DNA of 64,000 nucleotides, from contig CAJOOG010000078.1 of NCBI GenBank assembly GCA_905236045.1, forward strand, positions 36,099 to 100,098, read 5' to 3'. Below, piece by piece: positions 1-64,000 of this stretch; the first letter of the stretch is position 1, and each line of letters opens with the position of its first letter. Source of the stretch: an uncultured Denitrobacterium sp. Lineage in GTDB: Bacteria > Actinomycetota > Coriobacteriia > Coriobacteriales > Eggerthellaceae. The notes under the pieces were generated by a model. That model did not search any database. It was not told the origin of the DNA and saw only the letters and a list, made by a program, of their open reading frames with translations. The position numbers were made by a program, and so were the translations under genes.

Positions 1-2383
1 CGCCGTTGCCGTTGAGGGTGACGATGTAGCCGCTGTAGACGGCGTAGAGCGTGACGTCGCTCTTGACGGTGTAGGTGGTGCTGGCGGTTCCTCCGCTGAC
101 GCTGAGCACGACCTTGCTGCCCTTCTTGTCGGTGGCCCAGCCGGTGGCGCTGTAGCCGTTCAGGCGGGCGTAGGAGAAGGGGTAGGAGCTACCCGAGACC
201 GAGGAGTTCTTGGCGGCGGAGGTGTAGGTGATGGTCGTGCTGCCGGTGGTGAATACGCCTTGCTTGTCGGCGTCGGTGTCGGCCACCAGCGTGATGGTGG
301 GGTTCTTTACCCAGACGGCCAGGAACGTGGTGTCGCCCGTGGGCTTGTAGGCGGTGTTGGTCGATTTCACGCGCACGCCGGTGGAGGTCTTCCAGCCGCT
401 CTGCGTGTAGCCGGTACGCGAGAAGGACTGGCTGGAGGCGGAGACGGTACCGCCCTTCGCGACCGTGGAAGTCTTGTCGCTGTAGGTCGAGTCGTCGTAG
501 TTGGCCTTCCAGGTGAGGGTGTAGGTGCCCAGCCATTTGGCGTAGAGCGTTACCGACTTCGTTATCTTCAGCTTGTTGCTGGAGCTGGTGTCGGCGGGGA
601 AGCGGGTCTTGCCCTTGCCGTCCGCCCGGGTGTTCCAACCGCCGAAGATCTTGCCGGTAGGCGCGGTCAGATAGGTGGTCGTGCTCATGGTGGCCAGCGT
701 ATTCCCGTCGGTGAAGCCGCCGGTGCTGTACTTCAGGTACTGGCTCTTCTCCAGATAGGTGACGATGTATTTGGGCGCGGCGCCGTCCACGGAGAAGGTG
801 CCGCCGTTGCTGTAGAACTTCACGGCGTAGGGGGCGCTGGCCCAGACGGCGTAGAAGGTGATGTTCTTCGTGGGCTTGTAAGAGCTGCTGTCCACCAGCA
901 CGCGGTGCTTGCCCTTCTTGTCGGTGGCCCAGCCCATGAACCGGTACTTGGCGCGTGTGGGCTCGCTGGGCGAGAGCGTGGCCGCATAGCCGCGGCGCAC
1001 GGAATAGGAGGTCGTGGCGGAGGAGGAGAAGGTGCCGCCGTTGGCGTTGAACTTGACGGTGTAGGTGTTGGCCCACAGCGCGTAGAAGGTGAGGTTGTCC
1101 TTGGTGGGGTAGAAGGTGTAGGTGCCTGCCGAGCTGGTGCAGATGTTGGAGCCGGAGGCCGAGGTGGCCCAGCCCGCGAAGATCTTCCCCGTCTTGGCGG
1201 TGAGCATGGAGCTGTACAGCGAGTAGGAGGTCTCGCTGCTCTTGGTGTAGTCGCGCGTGTAGATGGTGGAGGTGGAGTTCAGGTAAGTGCTGTAGGAGCT
1301 GGTGAAGGTGCCGCCGCCGTTGGCGTAGACCACGACATGGCAGGCGCGGCTCCACAGCGCGTAGTAGGTGAGGTTGTCGTTGATGGTGACGGTGTAGTAG
1401 GTGCCCAGGCTGGTGCCGGAGGGGGAGGTGGACCAGCCGGTGAACGTGTAGCCGCTGCGCGAGACCATGCTCGAGGAGAGGTAGAACGTGCTGCTGCTGC
1501 TGCTGTTGTAGTCGCGCGTGTAGATGGTGGAGTCGCTGTTGAGGTAGGCCGCATAGGTGGTTGAACTGCTGAAAGTGCCGCCGTTGGCGTAGATCTGCAG
1601 GCGGTAGGCGGGAGTCCACAGCACGTAGTAGATGGCATCGTCGCTGAAGGTGACTACGTAGCTCGTGCTGGTGCTGATAGCGCTGCCGTTGGACGACGTG
1701 GACCATCCCTTGAAATAGTAGCCGTCGCGGGAGACCATGCCCGAGGTGAGGGTGAAGGTCGCGCTGGTGCCGCTCTCGTATTGTTGCGTGTAGATGGTGG
1801 AGTCGCTGTTGAGGTGGTCGCTGTAGGTGCTGCCGAAGGTGCCGCCGTTGGCGTAGACGGTAAGGGTGTAGTAGGTTGCGGTGGAGTCGCCGTCGGTGGA
1901 GTCGCCGTCGGTGCCGTCATCTTCGGCGGTCTGGATGGAGGCGGGGGTGCTCGATTCTGCCTTGCTCGAGCTTTCCGCGGCGCTCGTCGTGCTTGCGGCG
2001 CACGTTGTTGCGCTCGCGGTCGTGCTTGCGGTCTCGGTGGCGCTTGCGCTCGCCGTGCTTTCAGTCTCGCTTGGCGTTGCGGTTGCGGTTGCGCTCGCGT
2101 CCGCCGTCGCGCTCGTCGCCGTGTTCGCGTCCGCTGCGCTCGCCGCGTCCGCAGCCGCGCTCGCGGAGGCTCGTGCCGTGTTCGAGGCTTTTTCAGTGGA
2201 GCTTGCCTTGGTCGCCTCGACCTGTTTCGCAGCGGCGGGGATGGTCTCGCCTGCAGAGTCTGTCGCTGCGAGCGCCTGTGCCGGCAGGGCCGCCCCGCAG
2301 AGCAGCGCGCTTATCGCCAGCGCTGCGATTCCCGCTATCATCTGCAACTTGAAAGGCATCAAAGAATAACGGCCATTGCTCAT
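1..2383 (-). CDS. Secreted multi-repeat surface protein, N-terminal 794 aa only (gene runs off the window start): signal peptide, Ala/Ser/Thr-rich linker, then several Listeria-Bacteroides (InlB B-repeat / Flg_new) modules
   Basis: Absent from the ORF track because no stop lies in the window. Reverse-strand ATG at 2383 gives MSNGRYSLMPFKLQMIAGIAALAISALLCGAALPAQALA (signal peptide). TAS-rich low complexity follows, then repeated modules with ANGGTF...(R/S)xGYxFxGWSTS, e.g. MVSRDGYYFKGWSTSSNGS (around 1690-1738) and MVSRSGYTFTGWSTSPSGT (around 1415-1470). The frame stays open to base 2. Confidence 0.8.
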   Translation of the reverse strand, partial: MSNGRYSLMPFKLQMIAGIAALAISALLCGAALPAQALAATDSAGETIPAAAKQVEATKASSTEKASNTARASASAAADAASAADANTATSATADASATATATPSETESTASASATETASTTASATTCAASTTSAAESSSKAESSTPASIQTAEDDGTDGDSTDGDSTATYYTLTVYANGGTFGSTYSDHLNSDSTIYTQQYESGTSATFTLTSGMVSRDGYYFKGWSTSSNGSAISTSTSYVVTFSDDAIYYVLWTPAYRLQIYANGGTFSSSTTYAAYLNSDSTIYTRDYNSSSSSTFYLSSSMVSRSGYTFTGWSTSPSGTSLGTYYTVTINDNLTYYALWSRACHVVVYANGGGTFTSSYSTYLNSTSTIYTRDYTKSSETSYSLYSSMLTAKTGKIFAGWATSASGSNICTSSAGTYTFYPTKDNLTFYALWANTYTVKFNANGGTFSSSATTSYSVRRGYAATLSPSEPTRAKYRFMGWATDKKGKHRVLVDSSSYKPTKNITFYAVWASAPYAVKFYSNGGTFSVDGAAPKYIVTYLEKSQYLKYSTGGFTDGNTLATMSTTTYLTAPTGKIFGGWNTRADGKGKTRFPADTSSSNKLKITKSVTLYAKWLGTYTLTWKANYDDSTYSDKTSTVAKGGTVSASSQSFSRTGYTQSGWKTSTGVRVKSTNTAYKPTGDTTFLAVWVKNPTITLVADTDADKQGVFTTGSTTITYTSAAKNSSVSGSSYPFSYARLNGYSATGWATDKKGSKVVLSVSGGTASTTYTVKSDVTLYAVYSGYIVTLNGNG

Positions 2384-2616
2384 CGCATGCCCCTTCGACG
2401 AATTCTTCAGCTTCCCTTGCGGTCCCCAGTCTACTCCAGCTAACCCGTTCGGGTCAACTGAGAAGGCCCTCTATGCGGGACTTTCGTGCTCAAAATCCGT
2501 CATTTTCAATAACCTGATCGTTTTTAATTGGAGATAGTTCGAGAAAATGAACCGACGATGCAAAATGCGTGGGGCGATGTAGAATAGAACGGCAACCGAC
2601 GAAAGGGAGACGCGAA

Positions 2617-3054
2617 ATGGCTCAGACGACGAATAGGCTCTCGATTGGCGAGATGTTGCTTGCGGCAGCAGCGCCCCCTCTGCTCTGCGCTGCGATTTTC
2701 GCTGCCGGCATGGCAAGCCCCGCCGCCGACGTCGCGGCCCCCGGGCCGTTCGCCGGCTTGGGGGTGCAGCAGGCCTTCGCCTCTTCCGTTCCCGCGCACC
2801 CCTTCACGCTCTCTGCCGAGGAGGCGCAGACGGCCAATTTCATCAGCGAGCTCGTCCCCGGTCCGCTCTCTAACGGCCCCCTGCTCTTCGAGGACGAGGA
2901 ATTCGACACGATCCCCCTCGTGGAGTACGCGCTCGAAGAGCTGTTCTACTCGGATGACGACATAATCTACCTCGATGAAGATGATTTCGAGGACCTCGAC
3001 GAAGAGGACTTGAGCGAGGACAGCGGTCTTATCCCGCAGTCCGCGGTCAAATAG
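2617..3054 (+). CDS. Hypothetical small protein with a hydrophobic N-terminal segment and a very acidic C-terminus, immediately upstream of pilD
   Basis: ATG at 2617 lies 7 nt after AAGGGAGA. Sequence MAQTTNRLSIGEMLLAAAAPPLLCAAIFAAGMA... ends in ...YSDDDIIYLDEDDFEDLDEEDLSED. No family recognised. Confidence 0.5.
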   Translation: MAQTTNRLSIGEMLLAAAAPPLLCAAIFAAGMASPAADVAAPGPFAGLGVQQAFASSVPAHPFTLSAEEAQTANFISELVPGPLSNGPLLFEDEEFDTIPLVEYALEELFYSDDDIIYLDEDDFEDLDEEDLSEDSGLIPQSAVK

Positions 3055-3164
3055 CCGTGAAGCTCTTCGGCGACGTTGCTCGGATTGCCTTCGAGCGCCT
3101 GCTCGTGGGCGTCGTCTTCTCCCATCCCCTGGGACACGCGCTCAGCTGAACGGATAAGTGCCGC

Positions 3165-3956
3165 ATGGTTTTCGCAAATCCCCTATTCACTGCCTATGTG
3201 CTCGCACTTGCCGGGCTGTGCGGGCTCGTTATGGGCAGCTTCATCAACTGCTGGGCCTGGCGGCTCGTGCATGGCGAATCCATCGTGCGCGGGCGCTCGC
3301 ACTGCACTTCCTGCGGCCACGAGTTGGCCGTCTGTGATTTGGTGCCCGTCTTCAGCTGGCTTGTCTCGCGTGGGAAGTGCCGCTACTGCGGCGAGCGCGT
3401 ATCGGAGCGCTATCCGATATCGGAGGTCGTTTGCAGCCTGGCCTTTATTGCCATCGTCGCGCGCTTCGGCATCACGCTCGAGGCGCTGCAGATGCTGGCT
3501 TTCGCGGGCATCCTGCTGTTTCTGTCGCTGACCGACCTAGACGATCGGATCATCCCGAACGGCTGCATCGTTGCCGCCTTCGCCGTGCGACTGCTCTACC
3601 TATTCGCCTCGTGGGCCATCGAGGGCATCGATATCGGCGCTGCCCTCGTGGAATCGCTCGTGGGCGCTCTCGTGCTCGGCGGGGGCGTGCTTGCGGTATC
3701 GCTCGCGGCCGACCGCGTGCTCGGCCGCGAGAGCATGGGCGGCGGCGATGTGAAGCTGCTGGCGGCGGCGGGTTTCTACTTCGGCTGGCAGCAGGGCCTG
3801 CTGCTGCTGATAATCGCTTGCCTCTTCGGCCTTGTTGCAGGAGCGGTGCGCCGCGAGCGCGTCATCCCCTTCGGCCCCTCCATAGCGGCCGCCTGCCTGG
3901 TCACCATGTTCGCGGGCGCCCCCGTGATAACCTGGTACGCTTCGCTCCTCCTTTAA
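3165..3956 (+). CDS. pilD: Prepilin peptidase / N-methyltransferase (A24 family, PilD)
   Basis: 263 aa and polytopic. Has the Cys-rich N-terminal motif CTSCGHEL...GKCRYCGERVS and the catalytic-type GGGDVKLLAAAG motif of A24 peptidases. Confidence 0.9.
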   Translation: MVFANPLFTAYVLALAGLCGLVMGSFINCWAWRLVHGESIVRGRSHCTSCGHELAVCDLVPVFSWLVSRGKCRYCGERVSERYPISEVVCSLAFIAIVARFGITLEALQMLAFAGILLFLSLTDLDDRIIPNGCIVAAFAVRLLYLFASWAIEGIDIGAALVESLVGALVLGGGVLAVSLAADRVLGRESMGGGDVKLLAAAGFYFGWQQGLLLLIIACLFGLVAGAVRRERVIPFGPSIAAACLVTMFAGAPVITWYASLLL

Positions 3957-4095
3957 GCGGGCGCTCCTGGGGGCACGCGGGCGGCTTGGGGAGTTCAGGC
4001 GCACGTCGCTTAGTTTACTTCGGAAATAGTCGGATGTAGCGTTACAATTGCAGGGTATGCGATACCAACGAAGTACCTAGAGAGAGTGGGATTCC

Positions 4096-5094
4096 TTGAT
4101 AGGCATCGACATCGGCAACAGCAACTGCAAAATCGCCTTCCGCGAAGGGTCGGGCATGCGCCTTATATCGAGCCGCCTGCCCGAGAACATGATGCGCGAT
4201 GGCGAAATGGCCTCCCCCGAGATCATGGCCCAGTTCATCAGGGAGGTACGCACGAGCGAGCGTGTGCGCGATCGTTCGTGTGCGCTGGTTCTGAGTTCCT
4301 CTCAGGCGTATTTCCGCCACGTCACGCTTCCGCCCATGGTCGTGCCGGAGCTTCTGCTGAATTTGCCTTACGAGTTCCGCGACTTCGTTTCCAACGACCC
4401 CGACGACTACGTCTACGATTACGCCGTCGACGAGATAATGCGCGACGAGGAGGGCAACGTCGTGCGCATGGAGCTGTTCGCGGCGGCGGTGTCGAAATCC
4501 CTGGTCGAATCCTACACGACCGTGCTGCGCAAAGCGGGCTTCAAGCTGAAGATGGTCACGCCGGCGCCTATGGCCTATTCGCGCCTCATCCAAACGCACG
4601 CGCAGGAGGTGCCCGCCGCCGCCGACAAGGACATCGTCTTGGTCGATATCGGCTCCGACGACGTCGTCGTCTCGCTGTTCCGCGGTGCCCGCTACGAGGC
4701 CAGCCGCAATCTCGATCTAGGCTGCAGCGAGCTCGACCGGGTAATTGCCGACCTGAAGGGCATCGACCCGTACACGGCGGGCGCTTACAAGTTCTCGAAT
4801 TTCGAGGGGGTGCTCGACGATCCCGAGTGTCTGGCCGTCTGCGAGCACTTCGCCGTCGAGGTCAGCAAAGTCGTGAATTTCTACAACTTCAGCAATCCCG
4901 AACGCGAGATCGAGCAGCTGTGCTTTTTGGGCGGCGGAGCTCTCATCGGGCAGCTCACCCACGCCATCGCGGAGGCGGTTTCGGTGCCGGCGTCCAGCGT
5001 GGAGGCGCTGCTGCCGCCCGAAGCCCGCGGACAGGAGAACTCGCCGGTATGCGCGCTCGCGGTCGCAGGCGTTCTCGAAGGGGGGCTGGCATAG
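4096..5094 (+). CDS. pilM: Type IV pilus assembly protein PilM (actin-like ATPase fold)
   Basis: TTG start. N-terminus MIGIDIGNSNCKIAF matches the actin/HSP70-like phosphate-1 motif. 332 aa, followed directly by two bitopic proteins as in pilMNO. Confidence 0.8.
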   Translation: MIGIDIGNSNCKIAFREGSGMRLISSRLPENMMRDGEMASPEIMAQFIREVRTSERVRDRSCALVLSSSQAYFRHVTLPPMVVPELLLNLPYEFRDFVSNDPDDYVYDYAVDEIMRDEEGNVVRMELFAAAVSKSLVESYTTVLRKAGFKLKMVTPAPMAYSRLIQTHAQEVPAAADKDIVLVDIGSDDVVVSLFRGARYEASRNLDLGCSELDRVIADLKGIDPYTAGAYKFSNFEGVLDDPECLAVCEHFAVEVSKVVNFYNFSNPEREIEQLCFLGGGALIGQLTHAIAEAVSVPASSVEALLPPEARGQENSPVCALAVAGVLEGGLA

Positions 5095-5697
5095 ATGGCC
5101 ATCGATTGGAACAAGGAGATCACGTTCGCGGGGCTGGGCAAGAAGCGGCCCGCGGCGAAGGCGGTCTATCCCGAGAAGACCTACATGAACCTGGTAGTGC
5201 GTGACAAGGTTTCGCTCGACGTGCGCCGCGTAGTCCTGCTGGCCGCGTTCCTCGTCGTCTTCGTCGCCTTGTTCGCGAAGTTCGGCGTGTGGGATTTCTT
5301 CGACCGCGTGAACCAGGGGCGGGCACAGCTTGCCCAAGAGGAAGTCGCGCTTTCGCAGCTGGAGGACGACTTGCAGAATTACGGCGCCGTGCAGGAGGAA
5401 TACGAATCCTTTGATTCGAACGCGGTGGGGGACGGCGACACCGTGGGCGCTCTCGACGCGCTCGCCCTCGTGGAGGGCTCCATCCGTTCGTCGGCCACCA
5501 TCGTCGAGGCCACCTACGAGTCGAACACGCTCTCCCTCGATCTTACCGACATCACGCTCGATTCGGTGGGCGAGCTGGCGGGCGCCCTCAAGGCGCAGCC
5601 GATCGTCAGCGACGTTTTGGTTTCGACGGCTACCAACCAAGGCAAATCGACTACCGGCGTGACGGCCACCATGGTCATCACGCTGCAGAAAGCATAG
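5095..5697 (+). CDS. pilN: PilN-like bitopic pilus alignment protein
   Basis: Start abuts the pilM stop. Short cytoplasmic N-terminus with YMNLVV (resembles the INLLP PilM-binding motif), one TM (VVLLAAFLVVFVALF), a coiled-coil and then an alpha/beta region. Assigned by topology and position. Confidence 0.6.
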   Translation: MAIDWNKEITFAGLGKKRPAAKAVYPEKTYMNLVVRDKVSLDVRRVVLLAAFLVVFVALFAKFGVWDFFDRVNQGRAQLAQEEVALSQLEDDLQNYGAVQEEYESFDSNAVGDGDTVGALDALALVEGSIRSSATIVEATYESNTLSLDLTDITLDSVGELAGALKAQPIVSDVLVSTATNQGKSTTGVTATMVITLQKA

Positions 5698-5707
5698 GGG
5701 GCAGGGC

Positions 5708-6328
5708 ATGCTGACATACACGCTATCGCGACGGGAAAAGGCCCTGCTCCTCGTCTTTGCCGTCTTCCTGCTCGCCATCATCTGGTACCATTTCGTCTTC
5801 GTCGCCTCCACCAATCAGAAGACGGAGTTAGACAGCCAGATCGCCACGGTGCAGACCCAGCAGCAGATCGCGCGCAAGAAGATCGCGAACATGAAGAGCA
5901 TGCAGAAGACCATCGACCAATGCAAGGCCGAGGGCGTGAAGCCGAAAATCATCCCGGAGTATGACAACATCCGCCTTCTGACGGCCGAATTGAACAGCGT
6001 CCTCGCCGCGACGGAGTCCTACACGATCTCGTTTCCCGAGCTGAACAAGGGCGAAAGCTACCTGGAGCGCAGCGTGGATATCGTCTACGGCTGCAGTTCG
6101 TATGAAGCGGCGGAGGAGATCGTGAACACGTTGGCGAACGGGAGCTACCCATGTTCGATTGGGGCGGTCTCCATCGTGGACACCTCGGCTCGCACGGACG
6201 GCTCTTCGTCTACCCGCGGGTTGGTCGCGGGCTCGAACGTCTCCGTGTCCCTGTCTGTGACGTATTACGAGAAGCTTGCGGACGAGGAAGCGACCACGAC
6301 CGCCGCGAGCGATTCGAGCGCCAGCTAG
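5708..6328 (+). CDS. pilO: PilO-like bitopic pilus alignment protein
   Basis: 206 aa with an N-terminal TM (ALLLVFAVFLLAIIWYHFVF), a coiled-coil (QKTELDSQIATVQTQQQIARKKI) and a C-terminal alpha/beta domain. Follows the pilN-like gene. Assigned by topology and position. Confidence 0.55.
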   Translation: MLTYTLSRREKALLLVFAVFLLAIIWYHFVFVASTNQKTELDSQIATVQTQQQIARKKIANMKSMQKTIDQCKAEGVKPKIIPEYDNIRLLTAELNSVLAATESYTISFPELNKGESYLERSVDIVYGCSSYEAAEEIVNTLANGSYPCSIGAVSIVDTSARTDGSSSTRGLVAGSNVSVSLSVTYYEKLADEEATTTAASDSSAS

Positions 6329-6365
6329 CGGGCTGCGGCTGTTGCGAGCCGCGCCGTCAGCGAGA

Positions 6366-6395
6366 AAAGGGCCGCATCCGAGGATGCGGCCCTTT
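6366..6395. terminator. Bidirectional intrinsic terminator between convergent pilO and the major pilin gene
   Basis: Perfect hairpin AAAGGGCCGCATC-cgag-GATGCGGCCCTTT. On the minus strand it is followed by TTTTCTCG and on the plus strand by TTTGG. Confidence 0.75.
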
Positions 6396-6425
6396 GGCGG
6401 AATCGAAAGCGCTTGCGCGAGCTGC

Positions 6426-6812
6426 TTAGCCGAAGGTGCGTGCGGTTTGGCCGTTTGTTTCTAACGTGACCGACGGCGCTGCGTTTCCGGGGATGCTGAT
6501 TGTCAGATTCGTGCACACATCCGAGAAGGTATAAGTAGTGCCATCGTAGGTAACTGTTCCCGCGCCGGACAGGCTGGTCGGGTTCGGTGCCGTGTCGATG
6601 CTGTCCAGCTGGTAGTCGGCTGCCAGCTGCGCATACAGCGCCCGCGCATTCGCCTCGTCGGTGGCGGCTTTCGCGGCGTTCAGCTGGCTGGTGAAGATGG
6701 GAATCGCTATGGCGATGAGGATGGCGATAATCGCGATGACGATAAGCATCTCCATGAGGGTGAAGCCCTTCTCGCCGCGGGCTTCGAGTTGCTCTTTGCG
6801 AGCCTTCAGCAT
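6426..6812 (-). CDS. pilA: Major type IV prepilin (128 aa precursor, about 112 aa mature)
   Basis: MLKARKEQLEARGEKG|FTLMEMLIVIAIIAILIAIAIPIF is a class III signal with G-1, F+1 and E+5. AGGAGG lies about 15 nt upstream of the ATG at 6812. The upstream part of track ORF 6426..6875 was discarded. The gene has its own promoter and terminator. Confidence 0.9.
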   Translation of the reverse strand: MLKARKEQLEARGEKGFTLMEMLIVIAIIAILIAIAIPIFTSQLNAAKAATDEANARALYAQLAADYQLDSIDTAPNPTSLSGAGTVTYDGTTYTFSDVCTNLTISIPGNAAPSVTLETNGQTARTFG

Positions 6813-6886
6813 GTCTAACACGGGAAACCTCCTACTGGATAAAGGGAACATTATGGCTGCGTTTCCTGCGCACAAGAGTATAGCCC

Positions 6887-6915
6887 TGTCATTTCATGCG
6901 TTCAACTGGTAGAAG
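6887..6915 (-). promoter_or_regulatory. Sigma-70-type promoter for the major pilin gene
   Basis: Minus strand reads TTGAAC (6915-6910), a 17-nt spacer, then TATACT (6892-6887), about 75 nt upstream of the pilin ATG. Confidence 0.6.
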
Positions 6916-6929
6916 GTGGAATTCTTTCC

Positions 6930-8159
6930 CTAGGCGATACTTCCGTACATGGAGAACATGGGCAGGTAGACGCTCAGGAGCAAGACGAAGACGATGACGG
7001 CGAGGATGACGATGATAATCGGCTCGAGCACCGACATGGCCCGCGCCGAGGCCGTCTCGACCTCGTTGTCGTAGTATTCCGCGATGACTTCCATCGTGGT
7101 CTCGAGCGCACCGGTCTGCTCGCCTACGGCAGTCATCTCGATGGCCAGCTCAGGCATGGTGCCCTCGGCTTTCAAACACGATGCCAGCGGCTTGCCGGCC
7201 TCCAGCTCGGGCAGGGTGTTCTCCAACGAATGCGCCATGTAGTAATTGCTCATGGAGCGCGCCGTCACGCCCACCGCACGAACTATGGGCAGGCCGGCGG
7301 ACATCATCACGCTCATGGTGCCGGCGTACTCGCTCGCCGCGTTCATCAGGTTGATGCGCCCGATTACCGGCAGTTGCGTGTTGAGCCCGGGGATGCGAAT
7401 GCCCAGCTGCGACCAGAACAGACGGAAGCGATCGTTGCGCTTGCCGAGCTTCACCCCGATGATCGCGGCCAGCACGACGAGCGCCACGAGCCACCACCAG
7501 TTCACCCAGAAGTCCGAGCTATCGATGACGAACTGCGTGATGGCGGGCATGTCGCCGCCGAGCGATTCGAAGGTGGATTTGAAGACCGGCACGGCGAAGA
7601 TCATGATGATGGCCACGACGAGCACGGCGATGACCATGACGAAGGTGGGGTAGATCATCGCGCTCTTCACCTTGGCCTTGGTGCGGCTGACCGTCTCGTA
7701 GTAGGTTTTCAGGCGCCGGAAGACCGTCTCCAGCGAACCGGATTCCTCGCCGGCGCGAATCGACTCGATGAACGTGGTGGGCAGCCCGTCGCCGTTCTTC
7801 TCCAGACTGTCGGCCAGGCTGTAGCCGGCGGCCACGTCGTCGGCGGCATCCTCCAGGATGCTCCGGAGCGTCTTGTCCTCGGTCTGCGAGGCTATCAGCT
7901 GCAGCGTGCGCACGATGGGCAGGCCGGCCTGCAGCAGGATGGCGAACTGGTTGCACGTGACGGAGAGCGACTTCTCCTTGGTCTTCTTGGAGCCGAGGCG
8001 CAGGTCGATGTCCTGTGTGCCGCCCACTTCCTCCAGGGTTTCGACGATGAGCTCGTCGTCGCGCAGGCGAAGGAGCGCCTCGCTTTTCGTGTTGGCCTCG
8101 GCGACGCCGGTGATCCGGTTGCCGGTGGCCGATCGGGCGGTGTATTCGAAGGTTTTCAC
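6930..8159 (-). CDS. pilC: Type IV pilus platform protein PilC (GspF/T2SSF family)
   Basis: 409 aa with a duplicated T2SSF-type domain and three TM segments, e.g. FAILLQAGLPIVRTL and MSVMMSAGLPIVRAV in the two halves. Confidence 0.9.
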   Translation of the reverse strand: MKTFEYTARSATGNRITGVAEANTKSEALLRLRDDELIVETLEEVGGTQDIDLRLGSKKTKEKSLSVTCNQFAILLQAGLPIVRTLQLIASQTEDKTLRSILEDAADDVAAGYSLADSLEKNGDGLPTTFIESIRAGEESGSLETVFRRLKTYYETVSRTKAKVKSAMIYPTFVMVIAVLVVAIIMIFAVPVFKSTFESLGGDMPAITQFVIDSSDFWVNWWWLVALVVLAAIIGVKLGKRNDRFRLFWSQLGIRIPGLNTQLPVIGRINLMNAASEYAGTMSVMMSAGLPIVRAVGVTARSMSNYYMAHSLENTLPELEAGKPLASCLKAEGTMPELAIEMTAVGEQTGALETTMEVIAEYYDNEVETASARAMSVLEPIIIVILAVIVFVLLLSVYLPMFSMYGSIA

Positions 8160-8217
8160 GTGGGGCCTTTCTGGGTGGGTCGCCTACGCGGGCGGGTCGC
8201 GTGGACGGGGTCGGGGC

Positions 8218-9267
8218 TTAACGCGCGGAGCGCTTCACGTACTCGGGGTCGCGCGCGGCCTGGATGGCCGTTTCGCGGCTGATGGCACGCGAACGCACCA
8301 TCTGGATGAGCATGTTGTCCATGGTGATCGATCCCAGCTCGGCCGTGGTCGCAAGCGTGTTCTCGATCTGGGGGGTCTTGCCCTCGCGGATGAGGTTGCG
8401 GATGGCGTGGTTCACGATCATGACCTCGCAGGCCACGGAACGCCCGCCGCCCGGACGGGGGAGGAGCTGCTGCGAGAGCGCCGCTACCAGCGTCATGGAG
8501 AGCTGCAGGCGGATCTGGCGTTGCCGACCCTCGGGGAACACGTCCACCAGGCGGTCGACCGAGTCGGCGGCGGACTGGGTGTGCAGCGTGCCGAAGACGA
8601 GGTGTCCGGTCTCGGCGGCGGTGAGCGCCGTCTCGATGGTATCGAGGTCGCGCATCTCGCCGATGAGGATGACGTCGGGGTCTTCACGCAAAATGGCGCG
8701 CAGGCCGTCGGCGTAGCTCTGGGTGTCCCTGCCTATCTCGCGCTGGTCGATGCTGCACTTGTCGGGGGCGTAGACGTATTCGATGGGGTCCTCGAGCGTG
8801 ATGATGTGGTCGGGGCGCGTGCGGTTGATTTCGTTGAGGATGGAGGCCAGCGTGGTGGACTTGCCGGAGCCGGTCTCGCCGGTGACGAGCACGATGCCCT
8901 TCTGGTAGCGCGGGAAATCCAAGACAATGGGCGGAAGGCCCAGCTGGTCGAGCTGCGGAATCGTGTTGGACAGTAGGCGGATGGCCAGGCAGGCGCCGCG
9001 CATGGAGCGGTAGATGTTCAGGCGGCAGCGCACGTGGCCGGCGTAGGTGTCGGCCATGTCGAGCTCGCCTATGCGCTCGATTGCGGAGTAAGCGTCGCCG
9101 GCCGCTTCGCTTGCGATGGCCTCGGCGTCCTCGAACGTGACGACCTGCTCGCTCAGGTCCTCCAGCTTACCGTCCACGCGTAGGCGGATGGGAACGCCCG
9201 GGGCGATGTGCACGTCGGATGCCCCGCGCTCTTCGGCCTTTGTGACGATGGTGTCCATAAGTCCCAT
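8218..9267 (-). CDS. pilT: Type IV pilus retraction ATPase PilT
   Basis: 349 aa. Walker A GETGSGKSTT, Asp box/Walker B DPDVILIGEMRD, His box TGHLVFGTLHT. Short PilT-type N-terminus (ASDVHIAPGVPIRLRVDG) without the GspE N-domain. Confidence 0.9.
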   Translation of the reverse strand: MGLMDTIVTKAEERGASDVHIAPGVPIRLRVDGKLEDLSEQVVTFEDAEAIASEAAGDAYSAIERIGELDMADTYAGHVRCRLNIYRSMRGACLAIRLLSNTIPQLDQLGLPPIVLDFPRYQKGIVLVTGETGSGKSTTLASILNEINRTRPDHIITLEDPIEYVYAPDKCSIDQREIGRDTQSYADGLRAILREDPDVILIGEMRDLDTIETALTAAETGHLVFGTLHTQSAADSVDRLVDVFPEGRQRQIRLQLSMTLVAALSQQLLPRPGGGRSVACEVMIVNHAIRNLIREGKTPQIENTLATTAELGSITMDNMLIQMVRSRAISRETAIQAARDPEYVKRSAR

Positions 9268-9277
9268 GGCTGTCTCC

Positions 9278-10975
9278 TTAATCGGTGGTGTAGATGGTGC
9301 GGTTCACTTCATCGACGGTGGTCGTTCCCTGCAGCACGAGCTCGCGGGCGTTGTGGATGATGGGCTGGAATCCGGCGGCGGCCACGGCGCGCTGCAGCTC
9401 CGAGCGGGGCGCCTGGTGGTGGATGGCCTGCGCCATGGCCCGATCGACGACGAGCGCCTCTGCCACGACGATTCGCCCGCGGTATCCGCTGTCGAAGCAT
9501 TCCGAGCAGCCGGTGCCGCGGTAGAACTTCACGCCCTCCGCCTTCGCCTTCTCCGGGTCCATACCGAGTGCCTGCAGCTCTTCGGTATCGGGCTCGTAGG
9601 GTTCGCGGCAGTGCGGGCAGATGCGGCGGACCAGGCGCTGCGATATGATGCCCTTCAGGGCCGTGGCCAGCATATAGGGCTCGATGTCCATGTCGGAGAG
9701 GCGATCGAGCGTGGAGAGCGCGTCGCCGGTGTGCAGGGTGGAGAGCACCAGGTGGCCCGTCACGGCGGCGCGCATGGCGATCTTCGCCGTCTCGTTGTCG
9801 CGGATCTCGCCGACCGAGACGATGTCGGGGTCCTGACGCAGGATGGAGCGCAGGCCGCTTGCGAACGTCATGCCGGTCTTCTCGTTCACCTGCACCTGGT
9901 TGACGCCGGGGATATTGTACTCGACGGGGTCCTCGAGTGTGACGATGTTCACGGCCTCGGTGTTCAGCTGGTTGATCATGGTGAAGAGGGTGGAGGACTT
10001 GCCGCTGCCGGTGGGGCCCACCAGCAGGATGACGCCCTGCGTGTTTTCGAGCAGGCTCTGGTAGACCTCCAGGTTGTGGCCGTAGAAGCCCAGCTCCTCG
10101 GGGGTGTCCTGCTTGGCATCGCGGTCGAGGATCCTCAGCACGATCTTCTCCCCGTGGACGGTGGGCAGGGTGGAGGTGCGCAGGTCGGCCTCGTGCATGC
10201 GCACGCGCACGATGGTGCGGCCGTCTTGCGGTATACGCCGTTCGGTCACGTCCATGTTGCACATGATCTTGATGCGCGAGGTAACCGATTGCTGCAGTTC
10301 CTTGGGGATGGTGAGCGCGTCGTGGAGCATGCCGTCGATGCGCATGCGGACGTTGACGATGTCGTCCTGCGGCTCGATGTGGATGTCGGAGGCGTGCTCG
10401 GAGATGCCGCGCTCGATGATGTTGTCGACCAGGCGGATGGAGGGCGCGGCGTTCTCCGATTCCGTGAGGTCGCTGGTCTGCGTGCCCACGTAATCGGAGC
10501 CGGACGCGCCCTCCTGCTGCATCTCGCGGATGGCGCGCTTCGCGCCCTCGGTGCCGTAGAGCGTCGAGATGGCATGGTCGACGCCGCTCTGCGTTGCGAT
10601 CATGGGGATGACGTGGCGATGCGTTGCCGAGCGGACCTCTTCGATGGCGAAGAAGTTCAGCGGGTCGACCATGGCCAGATAGAGGTCGTCGCCGAGCTTG
10701 CGCACCGGCACGACGGAGTACTTCTTGACGATGTTCTTCGAGAGGACCTGGGTCATCTCGGGTTCGATCTCGTAATCGGACAGGTCGATGTACTCGATGC
10801 CGAGCTGCATGGTGAGTGCGTCGATGAGCTGGCGTTCGGTGATGATGCCCGTCTGGATGAGCTCGTCTCCCAAACGCCGCTTGCTCTCCTTCTGGGTCTT
10901 GAGGGCTTGCCCCAGCTGTTCATCGCTGATGACGCCCACATCGACCAAGAGGTCGCCCAGTCGCATGTACTTCAT
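9278..10975 (-). CDS. pilB: Type IV pilus extension ATPase PilB (GspE family) with an N-terminal MshEN domain
   Basis: True start is MKYMRLGDLL at 10975; the track ORF extends to 11713 over the giant gene. Walker A GPTGSGKSST, DPDIVSVGEIRD, TGHLVLSTLHT, tetracysteine CPHC...CSEC. 565 aa. Confidence 0.9.
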   Translation of the reverse strand: MKYMRLGDLLVDVGVISDEQLGQALKTQKESKRRLGDELIQTGIITERQLIDALTMQLGIEYIDLSDYEIEPEMTQVLSKNIVKKYSVVPVRKLGDDLYLAMVDPLNFFAIEEVRSATHRHVIPMIATQSGVDHAISTLYGTEGAKRAIREMQQEGASGSDYVGTQTSDLTESENAAPSIRLVDNIIERGISEHASDIHIEPQDDIVNVRMRIDGMLHDALTIPKELQQSVTSRIKIMCNMDVTERRIPQDGRTIVRVRMHEADLRTSTLPTVHGEKIVLRILDRDAKQDTPEELGFYGHNLEVYQSLLENTQGVILLVGPTGSGKSSTLFTMINQLNTEAVNIVTLEDPVEYNIPGVNQVQVNEKTGMTFASGLRSILRQDPDIVSVGEIRDNETAKIAMRAAVTGHLVLSTLHTGDALSTLDRLSDMDIEPYMLATALKGIISQRLVRRICPHCREPYEPDTEELQALGMDPEKAKAEGVKFYRGTGCSECFDSGYRGRIVVAEALVVDRAMAQAIHHQAPRSELQRAVAAAGFQPIIHNARELVLQGTTTVDEVNRTIYTTD

Positions 10976-11016
10976 AGATCGTGCCTTCCCTTGTTCTTTC
11001 GATGTGCTCCGTTTTC

Positions 11017-14000
11017 CTACTGCGGTTCCGATGATGCCTGCGCGGAGACGCTCGCCCCGTTCTCGTCTATCGCGAGCACGTACCACCATCCCGCGCTCCC
11101 GTTGGTCGCGGTCCCGTCGGGGTAGCCGGTCTCGTGCAGGTAGTAGGTGCCGTAGGGCAGCTCGCCGATCCAGAAGGCGCCGTTGGTGTACGAGACGACG
11201 CCGGAGGCCGCCACCGTGCGGTCGTAGCGCAGGATGTCGAAGGTCGCGCCCTCGAGCGGGGCGAAGACGTCGTCGATCTTCCTCAGGATGACGCGATGCG
11301 TGCCCTGCGGGTTGTTCAGGATGCCGTGCTCGGCGATGTCGGGCGCCTCGGATACCGCGTTCGGGCCGTTCATCTGCTGGATGGCGAATTCCCTGCTCGT
11401 GTCCAGCCCGAGCGAGGCCATGCGCGACCTGCCCACGACGACGCGGTAGGTGTTGCCGTTGTTCGCATAGCCCTCGGCGGCGGCGACTTCTTTGAGGTAG
11501 AATACGCCGTTCGGCGCGCGGAACGCGACGTTGCAGCCGGTTTCGTCGTCGAAGGTGCCGGTGGACGGCACCGTGGTGGTGGAGATGTTCTCGCTCTTCA
11601 CGTTTACGGGAATCGTGCAGTCGTAGTCGCGGTAGAGGGTGAAGGTCGCGCCGCCGAGTGCGTATCCGTTGCTGTCGGTCTTCTTGAAGAAGACGTCGCA
11701 GCCGTTGCCCCAATAGACGTAGGAGGCGTTGGCGCCGCGTACGCCTGTGAAATACTGTCCTGTGTCGTTGCCGGCCGTCTCGTCGTCACGCGCGTCGCGG
11801 AAAACCTCGAGCGTGCTGTCGTCGACGACCACGCCGGTGCCGATGGTGGCGAACTGCGTGTCGTTGGCGTAGTGGTTGGAGGTCTCGGCCCAGACCCAGA
11901 TGGAGCCCGGGTTGAGCGAGAGATTGCCCGAGATGACGATAGATTTCACGGGGTCGACGCTGCTCTTCAGGTAGATGTCCTGAAGCGGGGAGAGGTAGGC
12001 CTCGCCGCCGTTGGTCTTGCCGGTGAAATCGGCGATGTCGGCCACGTTGTCGGAGAAGTTGGGCCGGTCGCGCAGCGAGATGGTGCTGGTGGTGGAGGCC
12101 AGGTAGAAGCCCGCCCCGTTACCCGAGCAGCTGTTCGCGCTGATGGCGGGATTGCCCGAGAGCTCCACGGAAGCGTAGTCGTAGATGAAGGCCGCGCCGC
12201 CGTTGCCGGAGGCCTGGCAGCCCGTGATGGCGGCGATATCCTGCATGGCCAGCTTGGAGCCGCTGGCGGCGTACACGCCGCCGCCGTTCGCCGCCGAGCA
12301 ATTCTCTATGACCGATTCGCGCTGCATCGTGAGCTCGGCGCCGCCCGCCAGGTAGACTGCACCGCCTCGTCCGGTGCAGGTGGAGTTTCGCAGCGTCGCG
12401 TTGATGCCCAAATAGACCGACGAGCCGGTGCTCGCGTAGATGACGCCGCCGTCGCCCGAAGCGGAAAGCGGCGCGGCCAGCTGGTTCCCGCCGTCGAGGA
12501 CGAGGTTCTGCACCGCCAGCTCCACGGCGGCCCCCACGGTGAGCATCGAGGCGCTGGTCCTGCCGCGCATGATGGTGCAGCGGGAGGAGGTGGCGTTCTC
12601 GGGATAATCATCTTCGTTCGGGCCGGCGGCGGCCGTGGTTATAACGGCGTTCTTCAGGAGCTTGGGCGTATCGGAGTTGATGGTGTAGGACGTGATGAGC
12701 ATCTGGATCTGGGAGGGCTCGACCTCCACGCCGTATCGGTCCTGGAAGGAGAGCGTGTTGAATGCCGCGATGGCGCCCTCGAGCGAGTCGAACAGGGCCG
12801 ACTGGCGGTTAGAGCCGTTGTCGAAGGTGAGCACGTTGCCCGACGAGTCGGTGATCTTGCAGACCGGAGGCGCGTACCAAATGATCTGGTACGGCGCTTC
12901 GGCCGTGGACGCCGGGTTGATTTTGCCGTGCATGCGCCCGTCGTCGGAGACGAACAGGCTCGCATCCGTGCGGTAGGCTTGGTCGGCCAGGCCGAACTGG
13001 GTCATACTCGGTCCGGGATTGCACACGCCGATGTGCCCCGTGGTCCCGGAGCCGGGCGAGGTCAGGTTGCTCAGCAGGCTCACGCTGGTGGTGCGGTTCT
13101 GGTCGACGTTGTTGACGCGTGCCGTGATGAGTCGCACGTTGGATTGCGATCCGTCGCTGGTCGTGTTGTCGTAGACCGTGATGGTGTCGGTTTCGGCGTC
13201 GCCGCCGAGGACCAGGGTGGCATTTGCGCGGTTCTGGTCCAGGTAGACGCCGGCGCCGTTGGCGACCGTGGCGGTGGAGAGGCGGTTGCCCGTCACCGAG
13301 GTGCCGTTCTTCAGCACCAGATTGCCGTTCGACCAGAAGTAGATGCCGCCGCCCGTCGTGGCCGTGTTGTCGGAGACGGTGCAGCCGTCGAAGGTGGTCG
13401 GCTGATTGTCCAGGCACCACTGCGCATAGCCGCCGCCTTTGCCGCCCGCCGTGCATCCGTCTATGTTCACCCCGGTGAGCGTGGCCATCGCGCGGGCGCT
13501 GTAGATGCCGCCGCCGTTGGTGGCGGCCGTGCAGTCGGAGAGGACGGTGTTATCGATGGTCAGCGTCTTGGCGGTAGCGTAGATGCCGCCGCCTTCCGCC
13601 CTGGTGCTCTGGCAACCCGAAAGGTTGCAGTTCCGGACCATCAGGATAGTGTCGGCGTTGGCGTTGTTGTTGGCGATGCCGCCGCCCGCGCTCGCCGAGC
13701 AAGCCACGGTCCGCGTGCCCTCCAGAGTGGAGAAGGAGCACGTATCGACGATCGTCTGCTTGGCGTTGCTGCAGATGCCGCCGCCGTAGCAGGCGTTGGC
13801 GGTAGCGACGGCTTCGCAGCCTGTGAACGTGCTGTTCTTCACGCTGACGATGGAGTAGTTGCCGCTGCTCTCCGACCAGAGGGAGAGTGCCCCGCCATTG
13901 CTCGTGGAGGAGCACTCGGAGAAGCTGCAGTCGGAGATGTCCACGTTGCGGGCCTGAACCTCGCCCGCTCCGCCCGAATATGCGCCGCTGCTGCCTGCGT

Positions 14001-17000
14001 GGCAGTCGGTGAAGGTGCACTCGGAGACCGTGGCGGTCGTGCCTTCGTAGTTGACTCCCAGCTGCAGGACGGCGCCGCACTTCTGGGTGGCCGTGCATCC
14101 GTCGAAGGCGTCGTTGTTCAACGTCAGATCGCGCGCACGGGTCTGGAGGGCCCCGGCCTGGCCCGCGACGGCCGCGCATTGCGCGAAGGTCGTGTTCTCT
14201 ACGGTGAGCATGCTGCCCTCGGAGGAGTTGGTCGACACGAGTCCGCCGCCGAGGTTCTTAGCCTGGCACGATGCGAAGCTGCCGTCGGTGACGGTGACGA
14301 CGGGGGCATCGGTTTGCACGCCTCCTCCCGAATTGAGCAGGGAAGCGCAGGAGGTGAAGCCGCAATCGGCGATCGTGGTCGTTGCGGCCGCGTTAGAGTT
14401 GAGGTGCAAGACTGCGCCGCCCTGGGCGTTCGAGGTGCAGTTCTCGAAGGTGCTCTCCTCTATCGAGAGCGTGCGGGCGGCCACCTTCATGGCACCGCCG
14501 CCGCTGTTATTGCCACCCGTCGCCGTGCACGCCGTGCAGTTGGAGAAGCTCGTGTTTCTCACGGTGACGAAGTCATCTTCCGCGGTGCGGGTCTGAAACA
14601 CCGTGCCGCCGTCGCCAGATGCGTGGCAATCGTCGAAGCTGCTGCCCTCGATGAGCAGCGCGGGCGCCTCTTCGCGTAGGGCGCCGCCCGTGCCCTTCGT
14701 AGAGGTGCAGCTGGCGAACGTGCAGTTCTCGATGGTACCGGAAGCATCGTTTTGGGTGATGTTGTGATAGATGGCGCCGCCCGACAACAGGGCGTTGCAG
14801 TTCGTGAAGGAGGAGTTCGTCAGGGCGATGTCTCGGGTGAACGTCCGTATCGCGCCGCCGCATTCGCTGCCCGCCGTGCAGTCGGAGAAGGCCGTGTCCG
14901 TAACGGTTAGGGAGCTGCCGACGGTGGCGTTGCTCAGATACAGCGCACCGCCCCCTTGCGTGGCGGTGCAGTTTGCGAACTGCGTCCGCTCGATAGTGCC
15001 GTCAAGCACATTGGAGGAGAGGGCTCCGCCGTTGCGGGAGCTGTTCAGCGTGGAGCAGGTATCGAAGGTCGCGTCGGAGATGCGCAGGGTGGATCCCGTC
15101 GGAGTGCCCGGACCGAAGTAGATGGCGCCGCCGTCGTTTTTCGACGTGCAATGCGAGAAGCTCATGGCGTTCGCATCGGAGTTCTCGATTACCAGGGCGT
15201 GGGAAAGGGCGTAGATGGCTCCCGCCGCGCCCACGGAGCTCCGGCAGTTCTCGAACGTGCAGCCGCGCACCGTGGTGAGGGAGTCGGTTTGCTTGTTGTC
15301 GCAGGCCAGCCCGCCGCCCATGGGCGCGAAGCAATCGATGTCCTCGGCGCTCGCGCCGGTTTGCTCCTCGGCGGAGAGGGTTTTGAAGTCGGTGTTCTCG
15401 ACGGTTGTCTCCTTGGCGGTGCTGAATATGCCGCCGCCGCGTTTGGCGCTGTTGGTGCTATTCACCCGGCATCCTTTGAACGAGCAGTTGCCAATCGAGA
15501 CGGTCGTGTCCTGGGCCCCGTTCACGTTGTCGGCCGCCCAGAACACGAGGGCGCCGCCATCGGAGACCGACACGCAGTTCTCGAACGTGCTGTCCTTCAC
15601 GACCACATCCCAGGCGTCCGATTCGAGTGCGCCGGCTGCGCCATCGCTGCCGCCCGCGGCGCAATCCTTGAAATGCGAGTTCTCTATCGTGCAGGTGGAT
15701 CCCTCGTTGTAGTTCCAGTGGAACACGGAGCCGCCCTGTTTGCCGCTGCGGCAGCGTTCGAAGGCGCTATCGACGATGCTCAGGTCGTTGGCTATCGTCA
15801 GCACGACGCTGGATTCCTTATCGTTGGTGCTGGTGGATTCGCAGTCGGTGAGCGTGACGGACTTGATGCCGGTTTGGGAGTTCGCCGAATTGTTCTTGTG
15901 GAAGATGGCTGCGCCGCTGCGGGCCGAGGTGCAGTTCAGGAAGCGGATCGCATCGCCTTCCATCGTCACCTTCTCGGCTACGGTGGCCACGCCGCCGCCG
16001 CCGATGCTGTTGCTCTTTCCGCCTTCGTTTCCGACCGTTGTCTTGCAGGAGAGGAACGAGCCGTTGGCGAGCGTCATCTCGGAGCCCGATTCGCTGTTGT
16101 TGTGGAACACGCCGCCGCCCAGGCGCCCTGCCGAGCACTCTTCGAAGGTGTTGCCTTGCAGATCCGGCTTCTGCGCGGTGGTGATGATGCCGCCGCCGCT
16201 GCGCAGGGCCGTGCAGGAGGTGAAGGTCGAATCGTGCAGCTCGAAGTCGGAGCCGGTCGACCAGATGCCGCCGCCGCCGTTTTCGTTGCGGTCGTTCGCG
16301 ACCGAGACGCATTCCTGGAAGGAGGCTCCCGTGATGTTGATGCTGCAGTCCTGCGCCCACAGGCCGCCTCCGCTGTACGCGCGGCCCGAATGCAGCTCCA
16401 CGCCGGAATCGTCCAGGCCGGATTCGGTCTCCATGATGATGTCCGCGGTGCGGGCGTTCATGATGCCGCCATTGCTGTTGGCCGTGACGCTCACCCCGCC
16501 GATCGTCGCGGCGGTGTTGACCACCTGGGTGTCCGTGCCGTCGAAGGCGATGTTGCGCAGCACCATCTGCGTGTTGCCGTCGGCTTCGGACCCGACGACG
16601 GTGATAAGCGATTTCGCGTTGCCGCTGCCGCGAGTGATCGTGGCCTTCGTGTCCGATCCGCTGTAGGTGTAGGCGTGAGCGCTCTCGTCGGTCGAGGAGG
16701 TGGTCAGCGTGATCTTCTCGCCCGGCAGGATGGCTACGACGTCGACCGAGGGCACCGTGTAGTCGAGCAGCATCTCGATGGTGAAGGTCTTCCCCATGTT
16801 TTCGCGGCCCCAGTCGAGTGCGCTGTTGAGCGTGCGGAAGGGATGCTCGCCGCCGGAGCCGTCGATGATCTTGCAGATGTAGTCGCTTTCGTTGCTGACG
16901 GTGATCATCCACACGCCGCCGAGCTCCTCGTAGGCGTAGTGCACCGATCCGGCCGTTACGGGCTTGCCGCTGACCGCCGTCTCCTGGGCGTAGTATATGT

Positions 17001-20000
17001 AGCCCTCATCCAGGTTCTCGAGGGCCTTCACGCGGCTGCCTATTTCCTCTTCGAGCAGGTTGAAGCTGAGGGAGGGAACCTGCTCCACGTCGCTTTCCGC
17101 AAGCCCGAGCGCGGAATAATCGCCCTCCATGAAGGCGGCGAACTTGTCGGGGAAGTCGGCCTGGTGCAGGTAGGCGGAGATTTTGCTCTCCTCGATGCGA
17201 TAGACATCGTAGGAGGTCGTCTTGTTGGGCACCTCGGAGCCGGTGAGAACCTGATCGCCGAAGAGCCACTGCTTGGTCACGGCCACGCAATCGCGGGCGG
17301 TGTTGGTGATAGTGGCCTCTCCCGCGCCCTGGTCGTAGTCGTAGGTGGGGTTGTAGGCCGCGATCAGGTCCACGTCCGTAAGCGAGCGTGCCTCGCCGCC
17401 CGTCTCCCGGGCTCTGGTCTCGACCACGTAGTAATAGTAATCCGACGAGAGCTCCTCGATGGTCTGCGTTTCTCCCGCCGCTATGGTGAAGGTCCTCACC
17501 TTGGACGTCGTGACCCCTGGGAAGGCGCCGGTGAGCAGCGAGGGCAGCGTCTCGGCGCCCCAGTGCCCGTCCTTCGTGCCGTCCTGCGTCGTGTAGGTGA
17601 AGGTGACGTCGGGGTAGGCGCTATCGAACGAGAGCGGCCACCAGACGCTGGCATCGTCGATGCTGCCGGTGTTGCCGCTGGCATCGGGTGCTTGCGCCAG
17701 CACGTAGTAGGAGCCCTCCGTGCAGATGACATCTCCCATCTGCCAGCTGCCGTCCGCAAGGCGCGGAGTGCTGCCGTCGAGCGTGAATTCGCCACGATCG
17801 GCGTTGTAGGAGCGGTGGAACCGCACGAGCTTGCCCGCGGCCAGGTTGGACCCGATGCCGGCCTTCACCTGCGAGCCGCTGAGCGTCTGGCTTCCCACCT
17901 GGCAATACCAGCGGTTGCCGCCGCTTACCTGGAAGAACTGGCCTGTGGTGCTCAGCTCGACCATCTCGTCGTCGCCGAGGTCCGAGGAGTCGGCCCAAGG
18001 CGAGGGCGTGTTCTGCTGGCGCAGGCCCGCGGGCAAGTCGTTTACGCCGCCCACGTCTATTTTGGGGATGCGGTACAGGTCGTAGGTCGCCGTCAGGTCG
18101 GTTACGCCTGCGGGCAGAGTGGCATCCTTCGTGACGGTGAAGGCGGTATAGCGCTCGTAGTTGTAGACCGTGATCGTCTGCGTGCTCTTCGAGGCATCGT
18201 AGGCGTAGGGGCTGTCCCTGGTCGTTCCCACGTCTCCCGTGAAGGCGATTTTCTGCTTGAAGCCCTGCTCGACGGAGGCGAGGTCGCCATCCGCTTCGAC
18301 GACCCAGTAAGAGCTCGGATTGCCGTTCGTGTCGTACATGGCCAGCCCGTCGAAGGTGCAGGTCCATCCATTGGCCGCGGACAGGGTGGCGCTCAGCCCG
18401 CCCTCGTCGGTTCTGAATCCATAGTTGCCCAGATTCAGCGTGACGCTCACCTCGCCCGAGGAGGGCGCCTGGGACAGCTCCTCGTAGTGCTGGTCGAGCC
18501 ATTCCGCGTCGATTTCCAGGGTGAAGGTTTGGCCCCAGACGACGGTGTTCGCGAGCACGGTGCTGGCGGCGCCGAAGCGGCTCGAGCCTTCGCCGGCGCT
18601 GTTCTGACGGATGCGGTCGTTCACGAAGGCGTCCAGATTCGCGTCGGCCCCCGTCTCGAAGGTGGCGAAGGGCTTGGCCGGTTTGCCGTGCGCGTCGTAG
18701 AGAATCGCGCCGTTGGGCACGTAGACGCCCACCTGGGCCTCGCTGCCCAGGCCCGCATCCACGATCGATATGACGTCGGAGGCATCGACATCCAGGCAGA
18801 TGTTGCGCTGATCGGAGCCGCTGGAGGGATGGTTGTCGTAGATGGTCACGTTTCCGCAGAGGGTTATGCGCGCGTTCGTGCCGCCCACGCCCACGGCGCC
18901 CCTCGCCTCGCTCGTGGCACTGGTGCCGGTCGTGGTGTTGTTGCTTACCGTGCCGCCGGTGAATGCGGCCGTGCCCCCGTTTTCCAGGTAGAGGGCTGCG
19001 CCGTTGGAGGCCTTGCCGTGCTGCAGGGTCGTGCCCTCGCCTACGTTCAGCGTGCCGCCTGCCGCCACGCGGAGCAGGCCTCCGTTACCCGTGGTGTTGG
19101 CGTACTGCACGTTGCCGAGCTTGCCGTCGAAAGTCACGTTCTCGAGGGAGAGCGTCCCCTCCACCAGGAAGAGGTCGCCGCCGTCGAAGCCGCGGGTTAT
19201 GGTGGCTGCGCCCTCGACGAGGGCGTCGGAGGCGGTTGTGATCGTGATGTCGTAGCCGGAGGGGATGGTGACGGTGCCGGTCTGCGGGACGGTGCAATCA
19301 TCGAGCATCTCGATGGTATCGGTGGTGGTGCCGCTCGCGACGAGCTGGGCGAGCGCCTCGCGCACGCTGGAGAAGGTCTGGCCCGTGCTCGCGATTCGGC
19401 AGACGATGCTGGAGCGGATGTTGGTCGTGGTCTGGCTGGCGCCGGCTACGTTCACGCTGTAGTAAACGTCGAAGCGGGTCGTCTCGTCGGTGCTCCTGTT
19501 GTTCTCCACTCGCCGGATGTTCTTCTCGACCGCATAGCAGGCGTTGCCGCTCGGCAGGTCGGCGATGGAGATCTGCCAATCGTCGGACTGGGCGATGCTG
19601 AAGAGCCCGGTCGTGGCGTCTGGATTCGCGTAACGCGCGACCTCGTAGCCCGCGGCACGCAGCTCCGCCGCCTTGCCCGCCGCGCCATCGCCGGTGAGCA
19701 CGATGCTGGTCGGGGCGCTCGCGTTGCTTCCCTTCCAGACCTCGTAGACCTCGAAGTCGCACACCAGCTGGTCGGGGTAGGCGTCGTCGCTCCATTGCTT
19801 TTGCAGCGAGAGGTCGGATGTCGCCGGGCTGAAGGCCACGACCACCTTGCCGGCCGTCGTCTCGAGCGTGCCCTTGGCGATGTTGCTCGTGTCGAGAAGG
19901 TCCGCGTCGGTGGGGGTACTGTGGACGACGGTGTAGCTGCCGTTCTCGTCGGCTCCGCTCGCGTCGCTTAGGTTCAGGAGGGAGACGCTTGCCACGTTGC

Positions 20001-22929
20001 TCGCGGTGGCGCCGGTCAAGGTGCCGGCGACCTCGAAGGACTGTTCCGCCGCTTGCAGGAGCACCAAGTGCGCGGTCGTGTCGGCGGCCACTTGCGTGTC
20101 GGCGTGCTTCGAGCCCGTGCCTCCGTCGAAGATTTTCAGGTCGCCGCCGTCTTCGGGCGCGAGGACGGCCACCTTGGAGGAGCCCCCGGCGGAGGCGGCC
20201 ACGTTGGCATAGTCGAAGGAACTGTCGTTCTCGAGGTCTAATCGGGCACTGTTCTTCGGCAGGTTCTCCGCGTAGACCAGGTAGATCGTGTCGACGTCGG
20301 CGAGCAGCTCGTCCGAGGAGCCCTCCGTCTCGCGGAACAGATAGCCGTCATCGGAATTCTTCAGCTGGAAGTCCTGCAGGCAGGCGCCCTCGCCCCTCGC
20401 CAGGTCCCCCGCCGTCGTCGTGTCGGCGGCGCCCAGGCCGTAGTACTGGAAGAAGCGCGTGCCCTCGATGGAGGCGTCCAGTCGGCTGGTTTCGAGCGCC
20501 TCGAACAGGTCGTCGGCATCGTGCCAGTCCGTGCTGTCTGCCTCGAAGGTCTTATCGGGCAGGGCCGCGGCGTCGAGCAGCGTCAGGTTGCCGGCTCCGT
20601 CGTCTTTCACCCAGCGCACCTTCAGCCGGTCGCTGTGGTAGTAGAGCTTCACTTCGTCGCCCAAGGCCACGCTCGTCCATTCCGTCTGGCTCGTGCTGGT
20701 CTTGTACAGCCAGGCGTGCGCGGTGGAGGAATAGCGCATGGCCGCGATTGGGGACTGCGTCCCCGAGCTGGTGGTGATGGTCGCATACCCGAGCTCCATG
20801 TTGTCGTAGAGCGCGTTCACGGCGCTGTTCTGCTCGGCGTAGGCGCGGCCCAAATCGGCCTCGCCGTAGGTCTTCTCCTGCTCGGAAGTCGGGACTAAGC
20901 TGCCCTGGCTGCCCGTTACCAGCGTGGCGGTCGAGGAGCTGCTGCCGGAGTAGGTGTAGGCGCTCACGTTCAGCGGGATGCGCCAGCCGGCGGTCAGGCG
21001 ATGGTTCTTGTTGTTGATGGTGTTCAGCGCGAGCACATCGCCCTGCTTGAAGGCCTCGTTGTTCTCGTTCAGCCAGCCGACGAACTCGTAGTCGTCGAGC
21101 GAGGGGTCGACCAGCGCGATGGTATAGGGCACTTCGTAGCCCAGCGTGTCCAGCCATTCGACCACGTTATCGGGCTGGTCGGGCACGCCCTCGGGGTAGT
21201 TGTAGTCGAAGGTGAGCGAGGCTGCCGAGGCGTTCGGCACGTAGAAGCGGATGCCGTAGGGGCCCTGCATGTCCAGCGTCGTCCTGTCGAGGAGGCTTTC
21301 CTTGTGCGTGGTTGCGGTGAAGGTGGACCCGTCGGAGCCGACGGAGAAAGTCCACGAGCCCTTGGGGACCACGTGCGTCTGGTCGGTAGCCGTCTGGCGA
21401 AGGGTGTAGGAGCTGCCCGCGGCGAACTTCGCGCCGCCGCAGCCGGCGGATTCCTCGTTCACGCGCGAGATGTAGAGCCTGCCGGTGGAGGTGGTGGTCC
21501 CGCTCCATACTTCCACGCCCGTGCTGTCGTTGGTCAGCGTGAGGGCGGCTCCTTCGATGGGCACGTCGCTCGTGGGGCTGTCGTCGCGCACGAACAGCTC
21601 GACGGCGGCCGTGGTGAAGGTGGCCGTGTAGGTCGCATTGCCGACGACTTCGGTCACCTCGGGGGTCCAGCCCACGAAGGTGTAGGTTTCCTCGGTGCCG
21701 GGATGGTAGGGCGTCGTGCCGTCGTAGGTGGGCAGCGTGCCGTATTCGACGGCGGTGTCGGTCTCCAGCACGGTGCCGTCTTCGTCTTGCCAGGTGATCG
21801 TGTAGAGGTCTTCATCCTGCGCTCGGAGTACGATCGCATAGAGCGAGAAGGCGCCCGGGGCATACTCCTCGGATTCAGCTGCTTGCCGATCGATGAGCGA
21901 GGCGGTTTCCGGCGAATCGCCTATCGCGTCCTCCGTATCTGTTACGCTGGCCTGTTCGTCTGGGGTCGCCGCGCCGTCCTGGGAGACGTCGGCTTGCGGC
22001 TCCACGATGCCGGCGAGGGCCACTTCGTCGAGGTCGCGCGTGATAAAGCGCAGCCTTGCCGTCTTGTTCTGGGCCGGCGTCTTGCCCGTCGTCTTGTCGA
22101 TCTTGTTGGTAAGGTCCTCGGTCGCAAGGGACTTCGGCGCCTTCCCGTCCTTCGTCACGCGGTTCTGTTCGAGCGCCAACGCATCGCGGGCCAGGGTGTC
22201 GTTCGCGACGAGCATGGTCGCCTGGCGCTTGTCGGCCGAAAGCGCGTCCGCGGCGTTCGTCTCTATCGTCACTTCGACGTTGGAAGTGGGTTGCACCGTC
22301 TTGCCATTCGCGGAAATCGCCAGGTCCAAGAACTTCGTGTACGAGACGCTCTCCTCGGCCTTGAGGCTCAAGACCTTCGCCGCGACGGCCGTCTGCTGGT
22401 CGTAGTTTTGGGCGCTGATGAAGCGCTCGGTGGGAAGCGGGCGGTCCTTGTAGGCGGGGTCGGCTTTCTCCTCGGCGGTTGGGGCCTTGTTCACCTCCAC
22501 GACGGAAAGCTCGGCGCCATCGGGGATGCCGGCCTTCTCGTCGTAGGCGATGGTTACGGCGAAGGAAGTGCCGTCGGCGGAACGCACCGTCTTTTTGAGG
22601 GTGGAGGTCTTGCTCGCGGACTTCGGGCTGGAAGAAGTGGAACTGCCGGTACCGGAAGAATCGGCTGAAGAGCCGGTCGTCTCCGACGAGCCTGCGTCCG
22701 CGGAGGTGGAAGTCGCTGTCGCAGACGAGGAGACGCTCGAGCTGGTCGCGCTCTGCGTGGCCTCCGTCTCGTCGGTGCCGAGGGGCGCGGCGAAGCTCGT
22801 GGAGTAATTCATGGTGGCGAGTACCAGGACGAGCAGCACGGAGATGCTCTTGCGCCCGAGCTCGTGCTTGCGCATCCGGTGCTTGCGGAGCTGGCCGCGA
22901 CGCAGTGTCGGGTTCTTTCGGTTTAGCAT
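11017..22929 (-). CDS. Giant secreted beta-helix protein (3,970 aa), candidate adhesin. Order: Sec signal, Ser/Thr-rich tract, InlB B-repeat-like modules, three right-handed beta-helix blocks (Pmp-like GGA/FxxC rungs), two C-terminal SpaA/Cna-B-type domains. No LPXTG and no TM anchor.
   Basis: The track ORF 11017..24084 is one open frame, but protein-like sequence starts at MLNRKNPTLRRGQLRKHRMRKHELGRKSISVLLVLVLATMNYSTSFA (ATG 22929), 2 nt after the stop of the upstream pilin gene. The C-terminus ...GWWYVLAIDENGASVSAQASSEPQ has no sorting signal. Confidence 0.85.
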   Translation of the reverse strand: MLNRKNPTLRRGQLRKHRMRKHELGRKSISVLLVLVLATMNYSTSFAAPLGTDETEATQSATSSSVSSSATATSTSADAGSSETTGSSADSSGTGSSTSSSPKSASKTSTLKKTVRSADGTSFAVTIAYDEKAGIPDGAELSVVEVNKAPTAEEKADPAYKDRPLPTERFISAQNYDQQTAVAAKVLSLKAEESVSYTKFLDLAISANGKTVQPTSNVEVTIETNAADALSADKRQATMLVANDTLARDALALEQNRVTKDGKAPKSLATEDLTNKIDKTTGKTPAQNKTARLRFITRDLDEVALAGIVEPQADVSQDGAATPDEQASVTDTEDAIGDSPETASLIDRQAAESEEYAPGAFSLYAIVLRAQDEDLYTITWQDEDGTVLETDTAVEYGTLPTYDGTTPYHPGTEETYTFVGWTPEVTEVVGNATYTATFTTAAVELFVRDDSPTSDVPIEGAALTLTNDSTGVEVWSGTTTSTGRLYISRVNEESAGCGGAKFAAGSSYTLRQTATDQTHVVPKGSWTFSVGSDGSTFTATTHKESLLDRTTLDMQGPYGIRFYVPNASAASLTFDYNYPEGVPDQPDNVVEWLDTLGYEVPYTIALVDPSLDDYEFVGWLNENNEAFKQGDVLALNTINNKNHRLTAGWRIPLNVSAYTYSGSSSSTATLVTGSQGSLVPTSEQEKTYGEADLGRAYAEQNSAVNALYDNMELGYATITTSSGTQSPIAAMRYSSTAHAWLYKTSTSQTEWTSVALGDEVKLYYHSDRLKVRWVKDDGAGNLTLLDAAALPDKTFEADSTDWHDADDLFEALETSRLDASIEGTRFFQYYGLGAADTTTAGDLARGEGACLQDFQLKNSDDGYLFRETEGSSDELLADVDTIYLVYAENLPKNSARLDLENDSSFDYANVAASAGGSSKVAVLAPEDGGDLKIFDGGTGSKHADTQVAADTTAHLVLLQAAEQSFEVAGTLTGATASNVASVSLLNLSDASGADENGSYTVVHSTPTDADLLDTSNIAKGTLETTAGKVVVAFSPATSDLSLQKQWSDDAYPDQLVCDFEVYEVWKGSNASAPTSIVLTGDGAAGKAAELRAAGYEVARYANPDATTGLFSIAQSDDWQISIADLPSGNACYAVEKNIRRVENNRSTDETTRFDVYYSVNVAGASQTTTNIRSSIVCRIASTGQTFSSVREALAQLVASGTTTDTIEMLDDCTVPQTGTVTIPSGYDITITTASDALVEGAATITRGFDGGDLFLVEGTLSLENVTFDGKLGNVQYANTTGNGGLLRVAAGGTLNVGEGTTLQHGKASNGAALYLENGGTAAFTGGTVSNNTTTGTSATSEARGAVGVGGTNARITLCGNVTIYDNHPSSGSDQRNICLDVDASDVISIVDAGLGSEAQVGVYVPNGAILYDAHGKPAKPFATFETGADANLDAFVNDRIRQNSAGEGSSRFGAASTVLANTVVWGQTFTLEIDAEWLDQHYEELSQAPSSGEVSVTLNLGNYGFRTDEGGLSATLSAANGWTCTFDGLAMYDTNGNPSSYWVVEADGDLASVEQGFKQKIAFTGDVGTTRDSPYAYDASKSTQTITVYNYERYTAFTVTKDATLPAGVTDLTATYDLYRIPKIDVGGVNDLPAGLRQQNTPSPWADSSDLGDDEMVELSTTGQFFQVSGGNRWYCQVGSQTLSGSQVKAGIGSNLAAGKLVRFHRSYNADRGEFTLDGSTPRLADGSWQMGDVICTEGSYYVLAQAPDASGNTGSIDDASVWWPLSFDSAYPDVTFTYTTQDGTKDGHWGAETLPSLLTGAFPGVTTSKVRTFTIAAGETQTIEELSSDYYYYVVETRARETGGEARSLTDVDLIAAYNPTYDYDQGAGEATITNTARDCVAVTKQWLFGDQVLTGSEVPNKTTSYDVYRIEESKISAYLHQADFPDKFAAFMEGDYSALGLAESDVEQVPSLSFNLLEEEIGSRVKALENLDEGYIYYAQETAVSGKPVTAGSVHYAYEELGGVWMITVSNESDYICKIIDGSGGEHPFRTLNSALDWGRENMGKTFTIEMLLDYTVPSVDVVAILPGEKITLTTSSTDESAHAYTYSGSDTKATITRGSGNAKSLITVVGSEADGNTQMVLRNIAFDGTDTQVVNTAATIGGVSVTANSNGGIMNARTADIIMETESGLDDSGVELHSGRAYSGGGLWAQDCSINITGASFQECVSVANDRNENGGGGIWSTGSDFELHDSTFTSCTALRSGGGIITTAQKPDLQGNTFEECSAGRLGGGVFHNNSESGSEMTLANGSFLSCKTTVGNEGGKSNSIGGGGVATVAEKVTMEGDAIRFLNCTSARSGAAIFHKNNSANSQTGIKSVTLTDCESTSTNDKESSVVLTIANDLSIVDSAFERCRSGKQGGSVFHWNYNEGSTCTIENSHFKDCAAGGSDGAAGALESDAWDVVVKDSTFENCVSVSDGGALVFWAADNVNGAQDTTVSIGNCSFKGCRVNSTNSAKRGGGIFSTAKETTVENTDFKTLSAEEQTGASAEDIDCFAPMGGGLACDNKQTDSLTTVRGCTFENCRSSVGAAGAIYALSHALVIENSDANAMSFSHCTSKNDGGAIYFGPGTPTGSTLRISDATFDTCSTLNSSRNGGALSSNVLDGTIERTQFANCTATQGGGALYLSNATVGSSLTVTDTAFSDCTAGSECGGAIRTFTRDIALTNSSFTNCNALLSGGAIYHNITQNDASGTIENCTFASCTSTKGTGGALREEAPALLIEGSSFDDCHASGDGGTVFQTRTAEDDFVTVRNTSFSNCTACTATGGNNSGGGAMKVAARTLSIEESTFENCTSNAQGGAVLHLNSNAAATTTIADCGFTSCASLLNSGGGVQTDAPVVTVTDGSFASCQAKNLGGGLVSTNSSEGSMLTVENTTFAQCAAVAGQAGALQTRARDLTLNNDAFDGCTATQKCGAVLQLGVNYEGTTATVSECTFTDCHAGSSGAYSGGAGEVQARNVDISDCSFSECSSTSNGGALSLWSESSGNYSIVSVKNSTFTGCEAVATANACYGGGICSNAKQTIVDTCSFSTLEGTRTVACSASAGGGIANNNANADTILMVRNCNLSGCQSTRAEGGGIYATAKTLTIDNTVLSDCTAATNGGGIYSARAMATLTGVNIDGCTAGGKGGGYAQWCLDNQPTTFDGCTVSDNTATTGGGIYFWSNGNLVLKNGTSVTGNRLSTATVANGAGVYLDQNRANATLVLGGDAETDTITVYDNTTSDGSQSNVRLITARVNNVDQNRTTSVSLLSNLTSPGSGTTGHIGVCNPGPSMTQFGLADQAYRTDASLFVSDDGRMHGKINPASTAEAPYQIIWYAPPVCKITDSSGNVLTFDNGSNRQSALFDSLEGAIAAFNTLSFQDRYGVEVEPSQIQMLITSYTINSDTPKLLKNAVITTAAAGPNEDDYPENATSSRCTIMRGRTSASMLTVGAAVELAVQNLVLDGGNQLAAPLSASGDGGVIYASTGSSVYLGINATLRNSTCTGRGGAVYLAGGAELTMQRESVIENCSAANGGGVYAASGSKLAMQDIAAITGCQASGNGGAAFIYDYASVELSGNPAISANSCSGNGAGFYLASTTSTISLRDRPNFSDNVADIADFTGKTNGGEAYLSPLQDIYLKSSVDPVKSIVISGNLSLNPGSIWVWAETSNHYANDTQFATIGTGVVVDDSTLEVFRDARDDETAGNDTGQYFTGVRGANASYVYWGNGCDVFFKKTDSNGYALGGATFTLYRDYDCTIPVNVKSENISTTTVPSTGTFDDETGCNVAFRAPNGVFYLKEVAAAEGYANNGNTYRVVVGRSRMASLGLDTSREFAIQQMNGPNAVSEAPDIAEHGILNNPQGTHRVILRKIDDVFAPLEGATFDILRYDRTVAASGVVSYTNGAFWIGELPYGTYYLHETGYPDGTATNGSAGWWYVLAIDENGASVSAQASSEPQ
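13330..16345 (-). repeat. Protein-level repeat array inside the giant ORF: roughly 30 consecutive beta-helix rungs with F-x-x-C-(T/S/A) and GG(A/G)(I/L/V)
   Basis: Examples: SFQECVSV..GGGGIW, TFTSCTAL..GGGII, TFENCRSS..AGAIY, FSHCTSKNDGGAIY, TFENCTSNAQGGAV, SFSECSSTSNGGAL, LSDCTAATNGGGIY, TFDGCTVS..GGGIY. Boundaries are approximate. Confidence 0.7.
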
Positions 22930-22931
22930 GG

Positions 22932-25304
22932 CTAACCCCTCACATTCACGACGAGGGTTTCCACTGTCGGCCAGTCGCCGTAGTGCGCCTGCGCATGGGC
23001 CGGCAGCGAAGCGGCCGTCTGCTCGTCGGCGAGCACGGACACGACGGGGTAGGGGTAGCCGCCCCGGTAACGCGACATGACGACGCTGTCGTAGGGGTAG
23101 GCTGTGTGGGAGCCGCCGAAGAACGCCGCGTAGCTCTCCAGGTCCGCATCGGCGGCTGTTGCCGTACCCGATCCCGAGCCGACGACGGGTAGGTCTTCGT
23201 TCGCGGTTTTCAGGTAGCGGCAGTCCTGCAGCGAGGCGGAGGAGATGCCTGCAAGGGCGCCCGCGTGTCCCGTGTCGCCCATCGTCAGGCCTATGGCGTA
23301 GCAGTTCGCGAAGCTTCCTCCCGAAGCGGCGCCCGCAAGGCCGCCGGCGGTCGAGCCCGAGGCCGAACAGGTCGAGTAGCACGCCTTTATCGCGGTGCTC
23401 GCCGACGCGCCCACAAGGCCGCCGGCCGTGCTGCCCGCGATTACGTTCATGCGGCCCTTCACATCGGCGTCGGTGGTTTCCCGGTAGGAGCCCTCGGAAG
23501 TGTGGCCGCCAGAGTAGCAGTTCGCGATGGAGGCGGAGGATGCGGAGCCTGCTAGCCCGCCTGCGGTATCGCCCGCGCGGACGTAGAGGGCTGCCGTGCA
23601 GTTGTTCATGCTGCCGCCGGAGAGCGTGCCCACCAGCCCGCCGGCCGTGCCCGATGCGGAGATCTCGTAGGCGGCATCGTCGCCGCTCGCCGGCCCGTTG
23701 ATGGCCAGGAGGTTGGAGAGGGAGGTGCCCCAGGCGCTGCCGGCGAGCGCACCGGCGTCGCCCGCCTGGGCTTTCACCTTGAAGTTCACGAGCGCGAGGT
23801 TCTGGACGCTGCCTGCGTCCATGCTGCCGAAAAGCCCCGCCGTGTCCGAGCTCGCGTCGATGGAGATGTCGTAGATGCAGTGGTCGAGCCCGTCGTAGTC
23901 GAGCGCATAGCCCGGTGTGGCCGAAAGGAAGGTGCCCTCCGGCGTGGGATTGCCAGTGCCGTCGTAGACCCTCACCGCATCGGCGTTGCTGGAAGCGGCT
24001 GCGACTTCCTCGTCGGACATGGCCGCGACCTGGGCGTCCGTTAGATGCACGCTGAGGGCGATCGCCTTGCGGAAATCGGTCCACGAAAGGTCGACTTCCT
24101 GTTCGGCATCGGTCGCGGGGAGGACGGACACGTCATCGTAGGAGAAGCTCGAGATGCCGGTCGAGAGGTTTTCCAGATGGCGGATGTCCGCTATCTTGGC
24201 CGTTCCTTCCGAGAGGGACGCGAACAGGCTGTTGCGCTGCACTTTCTGGCTCCGCGCGACGTTCGTGAGCGCCTGGGTGCTGAAGGCCACGGCCTGGACT
24301 TGCACGTCCTCGCCGGGGATGAGCCCGCTCGGCCCGAAGATGTCGGCGAAGTGCCCGCCCGCCTCCGTCACGTCGTCGAGGTAGACGTAGAAGGTGCGCG
24401 AGTCGCTGCTTTCCACCTTGTCGAACAGGCGCGAGCCTCCCGCAACGTTGCCGCTTTGCGCCGCGCCGTTCTTCACGAGCTGGATGACCTTGCTCTTTCC
24501 GCTCGTCACGCCCGTGACGACGAGGTTGAGGGAGGGCGCGGCGGTCGAGGTCGGGCCCAGGTCGTGGTTCGGGTCGGCGACGATGGCCATCAGCCGTTCG
24601 GCGTTCTCCACCGTGAGGTTGGGCGCTTCGAGCGCCTCTCCCGAGGCGGCATCGAGTCCGTCTCCGCCGTAGTAGCCGACCATGACCGTGCCGTTAACGC
24701 CGGCGTAGCTCCGGCGGGCGTCTTTCTTGTCGTCGCCCGTGTAGCCGGGGTTCTCGAACAGGAGCGTCTCGTCGCCCGAGGCGAACGAGAAGCCGCTCGG
24801 CCCTGGGAAGGGGAAGGTGTTCATGGACGGGTTCACGTAGAACACGCCCAGCACGGCGGCGTTCTTCAAGTCGTATTCGATTACGTAGGTGCCCTCGGTG
24901 CGCACTGTCTCGTCGAGGGAGCCGAAGGGCAGCATCTCGTAGAGCACGCTGGTCCGCGCGGCGGCCTTCGTCTGGTCGAGGCGGTCGTCGTGCGGCGCTA
25001 CGGCGAAGTAGTAGATTCCGTCGGCCGAGGCGCTGTCGCCCTTGCCGGTTTTCCGTTCGAGAAGGTTCTGCGACTCGGCCGCCGTCAGGTGGTTCTGCGC
25101 GGCGATGTAGATCTCCTTGGCCGTGCCGTCGAGCTCGGCTTGCTGCGCATTGCGGTGAATCTGGATGATGGTCGCGAAGGCGAGCGCGGATACGATGCCG
25201 ATGATGGCGATGACCGCGAGCAGTTCCGTGAGCGTGAAGCCGGAGGTGGAGCGCCTGCGGGGGGTGCTTGTCCGTCGTTCGTTTTCGTATTTCGTCTCGT
25301 TCAT
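22932..25304 (-). CDS. Large modular minor pilin (790 aa): prepilin-type N-terminus plus a C-terminal GLUG-motif repeat domain
   Basis: MNETKYENERRTSTPRRRSTSG|FTLTELLAVIAIIGIVSALAF. The C-terminal half has IRHLENL followed by repeated GLFG/GALAG/GGLVG/GGLAG units separated by NC(Y/T) (about 23222-23850), and ends ...HYGDWPTVETLVVNVRG. Confidence 0.85.
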   Translation of the reverse strand: MNETKYENERRTSTPRRRSTSGFTLTELLAVIAIIGIVSALAFATIIQIHRNAQQAELDGTAKEIYIAAQNHLTAAESQNLLERKTGKGDSASADGIYYFAVAPHDDRLDQTKAAARTSVLYEMLPFGSLDETVRTEGTYVIEYDLKNAAVLGVFYVNPSMNTFPFPGPSGFSFASGDETLLFENPGYTGDDKKDARRSYAGVNGTVMVGYYGGDGLDAASGEALEAPNLTVENAERLMAIVADPNHDLGPTSTAAPSLNLVVTGVTSGKSKVIQLVKNGAAQSGNVAGGSRLFDKVESSDSRTFYVYLDDVTEAGGHFADIFGPSGLIPGEDVQVQAVAFSTQALTNVARSQKVQRNSLFASLSEGTAKIADIRHLENLSTGISSFSYDDVSVLPATDAEQEVDLSWTDFRKAIALSVHLTDAQVAAMSDEEVAAASSNADAVRVYDGTGNPTPEGTFLSATPGYALDYDGLDHCIYDISIDASSDTAGLFGSMDAGSVQNLALVNFKVKAQAGDAGALAGSAWGTSLSNLLAINGPASGDDAAYEISASGTAGGLVGTLSGGSMNNCTAALYVRAGDTAGGLAGSASSASIANCYSGGHTSEGSYRETTDADVKGRMNVIAGSTAGGLVGASASTAIKACYSTCSASGSTAGGLAGAASGGSFANCYAIGLTMGDTGHAGALAGISSASLQDCRYLKTANEDLPVVGSGSGTATAADADLESYAAFFGGSHTAYPYDSVVMSRYRGGYPYPVVSVLADEQTAASLPAHAQAHYGDWPTVETLVVNVRG

Positions 25305-25882
25305 CGTCCCTCCTCCAGCATGATGGCGCGGATCTTGAATTCATCCTGACTGGCGAGCGTCTGGCCTTTCGCGTTCTCGACCTTCAGGTCCTTCACCGTG
25401 AATACGCCGTCGGCGTAGGCGATGCTCGAGCAGGAGATGCCGAGCGTGTCGGTGATGGCGGCATCGGGGATGAGGTTCTGCGACGTCTCCTCGGTAAGGG
25501 AGTCGGCATCGGCTCCCTTGTAGACGTGCTTCTTGAGGCCCTTGCCCGCGCCCGGGGCGGCATCGTTGGAGATGGAGGCCCAGTACCCCTCGCCCGACAC
25601 GAAGTAGAGCGTGCCGCCCGAGGTCTGGACGTCGGTGGCCATGCCGAGCTCGTCGCGCAGCGAGGTGGTCGTGGTGCTGAGCAGCACCTGCGCGTTGGAG
25701 GTGTCCACGGATTTGGCGTAGGTGTCGAATGCCACGGGGATGCCCATGGTCACGATGCCGGCCATGATGACGAGGATGGCGAGTGCCAGAAGGGTCTCGG
25801 TGAGGGTGAAGCCGGCGGCCAAGCGCTTGGCCGGCGCGGCGATGGTCGAGCGCTTGGCCGATATGCTGGACATGCGTGCCAT
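25301..25882 (-). CDS. Minor pilin (193 aa) with a prepilin-type cleavage/methylation N-terminus
   Basis: MARMSSISAKRSTIAAPAKRLAAG|FTLTETLLALAILVIMAGIV. Its stop overlaps the start of the 790-aa pilin (ATGA). Confidence 0.8.
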   Translation of the reverse strand: MARMSSISAKRSTIAAPAKRLAAGFTLTETLLALAILVIMAGIVTMGIPVAFDTYAKSVDTSNAQVLLSTTTTSLRDELGMATDVQTSGGTLYFVSGEGYWASISNDAAPGAGKGLKKHVYKGADADSLTEETSQNLIPDAAITDTLGISCSSIAYADGVFTVKDLKVENAKGQTLASQDEFKIRAIMLEEGR

Positions 25883-25884
25883 GG

Positions 25885-26310
25885 CTAGTCAGCCTCCTCG
25901 TAGGAGGTTACGGCCGAGCCGTTGGCGAGCGTTTCGCCGATGGAGTAGGTGACGTTTGTGGAGGAGCCGTCTCCAAGGCCGACGGTGCCTCCGGTCGTGT
26001 CGGTGAGCGTGACGCTGCCCGAGCCCGTCTCGCCCCCGTGCTCGACGGTCTGGTTGTTCTGGTCGTAGTAGTCGGCCATGGCCGTGCGGCTGTTGTCTAT
26101 CATGCTCGACGCCGCGGAGATGACCATCGCCAGCATGAGGATGGCGAGCCCGCTTATGACGATGCTCGCAAGCACCTCGGTGAGGGTCTCGCCGCGCACG
26201 GCGAGACCCACGCGACTCTTCGCGTGGAGGCCCTGGCGGAGCTTCCCGAATGCGCGTTTGGGTGTGGGCGCGGGGGTGTTCGTGGGTGCGGGTCCGAACG
26301 GGGGAATCAT
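25885..26310 (-). CDS. Pseudopilin-like small protein with a non-canonical N-terminus (G|ETLTE)
   Basis: ...KSRVGLAVRGETLTEVLASIVISGLAILMLAMVISAA has a pilin-like hydrophobic helix with Glu at +5 but Glu instead of Phe/Met at +1. The ATG at 26310 overlaps the upstream stop (ATGA). An internal GTG (VGLAVRG) would give a short leader. Confidence 0.6.
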   Translation of the reverse strand: MIPPFGPAPTNTPAPTPKRAFGKLRQGLHAKSRVGLAVRGETLTEVLASIVISGLAILMLAMVISAASSMIDNSRTAMADYYDQNNQTVEHGGETGSGSVTLTDTTGGTVGLGDGSSTNVTYSIGETLANGSAVTSYEEAD

Positions 26311-27182
26311 GCCGAGCCCCCCGTCTTCTGCAGGCTGGTGCTCGTCCACGACACGTCGGCGTTGCGCGTGGTCGTGACCGTGGTGGTCTCGGTGCGCAGG
26401 TAGCCGGAATCGGCGGGGACGTCCACAGGCGTCGCGCGGTTCTCCTCGGTGGATTCGGAAGTGACGAAATCCGAGCCGCAGAGCAGCGTGAGGGAAGAGA
26501 AGTCGTCTTGCTCGGAGGCATGCGCGGAGTCGAATTGGAGCTGCAGCCCGCCGTCCTCGAGCGTCCACTCCGTGATCTTCACCTCGAGGGCGTTCTGGAG
26601 CGCGGTCTTGTCTATGCCGGCGGGGGCGGAGGAGATGGTGTGCGTGAGGTCGAACTCGCCGAGCTCGACGCCCGAGCCGCCGGCTAGCCCCGTCGCCATC
26701 CGGCTCCAGAGCTCGCTTGCGCTTGCCGTGCCGCCGGCGGAGCCGAGCAGCAGGCACACGGCGCTGCGCTCCGGCAGCGTGAGGCCGTTCAGGCTTATGG
26801 GCAGGGTGCCGTCGCCGGATGCGGTAGCGATCTGCGTGCCGTTCACGAAGAGCGTGGTCTGCTCCACCGTGTCCGTCGAGCTGCCGCGGGTCACGCCGCT
26901 TTCGGTGTAGGAGGTCTGCCTGGTGAATTGCTTCACCTGCGTGCAGGAGATGTTCACTCGGGTTTCGTCGAAGGTGCTTTGCACGAGCTCGGCGGCGGAG
27001 ACCACGCTGTAGTAGCGCTGATCGCCCGCGGACAGATTGCTCGAGCGGCCCACGGCCGCAGTCCCCGCGGCGATGACGACCGACGTGAGCAGGGCGCAGA
27101 TGAGGAACAGCAGCAACGCGAGCGGCATGGAGATGCCCCGTTGCTCCGCCAGCTTGCGGCATATGTCCCTCGTCGATCTCAC
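26307..27182 (-). CDS. PilX/GspK-like minor pilin (291 aa), first gene of the operon
   Basis: MRSTRDICRKLAEQRGISMPLALLLFLICALLTSVVIAAG resembles the PilX_N type (RG + hydrophobic helix, no E+5). The remainder is Ser/Thr-rich and secreted-type. Confidence 0.6.
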   Translation of the reverse strand: MRSTRDICRKLAEQRGISMPLALLLFLICALLTSVVIAAGTAAVGRSSNLSAGDQRYYSVVSAAELVQSTFDETRVNISCTQVKQFTRQTSYTESGVTRGSSTDTVEQTTLFVNGTQIATASGDGTLPISLNGLTLPERSAVCLLLGSAGGTASASELWSRMATGLAGGSGVELGEFDLTHTISSAPAGIDKTALQNALEVKITEWTLEDGGLQLQFDSAHASEQDDFSSLTLLCGSDFVTSESTEENRATPVDVPADSGYLRTETTTVTTTRNADVSWTSTSLQKTGGSA

Positions 27183-27206
27183 GTCCGTTCGACCTTTCCC
27201 GAAAAC

Positions 27207-27241
27207 GTGCTAGCATGGTCCTGCGTTAGGGTGCTAGCACC
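27207..27241 (-). promoter_or_regulatory. Two copies of the palindrome TGCTAGCA (second copy GGTGCTAGCACC, perfect 12-mer), 24 bp centre-to-centre, in the leader of the minor-pilin/adhesin operon
   Basis: GTGCTAGCA at 27207-27215 and GGTGCTAGCACC at 27230-27241. They lie between the predicted -10 (27286-27291) and the start codon at 27182. They could also pair as a 9-bp RNA stem. Confidence 0.5.
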
Positions 27242-27285
27242 GCATTTGGGCGCAGCAAAGTTCACGTGGACACGCTATTTTTTCG

Positions 27286-27313
27286 ATTATCGCCGTTTTG
27301 GACGAAATTTCAA
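27286..27313 (-). promoter_or_regulatory. Sigma-70-type promoter for the pilX-like...pilC operon
   Basis: Minus strand reads TTGAAA (27313-27308), a 16-nt spacer, then GATAAT (27291-27286), inside a locally AT-rich island. A T8 run (27344-27351 on the minus strand) lies about 30 nt further upstream. Confidence 0.55.
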
Positions 27314-27454
27314 CTACTAGAACAGCTTCTCGTCTGCGGAAACGCCGAAAAAAAAGACGGCGGTGGCGGGCCGGCGGCGGCGCGCGGGCGAGCACGCGAT
27401 TCGACGGGGCGTTCGAACGGGTCCGTTAGCACCCGATTCCGGTCCTTGCCGCTG

Positions 27455-28342
27455 CTAGCCCAAGAGCAAAAGCGCACGTGCCTCCTCTTCGCGCAGGGGG
27501 CTGCGATAGAAGCGCTCGAAATCCTTCAAGAGGGGGTTCGGGACGGGCTCTTCGGGGGCGAGTCCGCCGGGGTGGAAGAGCAGTTCCAGGTCCATGTTGC
27601 ACGCCTGCGCATATTCCTCGAAGGCCGGCAGGACGGCGCTCACGCGCTCGTAGGTCATGTGCCCGCTGAAGTTGATGCCGCAGAACACGGCCGTCTGCTC
27701 GGGCGGAATGGGGAAGATGTCGCGATCGCGGCGCCAGGAGCGGTTCAGCACCCCCCTCTTCACCAGATTGACGGCCGGGATCTTCGCTAAGATCCCCGGA
27801 GTGCGGATGAAGGGGGCCAGGGGCTCGGCGGGGACACGCAGGAAGTCCACGTGGCAGCCGAGGTCTTCGACGGCGGCCCAGAGCGCCTGGTAGACGCGGG
27901 GAATAAGGTGGAAGTGCTGATGGCTGTCTACGCGCAGATGGTCCTTCATCCGGGGAAAGCGCGTCGTGTAGCGCACGAGCTGGGCGCGGATCTCGCGCTG
28001 CACCTGCCGGGCGAGCTCGTCGGAGGTCTCGTCGTGGCGGGAGAAGGCGAGGAAGAGATTGGCGAAGCTGCGGTTGAACAGCCCGTTTTCGTCCACGAGG
28101 AGGGGAATCTCGGCTGGGTTGGCCACGCAGCCGCCCTCGACCAGGTTCACGTGCAGGTTCATGTCGAGCACGTCCAGGTAGGGCTCTATCATGTTGGCGC
28201 ATTCCGAAAACGACGGCGTGTTTACCAGAAACGAGAGGCTGTTCAGGGCGCCTTCCCCGCCGCAGGCCGTCGAAGCGGCCAGGATGCGTTGCGATTGCCG
28301 AGGCGCGATCCCGTAATCATCTGCGTGGTAGATGATTCTCAC
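27455..28342 (-). CDS. ChbG/HpnK (YdjC-like) family carbohydrate deacetylase
   Basis: GTG start preceded by AAGGAGGAA. MRIIYHADDYGIAPRQSQRIL..., DSHQHFHL metal-binding-type motif. 295 aa. Confidence 0.75.
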   Translation of the reverse strand: MRIIYHADDYGIAPRQSQRILAASTACGGEGALNSLSFLVNTPSFSECANMIEPYLDVLDMNLHVNLVEGGCVANPAEIPLLVDENGLFNRSFANLFLAFSRHDETSDELARQVQREIRAQLVRYTTRFPRMKDHLRVDSHQHFHLIPRVYQALWAAVEDLGCHVDFLRVPAEPLAPFIRTPGILAKIPAVNLVKRGVLNRSWRRDRDIFPIPPEQTAVFCGINFSGHMTYERVSAVLPAFEEYAQACNMDLELLFHPGGLAPEEPVPNPLLKDFERFYRSPLREEEARALLLLG

Positions 28343-28411
28343 TTGCCCGTTCCTCCTTCGTCAAACTATACTTTCGAGAGTTTAGCATTGCCGTCGCCGA
28401 GGAAGCCGATC

Positions 28412-29383
28412 GTGGACGCATTCGACCTTTCGCTCATAGTTCCCTGCTATAACGAGCAGGGCAACATCCTGCCCTTCTACGACCTCGCGCGCAAGACGCT
28501 CGACGGGACGGGCGTGCGCTACGAGCTCGTGTTCATAGACGACGGCAGCGCCGATGGGACGCTCGAGGCGCTGAAATCCCTTTGCGAGCGGACCGGGGAG
28601 GATGCGCCTGCGGGGGACAGGGCGGTGCAGGTCATCAGCTTCTCGCGGAACTTCGGCAAGGAGAGCGCCATCTACGCCGGCCTGCAGAATGCTCGCGGGG
28701 CCTGCCTGGGCATCATCGACGCGGACCTGCAGCAGGATCCCGCCATCGCCCTGGAGATGTACCGGTACCTGCAGGATCATTCGGATTGCGATATGGTGGC
28801 CGCCTACCAGGAGCAACGGCGGGAAGGTGCCTTGCTCGGATGGTTCAAGCGGGTGTTCTACCGCACCTTCAACGCCACGGCGGACGAGATATCTCTGCCG
28901 CCGAACATGAGCGACTTCCGCGTCTTCCGCCGCATCGTGGCCGACGCGCTGTTGCAGATGCCCGAGTACCTTCGCTTCTCGAAGGGCCTCTTCTCGTGGG
29001 TGGGCTTCAAGATGCACGCGATGCCCTACACCGTGCGCCAGCGTCACGAAGGGAAGAGCACCTGGTCGTTCCCCCGGCTGATGAAATACGCCATGGACGG
29101 AATCCTGTCCTTCACCACCTGGCCGCTGAAGATGGCGAAGTGGATCGGCGGCATCTCTTTCGTGGCCGCTTTCCTGTACCTGCTCTACGTGCTGGTGGTG
29201 GATTACCTCATTCGCGGCATAGCCATTCCCGGCTATCCCACGCTCGTGTGCCTGATCCTGCTCTTCGGGGGGCTCCAGCTGCTGGTCCTGGGCATCATGG
29301 GCGAGTACATGGCGCGCGAGTATCTGGAGGTGAAGCGCCGGCCGATCTACCTGACGCGGGAGCGCTACGACTCGCTCTCGTAG
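28412..29383 (+). CDS. GT2 family polyprenyl-phosphate glycosyltransferase (CsbB/GtrB/ArnC-like) with two C-terminal TM helices
   Basis: In-frame GTG at 28412 lies 7 nt after GAGGAAG (TTG at 28388 is an alternative). The upstream 180 codons of track ORF 27851..29383 are antisense to the deacetylase gene. Motifs: LSLIVPCYNEQ, VFIDDGSADGT, IIDADLQQDP. Confidence 0.85.
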   Translation: MDAFDLSLIVPCYNEQGNILPFYDLARKTLDGTGVRYELVFIDDGSADGTLEALKSLCERTGEDAPAGDRAVQVISFSRNFGKESAIYAGLQNARGACLGIIDADLQQDPAIALEMYRYLQDHSDCDMVAAYQEQRREGALLGWFKRVFYRTFNATADEISLPPNMSDFRVFRRIVADALLQMPEYLRFSKGLFSWVGFKMHAMPYTVRQRHEGKSTWSFPRLMKYAMDGILSFTTWPLKMAKWIGGISFVAAFLYLLYVLVVDYLIRGIAIPGYPTLVCLILLFGGLQLLVLGIMGEYMAREYLEVKRRPIYLTRERYDSLS

Positions 29384-32307
29384 CCTGCGGGTTTCGCGCG
29401 GCGGCGGCCCTGGCGGCGGCCCAGGAGCACGGCGACTGTTTGCCAGAGGGCGAGTAAGATCAGGCCCGCTATCGTCAGCTTCACGCCCAGGTCCCACCCG
29501 GGCAGCGTGTAGGTCAGCTCCACGGTGCTTTCCCCCTCGGGCACGCGGATGCCCGCGAAGCCCTCCAGCACATGCTCTATTTCCGCGGGCTGCCCGTTTA
29601 CCGTGGCGCTCCAGCCGTCGTTGCCCGAGGTGGTCAGGAAGAGCATCTGGTCCTGCCGGGCGTCCACCTGCACGGTCACGTGGTTCGAGGAGAGCTCGGT
29701 TATGGCGCTGGATTGAGCCTGGGCTTGGGTTCGAGTCTGCGCTCGGTCCTGGAGCTGGGCTTGCGACTGGGTTTGGGCTTGCGCTTGCGCGAAGCTGCGC
29801 GTGAAGGCCCTCTCGTCGAGACGGTAGAAGACGGGCTCGGGCAGCGTGATGCTTTCGTCTTCGAAGTCCTGGTCGAGTTCGATGCGGAACACGTAGCGGT
29901 CGTCTTCTTCGACCAGCTCGACGATGCGCGGGTAGTCGCGTTTGAGGGCGAAGGCGTTGCTTTCGGGGACGTCGTACTCGTCGGCATTCTCGAACAGGAC
30001 GCCACCGGTGGGGGCGTTTTCCGCGCAATAGGCGAAGACGCGGCTGGAGGAGGGTGCGTTTACCGTGAAGTCCACGTAGGCGGTCGCCGTGGGTGCGGCA
30101 TCGGAGGCGGGGTTGGCGGCGTCGGAGGCGGGGTTTGCGGCGGAGTCGGAGGCGTCGTTGTCGGAGCCGTCGGCAGCGTCGCCCGATCCAGCTGACTGGT
30201 TCGTGCGCGTGAGGGTGATGGTGCCGTCGGCGTTGTGAAGGACCTCGAGGCCGAAGGCGCTCTCCTGCGGCGCGTCGAGCGCGACGAAGCAGTTCTCGTC
30301 TGTGCCGAATGCGGTCTTCACCAGCTCGTTTTGTCTCTCGAAGACGTTGGGTAGCGCGTTGAGGTCCAAGTTCGCCAAATCGGCGTTCACCAGGTAGGCC
30401 AGGGGCAGCGCTTGCTCGTTCTCGTAGACCGACAGGCCGTTTTGCCTGCCGAGGAAGCGGTAGAGGGCACGTTGGTAGGAGGAATCGAGCTCGACCGAGT
30501 TGCGATCGAAGACCTCGTCGGGGTCCGCCAAGATGTAGCGGATGCCCAGCAGGGAATCGGTGACGGGCGTGGTGCCGGAGTAGCGGGCGATCTTCATGGA
30601 GGCCAGCACGCCGAGCGACTTCAGGGTGCGGTGCGTGCCCACGTCGAATTCGGTCCCGAAGACCGAGATGCCTTTATAGCCGCAGGCCACAGCGTCGTTT
30701 TCGCGGTAGGAGAACAGCTTTTCCACGCGGTAGGGACTCTCCGTTCCCGCGCCCAGGCCGTTTACGGTCGCGGAGACGGCCGCCTGCTTGGTCTCGAAAT
30801 CGTCCACGGCGGCGTAAGGCTCGGCGCGGCAGACGATGCCGTTGAGGACGAAGGCGCTTATCGCCAGCTCCGCGAAGCAGGCCACCATCAGAGCCGTGCG
30901 GGCTCTGATGAGTTTCGGACGCTGCGACGGAGGGGCGTCCGCGGGGCGGCACTGCCCCGCGACATGCCAGAACAGGGCGCAATACGCCGCTATCAGGGCC
31001 ACGTTCGCCACCACCAGCGGCCATACCATCTTATGGCGCGAGTACTCGATGACGAGGGGCCCCAAGGCGAACTCGTGCACGTTTTCCGCAGGCAGCGCAT
31101 TGCAGACCAGGGTGTCTACGACCAGCACCGCCAAAGCGGCGACGGTGCAGATTGCGACGTGCCGCCGCGTGCTTCCCCGCAGCTTCTCCATTTCCCGCGA
31201 CGCCAACACTACGAGGAAGAAGATGATCAGAAACGTTTGCCGTCCCTCGAACCAATCGGGCTGGTCGAACAGGTGCCAGGCGTAATAGAGCGGCGCCAGC
31301 ACGAGGCCCGCGAAGAGCGCCGCCAGCATGGTGCCGGAGCAGACGCGCTCCCGACGCGTGATGAGCCGATTGGCGAAGTAGAGCCCTCCCAGCAGCACGA
31401 CGAACAGTCCGCAATACAGCTGCGGACGCCCCATGGGGAAGTAGACGTCGTAGCTGCCGAAGTAGAGCGGATAGGTTATATCCACGAAGCCGAAGTACGG
31501 CTCTAGCGAGAGGTTCACGAACTCCCCGCTGCTTACGTTGGCGATGATGACCCCGATGAGCTCCACGCCGAGGATGAGGAACGTGAACGCGCCGATGAGC
31601 AGGAGTTTCAGGAGGTTTACCAAGACCTCCTTCGGGCCCTGGCGCAACTCGCCCACCGTGTACCACACCAAGTAGAGCGCTATGAACAGGGCCATCATGT
31701 ACCCGTGGTAGTAATCGCACCAAAACGCGAGCACCATAAGCCCCAGCAGCGGCAGGCTGAGGATCGAGCGCGTGCGGGCCATGTGCTCGGCGGCGTAGAC
31801 CATGAACGGCAGGATGATGACGACGTCGAGCCACATGACGAATTGGAAGTAGCACACCGTCCAAGCGCTGAGAGCGTAAGCGCCGCCCAGCAGGATGGCG
31901 GCTGCGGGTTTCATCTCGTGCTTGCGCAGGTACCACGCGCAGGCGAGCCCCATAAGCCCGATGCGCAGCAGTTGGACGAGCAGGAGCGCCTCGGAGAGCG
32001 CTTCTTCGGGGAAGAGCAGGATGATGAGGTTGAGCGGGGAGGAGAGGTTGGTGAAGAGGTAGGGGTAGATGCTGTAGCCCATGCCGATGTTCCAGCTCCA
32101 GAAGACGCCCTCGCCGCCGAGAACCATGTCGTGCAAGTGGGCCAAGTACAGGCTGTAGATGTTGGCGCAGTCGGAGTTGAAGACGGTGTTGGGGCCGAAA
32201 GGGGCGACGCCGTCGGCGGCGAGCACGGCCAGCATGGTGAAGGCGGGGAAGGCGAAAGCGGCGCCCAGCGTGAGGCTTTCGGTATGTCTGCGTGCGAAGG
32301 TCCTCAT
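29365..32307 (-). CDS. YfhO family polytopic membrane protein (glycosyl transfer to cell-envelope polymers) with a long extracytoplasmic C-terminal region
   Basis: 980 aa with many TM helices in the N-terminal ~470 aa (FGPNTVFNSDCANIYSLYLAHLHDMV..., typical of YfhO). Low-complexity AQAQAQTQSQAQLQDRAQTRTQAQAQ tract and a C-terminal TM. The 3' end overlaps the GT2 gene by 19 nt. Confidence 0.75.
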   Translation of the reverse strand: MRTFARRHTESLTLGAAFAFPAFTMLAVLAADGVAPFGPNTVFNSDCANIYSLYLAHLHDMVLGGEGVFWSWNIGMGYSIYPYLFTNLSSPLNLIILLFPEEALSEALLLVQLLRIGLMGLACAWYLRKHEMKPAAAILLGGAYALSAWTVCYFQFVMWLDVVIILPFMVYAAEHMARTRSILSLPLLGLMVLAFWCDYYHGYMMALFIALYLVWYTVGELRQGPKEVLVNLLKLLLIGAFTFLILGVELIGVIIANVSSGEFVNLSLEPYFGFVDITYPLYFGSYDVYFPMGRPQLYCGLFVVLLGGLYFANRLITRRERVCSGTMLAALFAGLVLAPLYYAWHLFDQPDWFEGRQTFLIIFFLVVLASREMEKLRGSTRRHVAICTVAALAVLVVDTLVCNALPAENVHEFALGPLVIEYSRHKMVWPLVVANVALIAAYCALFWHVAGQCRPADAPPSQRPKLIRARTALMVACFAELAISAFVLNGIVCRAEPYAAVDDFETKQAAVSATVNGLGAGTESPYRVEKLFSYRENDAVACGYKGISVFGTEFDVGTHRTLKSLGVLASMKIARYSGTTPVTDSLLGIRYILADPDEVFDRNSVELDSSYQRALYRFLGRQNGLSVYENEQALPLAYLVNADLANLDLNALPNVFERQNELVKTAFGTDENCFVALDAPQESAFGLEVLHNADGTITLTRTNQSAGSGDAADGSDNDASDSAANPASDAANPASDAAPTATAYVDFTVNAPSSSRVFAYCAENAPTGGVLFENADEYDVPESNAFALKRDYPRIVELVEEDDRYVFRIELDQDFEDESITLPEPVFYRLDERAFTRSFAQAQAQTQSQAQLQDRAQTRTQAQAQSSAITELSSNHVTVQVDARQDQMLFLTTSGNDGWSATVNGQPAEIEHVLEGFAGIRVPEGESTVELTYTLPGWDLGVKLTIAGLILLALWQTVAVLLGRRQGRRRAKPAGYESES

Positions 32308-32467
32308 GCCCCGGTGGTTTCTGCGTCTTTCCTTGAAGCGAGCTCTTGATGCGATCCGAGAATTATAGCAAGCGCCGGCGCTGCAGGCGCTGCGGGTTGC
32401 GGACGCTGCGGACGTCCCGAACCGAGGGAACAGGCCCTGCGGGCGGGTGGCTGCGGCGCGGGCGAGG

Positions 32468-32507
32468 GCAAAAGAGAGCAGGCCGACCGAAAGAGCGGTC
32501 GACCTGC
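32468..32507 (-). terminator. Intrinsic terminator downstream of tRNA-Lys
   Basis: Minus strand reads GCAGGTCGACCG-ctcttt-CGGTCGGCCTGC (one G-U pair) followed by TCTCTTTTG. Confidence 0.7.
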
Positions 32508-32515
32508 TGTTTTAG

Positions 32516-32591
32516 TGGTGGGCCCTGGGGGGCTCGAACCCCCGACCTTGGGATTAAAAGTCCCCTGCTCTGCCAGCTGAGCTAAGGGCCC
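32516..32591 (-). tRNA. tRNA-Lys (anticodon UUU), CCA encoded
   Basis: GGGCCCTTAGCTCAGCTGGCAGAGCAGGGGACTTTTAATCCCAAGGTCGGGGGTTCGAGCCCCCCAGGGCCCACCA. Folds as a cloverleaf with 7-bp acceptor, GCTC/GAGC D stem, CTTTTAA anticodon loop and GGGGG/CCCCC T stem with a TTCGAGC loop. Confidence 0.95.
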
Positions 32592-32842
32592 TCGGCGCCT
32601 TCGCGCATTTGCGTATTCTAACGATGGGGTTCGACGGGGTCAATGCCGTTCTGGCCCTTGCCGGAATGAGGGCAAACCCCGCGGTCTCATTATTATTTGG
32701 GGAAGCGGGCGATATGCCGAGCCCAGAGGAGGAACGAGGCTACCGCGGGCAGTTCGAAAACAATGTTGCACGACTATGTTTCCGCAGCTCGTGGCATAAT
32801 GGCAGGGTGCCGCATAAGGCAAAAGCCTCAACACGAGAGAGG

Positions 32843-33778
32843 ATGGGAACTATGTTCTGCACGTACTGCGGGAAACCAAACGAAGACGATGCCGCCTTTT
32901 GCGTGTATTGCGGCAAGCCGATTGGCGAAGACGACGCACAGGAAGCGCCCTCGGCCGGCTACGCGGTGCAGCAGACGGCGAAAATGCAGGCCCAAGCGCC
33001 TGCGCAGATCCCCGCCCGGCCTGCAGGAGGCTATTCCTCTCAGCCGCAAGCCTATTCGCGGACAAGCAATGGAACCGCAGGCAAGAACAGCCGCACAGCG
33101 ATTATCGTTATCGCGATCGTCGCCGTCGTAGCGGTTATCGCGGCCATCGCGGTGTTCGCCCTGGGCCTCGGGGGGAATTTAAACGCCGGCCCTTCGAATC
33201 CCCAGCAGGTGAACGTCTCCGCCAATTCCTCGACCACCGAAACCCACAAAATCGTGTTCGAGGCTTCGGGCGCGCAAACTACCTACGGGCAAACCGAGGC
33301 GAAGGCCGGAGACACCATCGTATCGCCTACCGATCCTGTGAAATCCGGCTACGACTTCGGCGGATGGTACCGCGATAGCGATTATCGGAGCGCCGTCGAG
33401 TTCCCCTACACCGTCAGCGACGCCGACCCGGCGACCATAATCTTCTATGCGAAATGGAACGAGCAGGCGAGCGTGGGCAGCGGCTCGACGGGCGGCACAG
33501 CGTATACGGATTTCGTCTTCCCCGATAGCAGCGACAGGTACCTGAGGCGCTCCGAGCTAAACGGAATGAGCAAATTCTGGGCGCAGAGGGCCATCAACGA
33601 GATATACGCACGCCACGGATACATCTTCCAGAAGAACGAGGAGGAGCGGGCCTACTTCGAATCGCGATCTTGGTATCAGGGCTACGAGACGAACCAAGAC
33701 AAGGTCAAGGCCCAATTCAATGACTACGAAAAGGCAAACGAGAAGCTTCTTTCGGAATACAGGGACAGCCTTGAATAA
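32843..33778 (+). CDS. Zinc-ribbon / TM / InlB B-repeat / YARHG-domain membrane protein
   Basis: MGTMFCTYCGKPNEDDAAFCVYCGKPI (zinc ribbon), TM AIIVIAIVAVVAVIAAIAVFAL, KSGYDFGGWYRD...IIFYAKW (Flg_new-like) and C-terminal NEIYARHGYIF (YARHG). The ATG at 32852 is an equally good start. The upstream part of track ORF 32609.. overlaps the tRNA flank and was rejected. Confidence 0.8.
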   Translation: MGTMFCTYCGKPNEDDAAFCVYCGKPIGEDDAQEAPSAGYAVQQTAKMQAQAPAQIPARPAGGYSSQPQAYSRTSNGTAGKNSRTAIIVIAIVAVVAVIAAIAVFALGLGGNLNAGPSNPQQVNVSANSSTTETHKIVFEASGAQTTYGQTEAKAGDTIVSPTDPVKSGYDFGGWYRDSDYRSAVEFPYTVSDADPATIIFYAKWNEQASVGSGSTGGTAYTDFVFPDSSDRYLRRSELNGMSKFWAQRAINEIYARHGYIFQKNEEERAYFESRSWYQGYETNQDKVKAQFNDYEKANEKLLSEYRDSLE

Positions 33779-34233
33779 TAAGGAGAAGGTCACCCGCAGG
33801 AAGGTCGTCAGGGCGGCGGGGTGGAGATGAGACGGCGCCCTTGGTCATGCCGCGCCTATGCACCTGCAGAAACCGCCACCTGCCTACGTTAACGCCGCCC
33901 CGCCCCGCCGCATGCGTCTGGCCGACGTGCGAAAACGGAGTTTTAATGGAGACCCCCCGACGCAGTTAGAATAGTCAGCCGAAGCGATTCGAGGAAGTCG
34001 TGCGTCTGCGGCCTTACGGCCGACGACTTGCGCCCCCCTCGTTTTTCGAAGAGCGGATGGTACATCGGGTAAGCGCTTCTCCCCCGAATCCGCCAAGAGT
34101 GCTGGGCGCCGTTCGACCGCCCGATGCGAAGCCCCAGGGGGTTCGCCCAATTGACGCGCGCAGCGTCATTTCTGCTCTTGGCGGCTTCGCGTGCCGGCCT
34201 CCTTCGAAGCAAAGGTGCACAAGGAGGCACATT

Positions 34234-34452
34234 TTGAGCAAAGAAGACGTCATCGAGCTGGAGGGCACGGTGCTCGAGGCTCTGCCGAACGCGATGTTTC
34301 AGGTGGAGCTCGAGAACGGGCACAAGATCCTGGCTCACATTTCCGGCAAGATGCGCATGCATTACATCAAGATTCTGCCGGGCGACAAGGTGACCGTGGA
34401 GCTTTCCGTCTACGACCTCGATCGCGGGCGCATCACCTATCGCTTCAAGTAA
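34234..34452 (+). CDS. infA: Translation initiation factor IF-1
   Basis: TTG start 6 nt after [78 protein letters not shown]. Confidence 0.95.
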
Positions 34453-34522
34453 GCAGCCGAAAACAACCGCCTGCGGCTGGGCGTGAAGATAAAACGGAAC
34501 ACATACCGAAAGGAAGATTGAT

Positions 34523-34636
34523 ATGAAGGTACGTCCTTCGGTCAAGAGAATGTGCGACAAGTGCAAGATCATCCGACGCCACGGCAAGGTCCTCGTCATC
34601 TGCGAGAACCCGCGCCACAAGCAGCGTCAGGGCTAG
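34523..34636 (+). CDS. rpmJ: 50S ribosomal protein L36
   Basis: Not in the ORF track (37 aa). [37 protein letters not shown], with GAAAGGAAG upstream. Confidence 0.95.
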
Positions 34637-34655
34637 GGAAGAGGAGTTTTCGAGT

Positions 34656-35027
34656 ATGGCACGTCTTGTTGGTGTCGACCTCCCTCGCGGCAAGCGCATC
34701 GAGATCGGCTTGACCTATATCTACGGCATCGGCCTGTCCACCTCCAAGAAGATTCTCGCGGAGACCGGCGTGAACCCGGACACCCGCACCGACGATCTCA
34801 CCGAAGAGGAACTCGGCAAGATTCGCGATTACATCAACGCGAACCTCACCGTCGAGGGCGACCTGCATCGCGAGGTTTCCCAGAACGTGAAGCGCCTCAT
34901 GGAGATCGGCTGCTATCGCGGTCTGCGTCATCGTCGCGGCCTGCCCGTCCGCGGACAGCGCACGCACACGAACGCACGCACCCGTAAGGGTCCGCGTAAG
35001 CAAATCGGCGGCAAGAAGAACAAGTAG
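34656..35027 (+). CDS. rpsM: 30S ribosomal protein S13
   Basis: [34 protein letters not shown]... Confidence 0.97.
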
Positions 35028-35037
35028 AGGGGTTCAA

Positions 35038-35436
35038 GTGGCTCAGAAGAAAAACGTTCGCGCGCGCATCAAGCGTTCCGAACGCAAGAACATCACCGTT
35101 GGCGCCGCCCATATCAAGTCGACGTTCAACAACACCATCGTCAGCATCACCGATCCTGCGGGCAACGTGATCTCCTGGCAGTCCGCCGGCACCGTTGGGT
35201 TCAAGGGTTCTCGCAAGTCCACCCCCTTCGCCGCTCAGATGGCTGCCGAAGCTGCTGCGAAGACCGCCATGGAGCACGGCCTGAAGAAGGTCGCCGTCTA
35301 CGTGAAGGGCCCGGGCAGCGGCCGCGAGACCGCCATCCGCAGCCTCCAGTCGGCCGGTCTGGAAGTCTCCAGCATTCAGGATTGCACGCCCATCCCGCAC
35401 AACGGTTGCCGTCAGCGCAAGCGTCGTCGCGTCTAA
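35038..35436 (+). CDS. rpsK: 30S ribosomal protein S11
   Basis: GTG start. ...[44 protein letters not shown]... Confidence 0.97.
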
Positions 35437-35455
35437 TCGAAAGGACTGAGAAGAT

Positions 35456-36049
35456 ATGGCAGTGAACAGAACTCCGGTTCTGAAGCGTTGCAGGCAGCTG
35501 GGCATCGATCCCGTCGTGCTCGGCTACTCCGGTAAGGAGTCGAAGCGCCAGCCCAAGCGCCGCCGCAAGGAATCCGAATACGGCATGCAGCTTCGCGAGA
35601 AGCAGAAGGCCAAGTTCATCTACGGCGTACAGGAAAGGCAGTTTCGCGGCTACTTCCGCCGCGCCAAGAGCATGCCCGGCATCACCGGCGAGAACCTGAT
35701 GGCCATCCTGGAAAGCCGTCTGGACAGCATCGTGTTCCGTCTGGGCTTCGCCCGCACGCGTAAGGAGGCCCGTCAGACGGTCACCCACGGGCATATTACC
35801 GTGAACGGCCGCCGCGTGGACATCCCCAGCTACCGCGTGCGTCCCGGCGATCTCGTCGCCGTGGCCCCCAAGGCCAAGGACCTGCTCGTCATCAAGAGCG
35901 CCTTGGTATCCAACGAGCGCGTGCAGGTTCCGGCTTGGCTGGAAGTGGACATCGAGAAGCTTCAGGGTAGCGTGCTTGCCCTCCCGACTCGCGATCAGAT
36001 TGATTTGGACATCAACGAACAGCTCATCGTCGAACTTTACTCCAAGTAA
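35456..36049 (+). CDS. rpsD: 30S ribosomal protein S4
   Basis: [19 protein letters not shown]...[22 protein letters not shown]...; S4 RNA-binding domain. Confidence 0.97.
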
Positions 36050-36080
36050 ATCCAAGCGGTCTTAAGGAGGCTTACGCCAT

Positions 36081-37031
36081 ATGACAGAGTTCATGAGGCC
36101 TACGATCACCACCGAAGAAGTCAACGAGAGCGTCACCCGCTTCATCGTCGAGCCCCTCGAGCGTGGTTATGGCAACACGTTGGGCAACTCCATGCGCCGT
36201 GTGCTGCTGAATTCGCTCGACGGCGCCGCGGCCACCGCCATCCAGATCGATGGCGTGCAGCACGAGTTCACCACCGCGGAAGGCGTTATCGAGGACATCA
36301 CCGACATCGTCCTCAACATCAAGGGCCTGGTTTTCAGCCCGCTGAACGACGACGTCGCCGAAGCCACCGCGCATGTGTCCGCAGAGGGCCCCTGCACGGT
36401 CACGGGTGCCGACCTCGAGGTGCCCACGGAGTTCACGCTCGTCAACCCCGAGCATGTCATCGCGACGGTTGCCGACGGCGGCCAGCTCGATATGACGGTG
36501 CGCATAGGCGTGGGTCGCGGCTATCGCGTGGCCGATAAGAACAAGCGCTCGGAGGACCCTATCGGCATCATTCATGTCGATTCGCTCTTCTCCCCCGTGA
36601 AGCGCTGCGCCATGCATATCAGCGACACGCGCGTGGGCCAGAGCACCGACTACGACAAGCTCGTGCTCGAGGTGGAGACCAACGGTGCCCTCACCCCGAC
36701 CGATGCCGTGTGCCAGGCGGCCAACATCATCAATCAGTACATGGGCGCGTTTCTCTCGCTGGTCGAGAGCGACGAAGAGGAAGAGGTCGAGGCCCCTTCG
36801 ATCTTCGCTCCCGAAGGCGAGGAGACCAACGCCGAGCTCGACAAGCAGATCGAGGACCTGGACCTTTCCGTCCGCTCCTACAACTGCCTGAAGCGCGCCG
36901 GCATCCACAGCGTCCGCCAGCTGGTCGACTATTCCGAGAACGACCTGCTCAACATTCGCAACTTCGGTGCGAAGTCCATCGAAGAAGTGAAGGACAAGCT
37001 CATCTCGATGGACCTCAACCTGAAGCAATAG
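36081..37031 (+). CDS. rpoA: DNA-directed RNA polymerase subunit alpha
   Basis: ...FIVEPLERGYGNTLGNSMRRVLLNSL... and the C-terminal domain LDLSVRSYNCLKRAGIHSVRQLV. Confidence 0.97.
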   Translation: MTEFMRPTITTEEVNESVTRFIVEPLERGYGNTLGNSMRRVLLNSLDGAAATAIQIDGVQHEFTTAEGVIEDITDIVLNIKGLVFSPLNDDVAEATAHVSAEGPCTVTGADLEVPTEFTLVNPEHVIATVADGGQLDMTVRIGVGRGYRVADKNKRSEDPIGIIHVDSLFSPVKRCAMHISDTRVGQSTDYDKLVLEVETNGALTPTDAVCQAANIINQYMGAFLSLVESDEEEEVEAPSIFAPEGEETNAELDKQIEDLDLSVRSYNCLKRAGIHSVRQLVDYSENDLLNIRNFGAKSIEEVKDKLISMDLNLKQ

Positions 37032-37043
37032 GAGAATCGTACA

Positions 37044-37667
37044 ATGAGACACTACAAGAAAGGGCGCAAGCTCGGCACCGATGCCAGCCACACCAAGGCC
37101 ATGCGTCGCAGCCTGGTTCAGGCTCTGTTCCTGAACGACCGCATCAAGACGGTCGAGGCCCGCGCCAAGGAAATCCGTCCCGACGTGGACCGTATCATCA
37201 CCTGGGCGAAGCGTGGCGACCTGCACAGCCGTCGTCTGGCCATTGCCTGGCTCAACGACAAGGAAATCGTGCGCGAGGTCTTCGAGCGCGTGGCGCAGGG
37301 GCAGTTCGCCGACCGTAACGGCGGCTACACCCGCATCATGAAGCTGGGTTATCGCAAGGGCGACAATGCTCCCATGGTCATCATGGAGCTCGTGACCGAG
37401 CCCGTGCGCAAGGCGGCCAAGAAGTCCGAGTCCGCCGAGAAGCCGGCGCCCAAGAAGGCCGCGAAGAAGGCCGAGCCCGAGGTGGAGGAGATCGAAGCCG
37501 AAGCCGAGGAAGTGGAAGCGGAGGCGGAAGCCGACGAGGCTGCTGCGGAGGCGGAGCCCGAAGCCGAAGCGGAGGCGGAAGCCACCGTCGACGAGGCCGA
37601 GGCCGCCGAGCCCGAGTCCGCGTCCGCCGCCGATGAGGCTGCTGAAGCCGAGGAGAAGGCCGAATAG
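37044..37667 (+). CDS. rplQ: 50S ribosomal protein L17 with an ~90-aa acidic Ala/Glu-rich C-terminal extension
   Basis: MRHYKKGRKLGTDASHTKAMRRSLVQALF...GGYTRIMKLGYRKGDNAPMVIMELV, then KKAAKKAEPEVEEIEAEAEEVEAEAEADEAAAEAEPEAEAEAEATVDEAEAAE... Confidence 0.95.
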   Translation: MRHYKKGRKLGTDASHTKAMRRSLVQALFLNDRIKTVEARAKEIRPDVDRIITWAKRGDLHSRRLAIAWLNDKEIVREVFERVAQGQFADRNGGYTRIMKLGYRKGDNAPMVIMELVTEPVRKAAKKSESAEKPAPKKAAKKAEPEVEEIEAEAEEVEAEAEADEAAAEAEPEAEAEAEATVDEAEAAEPESASAADEAAEAEEKAE

Positions 37668-37690
37668 CCCCGGAGCATCCCGCCTGAACG

Positions 37691-37723
37691 GCAGGCCCGC
37701 GACGTACGCCGTCGCGGGCCTGC
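37691..37723 (+). terminator. Strong GC hairpin after rplQ (terminator-like, no U-tract)
   Basis: GCAGGCCCGCGACG-tacgc-CGTCGCGGGCCTGC (14-bp perfect stem). Followed by TGTCGC and then a TATAAT hexamer at 37736-37741. Confidence 0.55.
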
Positions 37724-37777
37724 TGTCGCTGGGGGTATAATAGCCGCGTTTCCCATCCCCCGACCGAGGAGCGTCAC

Positions 37778-39031
37778 TTGAAAGAGATGATTTCCCCCGA
37801 GGACGCGCGTGAGCTCGTCCTCTCGCACGTCGAAGCGCTCGAGCCCGAAAGCGTGCCCCTGCTCGAGGCCGTCGGACGCGTTGCCGCGGCACCTCTGGCC
37901 AGCGACATCGACATCGCCCCGTTCGCGCACTCCGCCATGGACGGTTTCGCCCTGCGTGCGGAGCAAATCCAGGATGCGACCGAGCAGTCCCCGGTCGCTC
38001 TGCGCGTCATCGGCGAAGAGGCCGCGGGCGAGGTCTTCGAGGGGCCCATCGGGCAAGGCGAGTGCGTGCGCATAATGACGGGCGCACCGCTTCCCGAGAC
38101 GGCTGATGCCGTGGTGAAGTACGAGGTCGTCGGCGTGCGCGAAGGCGACGGTCGCACGGGCAGCCTCGTGGAGTTCAGCGCACCCGTCAAGCCGCACGAC
38201 AACATTCGCGATGCGGGGGAGGAAGCCAAAGCCGGCGAGACGATAGTCGCTGCGGGCGAGGTCATAGGCGCGGCGGGCGTCGGGTTCCTGGCCAGCTGCG
38301 GCGTGATGCAGGTGCCCGTTTACCGTCGTCCGCGCGTCGCGGTGATAGCCACGGGCAGCGAGCTCGTGCCGCCTTCGCAGAAACCCGCCCCCGGCAAGAT
38401 CCGCAACTCGAACAGCTACGCCATGGCCGCCTGCGTGCACGAGGCCGGCGGCATCGCGGACGTGAAGCCGATAGTGAAGGACACCTACGAGGCGCTCTGC
38501 CAGGCGGTCGAGGAAGCGACGCGAGATTGCGACTTCGTGCTGACCACGGGCGGCGCCGCCAACGGCGACTACGACTTCATCAAAAAGGCGGTAAGCGATA
38601 GGGGCGAGCTGTTCATGGCCACGGTGAACATGCGCCCGGGCAAGGCCCAGACCTTCGGGCTGGTGAACGGCGTTCCCGTCTTCGGCCTTCCGGGCAATCC
38701 GGCTGCCGCCTACACCGGCTTTCAGATGCTCGTTCGCCCCGCGCTTCGCAAGATGCAGGGCTTCAGCCGGTTCGAACATGTCCAGGTGCAGGCCCGTCTG
38801 TCGAAGGACATGAAGAAGAAGGACCCGCGGCGCATCTATCTGCGCAGTACGCTGGAGAAGGACGAGCGAGGCTACATCGCCATTCCGGCCAAGAACCAGA
38901 GCAGCGGCTTGTTCGGGCCTATTCAGCGTATGAACTGCCTGGCCATCCTGCCGGAGGGTCTGGGGGACAAGAAGGCGGGCGACATCGTGGACTGTCTTAT
39001 CGTCGATATTCCGGAGGACGTGGTGCTGTGA
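37778..39031 (+). CDS. moeA: Molybdopterin molybdotransferase MoeA
   Basis: 417 aa. ...APFAHSAMDGFALRA..., MoeA N/linker, MoCF_biosynth (GGAANGDYDF) and C-terminal domains. Start is TTG 37778 or ATG 37787. Confidence 0.9.
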   Translation: MKEMISPEDARELVLSHVEALEPESVPLLEAVGRVAAAPLASDIDIAPFAHSAMDGFALRAEQIQDATEQSPVALRVIGEEAAGEVFEGPIGQGECVRIMTGAPLPETADAVVKYEVVGVREGDGRTGSLVEFSAPVKPHDNIRDAGEEAKAGETIVAAGEVIGAAGVGFLASCGVMQVPVYRRPRVAVIATGSELVPPSQKPAPGKIRNSNSYAMAACVHEAGGIADVKPIVKDTYEALCQAVEEATRDCDFVLTTGGAANGDYDFIKKAVSDRGELFMATVNMRPGKAQTFGLVNGVPVFGLPGNPAAAYTGFQMLVRPALRKMQGFSRFEHVQVQARLSKDMKKKDPRRIYLRSTLEKDERGYIAIPAKNQSSGLFGPIQRMNCLAILPEGLGDKKAGDIVDCLIVDIPEDVVL

Positions 39032-39576
39032 TGGAGGACTTGAAGGCCGCCCTGGCCCAGGCGCATGCGCACGATATGGCCCACGGGAAGGCGCCCGAGA
39101 AGCACATCCCGCTCATTGCCATCGTCACCTGCAGCGACACGCGTTCGCTCGAGGAGGATGCAGCCGGCGCCGTGCTCGAGGAGCTTATCCGTCACGAGGG
39201 TTGGCAGCCGATTGACCGCGTGGTCGTGCCCGACGACAAGGATGCGATCGCTCGGGCCATCGTCCGCGCGACCGACGAGCTGGACGCCGATGTGGTGCTG
39301 ACATGTGGGGGAAGCGGACTTTCTCTGCGCGACGTGACGCCGGAGGCGACGCAGATGGTGTGCGAGCGCAACGTGCCCGGCATCGCGGAGGCCATGCGCG
39401 CGTACAGCCTGCGCATCACGCCGCATGCCGCCCTCTCGCGGGCCCTCTGCATGCAGCGCGGAAGGCACTTGGTCGTGAATCTGCCCGGCAGCGTGAAAGC
39501 CGCGCGAGAGAACTGGGATGGGATCATCCCCATGCTCCCGCACGCCATATCGATGATGGCAGGCGAAGGCCACTAG
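39028..39576 (+). CDS. mog: MogA/MoaB family molybdenum cofactor biosynthesis protein
   Basis: ...IAIVTCSDTRS...DVVLTCGGSGLSLRDVTPEAT...NLPGSVKAA... Start overlaps the moeA stop. Confidence 0.85.
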   Translation: MMEDLKAALAQAHAHDMAHGKAPEKHIPLIAIVTCSDTRSLEEDAAGAVLEELIRHEGWQPIDRVVVPDDKDAIARAIVRATDELDADVVLTCGGSGLSLRDVTPEATQMVCERNVPGIAEAMRAYSLRITPHAALSRALCMQRGRHLVVNLPGSVKAARENWDGIIPMLPHAISMMAGEGH

Positions 39577-39608
39577 GGCACTTGGAGCGTGCCCGCGCAC
39601 GCGGGTGC

Positions 39609-40253
39609 TCAGCGGTAGCAGCGGGCGTCCAGTGCGGTTGCGAGGCGGTCTGCACGGCGAAACAGGTTTACCAGCAGAGGCGTGAAGATGCCCGCCCAGG
39701 CTCGGATGCGCCGCACGGGTCCTCCGCTGCCCAGGTGCGCCCCGCGCGAGAGCTGCGCGTCGTGGATCAGGCGATACTCGTCGATGATGACGGGGATGAA
39801 GCACAGGGCGATAGAGGCGGCGGTGGCCGTGTCGCGAGCGGGGAAGCCCAAGCGTCCGAGCGGCGCGAGCAGGCTGTTCAGCGCTCGGGCGAGGTCCTCG
39901 GAGGAGGTCGTGCCCGTAACGACGAGAGATGCCAGGAGCAAGAGAGAGATTCGCGCGGCGCCTGCGCAGCCCGCGAGCAGCCCATCACCCGAGAAGGCTC
40001 CCTCGGGGAAAGCCGGAGCGAAAACGGTGAACAGCAGAATCAGGCCCAGCGGGGCAAGCTGTCGCAAAGCACGCGCCACGGGAAGCCTGCCCAGTGCGGC
40101 GGCCAGAGCGAACAGGGCGGCGAGCAGGCCCAGAGCCCACCAGGAGCGCACGCACAGAAGCGCGATCGAATAGGCCAGCACGCCCAGGATCTTTGCCCGC
40201 GCATCCAGCTTGTACAGCGGGGTGTCCCGCGGATGGTAGGCCAGCGCATTCAT
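39609..40253 (-). CDS. ecfT: Energy-coupling factor transporter transmembrane component EcfT (CbiQ family)
   Basis: True start [30 protein letters not shown] at 40253, overlapping the UDG stop (ATGA). C-terminal ...AQLSRGA...RADRLATALDARCY is typical of EcfT. The upstream part of the track ORF was rejected. Confidence 0.8.
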   Translation of the reverse strand: MNALAYHPRDTPLYKLDARAKILGVLAYSIALLCVRSWWALGLLAALFALAAALGRLPVARALRQLAPLGLILLFTVFAPAFPEGAFSGDGLLAGCAGAARISLLLLASLVVTGTTSSEDLARALNSLLAPLGRLGFPARDTATAASIALCFIPVIIDEYRLIHDAQLSRGAHLGSGGPVRRIRAWAGIFTPLLVNLFRRADRLATALDARCYR

Positions 40254-40822
40254 AGCTGGATCTCGCCGCTTAGGAGCTTGCCGAGCGTGGCGAAGTCGTC
40301 TTCGAGGGCCGCCATCTTCGAGCGGTCGTAGATGGCGGCGGCCGGATGGAAGATGGGGAAGACCTTGAATTTGCCGGCGCTCTGCAGCTTGCCATGCAGG
40401 CGCGTGATGCCCACTTCCGTCTTCAGTATGAACTTCGTGGAGAAGTTTCCCAGGGTGACGATGTATTCGGGGTCGATGGTGCGGGTCTGCTCGCGCAAAA
40501 AGGGAGTGCAGGCCTGAATCTCCTCGGGACGCGGGTTGCGGTTCGAAGGCGGCCGGCACTTGAGCACGTTGGCGATGTAGACATCGTCGCGCTCGAGCCC
40601 CGCTAGGGACAGCAGGCGGTTGAGGCTCTGGCCCGCCTTGCCCACGAACGGCTCGCCCTGCAGGTCTTCGTTTTTGCCCGGGGCTTCGCCCACTATGAGC
40701 ACGCGAGCCTCGGGGTTGCCCACGCCGAAGACCAGGTTGGTGCGGCCCTCCCAAAGCGGGCAGGCACGGCAGTCCTCGCAGTAGACGCGCAGGTCGTCGA
40801 GGGGAATCTTGGGTGCGGACAT
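40250..40822 (-). CDS. Uracil-DNA glycosylase, family 4 (Fe-S type)
   Basis: Start [23 protein letters not shown] at 40822. Motif [15 protein letters not shown] and motif B FHPAAA. Confidence 0.85.
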
Positions 40823-40967
40823 GGCGTTTCCTTTCGCGTGCGGGGGCCAGAGGGCGGAGGGCCGGGGCCGGGGGGGCCGGAGGCCGGAGCGGCCGGAGGG
40901 GTAGGCTCTTGCACGCCCTCCTCCGCGCAGGCTCAAGCGACGGATTGCGGCAGGCCCCCGCGTCGCC

Positions 40968-42245
40968 CTACACGTAGAGACGGGGCAGCCGATGGCTGAA
41001 GGCGATGCAGATCTCGTGTTCGATGGAATGCAGGGTATAGGCCATCTCGGTGATGGTCGTTACGGCGTCGCCCTGCTTCCCCACGATGGTTACGAGGTCC
41101 CCGATCTGCGGGTTCAGCCTTTGACGCGTTCCGTAGGTGCGCAGGTCCACTTCGAACATGCACTGGTCCATGCAGATGTTGCCCACCTGGCGGCAGTATT
41201 GGCCGTCCAAGATGAAGTTCACGCGGCCGGAGAGCGCACGATTCAGCCCGTCGGCATAACCTAGGGGCACGGTGCAGATCTTCACGCTCCCCGGGCTGCG
41301 GTAATTCAGCCCGTAACTTACCCCCTCGCTCATCGGGACCGTCTTGCAGTCCGTCACGCGGGCGAGCACCTTCATGGCCGGCTCCAAGTTCACCAGATGG
41401 CGCGTCTCCTCGCAGGGGTGGAAGCCGTACAGGGAAATGCCCAGGCGGCACATGTCGAAATGCACCTCGGGGTAGCGCAGGAGGGCGGCGCTGTTGGCCG
41501 CGTGCACGATACCCGGGTCGATGCCGGCGGTGCGCATGGCGTTGATGGTCTCGGTGAAGCGGTTGACCTGGATGTTGAAGTCGAGGTTCTCCGGGCAATC
41601 CGCAGTGGCGAAGTGGGTGAAGGTCCCCTGCAGATCCAGCGCCCGGTGGAAGTTGACCTGACGGAGGAACTCGACGATATCCTCGGCGCGGACGCCGATG
41701 CGGTTCATCCCGGTGTTCACCGCCAGATGGTACGGTGCGCGCAACCCGTGCAGATCCGCCGTCTCGGCGTAGGCCAAGGCGAATTCGACCGTGTAGATGC
41801 TCGGCACGATCTGATAGCCCAGCAGCAGGTCGATCGCGCCGATCGGAGGCTCGGAAAGCAGCAGGATGTAGGCGCTGATGCCCGCCCGGCGCAGCTCCAC
41901 CGCCTCGTCCACTGTGGCGACCGCGAGCATTTCCGCACCCGCATTCAGCGCCGTGCGCGCGACGCGTTCCGCTCCGTGCCCGTAGGCGTCGGCCTTCACC
42001 ACCGCGCACAGCTGGCTGCCCGGACGCATACGCCGACGTGCCTCCAGAATGTTGTGGCGGATGGCCGAGAGGTCGATTTCCATCCACGCCCAACGACGGT
42101 CAGTCTCCTCGATGGCGTCTATCCGCTCCTGCTCGAGGGGCTTTTTGCCCGCGGACTTCGCCTCTTCGAAGGCGCGCGAGTACTGGAAGTTGGTGTTTTT
42201 CCTGTTGAAACCCGTAAACCCGTTCAGAGGCTCCTGACTTGTCAC
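40968..42245 (-). CDS. alr: Alanine racemase (with an ~50-aa N-terminal extension, or a later non-ATG start)
   Basis: ...WMEIDLSAIRHNI...AVVKADAYGHGA (PLP lysine)...GYADG... Confidence 0.88.
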   Translation of the reverse strand: MTSQEPLNGFTGFNRKNTNFQYSRAFEEAKSAGKKPLEQERIDAIEETDRRWAWMEIDLSAIRHNILEARRRMRPGSQLCAVVKADAYGHGAERVARTALNAGAEMLAVATVDEAVELRRAGISAYILLLSEPPIGAIDLLLGYQIVPSIYTVEFALAYAETADLHGLRAPYHLAVNTGMNRIGVRAEDIVEFLRQVNFHRALDLQGTFTHFATADCPENLDFNIQVNRFTETINAMRTAGIDPGIVHAANSAALLRYPEVHFDMCRLGISLYGFHPCEETRHLVNLEPAMKVLARVTDCKTVPMSEGVSYGLNYRSPGSVKICTVPLGYADGLNRALSGRVNFILDGQYCRQVGNICMDQCMFEVDLRTYGTRQRLNPQIGDLVTIVGKQGDAVTTITEMAYTLHSIEHEICIAFSHRLPRLYV

Positions 42246-42396
42246 GGCATGTCCTTATCTGTTGTGGTGAAACGACAACTTAGTATAGCGCAGGGCGCGG
42301 ACGGGTTATAATTCCCCCTACGAAGAAAAACCGTGTCTGCGTTTCGCTGCCCATCCGCACCATCAACATCCTCGGGGCGCGTGACCGAGGAAGAAC

Positions 42397-43557
42397 ATGC
42401 AAGGGGCTTTGCCGACTCTCATAGCGTTCGCCGTGCTCATCGCGGTGGGAACGGTGCTGGTCATCCGCACCAGCGCTTCGCATGCCCAATCGCGTGCGGC
42501 CATGGCGGCCTTGGCGACGCTCGTGTTCGTTGTCGCGGCCTTCGTCTACGTGGTCCTGCTCTTGGGGCGTTGGGAGTTTATCCCGCTGATGGCGCTGTTG
42601 TGCGCATTGCTGCCGCCGTTGGCATATCGGGCCCTGCGCAACGTGGAGAAGGACAGGACGCTGACCTCGGAGAACCCCTCTACGTGGAGCGTGGATCGCA
42701 TGTCCCGCGATGCCCGCAGCGCCACCAACCCCACGCAGCTTTTCCCGGTGGAGGTGAAGCGTTTCACCCCGCTGCCGCGCTATGGTGACGAAGTCTACAT
42801 TCCTAAGGGCATGCCGCCCACGTGGGAGCAGGCGCCGCAAGAGCAGCGCCTCGCGCAGCACGCCCGTCAGAGGGCGGTGAATGCCGCGGCATGGCAGGTG
42901 GAGAAGGTGGAGGAAGCGCCCCGGCAGTCAAGCGCACCTGCAAGTTTCGAGCAGCCGAAGACGGTCTCGCTCGAGCCGAGCGCGCAAGGTCGCAAAGTCG
43001 GGAGCGAGGAGCAGGAGCACGTTGTCGCACCCGCGGCTGCTGCTGCGGCGGGGACGCCCGCGCCTGCATCTGCGCAGACCGCGCGGCCCGCAGAGCCTGC
43101 GGCACCCGCGCCCGCGCGGCCCTCACCCGCTGCTCCCGCGGTGCCCGCGCCGCTCGCCCCTGCGGCTTCCCCTTCCGCACTGCCTTCCGCAGCAGCCGCT
43201 TCTTCGGCGCACGCTGCCCTCGCCCCCGCCCCTGCAGGCTCCGCCCTGCACGTTCCCGTGTCCATCCCCACCGTCTTCTACCCGAACGACTACTTCGCCA
43301 AGGCCACCGCCTTGCGCGACAAGGGCAAATACCTGGTGGCGGCGCGTCTGTACGCCGAATGCGCCGAGCGCCTGCGCGAGTCGGCTGCAGACGAAGATAC
43401 GCTGCGCAAGGCTCAGATGGAGCAGGTCACCTGCTACGTGAAGGGCGCCGATATCCCTTCCGCCCAACGTCTGGCCGCCCGCTTGCTTGCCGGCCGCAAA
43501 GACCTCTCCGCCGTCGAGCGCATCAAGCTCGAAGCCGTGCTGAAAGAGGGCCGATAG
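42397..43557 (+). CDS. Hypothetical membrane protein with a Pro/Ala-rich linker and a helical (TPR-like) C-terminal region
   Basis: Three N-terminal TM helices, a long PAxP low-complexity stretch, then C-terminal YFAKATALRDKGKYLVAARLYAECAERL. The stop abuts the start of the VanW gene. Confidence 0.55.
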   Translation: MQGALPTLIAFAVLIAVGTVLVIRTSASHAQSRAAMAALATLVFVVAAFVYVVLLLGRWEFIPLMALLCALLPPLAYRALRNVEKDRTLTSENPSTWSVDRMSRDARSATNPTQLFPVEVKRFTPLPRYGDEVYIPKGMPPTWEQAPQEQRLAQHARQRAVNAAAWQVEKVEEAPRQSSAPASFEQPKTVSLEPSAQGRKVGSEEQEHVVAPAAAAAAGTPAPASAQTARPAEPAAPAPARPSPAAPAVPAPLAPAASPSALPSAAAASSAHAALAPAPAGSALHVPVSIPTVFYPNDYFAKATALRDKGKYLVAARLYAECAERLRESAADEDTLRKAQMEQVTCYVKGADIPSAQRLAARLLAGRKDLSAVERIKLEAVLKEGR

Positions 43558-44505
43558 ATGCCCCGGCGCACCCCACACACCCCCCAATCCCCGCAGAAAC
43601 CGCAGGCCGCGGGCTTGCTCGCACGCATCACGCCTATGGTCGTGGTCGCTGCCGTCTCGGTTGGCTGCGCGGGCGTCATGGTGCTGAACTATCCCTTCCC
43701 CGCCACGCAGGAGCCGATGCGCGAGCAGCAGACGATCTCGAGGGAGGAAGTCGAGGGGACGCTTGCCAGCACCGATAGCGATGCATCGGTCGAGGGTCTT
43801 GCCGTAATCGGGGAATTCGACGCCATCTCGCAATCGAGCGACCAGAACCGAGCCGACAATCTGGCCTTGGCAGCGGCGGAGCTCGACGGGACCACGCTGC
43901 AGCCGGGCGAGGCCCTTTCCGTGAACGAGATCCTCGGCGACACGAGCAACGACTCCCGCTACAAAGTAGCGCCCGTCTTCTCGAACGGCAGCGTCTCTAG
44001 CAGTCGCGGGGGCGGAGTCTGCCAGGTCTCGACCGCGCTCTACATCGCCGCCATCAAGGCCGACCTGGATGTCGTGGAGCGTTCCGCGCATTCGATGGTG
44101 ACCGATTACGCGCCTATCGGGCTCGATGCCACGCTCGTGTACGGAGAGAAGGATCTGAAGATCCGCAACAGCGCCGACCATGCGATAACCATAACGGCAA
44201 ACTCGCTGGGACAGACCGTGGACGTGAAGATCTACGGGGCGAGCGGCGACGACGGCATCACCTACGATGCGACGAGCCGGATCGTCGAGCGGACGGAGAA
44301 GCTGGCGAGCGAGTGCTTCTCCGACCCGGAGGCCGTCGGCCTGGAGCCGGGGGAGAAGCTGACGTTCTACACCGCCGAGTCGTATAGGGTGAAGTACAAA
44401 GACGGCGTGATGCAGGAGAGCAAGCTCCTGTCGACGGATACCTACCGCGTAACCGGCGACAGCGAGGTCCAAACCCAGGAAGGCTCCGTCAAGGCGAACA
44501 AGTAA
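43558..44505 (+). CDS. VanW family protein
   Basis: N-terminal TM, then ...LQPGEALSVNEILGDTS...GGGVCQVSTALYIAAIKADLDVVERSAHS...DATLVYGEKDLKIRN... typical of the VanW domain. Confidence 0.8.
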   Translation: MPRRTPHTPQSPQKPQAAGLLARITPMVVVAAVSVGCAGVMVLNYPFPATQEPMREQQTISREEVEGTLASTDSDASVEGLAVIGEFDAISQSSDQNRADNLALAAAELDGTTLQPGEALSVNEILGDTSNDSRYKVAPVFSNGSVSSSRGGGVCQVSTALYIAAIKADLDVVERSAHSMVTDYAPIGLDATLVYGEKDLKIRNSADHAITITANSLGQTVDVKIYGASGDDGITYDATSRIVERTEKLASECFSDPEAVGLEPGEKLTFYTAESYRVKYKDGVMQESKLLSTDTYRVTGDSEVQTQEGSVKANK

Positions 44506-44703
44506 TTCGCCTAGCGGACCTGCCTTGCTCTCGGCTGCCGGTGCCGGCTCGTAGTGTCGGCCCTTCGGGCGCGCACGCGTGTCCTTGCGTTAGCTGTGTT
44601 TCTTGCAGAGGCTTTCAACACGACCCTGCGGTTTGGCGTACAATGCACTTCAAACCGCACAATCCAGTTCCGTGTGGAGAGCGGGCTTGGTGAAAGGACT
44701 GCA

Positions 44704-45702
44704 ATGGAAACAAATGAATCTATCCTGTCGAAGGGTGTTGTCTCCCTCGACGACCGTAAGCAGATGGGCTCGGTGCGCGATACCATCATCGATTGCGATG
44801 CCATGGGCGTTTCGCATTATCTGGTTACGAGCTCTTCCACCGGCAATGTGCTGGTGCTTCCCTTCGAGAAGTCCATTTCGGTGGGCGATACCTTCATGAC
44901 CATCCAGGACCGCGCGGATTTCCTGGCTAACAACGATCCCGCCGCGTCGGCTGTGCTCGAGGGCAACTTCGACCTGGTGGGCACCAAGGTCTACTCCGTG
45001 GCCGGCAACTTCATCGGGGAAGTCGCCGCGTACGATTTCGACACTTCCACAGGTGCCGTCACCCGCGTCAGCCTGGTGGATGGAGGAGAGTTCACCTCCG
45101 ACCAGTACGTGTTCTTCTCCCAGGACTTCGTGTTCGTGGACGATGGCACGCTCACCGATGCCGCCAAGCGTGCCGGTGCCGCTGCGGGAGAAACTGAGGC
45201 CACTGTCCCTTTAGCTAGTCCGGCCGGTGCTTCCAAGGCCACCGAGCCGGAGCCTGCGAAGCCCGCGTGGAGCAAGCCTGCTGCGAAGGCCGCCCCCGAG
45301 CCCAAGCCCGAGCCGAAGCCGGCCCCCGCGCCTGCGCCGAAGCCGGCTCCCAAGCCGGCCCCCGCGCCTGCGCCGAAGGTGGAATCGGCTCAAGAGGAGC
45401 CTGCCAAGGAAGAGCCCGCTGCGCCCTCTAAGCCTGCACCTGCCAAGGAAAAGCCCGCCCCTGCGCCCGCTAAGGCCGCTCCCAAGCCCGAGCCCGAGCC
45501 CGAGCCGTCCGCTTCCGCCGAGGAAGAGGATCCGGATGCCGTGCTGAAGGCCTTCCTGTTGGGTAAGAAGCTCACCGAGCGCGTGGTCAGCGCCGACGGC
45601 GACTTCGTCCTGGAGGCTGGAGACACCATCAGCGAGGAAGCGCTCGAGAAGGCGCAGGCGGCCGATGCCCTGCTCCTGCTTACGATGAGCGTCGAAGAGT
45701 AG
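44704..45702 (+). CDS. PRC-barrel domain protein (two N-terminal PRC-like barrels, PAPAPKP-type linker, C-terminal domain)
   Basis: ATG at 44704 (METNESILSKGVVSLDD...). Second barrel LVGTKVYSVAGNFIGEVAAYDFDTSTGAVTRVSLVDG. The upstream 50 codons of the track ORF look non-coding. Confidence 0.55.
   Translation: METNESILSKGVVSLDDRKQMGSVRDTIIDCDAMGVSHYLVTSSSTGNVLVLPFEKSISVGDTFMTIQDRADFLANNDPAASAVLEGNFDLVGTKVYSVAGNFIGEVAAYDFDTSTGAVTRVSLVDGGEFTSDQYVFFSQDFVFVDDGTLTDAAKRAGAAAGETEATVPLASPAGASKATEPEPAKPAWSKPAAKAAPEPKPEPKPAPAPAPKPAPKPAPAPAPKVESAQEEPAKEEPAAPSKPAPAKEKPAPAPAKAAPKPEPEPEPSASAEEEDPDAVLKAFLLGKKLTERVVSADGDFVLEAGDTISEEALEKAQAADALLLLTMSVEE
45316..45378 (+). repeat. In-frame 27-nt perfect direct repeat (period 36 nt) encoding KPAPAPAPK units
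   Basis: AAGCCGGCCCCCGCGCCTGCGCCGAAG occurs at 45316-45342 and 45352-45378, inside the PRC-barrel gene linker. Confidence 0.8.
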
Positions 45703-45735
45703 ACCGCTTGGGCACTTCAATCTAAAGTCGTATGG

Positions 45736-45770
45736 ACGGGCGTCGCGCAAGCGGCGCCCGTTTCCTGTTT
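45736..45770 (+). terminator. Intrinsic terminator after the PRC-barrel gene
   Basis: ACGGGCGTCGC-gcaa-GCGGCGCCCGT (11-bp stem with one G-U pair, GNRA tetraloop) followed by TTTCCTGTTT. Confidence 0.8.
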
Positions 45771-45878
45771 GAGGACACGCCATCCGTCAGATTTGCGTTC
45801 CCCGAGGAGCAGGCGTGTTTCGGGCGGCGCCGGCAAAAGCGAAAAGAGAGACATCGGGCAGATGGGTTTGCCTCGGAG

Positions 45879-46658
45879 ATGCGCTTGCATCCAACCTGTC
45901 TGGCGCCGAACAGCACGCTTGGCGGCGATTTGCTGAAGAAATGGAAGATCGTCGACGGGCATCGCATCCTGCTGAAGGCGGGCGTGGGCTTCGTCAATCA
46001 GGAGCCGTACAACGAGGTGGCGGCGACCGAGCTGCACGGGCGCATGATGGCGCCGGAAGAGTTCACTTCCTACCGCCTGTTCGAGGATGCGCGGCGCGTG
46101 TATTCGGCCTGCGACAACCTACTCGGCCCCGACGAGGAGCTCATCGCCGCATGGGACGTCGTCCGCAACGTAAAGCAGCCCAACAACCTCTCCGACTTCC
46201 GTTTCCTCGTCAGTCGTTACGTGCAGCTCGGGCTCGACGAGGATTACGTCATAGAGCAACTGGCGAAGATGTTCGCGGCCGATTTCGTGCTGGCCAACCG
46301 CGATAGGCACTACCGCAACTTCGGCATCGTGCGCAACGTCGAAACGCTTGAGGTCGCGTGCATCGCGCCCGTGTTCGACACCGGGTCGTGTTTGTGGTCG
46401 AACGCCGAGCTGCTCGACGCGCCGATTGACTTCGAGTACAAGGCCAAGCCGTTTAAAGACGTCGGCATGCGTCCGCAGGATCAGGTGGGCTTATTCGAGG
46501 GGCATTTCGGGTGGTTCGATCCTGCGTGCTTGGAAGGCTTCCCCGAGCGCGTCGCCGAGATCCTGGGTCGCAATCCCAACATCGCCGAGCGCCGTATCGC
46601 CACGGTCGAGAGGCAAGTGCGCAAGAACGCCGAGACCCTCGTGCGGCTTGCGCGTTAG
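45879..46658 (+). CDS. HipA_C-like serine/threonine kinase domain protein (short form)
   Basis: ...STLGGDLLKKWKI...DFVLANRDRHYRNFGIV...APVFDTGSCLW... has the HipA C-terminal catalytic (D-R-H-x-x-N) and DxG-type motifs. The start is uncertain. ATG 45879 was chosen because the terminator at 45736-45770 lies inside track ORF 45732... Confidence 0.6.
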   Translation: MRLHPTCLAPNSTLGGDLLKKWKIVDGHRILLKAGVGFVNQEPYNEVAATELHGRMMAPEEFTSYRLFEDARRVYSACDNLLGPDEELIAAWDVVRNVKQPNNLSDFRFLVSRYVQLGLDEDYVIEQLAKMFAADFVLANRDRHYRNFGIVRNVETLEVACIAPVFDTGSCLWSNAELLDAPIDFEYKAKPFKDVGMRPQDQVGLFEGHFGWFDPACLEGFPERVAEILGRNPNIAERRIATVERQVRKNAETLVRLAR

Positions 46659-46789
46659 AATGCCAGTCAGCTATAATTCCCCGCTTCGCGGTCGTTCCGC
46701 AAATCGAGCAGGGCAATTGCCCAGTCAGCCACCCCGATTTGTTGCATAATGGGACGCGTGCGTATTCGCCAACGGCAAGGAGCGGCTCC

Positions 46790-47323
46790 ATGACAATGTT
46801 TGATTACGAGAGCCTTATCACCGACATCCCCGATTATCCCAATCCGGGCGTGGTCTTCAAAGACATCACCACTTTGGTCAAGGACCCGCAGGGGTTCGCC
46901 TGCGCCGTCGACGAGCTTGCGGACCATTTCCGCGATGCCGGCGTCACCAAGGTCGCCGGCGCGGAGGCCCGCGGCTTCATGGTCGCTGCCCCCGTGGCCT
47001 ACAAGCTGGGAGCGGGCTTCGTCCCCGTCCGCAAGCCCGGCAAGCTTCCGCGCGAGGTCTACAGTCAACGCTACGAGCTGGAGTACGGCGCCGATTGCCT
47101 GCAGGTTCATCAAGACGCCTTCAAACCCGACGATGTCGTGCTGCTGGTGGACGACTTGGTGGCAACGGGCGGGACCGCGGTTGCGCAGGTGAAGCTCTGC
47201 GAGCACTTCGGCTGCCGCATCGCCGGCATGGCCTTTCTGATGGAGCTCGATTTCCTGAAGCCGCGCGAGGTCATCGAGGCGGCGACCGATGCCGAGATAT
47301 TCTCGCTCGTCCACGTGAAATAG
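46790..47323 (+). CDS. apt: Adenine phosphoribosyltransferase
   Basis: MTMFDYESLITDIPDYPNPGVVFKDITTL...VLLVDDLVATGGTA (PRPP motif). 177 aa. The upstream part of track ORF 46511.. was rejected. Confidence 0.92.
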   Translation: MTMFDYESLITDIPDYPNPGVVFKDITTLVKDPQGFACAVDELADHFRDAGVTKVAGAEARGFMVAAPVAYKLGAGFVPVRKPGKLPREVYSQRYELEYGADCLQVHQDAFKPDDVVLLVDDLVATGGTAVAQVKLCEHFGCRIAGMAFLMELDFLKPREVIEAATDAEIFSLVHVK

Positions 47324-47365
47324 CGCCGAGCATCGGGCGTCGGGCGAACTCGGCGGCGCCTCTGT

Positions 47366-49147
47366 CTAGGAGCAGCACTCCTGCACCCAGGCGATGAAGT
47401 TCTGCGTGCTGTCGCCTGTGCGCTCGGCGGCGGTGTGTCCCTTGCCCCAGACCGTGGCGAAGTCCACATCCTTCACGCCCTTCGCGCTGAGAGCCGCCAA
47501 TGCGAGGTTGATCTCCGTCGTGCAGGCGGTATCGCCCTGTTCGATGCCGGTGCGGATGCGCCAATGGGCGGCGGGAGTGCTGGTGCCCGCGCCGCCGTAG
47601 CTGCCGGCCAGGTAGTACAGGGGGTTGTAGATGTCCGTGCGCTGCCGCACGGTCTTGCCCAGGTTGTTCTGGTATGCCAGGTCCTCTCTGTAGTCGGAGG
47701 GGTAGGAGCTCTCCCAGCCGGGCAGCGACGCGTAGGTGCTCGCATTGTCCTCCAACAGCTGTGCCATGGTGGCGTCGAAGTGAAGGCCGCCGTTGCCGTC
47801 GTCGCCGAAGACGGCGTTCTCGGCTTGGCTGCGGTCCAAGGCGTCGAAGGCGCCGACGCTCTTGGTGGGGGCCTTGCAGGCGTTCACGAAGCCGGAGAGC
47901 CCGGTGATGGTGGCCGTGTTGGTCGCTTCGTCGTAGATGATCCACTGGCCTTTGGCGTTGAGCTCGGCAATGTAGTCCGAGGCGGTTTCGTAGGCAGTGC
48001 TTTCGGCGCCGCCGTCCGAGGGCCCGTCACCCGAAGCCCCGCTCGAAGGTCCTTCGCCTTGCCCGCCGCCGGCGCCCATGTCCGCCATGGTCTCGTTGCT
48101 GGGCGTGTAGGGGAAGGCCGTGTCCGACAGGAAGTTGTTCAGCGACTGCTCAATCACGCTCTTCACCTGATCGTAATAGGTGCCGCTCGTGTAGATTCCC
48201 TCGCCTCCCTCTGCAAGCTTGAGGGCGGTCCCGTTCGCGGTCAGTCCCAAGCCGTTGATGTAGGAGGCGTAGCTCGCCGCCAGGTCGTTGGAGAGTTGCT
48301 TGGCGAAGCTCCCCTCGGTGCGGCTGCCGCTGCTGGAGAATTGCCCCATATTCCATTCGTAGGCGGCATCGGCCTGGTCGAGGCAGGTGATGGGGCACCA
48401 GCACATCGCGCCGTAGATGGCGTCGGAGACGGGGTTGCCCTCCAGGTCCTCGCTCGGCGCACCGATCATGGCCAGGTAGTCGTCGTAGCCTTCGGCATCT
48501 CCCGAAGCTGCCAGGATGGCGCTTAGGGCACCGCCGCCGCTGTGCCCGAAGCTGAAGATGCGGCTGGCATCGCCGGCGAGGTTGCTGGCATTGGCTCGCA
48601 GCGTGCGCACCGCGGCTTTCAGATCCGTCACGCCCCAGGGGGCGCTGCCCGTGGCGTCGTCGGTCTGCTGGCGGCCGCGGCAACCTGCGTATACGTAGAC
48701 GAAGCCGGCGTCGGTGTAGTCGGCGATGCGGCTGACGTCGTATTCGGTCGGGGCGGCTTGCGCAGAGTATCCCGCCGAGTCGATGGGCATGACGATGGGC
48801 GCGGTGCTTGCGGTGAACCCTCCGACCGAGTTCTTGTCCTTGGGTGCGCAGGTGTAGGTGCCATCCGCATTCTGCGTGGCGTCGAAATAAGCCCCCGGCA
48901 CATAGATGCCCATGCTCTCGTAAGCCGGGGCCTGGGGGTTGGTGCAATAATGCACGCCCAGCTGGTAGTAGATGTCGTTGTCGGAATCGTAGTTCCAGGC
49001 CGAGGTGCTTATGCTCACGGTGGCATTGCTGGTGGAGATCGTGGCGCTGGATTTGCGGCTGCTCTCGGCGACGCAGCCCGCCATGCTGCCCACGGCCAGG
49101 AGGGAACTCGAAGCCAGTAGGACTTCGAAGAAGCGGCGACGAGTCAT
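47366..49147 (-). CDS. Tat-signal lipoprotein alpha/beta hydrolase, tannase-like esterase
   Basis: MTRRRFFEVLLASSSLLAVGSMAGC (twin-arginine plus lipobox). Nucleophile elbow FSFGHSGGGALSA. YYQLGVHYCTNPQAPAYESMGIYVPGAYF resembles bacterial (Lactobacillus/Staphylococcus-type) tannases as I recall them. Family assignment is tentative. Confidence 0.6.
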   Translation of the reverse strand: MTRRRFFEVLLASSSLLAVGSMAGCVAESSRKSSATISTSNATVSISTSAWNYDSDNDIYYQLGVHYCTNPQAPAYESMGIYVPGAYFDATQNADGTYTCAPKDKNSVGGFTASTAPIVMPIDSAGYSAQAAPTEYDVSRIADYTDAGFVYVYAGCRGRQQTDDATGSAPWGVTDLKAAVRTLRANASNLAGDASRIFSFGHSGGGALSAILAASGDAEGYDDYLAMIGAPSEDLEGNPVSDAIYGAMCWCPITCLDQADAAYEWNMGQFSSSGSRTEGSFAKQLSNDLAASYASYINGLGLTANGTALKLAEGGEGIYTSGTYYDQVKSVIEQSLNNFLSDTAFPYTPSNETMADMGAGGGQGEGPSSGASGDGPSDGGAESTAYETASDYIAELNAKGQWIIYDEATNTATITGLSGFVNACKAPTKSVGAFDALDRSQAENAVFGDDGNGGLHFDATMAQLLEDNASTYASLPGWESSYPSDYREDLAYQNNLGKTVRQRTDIYNPLYYLAGSYGGAGTSTPAAHWRIRTGIEQGDTACTTEINLALAALSAKGVKDVDFATVWGKGHTAAERTGDSTQNFIAWVQECCS

Positions 49148-49384
49148 GCCCGCGGCGGAGTCTTGCGCGGACGCGCTGTTCGAGCCGAGCGTACCGGGTG
49201 CGCCGAGCGATTCACCCGCATCGAGCGGGCCTGCGCCGAGTGGGTCGGAGGCGCGAGAAGGGCTGGGAGCGATGGTCATGGGGAGTCTCCTTCAGGTGGA
49301 TGCCATGGGGCAAGTATAGGGTGCGATTCTGAAGATGCGCTGAAGAAACTGAAACCTTCGGCGTGCGAGGGGGCGCCCCAGGCC

Positions 49385-50413
49385 CTAGGACGTCGCGATG
49401 CTCGGGATGGCCACGATGAAGCACGCTCCGCCTTCGGGCAGGTTGTAGGCCTCCACGGTGCCGTCGTGCGCTTCGACCACGCTCTTCACGATGGCCAGCC
49501 CCAAGCCGCTGCCGCCGGTGTTGCGAGCACGGCTGAAGTCGGTGCGGAAGAAGCGCTCGAAGAGCATCTTCGGGTCCGTGTCGCCGAAGCCCGTGCCGTC
49601 GTCTTTCACGGCGATGACGGAATTGCCCTCGATGCCGTAGAGCTCCACGCGGATGTGCCCGCCCGGCTCGATGAAGTGGCTGGCGTTATCCACCAGATTC
49701 GAGACCACCTGCTTCAGACGGTCGCGGTTCCCCAGCACGTCGGGGGCTTCGCCGGCTATCTCCAGATTCGCCCCACGCTCCGCCAGCATGGCGGCCAGGG
49801 CATCGCAGGCCTCTTGGACCAGTGGGCGCAAGTTCACGCGCTCGTAGTTGAGCTCCTGGGCGTCGCCTTCGATGTGCTGCAACGAGAGCAGGTCGTTCAC
49901 CAGATTGGACAGCCGTTCGCTCTCGGTTAGGATCGTATGGGTGAACTTCTCGCGCAGCGCGGGCGGCAGGTCGGGGTCCTCCAGCAGCTCGGCGGTGCCG
50001 TGGATGGCCGTCAGCGGGGTGCGCAGCTCGTGCGCCACGTCGCCGATGAGCTGGCGTTGCTGTTTCTCCTGCCGGGTGAGGTCGGCTAGTTGCGCGTAGG
50101 ACGAATCGAGCAGGCGCTTGTAGTCGGCAGCCAGGTCGTCGGCCTCCTGCAGCGATCCGGCGCCCTCGAAATTCACTTGCGTGTCCCCAGCGCGCCAGGC
50201 GCGAATCTTGGCGGAGAGCTCGGCGAGGGGGCGTGCGATGAAAGAGCCCACGACCAGCGCGAAGAGGAAGACGACCAGCGCGAAGGGCGCGAGCATCCAG
50301 AAGGACGTCAGGTCGATGACGCCGCGGAAACGTGCGACGAAGAGGACGAGCGCCCCCGCCAGCACGGCGATGATGGTGCTGAACAGGGCGAAGTATGTCG
50401 AAAGACGCTTCAC
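49385..50413 (-). CDS. Sensor histidine kinase (2 TM, HAMP, HisKA, HATPase_c)
   Basis: GTG start abutting the regulator stop. H-box AHELRTPLTAI, N-box NLVDNASHF, DDGTGF, GGSGLGLAIV. Confidence 0.9.
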   Translation of the reverse strand: MKRLSTYFALFSTIIAVLAGALVLFVARFRGVIDLTSFWMLAPFALVVFLFALVVGSFIARPLAELSAKIRAWRAGDTQVNFEGAGSLQEADDLAADYKRLLDSSYAQLADLTRQEKQQRQLIGDVAHELRTPLTAIHGTAELLEDPDLPPALREKFTHTILTESERLSNLVNDLLSLQHIEGDAQELNYERVNLRPLVQEACDALAAMLAERGANLEIAGEAPDVLGNRDRLKQVVSNLVDNASHFIEPGGHIRVELYGIEGNSVIAVKDDGTGFGDTDPKMLFERFFRTDFSRARNTGGSGLGLAIVKSVVEAHDGTVEAYNLPEGGACFIVAIPSIATS

Positions 50414-51103
50414 TTAAGCGCGGAAGCGGTATCCGTAGCCGCGCACCGTCTCCACGATCGCGGGGTCGTAGCCCGCTTGGCTTATCTTGTCGCGCAGGCG
50501 TTTGATGTGGGTGTCGACGGTCTTGGTCTCCGTCAGGTACTCCCAGCCCCAGGCGTCACGCAGCAGGTCCTCGCGCGAGACCACGTTGCCGGCGCTCTTC
50601 ATGAGGGCGGCCAGAAGCTCGAATTCGCGCGGGGTCAGATCAATCGGCCCCTTGTCGCCCGCGGCGGTATGGGCGTCCTCGTTGAGCGTGATGCCGCTTG
50701 CGGTTATCTCGCGGTTCGTCTCCATCTTGCCGCTGCCCCTGCGTAGCAGGGCGCGGACGCGGGCGACGAGCTCGCGCAGGCCGAAGGGCTTGCTCAGGTA
50801 GTCGTCCCCGCCGATTTCCAGCCCGACCACTTTGTCGAGTTCCGTGTCGCGGGCGGACAGGAACAGCACCGGTGCGCTCGTGCGACTGCGCAGGCGTCGG
50901 CAGAGCTCGTAGCCGTCCATGCCGGGCAGCATGATATCCAAGATGAACAGGTCGTAGTCTTTCTGCTGGGCCATGGTCAGCGCGTCTTCGCCGTTGTTGG
51001 CGACATCGGCTTCGAATCCCTCTTTGGCCAGGGCGTAGGAGACGAAGTCGGTGATGGTCTGCTCGTCGTCCACGACGAGGATGCTTGCGGCTTTTTCTGG
51101 CAT
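50414..51103 (-). CDS. OmpR-family response regulator
   Basis: ILVVDDEQ..., DLFILDIMLPGMDG, winged-helix VDTHIKRLRDKI...VRGYGYRF. Confidence 0.93.
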   Translation of the reverse strand: MPEKAASILVVDDEQTITDFVSYALAKEGFEADVANNGEDALTMAQQKDYDLFILDIMLPGMDGYELCRRLRSRTSAPVLFLSARDTELDKVVGLEIGGDDYLSKPFGLRELVARVRALLRRGSGKMETNREITASGITLNEDAHTAAGDKGPIDLTPREFELLAALMKSAGNVVSREDLLRDAWGWEYLTETKTVDTHIKRLRDKISQAGYDPAIVETVRGYGYRFRA

Positions 51104-51197
51104 CGGGGCCTCTTCTCGATAGTCGGTTCGGGTGCTCGCGTTTCAGAGTATGATAGCACCCATATTCGGGATAGGCCCGCTTGGAGGGGTGTTTGAC

Positions 51198-51962
51198 ATG
51201 TTGCTGACAATCGACGTGGGCAATACGCACACGGTGCTGGGTTGCTACGATGGCGAAGAGCTGCGGCGCATGTGGCGCGTGAAGACCGATCCCAGCCAGA
51301 CGGCCGACGAGCTGCTGGTAAGCTTGCACGGCCTGCTCGGCGTGGAGGGCATTTGCCCCGAAGACGTGCACGGGCTGAGCCTGGGCAGCGTGGTGCCGGG
51401 ATTGAACAGGTCGTGGCGCAAGGTGGGCGAGGAGCTCTGTGGCTGGCGGGTCCTCTCCGTGGACGAGAAGACCGTGGAGGGCTTGCTCGACGCGAGCGCA
51501 TACGCCAGCACGCCGGGTGCGGACCGTCTAGCCGATGCCGTGGCGGCGCGGATGCTCTACGGCGACCCGGTCGTCGTGGTGGATATGGGCACGGCCACCA
51601 ACATAGAGGTCGTGGGCGACGGCGGACGCTTCTTGGGCGGGGTCATCGCCCCGGGAATCCGGACGGGGGCCGAGAGCCTGGCGGGCCGCACGGCGCTGCT
51701 GCCCGAGGTGGAGCTGCTGGATCCGGGCCATGCGATAGGCGTGGACACGGTGAGCGCCATGCAGATCGGCGTGGTATACGGGCAGGTGGACAGCATAGAC
51801 GGGCTCATCCGACGCATCTGGGAGGAGCTGGGGTGTCAATGCCCGGTCGTGGCTACGGGCGGCTTCGGCGGGTTGCTCGGGGAACTCTCGCGAACGCTGA
51901 CGTGCGTGAATCCAGAGCTTACGCTGCAGGGGCTGCGCCTGATCTACGAGGCTCGCAGCTAG
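51198..51962 (+). CDS. coaX: Type III pantothenate kinase
   Basis: ATG at 51198 after [22 protein letters not shown]..., ...[11 protein letters not shown]..., ...VVATGG... Confidence 0.9.
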
Positions 51963-52138
51963 CGTCGGGGCCGACGGCGAGGCGAGCAACTGCGGCGCTG
52001 TCGCGGCCTGCGTCGCCGTGTGCTCGACGGCCCTGCCGCGGGGCGGACGCGCTCGCGCCTTTCACGATTACGATGCGGGGACTTTCAGCTTCGCGGGGTA
52101 TGATGCTGCTACATTTCCCCGACGAGAAAGGCGAGTGT

Positions 52139-53806
52139 ATGCTGACGGACATCGAGATCGCGCAGGCGACGCAGGCGCTGCCCATCACCGAGATAGCGGA
52201 GGAGATCGGCGTTGCGGAAAAGTACCTGGAAGCCTATGGCAAGTACAAGGCGAAAGTCGATTACAACCTGCTGCGCGAGGAACAGCATGCTCCCGGCAAG
52301 CTCGTCTTGGTGACCGCCATCAACCCCACGCCCGCGGGCGAGGGCAAGACCACCACCAGCGTGGGCCTGGCCGACGGCATGCGCAAGATCGGCAGGAACG
52401 CCGTGCTCGCCCTGCGCGAGCCGAGCCTGGGCCCCGTGTTCGGCATCAAGGGCGGAGCGGCCGGCGGCGGCTACGCGCAGGTCGTTCCCATGGAGGACAT
52501 CAACCTTCACTTCACGGGCGACTTCCACGCCATCGGGGCGGCCAACAACCTTCTTGCGGCGCTGCTCGATGCACGGATCCACAACAACAACGACCTGGGC
52601 ATCGACCCGCGGCGCATCACCTGGAAGCGCGTGGTGGACATGAACGACCGCCAGCTGCGCCATGTGGTGGACGGCCTGGGCGGCAAGGCGCATGGCGTGC
52701 CGCGCGAAGACGGCTTCGACATCACCGTGGCCAGCGAGATAATGGCCATCTTCTGCCTGGCCACCAGCATTACCGACCTCAAGGAGCGCCTGGGCCGCAT
52801 CGTGGTGGGCTACACCTACGAAGACAAGCCCGTGACCGCGCACGACCTGCATGCGGAAGGGGCTATGGCGGCCCTGCTCAAGGACGCGCTCAAGCCGAAC
52901 CTGGTGCAGACGCTCGAGGGCACCCCCGCGTTCGTGCACGGCGGGCCCTTTGCCAACATCGCGCATGGCTGCAACTCCATTATGGCCACGCGCATGGCCA
53001 TGGCCTTGGGCGATTATTGCGTCACCGAGGCCGGCTTCGGCGCGGATCTGGGCGCGGAGAAGTTCCTGGACATCAAGTGCCGCCTGTGCGACTTGAAGCC
53101 CGATGCCGTGGTGGTGGTCGCGACGGTCCGTGCGCTGAAGAACCACGGCGGGGTGGCCAAGGCCGACCTGAACGAGGAAAACCTGGAAGCGTTGGAGCGC
53201 GGCCTGCCTAACCTATTGCAGCATGTGGAGAACATCACCAAGGTCTATCATCTGCCCTGCGTGGTGGCCGTCAACGCCTTCCCGACCGACACCCCCGCCG
53301 AGCTCGAATTGGTGGAGGCCAAGTGCAAGGAGCTGGGCGTGAACGTGGCGCTGTCGGAAGTGTGGGCGCGGGGCGGCGAAGGCGGCACGGCACTGGCGGA
53401 AGAGGTCGTGCGCCTGTGCGAGGAGCCCAACGACTTCGCCTTCAGCTACGAGCTCTCCGGCGGCATCGCCGACAAGATCGAGGCCGTTGCGCGCACTATC
53501 TATCGGGCGGATGGCGTGGACTTCACCGCGGAGGCGAGAAAGCAGATGAAGCAGCTGGAGGACCTGGGCTTCGGCAACATGCCCGTGTGCATGGCGAAGA
53601 CGCAGTACAGCTTCAGCGACGACGCCACCCTGCTCGGCGCCCCGCGCGGCTTCCGCATGACGGTGCGCAACGTGAAGGTCTCCGCCGGCGCCGGCTTCAT
53701 CGTGGCGCTCACGGGCGACATCATGACCATGCCCGGCCTGGGGAAGAACCCGGCTGCCTTCAAGATAGACGTGGACGAGACGGGCAAGATAACGGGCCTG
53801 TTCTAG
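52139..53806 (+). CDS. fhs: Formate--tetrahydrofolate ligase
   Basis: [11 protein letters not shown]...[26 protein letters not shown]...[24 protein letters not shown]...; 555 aa. The 5' 300 codons of track ORF 51242.. overlap coaX out of frame and were rejected. Confidence 0.95.
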
Positions 53807-53890
53807 GCGCCCATCCCGGCTGCGGACGAACGGCGCGGCGTCGTTTCGACCCTCCTTCTCCCCGCCTTTCGGTTCCCCGAGGCCCGTGCG

Positions 53891-54442
53891 TTAACGAGCC
53901 GTTTTGCGTGCGCCGAAGCCGGCGCGGACGGCGTGGGCAGTCGGGACGGCGAGTGCTATCTTGATGACGTCGAGCAGGATGAAGGGCGCGACGCCGGCTG
54001 CGAATGCCGCCACCAGCCCCATGCCGGACACGGCGGCCAGCTGCAGCCAGCCCGCGAGGTAGACGACCAGCAGAAAGACCGCAGCGGCGATGCCCTGCGC
54101 CACGAGGCTTTCCGCGCGTTCCTTCGCAATCGCCAGCACGGCCGCCGCGGCAGTCCCTCCGAGCAAAAAGCCCCAGAGAAAGCCGCCGGTCGGCCCCACG
54201 ATCTTCCCGATGCCCCCCGACATGCCGCTGAAAAGGGGCAATCCCACGGCGCCGAGCACCAGGTACAGCGCGATGGCCGAAAGCGACTCGCGCGGCTCGA
54301 GCGCCAGCAGCAGGAAGGTGCAGACGAATACCTGCATGGTGAAAGGCACGGGCCCTAGGGGGATGGTGATCCACGCGGAGACGGCGAGCAGCGCCACGGA
54401 CAAGCCGATGAAGGCAATCGAGCGGGTGTTCGTGTTCGGCAT
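53891..54442 (-). CDS. bioY: Biotin transporter BioY (ECF S-component family)
   Basis: 183 aa, 6 TM. ...ITIPLGPVPFTMQVFVCTFLLLAL...GLPLFSGMSGGIGKIVGPTGGFLWGF... Confidence 0.88.
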   Translation of the reverse strand: MPNTNTRSIAFIGLSVALLAVSAWITIPLGPVPFTMQVFVCTFLLLALEPRESLSAIALYLVLGAVGLPLFSGMSGGIGKIVGPTGGFLWGFLLGGTAAAAVLAIAKERAESLVAQGIAAAVFLLVVYLAGWLQLAAVSGMGLVAAFAAGVAPFILLDVIKIALAVPTAHAVRAGFGARKTAR

Positions 54443-54473
54443 TTCAGTTTCCTTTCTCTTGGATGGCAGCTAT

Positions 54474-54503
54474 TGTAAACCAAAATACTTAGTTGGGTTA
54501 ACA
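54474..54503. promoter_or_regulatory. BirA (biotin repressor)-type operator upstream of bioY
   Basis: TGTAAAC-N16-GTTAACA (TTGTAAACCaaaatacttagttgGGTTAACAA), 32-61 nt upstream of the bioY ATG. The left half is identical to the TTGTAAACC half-site of E. coli bioO as I recall it. Confidence 0.65.
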
Positions 54504-54535
54504 AATGCGCCCTGCGCCTCCGCGCAGGGCGCATT
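54504..54535. other. Perfect 14-bp inverted repeat (hairpin/palindrome) between divergent bioY and the MATE gene
   Basis: AATGCGCCCTGCGC-ctcc-GCGCAGGGCGCATT, directly abutting the BirA-type box. Confidence 0.7.
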
Positions 54536-54624
54536 GGCGACTTTGATGCGCACTCTGTGATGTTGTTTCCCCCTGTGAGCCATGGGTATATTCTTTTTCA
54601 GTTGCACAAGAGAAAGAAGCGTAC

Positions 54625-56160
54625 ATGCCGGTATCGAAATGGAATAAAGAGCAGGGTGAATGGAACGCGGAGCCCGTGGTGAAAGACGAGCCCGTGCCGG
54701 GGGCGCCCATGGGCCTCGACCCGGACAACCTGGGCCGCGACGACGAAGTCAACCGCATGGGCACGGCCCGCGTCGCCCGCCTCATCACCGAGTTCGCCGC
54801 TCCGAGCATCGTAGGCATGCTCGTGAACGGTGCCTACAACATCATCGACTCCATTTTCCTGGGAAGCGCTTTGCACGAAGTCGGCCAGGCAGCCGTTACG
54901 GCGGCCAATCCCATCATGATCGTGTTCCTGGCCATCAGCATGCTCATCGGCAACGGCGGCAATGCGCTTTCGGCGCTGCGCATGGGCGAAGGCGATCGGC
55001 AGGGGGCCGAGCGCAGCCTGGGCAACACGGTTACGCTCTCCGTCATCTTCAGCGTGCTCGTGGCCGTCCTGGCGTTCGTGCCTCCCTGCATAAACGGCCT
55101 GCTCAGCATCAGCGGGACCACGGCGGAAGTGTGGGACTACACCAAGACGTTCATCCAGATTATCAGCTCCGGGTTCATCCTGCAGTGCATCGGCATGGGC
55201 GTGAACAACTTCATCCGCACGGCCGGCAGGCCCAACCGTGCGCTGGGCACCATGGTGGTGGGCGCGGTCGTCTGCGTCATCTTCAACTATCTGTTCGTCA
55301 TCATCTTGGGATGGGGCATCGCGGGCAGCGCTTCGGCCACGCTCATGGGCCAAGCCGCCAGCTGCGTCTGCGTGCTATGGTTCTTCATCAAGACGCCCAA
55401 CGTGTCGCTGAAGCTCCGTCGTCGGCACCTGCCGCTCGAAGGCCGCACGGTGCGCATGGTCCTCTCGCTCGGGTTCGCGAGCTTCGCCGTTCAGGCCGCC
55501 GCCGCCGTGGTCAACTTCGTGCTCAACAACCTGCTGGTGAACTACGGTGCTCAAAACCCCCTGGGGCAAGAGGCCGCCTTGGCCAGCATCGGCGTGGTCA
55601 GCCGCATCGCCCTGTTCACCGTGTTCCCCCTCATCGGCGTGGCCGTGGCGATACAGCCGATTCTGGGTTACAACTACGGAGCCCGCCTGTTCAAGCGCGT
55701 GCGCACCACGCTCTTCGAGGGCATGGCGGGCGCTACTATGATAGCCGTGGTCATGTGGGCGGCGGTGCACCTGTGGCCCAATCAGATCGTGAGCGCGTTC
55801 GGCATCGTGAACCAGGAGCTCGTCGATTTCACCGTCTTCGCGCTGAAGATCCAGCTGGCGCTGCTGCCGTTCGTGGGCTTCCAGATCGTGGGCAGCAACT
55901 ACTTCCAGGCCACGGGGCAGCCGATTAAAAGCGCGTTCCTCTCGCTCACGCGCCAGGTGCTCTTCCTCATCCCGATGTATTTGTTCCTGCCGGAGATCCT
56001 GCCGCAGATAATGCCGCACACCACGAGTCTCGATGCCCTGTATTTCGCGGTGCCGGTGGCCGACTTCCTGGCCATTTTCACCACGCTTATCTTCATGGTG
56101 TGGGAGATGCGCCGCATGAAGAAGCTGGAGTCGGGCGAGCTGCAGGCGGCGGAATTCTAG
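54625..56160 (+). CDS. MATE family efflux transporter
   Basis: 511 aa, 12 TM. ...LITEFAAPSIVGMLVNGAYNIIDSIFLG... is typical of the MATE N-terminus. The first ~40 aa may be an over-extension. Confidence 0.85.
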   Translation: MPVSKWNKEQGEWNAEPVVKDEPVPGAPMGLDPDNLGRDDEVNRMGTARVARLITEFAAPSIVGMLVNGAYNIIDSIFLGSALHEVGQAAVTAANPIMIVFLAISMLIGNGGNALSALRMGEGDRQGAERSLGNTVTLSVIFSVLVAVLAFVPPCINGLLSISGTTAEVWDYTKTFIQIISSGFILQCIGMGVNNFIRTAGRPNRALGTMVVGAVVCVIFNYLFVIILGWGIAGSASATLMGQAASCVCVLWFFIKTPNVSLKLRRRHLPLEGRTVRMVLSLGFASFAVQAAAAVVNFVLNNLLVNYGAQNPLGQEAALASIGVVSRIALFTVFPLIGVAVAIQPILGYNYGARLFKRVRTTLFEGMAGATMIAVVMWAAVHLWPNQIVSAFGIVNQELVDFTVFALKIQLALLPFVGFQIVGSNYFQATGQPIKSAFLSLTRQVLFLIPMYLFLPEILPQIMPHTTSLDALYFAVPVADFLAIFTTLIFMVWEMRRMKKLESGELQAAEF

Positions 56161-56245
56161 ACACGCTCATGCGTGCGCGTGTGCGCATGGGGCAGCTTTC
56201 TTGCCATCGCGCTATAATCTCGGGGGCACAGAGATGGGGGGCGCC

Positions 56246-57259
56246 ATGAAAGACACTCATGGGAGGACAATAGATTACTTGCGCGTCTCGCTTACGGACC
56301 GCTGCAACCTGCGTTGCGTCTATTGCATGCCCGCCGAGGGCATCCAACAGGTCGACCACGACCAGATTCTGCGTTACGACGAGATTCTCGCCATAGTGCG
56401 CGTGGCTGCCGATTTGGGCGTTCGTCGCATCCGGCTTACGGGCGGCGAGCCCCTGGTGCGCAAAGGCGTCGTCGGTTTGATAGCCAACATCCGCGCAATC
56501 TCCGGCATCGAGGACATCGCTCTCACGACGAACGGCGTCTTGCTCGCCCGTATGGCCCATGACCTCAAGGAAGCGGGGCTCTCGCGGGTGAACATCTCGC
56601 TGGACACGCTCGATCCCGACAAATTCGCCGAAGTCACGCGCGGAGGGAACGTGCAGGATGTCCTCGACGGCATAGACGCGGCCCTCGAGCAGGGCTTCGA
56701 CCCCGTGAAGGTGAACGCGGTCGCCGTGCGGAGTCTGGACCAGGATTTCTACGAGTTCGCCAGCATGAGCCGAGACCGGCCGCTGCACATGCGTTTCATC
56801 GAATACATGCCCGTGGGGGATTCCGCCGGCATGAACGGCGCGGGATGGGGCCCGCAGGACGTCGTCAGCTGCGACGACATCCGCATGCAAGTGGATGCGG
56901 GCGCGATTGCCGCCGGGCTCGAAGCGCTGCAGCCCCTGCAAGACGAGGAAAAGCCCGAGGGCGGCGGTCCCGCGCGTTACTGGAAGTTCCCGGGTGCGAA
57001 GGGCACCGTGGGCTTTATAAGCCCGCTGTCCAACCATTTCTGCAGCGCATGCAACCGCGTGCGGCTTACTTCGAAGGGCGGCTTGCGCCCGTGCCTGTTC
57101 AGCGACGAGGAGTATCCGGTGCGCCAGGCCGTGCGCTATGGCACCGAGGAGGACGTGCGTAAAGTGCTCGAGCAGACGATCGGCGCGAAGCCCGAAGAGC
57201 ACCACGAAGGCGATCATGCAAGGGCGACCGCCACCAACATGAACGCCATTGGAGGATAG
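56246..57259 (+). CDS. moaA: GTP 3',8-cyclase MoaA (radical SAM)
   Basis: [29 protein letters not shown]...; C-terminal [20 protein letters not shown] cluster. Confidence 0.93.
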
Positions 57260-57321
57260 GCTCACAAGCGCACACATGCACAAGCGCACGTGGGCATACG
57301 CGCACACGCGAAGGAGAATCG

Positions 57322-57822
57322 ATGAACGACCAGAAACTGTCCCACGTGGACGAAAAGGGCGAAGTCCGCATGGTGGACGTCAGCCAAAAAGCCGATACGG
57401 CGCGCATCGCCGTGGCCGAGGGCTTCATCGCCATGCAACCTGCGACCTTGGAGCTGATAGTGGAGGGCAAGGCCGCGAAAGGCGACGTTTTGGCCTGCGC
57501 ACGCGTGGCGGGCATAATGGCAGGCAAGCAGACGAGCTCGATTATCCCCATGTGCCACCCGCTGCTCATTACCAAGTCGAAGGTGGACCTGGCGCCCGTT
57601 CGCGCAGGGGAGCGCGAAGACGGGCGCGTGGGCATCCATGTGGAGGCGACCTTCGGCGTGACCGGCAAGACCGGCATCGAGATGGAGGCGCTGACCGCGG
57701 CGAGCGTGGCCTGCCTGACCGTCTACGACATGTGCAAGGCCGTGGACAGGGGCATGGAGATTTCCGAGGTGCGCCTGCTGAGGAAAGACGGCGGCAAGTC
57801 CGGTCTCTGGCAGCGCGCGTAG
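57322..57822 (+). CDS. moaC: Cyclic pyranopterin monophosphate synthase MoaC
   Basis: ...[18 protein letters not shown]...[29 protein letters not shown]...[20 protein letters not shown]... Confidence 0.93.
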
Positions 57823-57886
57823 CCCTGGCCGCGGGTGCATGTTCGCCCCGTCGCCCGGCGGTGGAGGGCGCCGGGCGGGGCCTTCG

Positions 57887-58480
57887 CTACCAACCGGTCA
57901 CGTCGGACAGCTCGAATGAAGCCGGCGCCTCGTCGGTGGAGTTGGAGCAATACGCCTCGAATTTCCAGGGTGTTCCGTCGGCGAGGTTATTGGTGTTCGC
58001 GAATCCGGTTCCGATCTGCGCGCCGCTGGCGTCCTTCAGCACATATTCGACCTGGACGTAGCTGTACTGCTTGCCCGAGGTGTTGGTGAAAGTTCCCGTG
58101 ATCGAGTACATGCCGTAGCCCTTGTCGACAAGCTGCTCGTCGGTGATGGAGTACTTGGCCTCGGCCGAGGACGAGCTGCTGTCCTGTGCGTCCGCGCCCT
58201 CCGAGCTGCTCTTGGCGGAAGGAGCGTTGCCGTCTTCGGTTGAGAGCGTGTTGGTGCTGTCCAACACGGCCTTGCTGCAGGCTGCCGAACAGCCTCCGAT
58301 ACCCACGAGCAGCACGAGGAGCACGATGAGAACCCAGAACCAGCCCTTCTTGTAGACGGGTTTCAGATTGGCCCCGCAGTTCGGGCAGCTCTCCGCATAT
58401 TTGGGAATGGACGCGTTGCACTTCTTGCAGATCTTGGCGGGCGTCGTGCCCTCCTGGGGCGTGGTTTGGGTATCGGTCAT
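57887..58480 (-). CDS. Zinc-ribbon membrane protein with an extracellular beta-rich domain (FxLYD/DUF4352-like)
   Basis: CKKCNASIPKYAESCPNCG, TM WFWVLIVLLVLLVGIGG, Ser-rich linker, C-terminal ...YSITGTFTNTSGKQYSYVQVEYVLKDASG...FELSDVTGW. Confidence 0.7.
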   Translation of the reverse strand: MTDTQTTPQEGTTPAKICKKCNASIPKYAESCPNCGANLKPVYKKGWFWVLIVLLVLLVGIGGCSAACSKAVLDSTNTLSTEDGNAPSAKSSSEGADAQDSSSSSAEAKYSITDEQLVDKGYGMYSITGTFTNTSGKQYSYVQVEYVLKDASGAQIGTGFANTNNLADGTPWKFEAYCSNSTDEAPASFELSDVTGW

Positions 58481-58621
58481 GGTTCCCCCCTGTCGAATCG
58501 ATGCCGTATGGGCAATTTGGTTGCACCGATGCTAGGGCAGACGCCGCGCGGATTCATTAGCTCCCAGCAGAGTTTTCGTTCCCGTTCGGCAGGGGAAACG
58601 TCAGACGGGAGGTCGTGGCGC

Positions 58622-59920
58622 TCATGGCCGCTGCTGAACGAGGGTCCAATGCCCGGTGGAGAAGAATTGGTCGGTGAATTCGACGAGGTATCCGAAGGCC
58701 ATGAAGAGCGCGAATAGAATCGAGACCGCTACGATGAAGCGGAGGATCCGGCTTGTCCGGGGCGGGAGTCGATGCACCAGATTGCCCATGTTGGTGAAGG
58801 CCAGGTAGCCCGGCTGGATGACGAGGAGGGCAAGCCCCAGGTATTGCACGATGAACAAGAACGCATCGAGAAGGGTCGGCTCGATGAATAAAGCGTTCAA
58901 GGATACGATGAGGGCGAGTGCCAGCATTGCGATTGTCGCCGCGGTCGCCGTATGCACCCAGCCGCGGAAGAGCTTCGCCTTCACCGCTCCGCGAGGCATC
59001 CAGGCGTTGGCGTCGATCAATCTGCGGTAGAACGCGAGCGGGTTGTCTCGTTTTCCGCTAAGGGTTGGGGTGCTCGCGCCCGCATCCGCGCCCGCAGCGT
59101 CCTTTGCGGCGTCGCCCGCGTCCGGGCAGGCCGCGAACGCCGCTCGGAGTTCCCGGTCCAGCTCCTCGGCGCTGGCGGGCCGATCCTTCGGATCCAGCGC
59201 GATGCAGTGCGCGATGGCGGAGCGGAGCGGTCGGGGAATCGACCGCTCTTCCCGAAGCGTCGCCCGCAGATTCGATTGCGGGTCCTTCCCGGTCAATGCG
59301 AAGGAGAGCACCATGCCCAAGGCGTAGACGTCCGTGCGCTGGTCGCTTTGCCCGAAGCCGAATTGCTCGGGCGGCGCATAGCCGGCGGTCCCCCAGTGGT
59401 GGGTGTCCTGCGACGATTCGGGGCGGACGCGCCGTGCGATGCCGAAGTCGATGAGGATGGCCCCGCGCGGGCTGCAGATGATATTGTCCGGTTTGATATC
59501 GCGGTGCACGAGCGGGGTGGGGCTTAGGGAATGCAGCTGCCCGACGGTGCTGCAGAGCTCCTGCAGCAGGCGCTCGCATTCCCGGAGCGTAAGCGGCCCT
59601 TCGTCTCGCACGCGCTTCCGCAAGGTGGGTCCTTCGACGTATTCCATTACGACCGCAGCCCGATTCGCGATGCGGTACTGCACGACGATATGCGGAATGC
59701 CCGGTGCGTCGAGCTGCGCGATGCAGGCGTATTGGGAGCCGAAGCCCTCGGCATCTTCGAAATACTTGCGGACGAAGAGACTTCCTTCGGCGTCTTTCAC
59801 CAATTCCACGCGCGAGGTCTTCCCCTCCTTCAGCACGCGCAGAACTTCGTAGAGCCCGTCGATTTTAAGGCTGTTGAGTTCCGCGAAGATGTCGCTATGG
59901 GAGGACAGGGGGTTGGGCAT
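58622..59920 (-). CDS. Ser/Thr protein kinase with a polytopic C-terminal membrane domain (no PASTA)
   Basis: Start MPNPLSSHSD at 59920, 1 nt after the HTH gene stop. VRKYF (Lys), HRDIKPDNI, IDFGIAR, GTAGYAPPE. The C-terminus has about 4 TM helices. Confidence 0.88.
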   Translation of the reverse strand: MPNPLSSHSDIFAELNSLKIDGLYEVLRVLKEGKTSRVELVKDAEGSLFVRKYFEDAEGFGSQYACIAQLDAPGIPHIVVQYRIANRAAVVMEYVEGPTLRKRVRDEGPLTLRECERLLQELCSTVGQLHSLSPTPLVHRDIKPDNIICSPRGAILIDFGIARRVRPESSQDTHHWGTAGYAPPEQFGFGQSDQRTDVYALGMVLSFALTGKDPQSNLRATLREERSIPRPLRSAIAHCIALDPKDRPASAEELDRELRAAFAACPDAGDAAKDAAGADAGASTPTLSGKRDNPLAFYRRLIDANAWMPRGAVKAKLFRGWVHTATAATIAMLALALIVSLNALFIEPTLLDAFLFIVQYLGLALLVIQPGYLAFTNMGNLVHRLPPRTSRILRFIVAVSILFALFMAFGYLVEFTDQFFSTGHWTLVQQRP

Positions 59921-59921
59921 G

Positions 59922-60356
59922 CTACGAATCGAGGATGGTGGTTTCTCCGAAGCGGTACAGTTCGGTTTCGGTCTGGGACAGGTCGAGGCCGTGCGTGAGG
60001 GCGTAGATGAGGATGGCATCGCGTCGGTTTTTCGGGTAGAGCGCTCCGGCGTCGGCGTACGCGAGCAAATGCTGGGTTTCCTTCAGGTCGCATCGAAGCG
60101 CGAAGGCCACCTGGAGCACTTTATCGCGCGACGGGCGTCGGGTCCCTTGGAAGATCTGGTAGCCGTAGGTCTCGTCGAGCTGGGCCGCGTGAATGGCCTC
60201 GATTCGCTTCATTTCTCGCTCCTGCAAGAGTTGCTGCAGGTAGGTGGGCAGATCGCTTGAAGCGGGGTCGTGCTCTTCCAGGTAGGTATCCAAGTTCGGC
60301 ACGCTGGCCAGCTCGGCGAGCAGGTCGCAGGTCAGCGGCTCCTCTTCGGCGTTCAT
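59922..60356 (-). CDS. XRE-like helix-turn-helix protein
   Basis: 144 aa. ...AIHAAQLDETYGYQIFQGTRRPSRDKVLQVAFALRCDLKETQHLL... fits an XRE/Cro-type HTH followed by a helical extension. Confidence 0.6.
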   Translation of the reverse strand: MNAEEEPLTCDLLAELASVPNLDTYLEEHDPASSDLPTYLQQLLQEREMKRIEAIHAAQLDETYGYQIFQGTRRPSRDKVLQVAFALRCDLKETQHLLAYADAGALYPKNRRDAILIYALTHGLDLSQTETELYRFGETTILDS

Positions 60357-60374
60357 CCAGATCTCCTCTCTCTG

Positions 60375-61466
60375 CTACCGTCGGCGGCGGTCGTGGGCCC
60401 GATAGTATTCGGCCTTGTCGCTGTACATGCTCGCCTCGGCGCGGGAGATCAGGCCCCGGAGCCGCTCGTCTGCCTCCGCGCTCTCGCTCGCGCCAACATC
60501 CTCGCTCGCGGCCTCCGCGAATTCGTAGCCGATGGAGACGTGGTACCCCTCATCTGCCAATGAGGCGCGTATCCCGGCGATCGTCTCTTCGATTTCCGCC
60601 TGCGGGCGGTCCAACGCGAAGGCGACGTACTCGTCTCCGCCGATGCGATAGCTGTCGGCCGCGCCGAACTCTTCTCGGAGGGTATCGGCCACTCGGCAGA
60701 GCATCTTGTCGCCCGCCAGATGCCCTTCGTTGTTGTTCAGCTCGTGCAATCCGTTCGCATCGAGGTAGGCGCAGCCGATGGAGCGTTCGTAGGCGTCGGC
60801 GTACTGCACGATCCGGCTCTCGTAGCAGTTGCGGTTGTTCAGGCCGGTCAGCTGGTCGGTTTCGCCCATGATTTTCAGGCGGCGCTCCAAGACGTAATCC
60901 CGGATTTTCAGGCGGTTGATGACGGCCTGGGACATGATGGAGAGCAGCCCGAATACGCCCGCGTCCGTTATGTCCTCCGAGAGGAGGTGAGGCGCCTTGT
61001 ATTGGCAGGCCAGAACGATGAAGATGCCGACGAATAGCGCCAGCACGATGCCCATGCGCAGGGGCCGGTCGGTGAAGATCAGCGGAACGAAGATGAGCAG
61101 GACCATGAAAGTGACCGTCTGCTCGTCGGGCCGTGTGAAAAGCGCGATGGCGATTCCGTAGGCGAGGAAGAAGGAGACGGCAAGGTAGACCGAAACATAC
61201 GAGAGCGAGGGGATTCTGAAGGCCGCGAGCGCCACCCCGACGATGACGAACGAGAAGAGAACGGCCGCGATGTAGACTGGGCGAGAGCTGGAGAGGCCCT
61301 CCTGGAAGAAGGACTGCAGCAGCATGAAAGCGATGAGGACGGCGGCGAAGGACCCGAAGACGATGGACGAGGTGCGATTGCCCGATTCCAGCTTCCCCCC
61401 GATGGCACGATAGCTTTCGCGGTCGGCGCCCCCGTAGAAGAGGAAGTTCTTCGCCTTCTCCAACAT
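60375..61466 (-). CDS. Membrane-anchored GGDEF-domain protein (putative diguanylate cyclase; motif is GGDEY, no RxxD I-site)
   Basis: About 6 N-terminal TM helices, then DQLTGLNNRNCYE...DANGLHELNNNEGHLAGD...YRIGGDEYVAFAL. Confidence 0.85.
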   Translation of the reverse strand: MLEKAKNFLFYGGADRESYRAIGGKLESGNRTSSIVFGSFAAVLIAFMLLQSFFQEGLSSSRPVYIAAVLFSFVIVGVALAAFRIPSLSYVSVYLAVSFFLAYGIAIALFTRPDEQTVTFMVLLIFVPLIFTDRPLRMGIVLALFVGIFIVLACQYKAPHLLSEDITDAGVFGLLSIMSQAVINRLKIRDYVLERRLKIMGETDQLTGLNNRNCYESRIVQYADAYERSIGCAYLDANGLHELNNNEGHLAGDKMLCRVADTLREEFGAADSYRIGGDEYVAFALDRPQAEIEETIAGIRASLADEGYHVSIGYEFAEAASEDVGASESAEADERLRGLISRAEASMYSDKAEYYRAHDRRRR

Positions 61467-61506
61467 CGAGCCCCGTCCTTTCCGATTTCGGCGCGCGGAG
61501 CTGGTG

Positions 61507-61532
61507 AAACGCAGGCGAAAACGCCTGCGTTT
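61507..61532. other. Terminator-like perfect hairpin in a divergent intergenic region
   Basis: AAACGCAGGCG-aaaa-CGCCTGCGTTT. T-runs follow on both strands. It lies upstream of both the GGDEF gene (minus) and yebC (plus). Confidence 0.6.
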
Positions 61533-61785
61533 GCGCCATCTCCGACAAACCTGCCCTTATCCTAGCCAAGTCGGTCGCATGTCGCAAGAAAAGCCTTCTC
61601 GCGAGTTCGGCGGCGCCGGCGGCAGTGGCGACGGCAGCGTCGGCGGCGTCCCGCCCGCCGCGGTCTGTGCGTATGCTGAAGAGATGCCATGCAAGCGGGA
61701 GCGGGACTTCACTGTGCTAAACTAGCCAACTGCGTTTGCGTCCGGCGCAGACGCGTCCAGTTTCCGATATCTCGAAGGGAGTGCT

Positions 61786-62592
61786 ATGTCAGGGCATTCT
61801 AAGTGGGCCACCACGAAGCACCGCAAAGCCGCGCAGGACGCCAAACGTTCGGCGCTGTTCGGTAAGCTTTCCCGCAACATTACCGTTGCAGCCAAGGAGG
61901 GGGGCGACCCCAACCCGGACAACAATGCCTCCCTTGCGGCGGCAATCGAGAAGGCCAAGGGCTACAGCCTTCCCAAGGACAAAATCAAGACCGCCATCGA
62001 CAAGGCATTCGGCAGCGGCAAGGACGCGGCCAGCTACGAGACCGTGATCTACGAAGGCTACGGCCCGGCGGGCATCGCCATCTACTGCGAGGCCCTTACC
62101 GACAACCGCAACCGCACGGCCGCCGATGTGCGCAGCTCCTTTGCGCATGCGGGGGGCAATCTGGGCACGAGCGGCTCGGTGGCGTTCATGTTCGAGCGCA
62201 AAGGGCAGATTCGCGTCCCCAAGGAGATCGAAGGCGAGGGCAAGAAGGCGGGCATGCTGCCCAACGGCGCCGCAGCCGACGAGGACGAGTTCATGATGGC
62301 CGTGGCGGAAGCCGGCGGCAACGACTACGAGGATGCCGACGAGGAGTGGCTGGTCTTCACCGCGCCCACCGACTTGATGGCCGTGAAGAAGGGCCTCGAG
62401 GACCAGGGCGTCGTCACGCAAGGCGCCGAATTCATCATGGAGCCGACCACGCCCACGGCCGTGAGCGTCTCCGATGCCAAGAAGGTCATGCGCCTGGTCG
62501 ATCGCCTGGAGGAGCTCGAGGATCTGCAGAGCGTCTTCCACACGATGGACATCACCGACGAGATCGCCGAGGCGCTTGCCGCGGAGAACTAA
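61786..62592 (+). CDS. yebC: YebC/PmpR family DNA-binding transcriptional regulator
   Basis: MSGHSKWATTKHRKAAQDAKRSALFGKLSRNITVAAKEGGDPNPDNN... Confidence 0.93.
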   Translation: MSGHSKWATTKHRKAAQDAKRSALFGKLSRNITVAAKEGGDPNPDNNASLAAAIEKAKGYSLPKDKIKTAIDKAFGSGKDAASYETVIYEGYGPAGIAIYCEALTDNRNRTAADVRSSFAHAGGNLGTSGSVAFMFERKGQIRVPKEIEGEGKKAGMLPNGAAADEDEFMMAVAEAGGNDYEDADEEWLVFTAPTDLMAVKKGLEDQGVVTQGAEFIMEPTTPTAVSVSDAKKVMRLVDRLEELEDLQSVFHTMDITDEIAEALAAEN

Positions 62593-62830
62593 GTCGAGGA
62601 GACGCCCGCCCGCGGGGTTTGTCGCAGGTGACCCGCTCGTGCCCCCAAGGGCGCGGGCGGGTTTTTGCTGCGCCGCGCCGGCGTGGGGCTCCGCGTCAGG
62701 TGATGCGTTCGTGTCGATGTTCTCTCGCGCTGCAAGATCGCGGTCCCATCTTGCGGGGTGCATGGTATAGTGGGGGCTGCCGAAAGCAGTAAACGAATCT
62801 CTAACCCACTACGCTGCAAGGAGCTCTTTC

Positions 62831-63733
62831 TTGGCCCGCCAGGCGCACATAGTCGATTTTGAAGAAGCGCGCAATGCGTCGCGTCGTTCGGGTGCTCGCA
62901 ATCGCAGCAGGGAAGCTGCGGGCGCATCCTCGCGGCTGTCCAGCAATCGCGAAGCCCGCTCTCGTGCCATCCGCGGGGGCGAGGTGGCCGGTGCCCGTCG
63001 CGGCTCCCATTATGCGCAACGCAACCAGACGCGCATGCGTGCCGGCCAATCCGCGCAACGCGGTCGGACCCGGGGCGACAAGCGCACCCAGCGCAACATC
63101 GCCGAATCCGTGTGCAAGCTTCAGCGCGATGCTCGCAAGCGCAAGGCGGACAGGGCCTTTGATCGCACCGTAGGCGCCAGCTCTTCCGCTTCCGGCGAAT
63201 CGGGTCCACGCGCTGCCGTCTATCGCGGCAAGATGGGTTCCACGCACCGCAAAAGCTCTCGTATGCGCAACGACCAGGAAGCCGCATCTCGCGGCGTTGC
63301 TCCCAGCCGCGGCCGGGCGGCTCAGACGGGCCGGGTGATTGCGGGGGCCATTCCGCGTTTCGTCCGCATCCCCCTCGTCCTCTTCGCTGCTTTGGCGCTG
63401 TGCGTCGCGGCCTTGTACCAGCCGATGCAGGATTACTACATCGCCACGCGCGACCAGGCCAAGGCCGCCGCCCAGCTGGAAGTTCTCAGCCAGCAGAACG
63501 CCCAGCTGCAGAAAGACGTCGCGGTGCTCTCCACCGACGAGGGTATCAAAGACCAGGCGGCATTGGATTACGGCTGGGTGGAGCAGGGCGAGACCGCGGT
63601 CGCCGTCTCCGGCGTGTCCGCAGAGGATACCGAGCTCGATTCCGCTGTGATGGTCGTGTCCGCCACGGCGGTTTCCGCCCCCGCTACCTGGTACTCCGGC
63701 ATGCTCGACCCCTTCTTCGGCTACAGCGGGTAG
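62831..63733 (+). CDS. FtsB/DivIC-like septum formation initiator with a long basic N-terminal region
   Basis: TM IPLVLFAALALCVAALY followed by coiled-coil QAKAAAQLEVLSQQNAQLQKDVAVLSTDEGIKDQAALDYGWV. The true start within the Arg/Ser-rich N-terminus is uncertain. Confidence 0.6.
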   Translation: MARQAHIVDFEEARNASRRSGARNRSREAAGASSRLSSNREARSRAIRGGEVAGARRGSHYAQRNQTRMRAGQSAQRGRTRGDKRTQRNIAESVCKLQRDARKRKADRAFDRTVGASSSASGESGPRAAVYRGKMGSTHRKSSRMRNDQEAASRGVAPSRGRAAQTGRVIAGAIPRFVRIPLVLFAALALCVAALYQPMQDYYIATRDQAKAAAQLEVLSQQNAQLQKDVAVLSTDEGIKDQAALDYGWVEQGETAVAVSGVSAEDTELDSAVMVVSATAVSAPATWYSGMLDPFFGYSG

Positions 63734-63779
63734 CTGCCCCGAGGAGCCGAAGAACGCTGCAGCGCAGGAAGGAGGCCCC

Positions 63780-64000
63780 ATGGCCGCCCAGAATCCAGTC
63801 GTCCAACGCTTCGCCGCCATAGACATAGGCACCTGCACGTGTCGATTGCTCGTGGCGGATGTGGGGGACGGAGGCCTCGAAGAGGTGCATCGCCGCTGCG
63901 AGATAGTCAACCTGGGCGAAGGCGTGGATGCCTCGGGGGTCCTCGCGCCCGAGGCGATGCAGCGCACGCGCGACATGATCGCATCCTACCGGGAAGACAT
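63780..64000 (+). CDS. Ppx/GppA family phosphatase, N-terminal fragment (continues beyond the window)
   Basis: MAAQNPVVQRFAAIDIGTCTCRLLVADV... matches the Ppx/GppA N-terminal ASKHA phosphate-binding motif. Confidence 0.7.
   Translation, partial: MAAQNPVVQRFAAIDIGTCTCRLLVADVGDGGLEEVHRRCEIVNLGEGVDASGVLAPEAMQRTRDMIASYRED

Follow-up and report, generated by a model that had tools for sequence, protein, structure and literature searches.

The tip of a pilus determines what a bacterium holds on to. Two solutions for the tip are known: small modules grafted on a pilin and, in diderm bacteria, a PilY1-type protein that plugs into the tip complex. A 64,000-nucleotide stretch of DNA from an uncultured Denitrobacterium sp. 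(hereafter the window) raises the question of why a secreted protein of 3,970 residues without a recognizable wall anchor is encoded in the middle of a type IV pilus gene cluster. A sequence-only reading of the window had suggested joint production of this giant with the minor pilins, and its display on the pilus as a tip adhesin of the PilY1/PilC kind. Our analysis makes it likely that the type IV pilus carries the giant as a non-pilin cargo, which is probably an adhesin. The papers searched contain no description of such a pilus-linked giant arrangement.

Results

Gene organization of the locus

The giant gene occupies positions 11017..22929 on the minus strand. Its stop-to-stop ORF (11017-24084, minus strand) is 1,155 nt longer than the frame read from the proposed start. 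The start codon at 22929 (ATG) is served by a GAGGGG ribosome-binding site, and the protein begins with a typical Sec signal peptide that ends in SISVLLVLVLATMNYSTSFA/AP (slash, predicted cleavage). The ORF translation, the ribosome-binding site and the signal peptide as read from the letters confirm the 3,970-aa, minus-strand protein with a Sec signal that had been called earlier. Public collections contain an identical protein, encoded on a 119-kb contig.

The giant sits between four pilin-like genes and the pilB-pilT-pilC-major pilin genes, with spacers of 2 nt and 41 nt, all on the minus strand. The first pilin-like gene (26307..27182) encodes a 291-aa protein with a hydrophobic N-terminus and no Gly-1/Glu5 signature; its homologues take the first place in the pilin sets of loci L002, L003 and L009 and of nearly all of L012-L091. 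The other three upstream proteins carry class III signatures (G/ETLTE, G/FTLTE and G/FTLTE). They are a 141-aa minor pilin (25885..26310; motif RG/ETLTEV), a 193-aa minor pilin (25301..25882; AAG/FTLTE; Pfam N_methyl, TIGR02532) whose position is conserved in related loci, and a 790-aa modular minor pilin (22932..25304; SG/FTLTE; Pfam N_methyl and Glug). The 790-aa pilin consists of a long alpha-1 helix, a pilin head, Ig-like domains and a GLUG beta-helix, with a conserved C-terminal HYGDWPxxE motif. Its AF2 model has a pLDDT of 89.1 and a pTM of 0.85, and among its Foldseek matches the IgA1 proteases of S. pneumoniae (E = 5e-5) and G. haemolysans (3e-4) rank best, with low TM-scores.

The tight chaining of these genes, already remarked upon in the sequence-only reading, is borne out by the ORF coordinates and translations: the pilin-like genes are joined by ATGA overlaps and a 2-nt gap, and another 2 nt separate the stop of the 790-aa gene from the giant's ATG. 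The giant's stop TAG (11019-11017) is followed by 41 nt with a GGGAAGG and then by the pilB ATG at 10975. No terminator-like site was found on the minus strand between the giant and pilB. A promoter-like site, TTGAAA-16-GATAAT (27286..27313, minus strand), lies ~100 nt upstream of the first pilin-like gene; it has 10 of 12 consensus matches and is a consensus match only.

The pilus machinery in the window is complete, including PilT. By Pfam, the minus strand encodes the PilB extension ATPase (T2SSE and MshEN; 9278..10975), a PilT-type retraction ATPase (8218..9267) and the PilC platform protein with two T2SSF domains (6930..8159). These are followed by the major pilin (6426..6875, minus strand; KG/FTLMEM), whose likely start is Met 6812 and which has a promoter-like site at 6905-6877. 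The convergent pilD (peptidase A24), pilM, pilN and pilO genes are on the plus strand (3165..6328). YfhO, GT2 and YdjC genes are further neighbours. The window PilB is 59% identical to the PilB adjoining the related module in L009.

Domain organization of the giant

All features of the giant are given on the minus strand. The predicted signal peptide (residues 1-47, cleavage SFA/AP; 22789..22929) has counterparts of like kind in the relatives P0278, P0279, L014, L054 and L077. It is followed by a Ser/Thr-rich linker (residues 52-105; 22615..22776), and a fused relative of 4,232 aa, P0285, has a long low-complexity stretch at the corresponding position, between its pilin part and the N-terminal domain. 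The N-terminal Ig-like domain (about residues 110-320; 21970..22602) contains the motif TIAYDEKAGIPDGAELSVVEV and has 167 relatives by HMMER; in fused relatives, no other folded domain stands between it and the pilin. A region of InlB/Listeria-Bacteroides B-repeats comes next (residues 376-649; 20983..21804). The repeat at residues 376-426 has a sub-threshold Pfam Flg_new match and ~60% identity to PF09479/PF18998 proteins, and a second one, at about residues 571-649, was recognized by eye only. A search with residues 110-1170 was dominated by B-repeat proteins and returned no orthologues.

The motif [VI]C[KRQ]I marks the beginning of each of three beta-helix blocks, at residues 1176, 2018 and 3356; blocks 1 and 2 are called as beta-helices from their sequence patterns. 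Block 1 (about residues 1176-1470; 18520..19404), which opens with VCRI, gives BLAST cross-matches to block 3 of homologues. Stalk domains separate it from block 2, namely Cna_B (residues 1477-1547) and DUF7601 (residues 1775-1877; together 17299..18501). The putative block 2 (about residues 2018-3340; 12910..16878) has 25 GG[AGS][ILVM] rungs and FxxC...GGAI repeats resembling Pmp repeats, and 52 Cys residues fall between residues 2011 and 3350; no Pfam match was found for residues 2000-3360. Block 3 (residues 3356-3740; 11710..12864), which opens with PVCKITD, is the best-conserved part of the giant family. The protein ends with two SpaA/CnaB-type domains (residues 3743-3965; 11035..11703), followed by 5 residues and the stop. 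These domains match Pfam SpaA twice (E = 9e-23) and TIE, SpaC, BcpA and SpyCatcher by Foldseek. A confident AF2 model (pLDDT 85.8), which covers the C-terminal 615 aa, consists of a beta-helix and two CnaB-like sandwiches. We had also considered that the last CnaB domain might be incomplete and capture a pilin strand like SpyCatcher, an idea that was dropped because the model has a complete sandwich with its final strand. For the giant as a whole, neither a PDB match by sequence (E <= 0.01) nor an NCBIfam family was found. The earlier domain claims thus hold for the Ser/Thr tract, the two SpaA/CnaB domains and the three beta-helix blocks, the third of them modelled; the B-repeat claim is upheld by one sub-threshold match and one repeat seen by eye.

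The earlier observation that the giant has no anchor also stands. It lacks an LPXTG motif and a hydrophobic tail, and no wall-binding module is among its Pfam/NCBIfam matches. A cryptic anchor was looked for in the giant, in the C-termini of its family and in the window; no sortase motif, sorting signal or lipobox was found, and no sortase or LPXTG occurs anywhere in the window. All complete members of the giant family stop a few residues past the last SpaA domain, with short and poorly conserved C-terminal tails. An LPXTG-type tail is present only in the distant matches P0019 and P0025.

Linkage to the pilin set in relatives

To follow the locus in other genomes, the 790-aa pilin family (alignments A5 and A6) served as the probe in a survey that yielded 80 metagenome loci, 47 of them informative. 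The order 291-141-193-790 is kept in the 80 loci. The giant adjoins, or is fused to, the 790-aa-type pilin in 44 of the 47: it lies directly upstream in 13, directly downstream in 9 and in one ORF with the pilin in 22. Among the three loci without an adjacent giant, L046 has one further upstream, past two inserted genes; the other two, L033 and L051, have none beside the pilin set. In an independent collection, all four further long contigs (P0153, P0206, P0167 and P0156) have the window order of four pilin genes and then the giant, which is 4,135-5,003 aa long and carries Flg_new, DUF7601 and SpaA. Since gene order differs among loci, this linkage of pilin and giant argues for selection on it.

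Probing with the C-terminal module of the giant gave a consistent picture in L002, L003 and L009, in each of which the giant is immediately followed by the same pilin set. PilB follows the pilin set in L009, and the L003 module lacks pilB. The full-length homologue in L007 is 34% identical over 3,883 aa. The giant family itself is too divergent for locus scans with alignments A1 and A2, a three-sequence alignment retrieved 5 loci only, and a species-genome scan with the single protein found nothing. The sequence-only reading had asked whether a giant travels with the minor pilins in related genomes, and named a scattering of homologues away from pilus genes as an argument against its proposal. 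The giant does travel with the four-pilin set in the 44 loci and the four further contigs, and its homologues do not show such a scattering; some distant ones (L008, L010, L011 and L005) have no pilin genes within 10 kb downstream.

Fusion to the fourth pilin

The fused ORFs of the 22 loci encode proteins of 1,200-3,655 aa. In the largest, L056, a pilin at residues 20-759 is followed by a giant-like stretch that matches two separate giants collinearly at 33-35% identity, the one in L054 from its residue 59 onwards and the one in L014 from its residue 78. P0285 has a GFTMMEM motif, pilin homology at residues 9-771 (E = 9e-116), a window-type N-domain at residues 888-1071 and beta-helix blocks. 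Its giant part belongs to the same subtype as the giant in the window. At the fusion point, the pilin C-terminus continues into the mature N-terminus of the giant.

This arrangement bears on which end of a separate giant may hold the pilus. The sequence-only reading had put the C-terminal ~250 aa first and the N-terminal region second; the fusions speak for the latter, as they set the N-terminal end of the giant beside the pilin. The C-terminal module is the best conserved and is retained in the fused forms, suggesting that either end may hold the pilus in the split form. The N-terminal TVSYD-type domain was rejected as a dedicated docking domain because LPXTG-anchored proteins have it as well, in tandem. 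A PilY1-like C-terminal plug was considered as well; the giant tails are short and variable, and are retained in the fused forms.

Discussion

Linkage and fusion (22 loci and P0285) support the proposal of joint production with the minor pilins and of carriage by the pilus. The more specific proposal of a PilY1/PilC-like tip adhesin is supported in its cargo part by the same evidence, and the adhesin role is suggested by domain types, namely beta-helix, B-repeats and CnaB. We propose that the giant, the four minor pilins and pilB would be on one transcript. The giant would be exported via Sec, lose its signal peptide and join a priming complex of the four minor pilins on the outer face of the membrane, docking non-covalently in the split form, with its N-terminal end beside the C-terminus of the 790-aa pilin. 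Polymerization of the major pilin by PilB would lift it through the wall on the tip of the filament, where it could function in adhesion, and PilT may pull on whatever it has bound. With the pilus as its anchor, a SpaA/CnaB surface protein could dispense with LPXTG and sortase. It speaks against this proposal that a tip cargo of ~400 kDa that crosses a thick wall is, to our knowledge, without precedent.

Is the giant a substrate rather than a passenger? The pilus genes could be the Gram-positive counterpart of type II secretion. The four minor pilins would then prime a short pseudopilus that drives the folded giant across the peptidoglycan and sets it free. In C. perfringens the pilin PilA3 is required for secretion of the 70-kDa BsaC, and folded proteins larger than about 25 kDa are argued to be blocked by peptidoglycan (PMC11580942). 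The cleavable Sec signal, the lack of an anchor and the position of the giant inside the operon, just before pilB, would fit such a role. However, the giant is covalently fused to a pilin in so many relatives, which implies retention and not release, and both PilT and a normal major pilin are part of the cluster, so that we regard secretion as unlikely. We know of no type II substrate that is fused to a pseudopilin.

Slightly less credible still is an independent adhesin or matrix protein, secreted or loosely wall-associated, that is merely co-regulated with the pilus, a relation suggested for the tapirins next to the Caldicellulosiruptor pilus locus, and has no physical link to the filament. 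The N-domain and CnaB domains are generic surface-protein modules, some distant homologues have no pilin genes nearby, and tapirins, which are beta-helix cellulose binders, are encoded beside a type IV pilus locus (bioRxiv 10.1101/359786). Co-regulation, however, accounts neither for the repeated fusion to one particular pilin nor for a linkage that is to the four minor pilins and not to machinery genes, as in the L003 module. The Pfam/NCBIfam searches gave the giant no wall-binding module of its own. A high-GC artefact or a decayed pseudogene without a functional product might be suspected in a window of 64% G+C with many long shadow ORFs, where the stop-to-stop frame extends well past the proposed start. 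It is refuted, for practical purposes completely, by the full-length homologue in L007, the 167 N-domain relatives, the Pfam domains, the confident C-terminal model and the identical public protein.

Returning to pilus cargo, we lean, by a small measure, towards a broader reading as well. The locus would be an exchangeable tip cassette of gut and rumen monoderms from two phyla, Bacillota (Lachnospiraceae, Oscillospiraceae and Christensenellales) and Actinomycetota (Coriobacteriia). It would comprise the four minor pilins and a passenger of 2,400-5,000 aa, which is either fused to the fourth pilin or a separate protein whose docking mechanism has no relation to the PilY1 plug. Giant adhesins would then have a retractable anchor in the pilus, which takes the place of sortase anchoring.

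These data suggest a third and much larger tip solution in monoderms, with passengers of 400-550 kDa that are either separate from a dedicated modular pilin or joined to it in one protein. The lineages that carry such passengers are abundant in gut and rumen. If this is true, it becomes testable how a tip complex holds a non-pilin protein without a PilY1 domain, by which route so large a cargo crosses a thick wall, and whether PilT retraction puts giant adhesins under tension. It would also account for a whole class of CnaB-bearing giants without a wall anchor, and would provide a genomic rule for pilus cargo, which is to search beside the 291-141-193-790 pilin set.

Comparison with known systems

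Several known groups of proteins invite comparison with the giant. Chlamydial Pmp repeats (PF02415) alternate GGA[ILV] and FxxN; block 2, with its 25 GG[AGS][ILVM] rungs, has FxxC instead of FxxN and no Pfam match. The TIE, SpaC and BcpA matches of its terminal domains relate it to sortase-anchored SpaA/CnaB proteins and pilins, from which it differs in lacking LPXTG, a membrane-spanning tail and a sortase in the window. Tapirins are far smaller than the giant and are encoded outside the minor-pilin operon; we know of none that is fused to a pilin. Those of Caldicellulosiruptor are likewise anchorless beta-helix surface proteins of Gram-positive bacteria beside a type IV pilus locus, for which a role in attachment was proposed (bioRxiv 10.1101/359786). 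No tapirin homology was seen in PDB sequence searches with the giant or among the best 50 Foldseek matches to its C-terminal module. Very long proteins with attachment domains are also described in Omnitrophota, where they are encoded beside type II secretion-like or type IV filament machinery, together with small genes for class III signal peptides. That phylum is diderm, and the proteins have other domains, including transmembrane and SecA-like regions; the parts of the report considered here mention neither a pilin fusion nor a defined minor-pilin set (bioRxiv 10.1101/2023.11.21.568195).

A close parallel is with PilC/PilY1 of diderm type IVa pili and MshQ of the MSHA pilus, non-pilin proteins that are encoded after the minor pilins and dock on the tip complex, where they are thought to give the pilus its binding function (PMC13533445; bioRxiv 10.64898/2026.09.18.752573). 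Like them, the giant is large, is not a pilin, carries a Sec signal and has its gene in a minor-pilin operon. In contrast, it is unrelated to them and 3-5 times larger, its host is a monoderm and its gene lies before or after the pilins in different loci. The PilY1/PilC beta-propeller domain (PF05567/IPR008707) is not among its Pfam/NCBIfam matches, nor is it the fold of the modelled C-terminal 615 aa. PilY1 docks on PilK through a C-terminal beta-strand plug, its last 10-12 residues, whereas in the fused relatives it is the N-terminus of the giant that is joined to the pilin C-terminus.

Modular pilins, such as PilB and PilC of S. sanguinis, CofB and CpaL/TadG, show grafted modules at the tip, where display is expected on steric grounds (PMC8179133). 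The 790-aa protein is a pilin of this kind, as are L056 and P0285, and in the fused relatives of 1,200-4,232 aa the giant is the grafted module. The separate giant differs in having no pilin module and a type I Sec signal peptide. Of the multi-domain architectures in a 2021 survey, the most extreme one highlighted is a protein of 860 residues with 12 copies of one motif, compared with 3,655-4,232 aa in the fused forms described here. If the cassette reading is true, the fused forms, which reach 4,232 aa, would exceed all known pilins in size by a wide margin.

Results

The giant gene lies in a closely packed minus-strand array. A promoter-like site (27313-27286, minus strand; a consensus match only) is followed by four pilin-like genes encoding proteins of 291 aa (27182-26307), 141 aa (26310-25885), 193 aa (25882-25301) and 790 aa (25304-22932), then the giant (22929-11017), pilB (10975-9278), pilT (9267-8218), pilC (8159-6930) and the ORF of a 149-aa major pilin (6875-6426), all on the minus strand. 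The plus-strand genes pilD, pilM, pilN and pilO (3165-6328) converge on them. Class III motifs are present in the 141-, 193- and 790-aa proteins, and the 291-aa protein has a hydrophobic N-terminus only. ORF coordinates and sequence bore out the overlaps, 2-nt gaps and 41-nt spacer ahead of pilB described in the sequence-only reading, and a sequence scan of the window found no terminator-like site between the giant and pilB.

Using the giant's C-terminal module as the first probe for linkage, we found that in the metagenome loci L002 and L003/L004 homologues of these four pilins come after the giant in unchanged order. The locus L009, from a Christensenellales MAG, has the order giant, four pilins and PilB, the last 59% identical to that of the window. 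A second probe, the 790-aa pilin with its family alignment A5, yielded 80 loci in a metagenome scan, almost all of which keep the order 291-141-193-790. When their flanks were classed against a panel of giants, the giant was fused to the pilin in 22 loci, directly upstream of the pilins in 13 and directly downstream in 9; three had no giant with both flanks visible, and the flanks of 33 were uninformative. The sequence-only reading had asked whether a giant always sits between the minor pilins and pilB. The giant adjoins or is fused to the minor pilins in 44 of the 47 informative loci, but the gene order varies, with the giant before the pilins in some loci, such as L009, and after them in others. 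In L046, one of the three exceptions, a giant lies further upstream, beyond two inserted genes. Four members of an independent collection (P0153, P0206, P0167 and P0156) likewise have a giant (4,135-5,003 aa, with Flg_new, DUF7601 and SpaA) after four pilin genes. Because L003 has the module without pilB nearby, the giant is linked to the minor pilins and not to the machinery.

Several neighbours of the module were also recorded. In two related loci, L033 and L051, pilD, pilM and pilO lie downstream of the four-pilin set, but neither flank contains a giant over 8-10 kb; upstream there is an HD-domain protein, and downstream a pilin-like protein of 257 aa. Where the giant is upstream, a conserved gene of ~430 aa follows the 790-type pilin (L020, 12296-13585; L048, 12716-14011; L028, L038 and L066), and its product is built from repeats (...DVRxxVAxNPN...) that resemble HEAT or LRR-variant repeats. 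In L002 (17799-22570) the giant-plus-pilin module precedes a D5_N/DUF5906 primase and serine recombinases, and PcfJ follows the giant in L006 (12594-14003). The module may be carried by mobile elements; such carriage would be consistent with its distribution over both Bacillota and Actinomycetota. An EAL-domain protein (Pfam) flanks it in L100 (4921-6858), and a 993-aa flanking protein in L031 (12380-15361) looks GGDEF/EAL-like by eye. These c-di-GMP-type neighbours hint at second-messenger control.

The fused loci relate the giant to one pilin. In 22 loci the ORF of the 790-type pilin reaches 1,200-3,655 aa. That of L056 (3,655 aa) consists of the pilin and a stretch collinear with the giants that L054 and L014 encode as separate proteins (33-35% identity); the match begins just past their signal peptides, and L015 has the same fusion point. 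A full HMMER search for relatives of the window's N-domain gave 167, the majority being anchorless giants of 3,000-5,900 aa. Among them, P0285 (4,232 aa) carries a class III motif and is homologous to the pilin over residues 9-771 (E = 9e-116); its residues 888-1071 form a window-type N-domain, and beta-helix blocks are also present. The short fused forms P0159 and P0162 comprise the pilin, B-repeat-like sequence and one SpaA domain. At every junction a low-complexity linker connects the conserved HYGDWPxxE end of the pilin to the first domain of the giant, so the giant's N-terminal end is pilin-proximal in fused forms.

This repeated covalent fusion to one pilin bears on two other explanations. 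The pilus genes could secrete the giant in a type II-like manner, an idea taken from PMC11580942, or the giant could merely be a co-regulated adhesin, as for tapirins (bioRxiv 10.1101/359786). Both fit the fusions poorly; we consider secretion unlikely and simple co-regulation slightly more so. The reading we favour as probable is that the giant is a non-pilin cargo of the pilus; its inferred steps are co-transcription, docking of the split giant, a tip location and adhesion.

The AF2 model of the 790-aa pilin (52 relatives; pLDDT 89.1, pTM 0.85) predicts an N-terminal helix of 54 residues together with a head, Ig-like domains and a beta-helix, and Pfam detects a GLUG motif. The top Foldseek matches are IgA1 proteases of S. 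pneumoniae and G. haemolysans (E = 5e-5 and 3e-4, with low TM-scores). By the usage of PMC8179133, the protein counts as a modular pilin.

The giant starts at an ATG at 22929 after a GAGGGG site, with a Sec signal peptide whose predicted cleavage site is SFA|AP. A Ser/Thr-rich linker (residues 52-105) and an Ig-like N-domain (~residues 110-320, no Pfam match) are followed by B-repeats, which give a sub-threshold Flg_new match and are ~60% identical to PF09479/PF18998 proteins. A putative beta-helix block comes next, then Cna_B and DUF7601 domains (Pfam), a second putative block, Cys-rich, with 25 GGxI rungs in 1,300 residues and no Pfam match, a third block and two C-terminal SpaA/CnaB domains (Pfam, E = 9e-23). 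All three blocks start with the motif [VI]C[KRQ]I. The last 615 residues are predicted by AF2 to form a beta-helix and two sandwiches (pLDDT 85.8); for the sandwiches, Foldseek returned CnaB domains of TIE, SpaC, BcpA and SpyCatcher. Domain search and structure prediction, as proposed earlier, confirmed block 3 and the two terminal domains. The stop lies five residues past the last domain. As first read, the giant has neither LPXTG nor a hydrophobic tail; no sortase motif or sorting signal occurs in any frame of the window, and all complete relatives share the anchorless ending.

The giant-type N-domain (xTVSYDxxAGIPxxAxLxVxE) is also found, as tandem copies, in many proteins with an LPXTG anchor (P0284, P0294, P0307, P0308 and others), several of which share the segment ...GDDDFWLYVDGELV.... 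The giant is two ORFs in L002 (3-12570) and L006 (1-12481), the second (1,002 and 826 aa, respectively) comprising beta-helix block 3 and the two SpaA domains. The conserved C-terminal module can therefore exist as a separate protein.

Ribosomal protein S11 encoded in the window groups at 90% identity with sequences of Eggerthellaceae and Enorma, so the DNA most likely comes from a member of the Coriobacteriia. Shadow ORFs are numerous in the window (G+C ~64%). The giant's stop-to-stop ORF (11017-24084) extends 1,155 nt beyond the real start, overlapping the 790-aa gene in another frame, and the opposite strand carries other long shadow ORFs (e.g. 14956-19971, 1,671 aa). These are high-GC effects and could mislead gene callers. 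Directly upstream of the pilin operon (27455-32307, minus strand) are genes for a YdjC-family protein, a GT2 glycosyltransferase and a YfhO membrane protein of 980 aa, an observation that also covers L092; a Wzy_C (O-antigen-ligase-like) gene adjoins the major pilin in L097. The products of these genes could glycosylate the pilins, or the Ser/Thr linker of the giant.

Discussion

Literature searches on giant or modular pilins and on monoderm PilY1-like proteins gave no description of a four-pilin and giant module. The most extreme multi-domain case singled out in a 2021 survey of modular pilins is an 860-residue protein. The nearest parallel is the Omnitrophota giant genes beside type II-like loci (bioRxiv 10.1101/2023.11.21.568195). 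By the tests that define each group, the giant is not a PilY1, a modular pilin or an LPXTG protein. The closest precedents for its proposed mode of action are of two kinds: in PilC/PilY1 and MshQ the final residues of the protein contribute a strand to PilK (PMC13533445; bioRxiv 10.64898/2026.09.18.752573), and CpaL and GspK provide that strand in cis. Despite falling outside the definition of PilY1, the giant, by analogy, most likely works like it.
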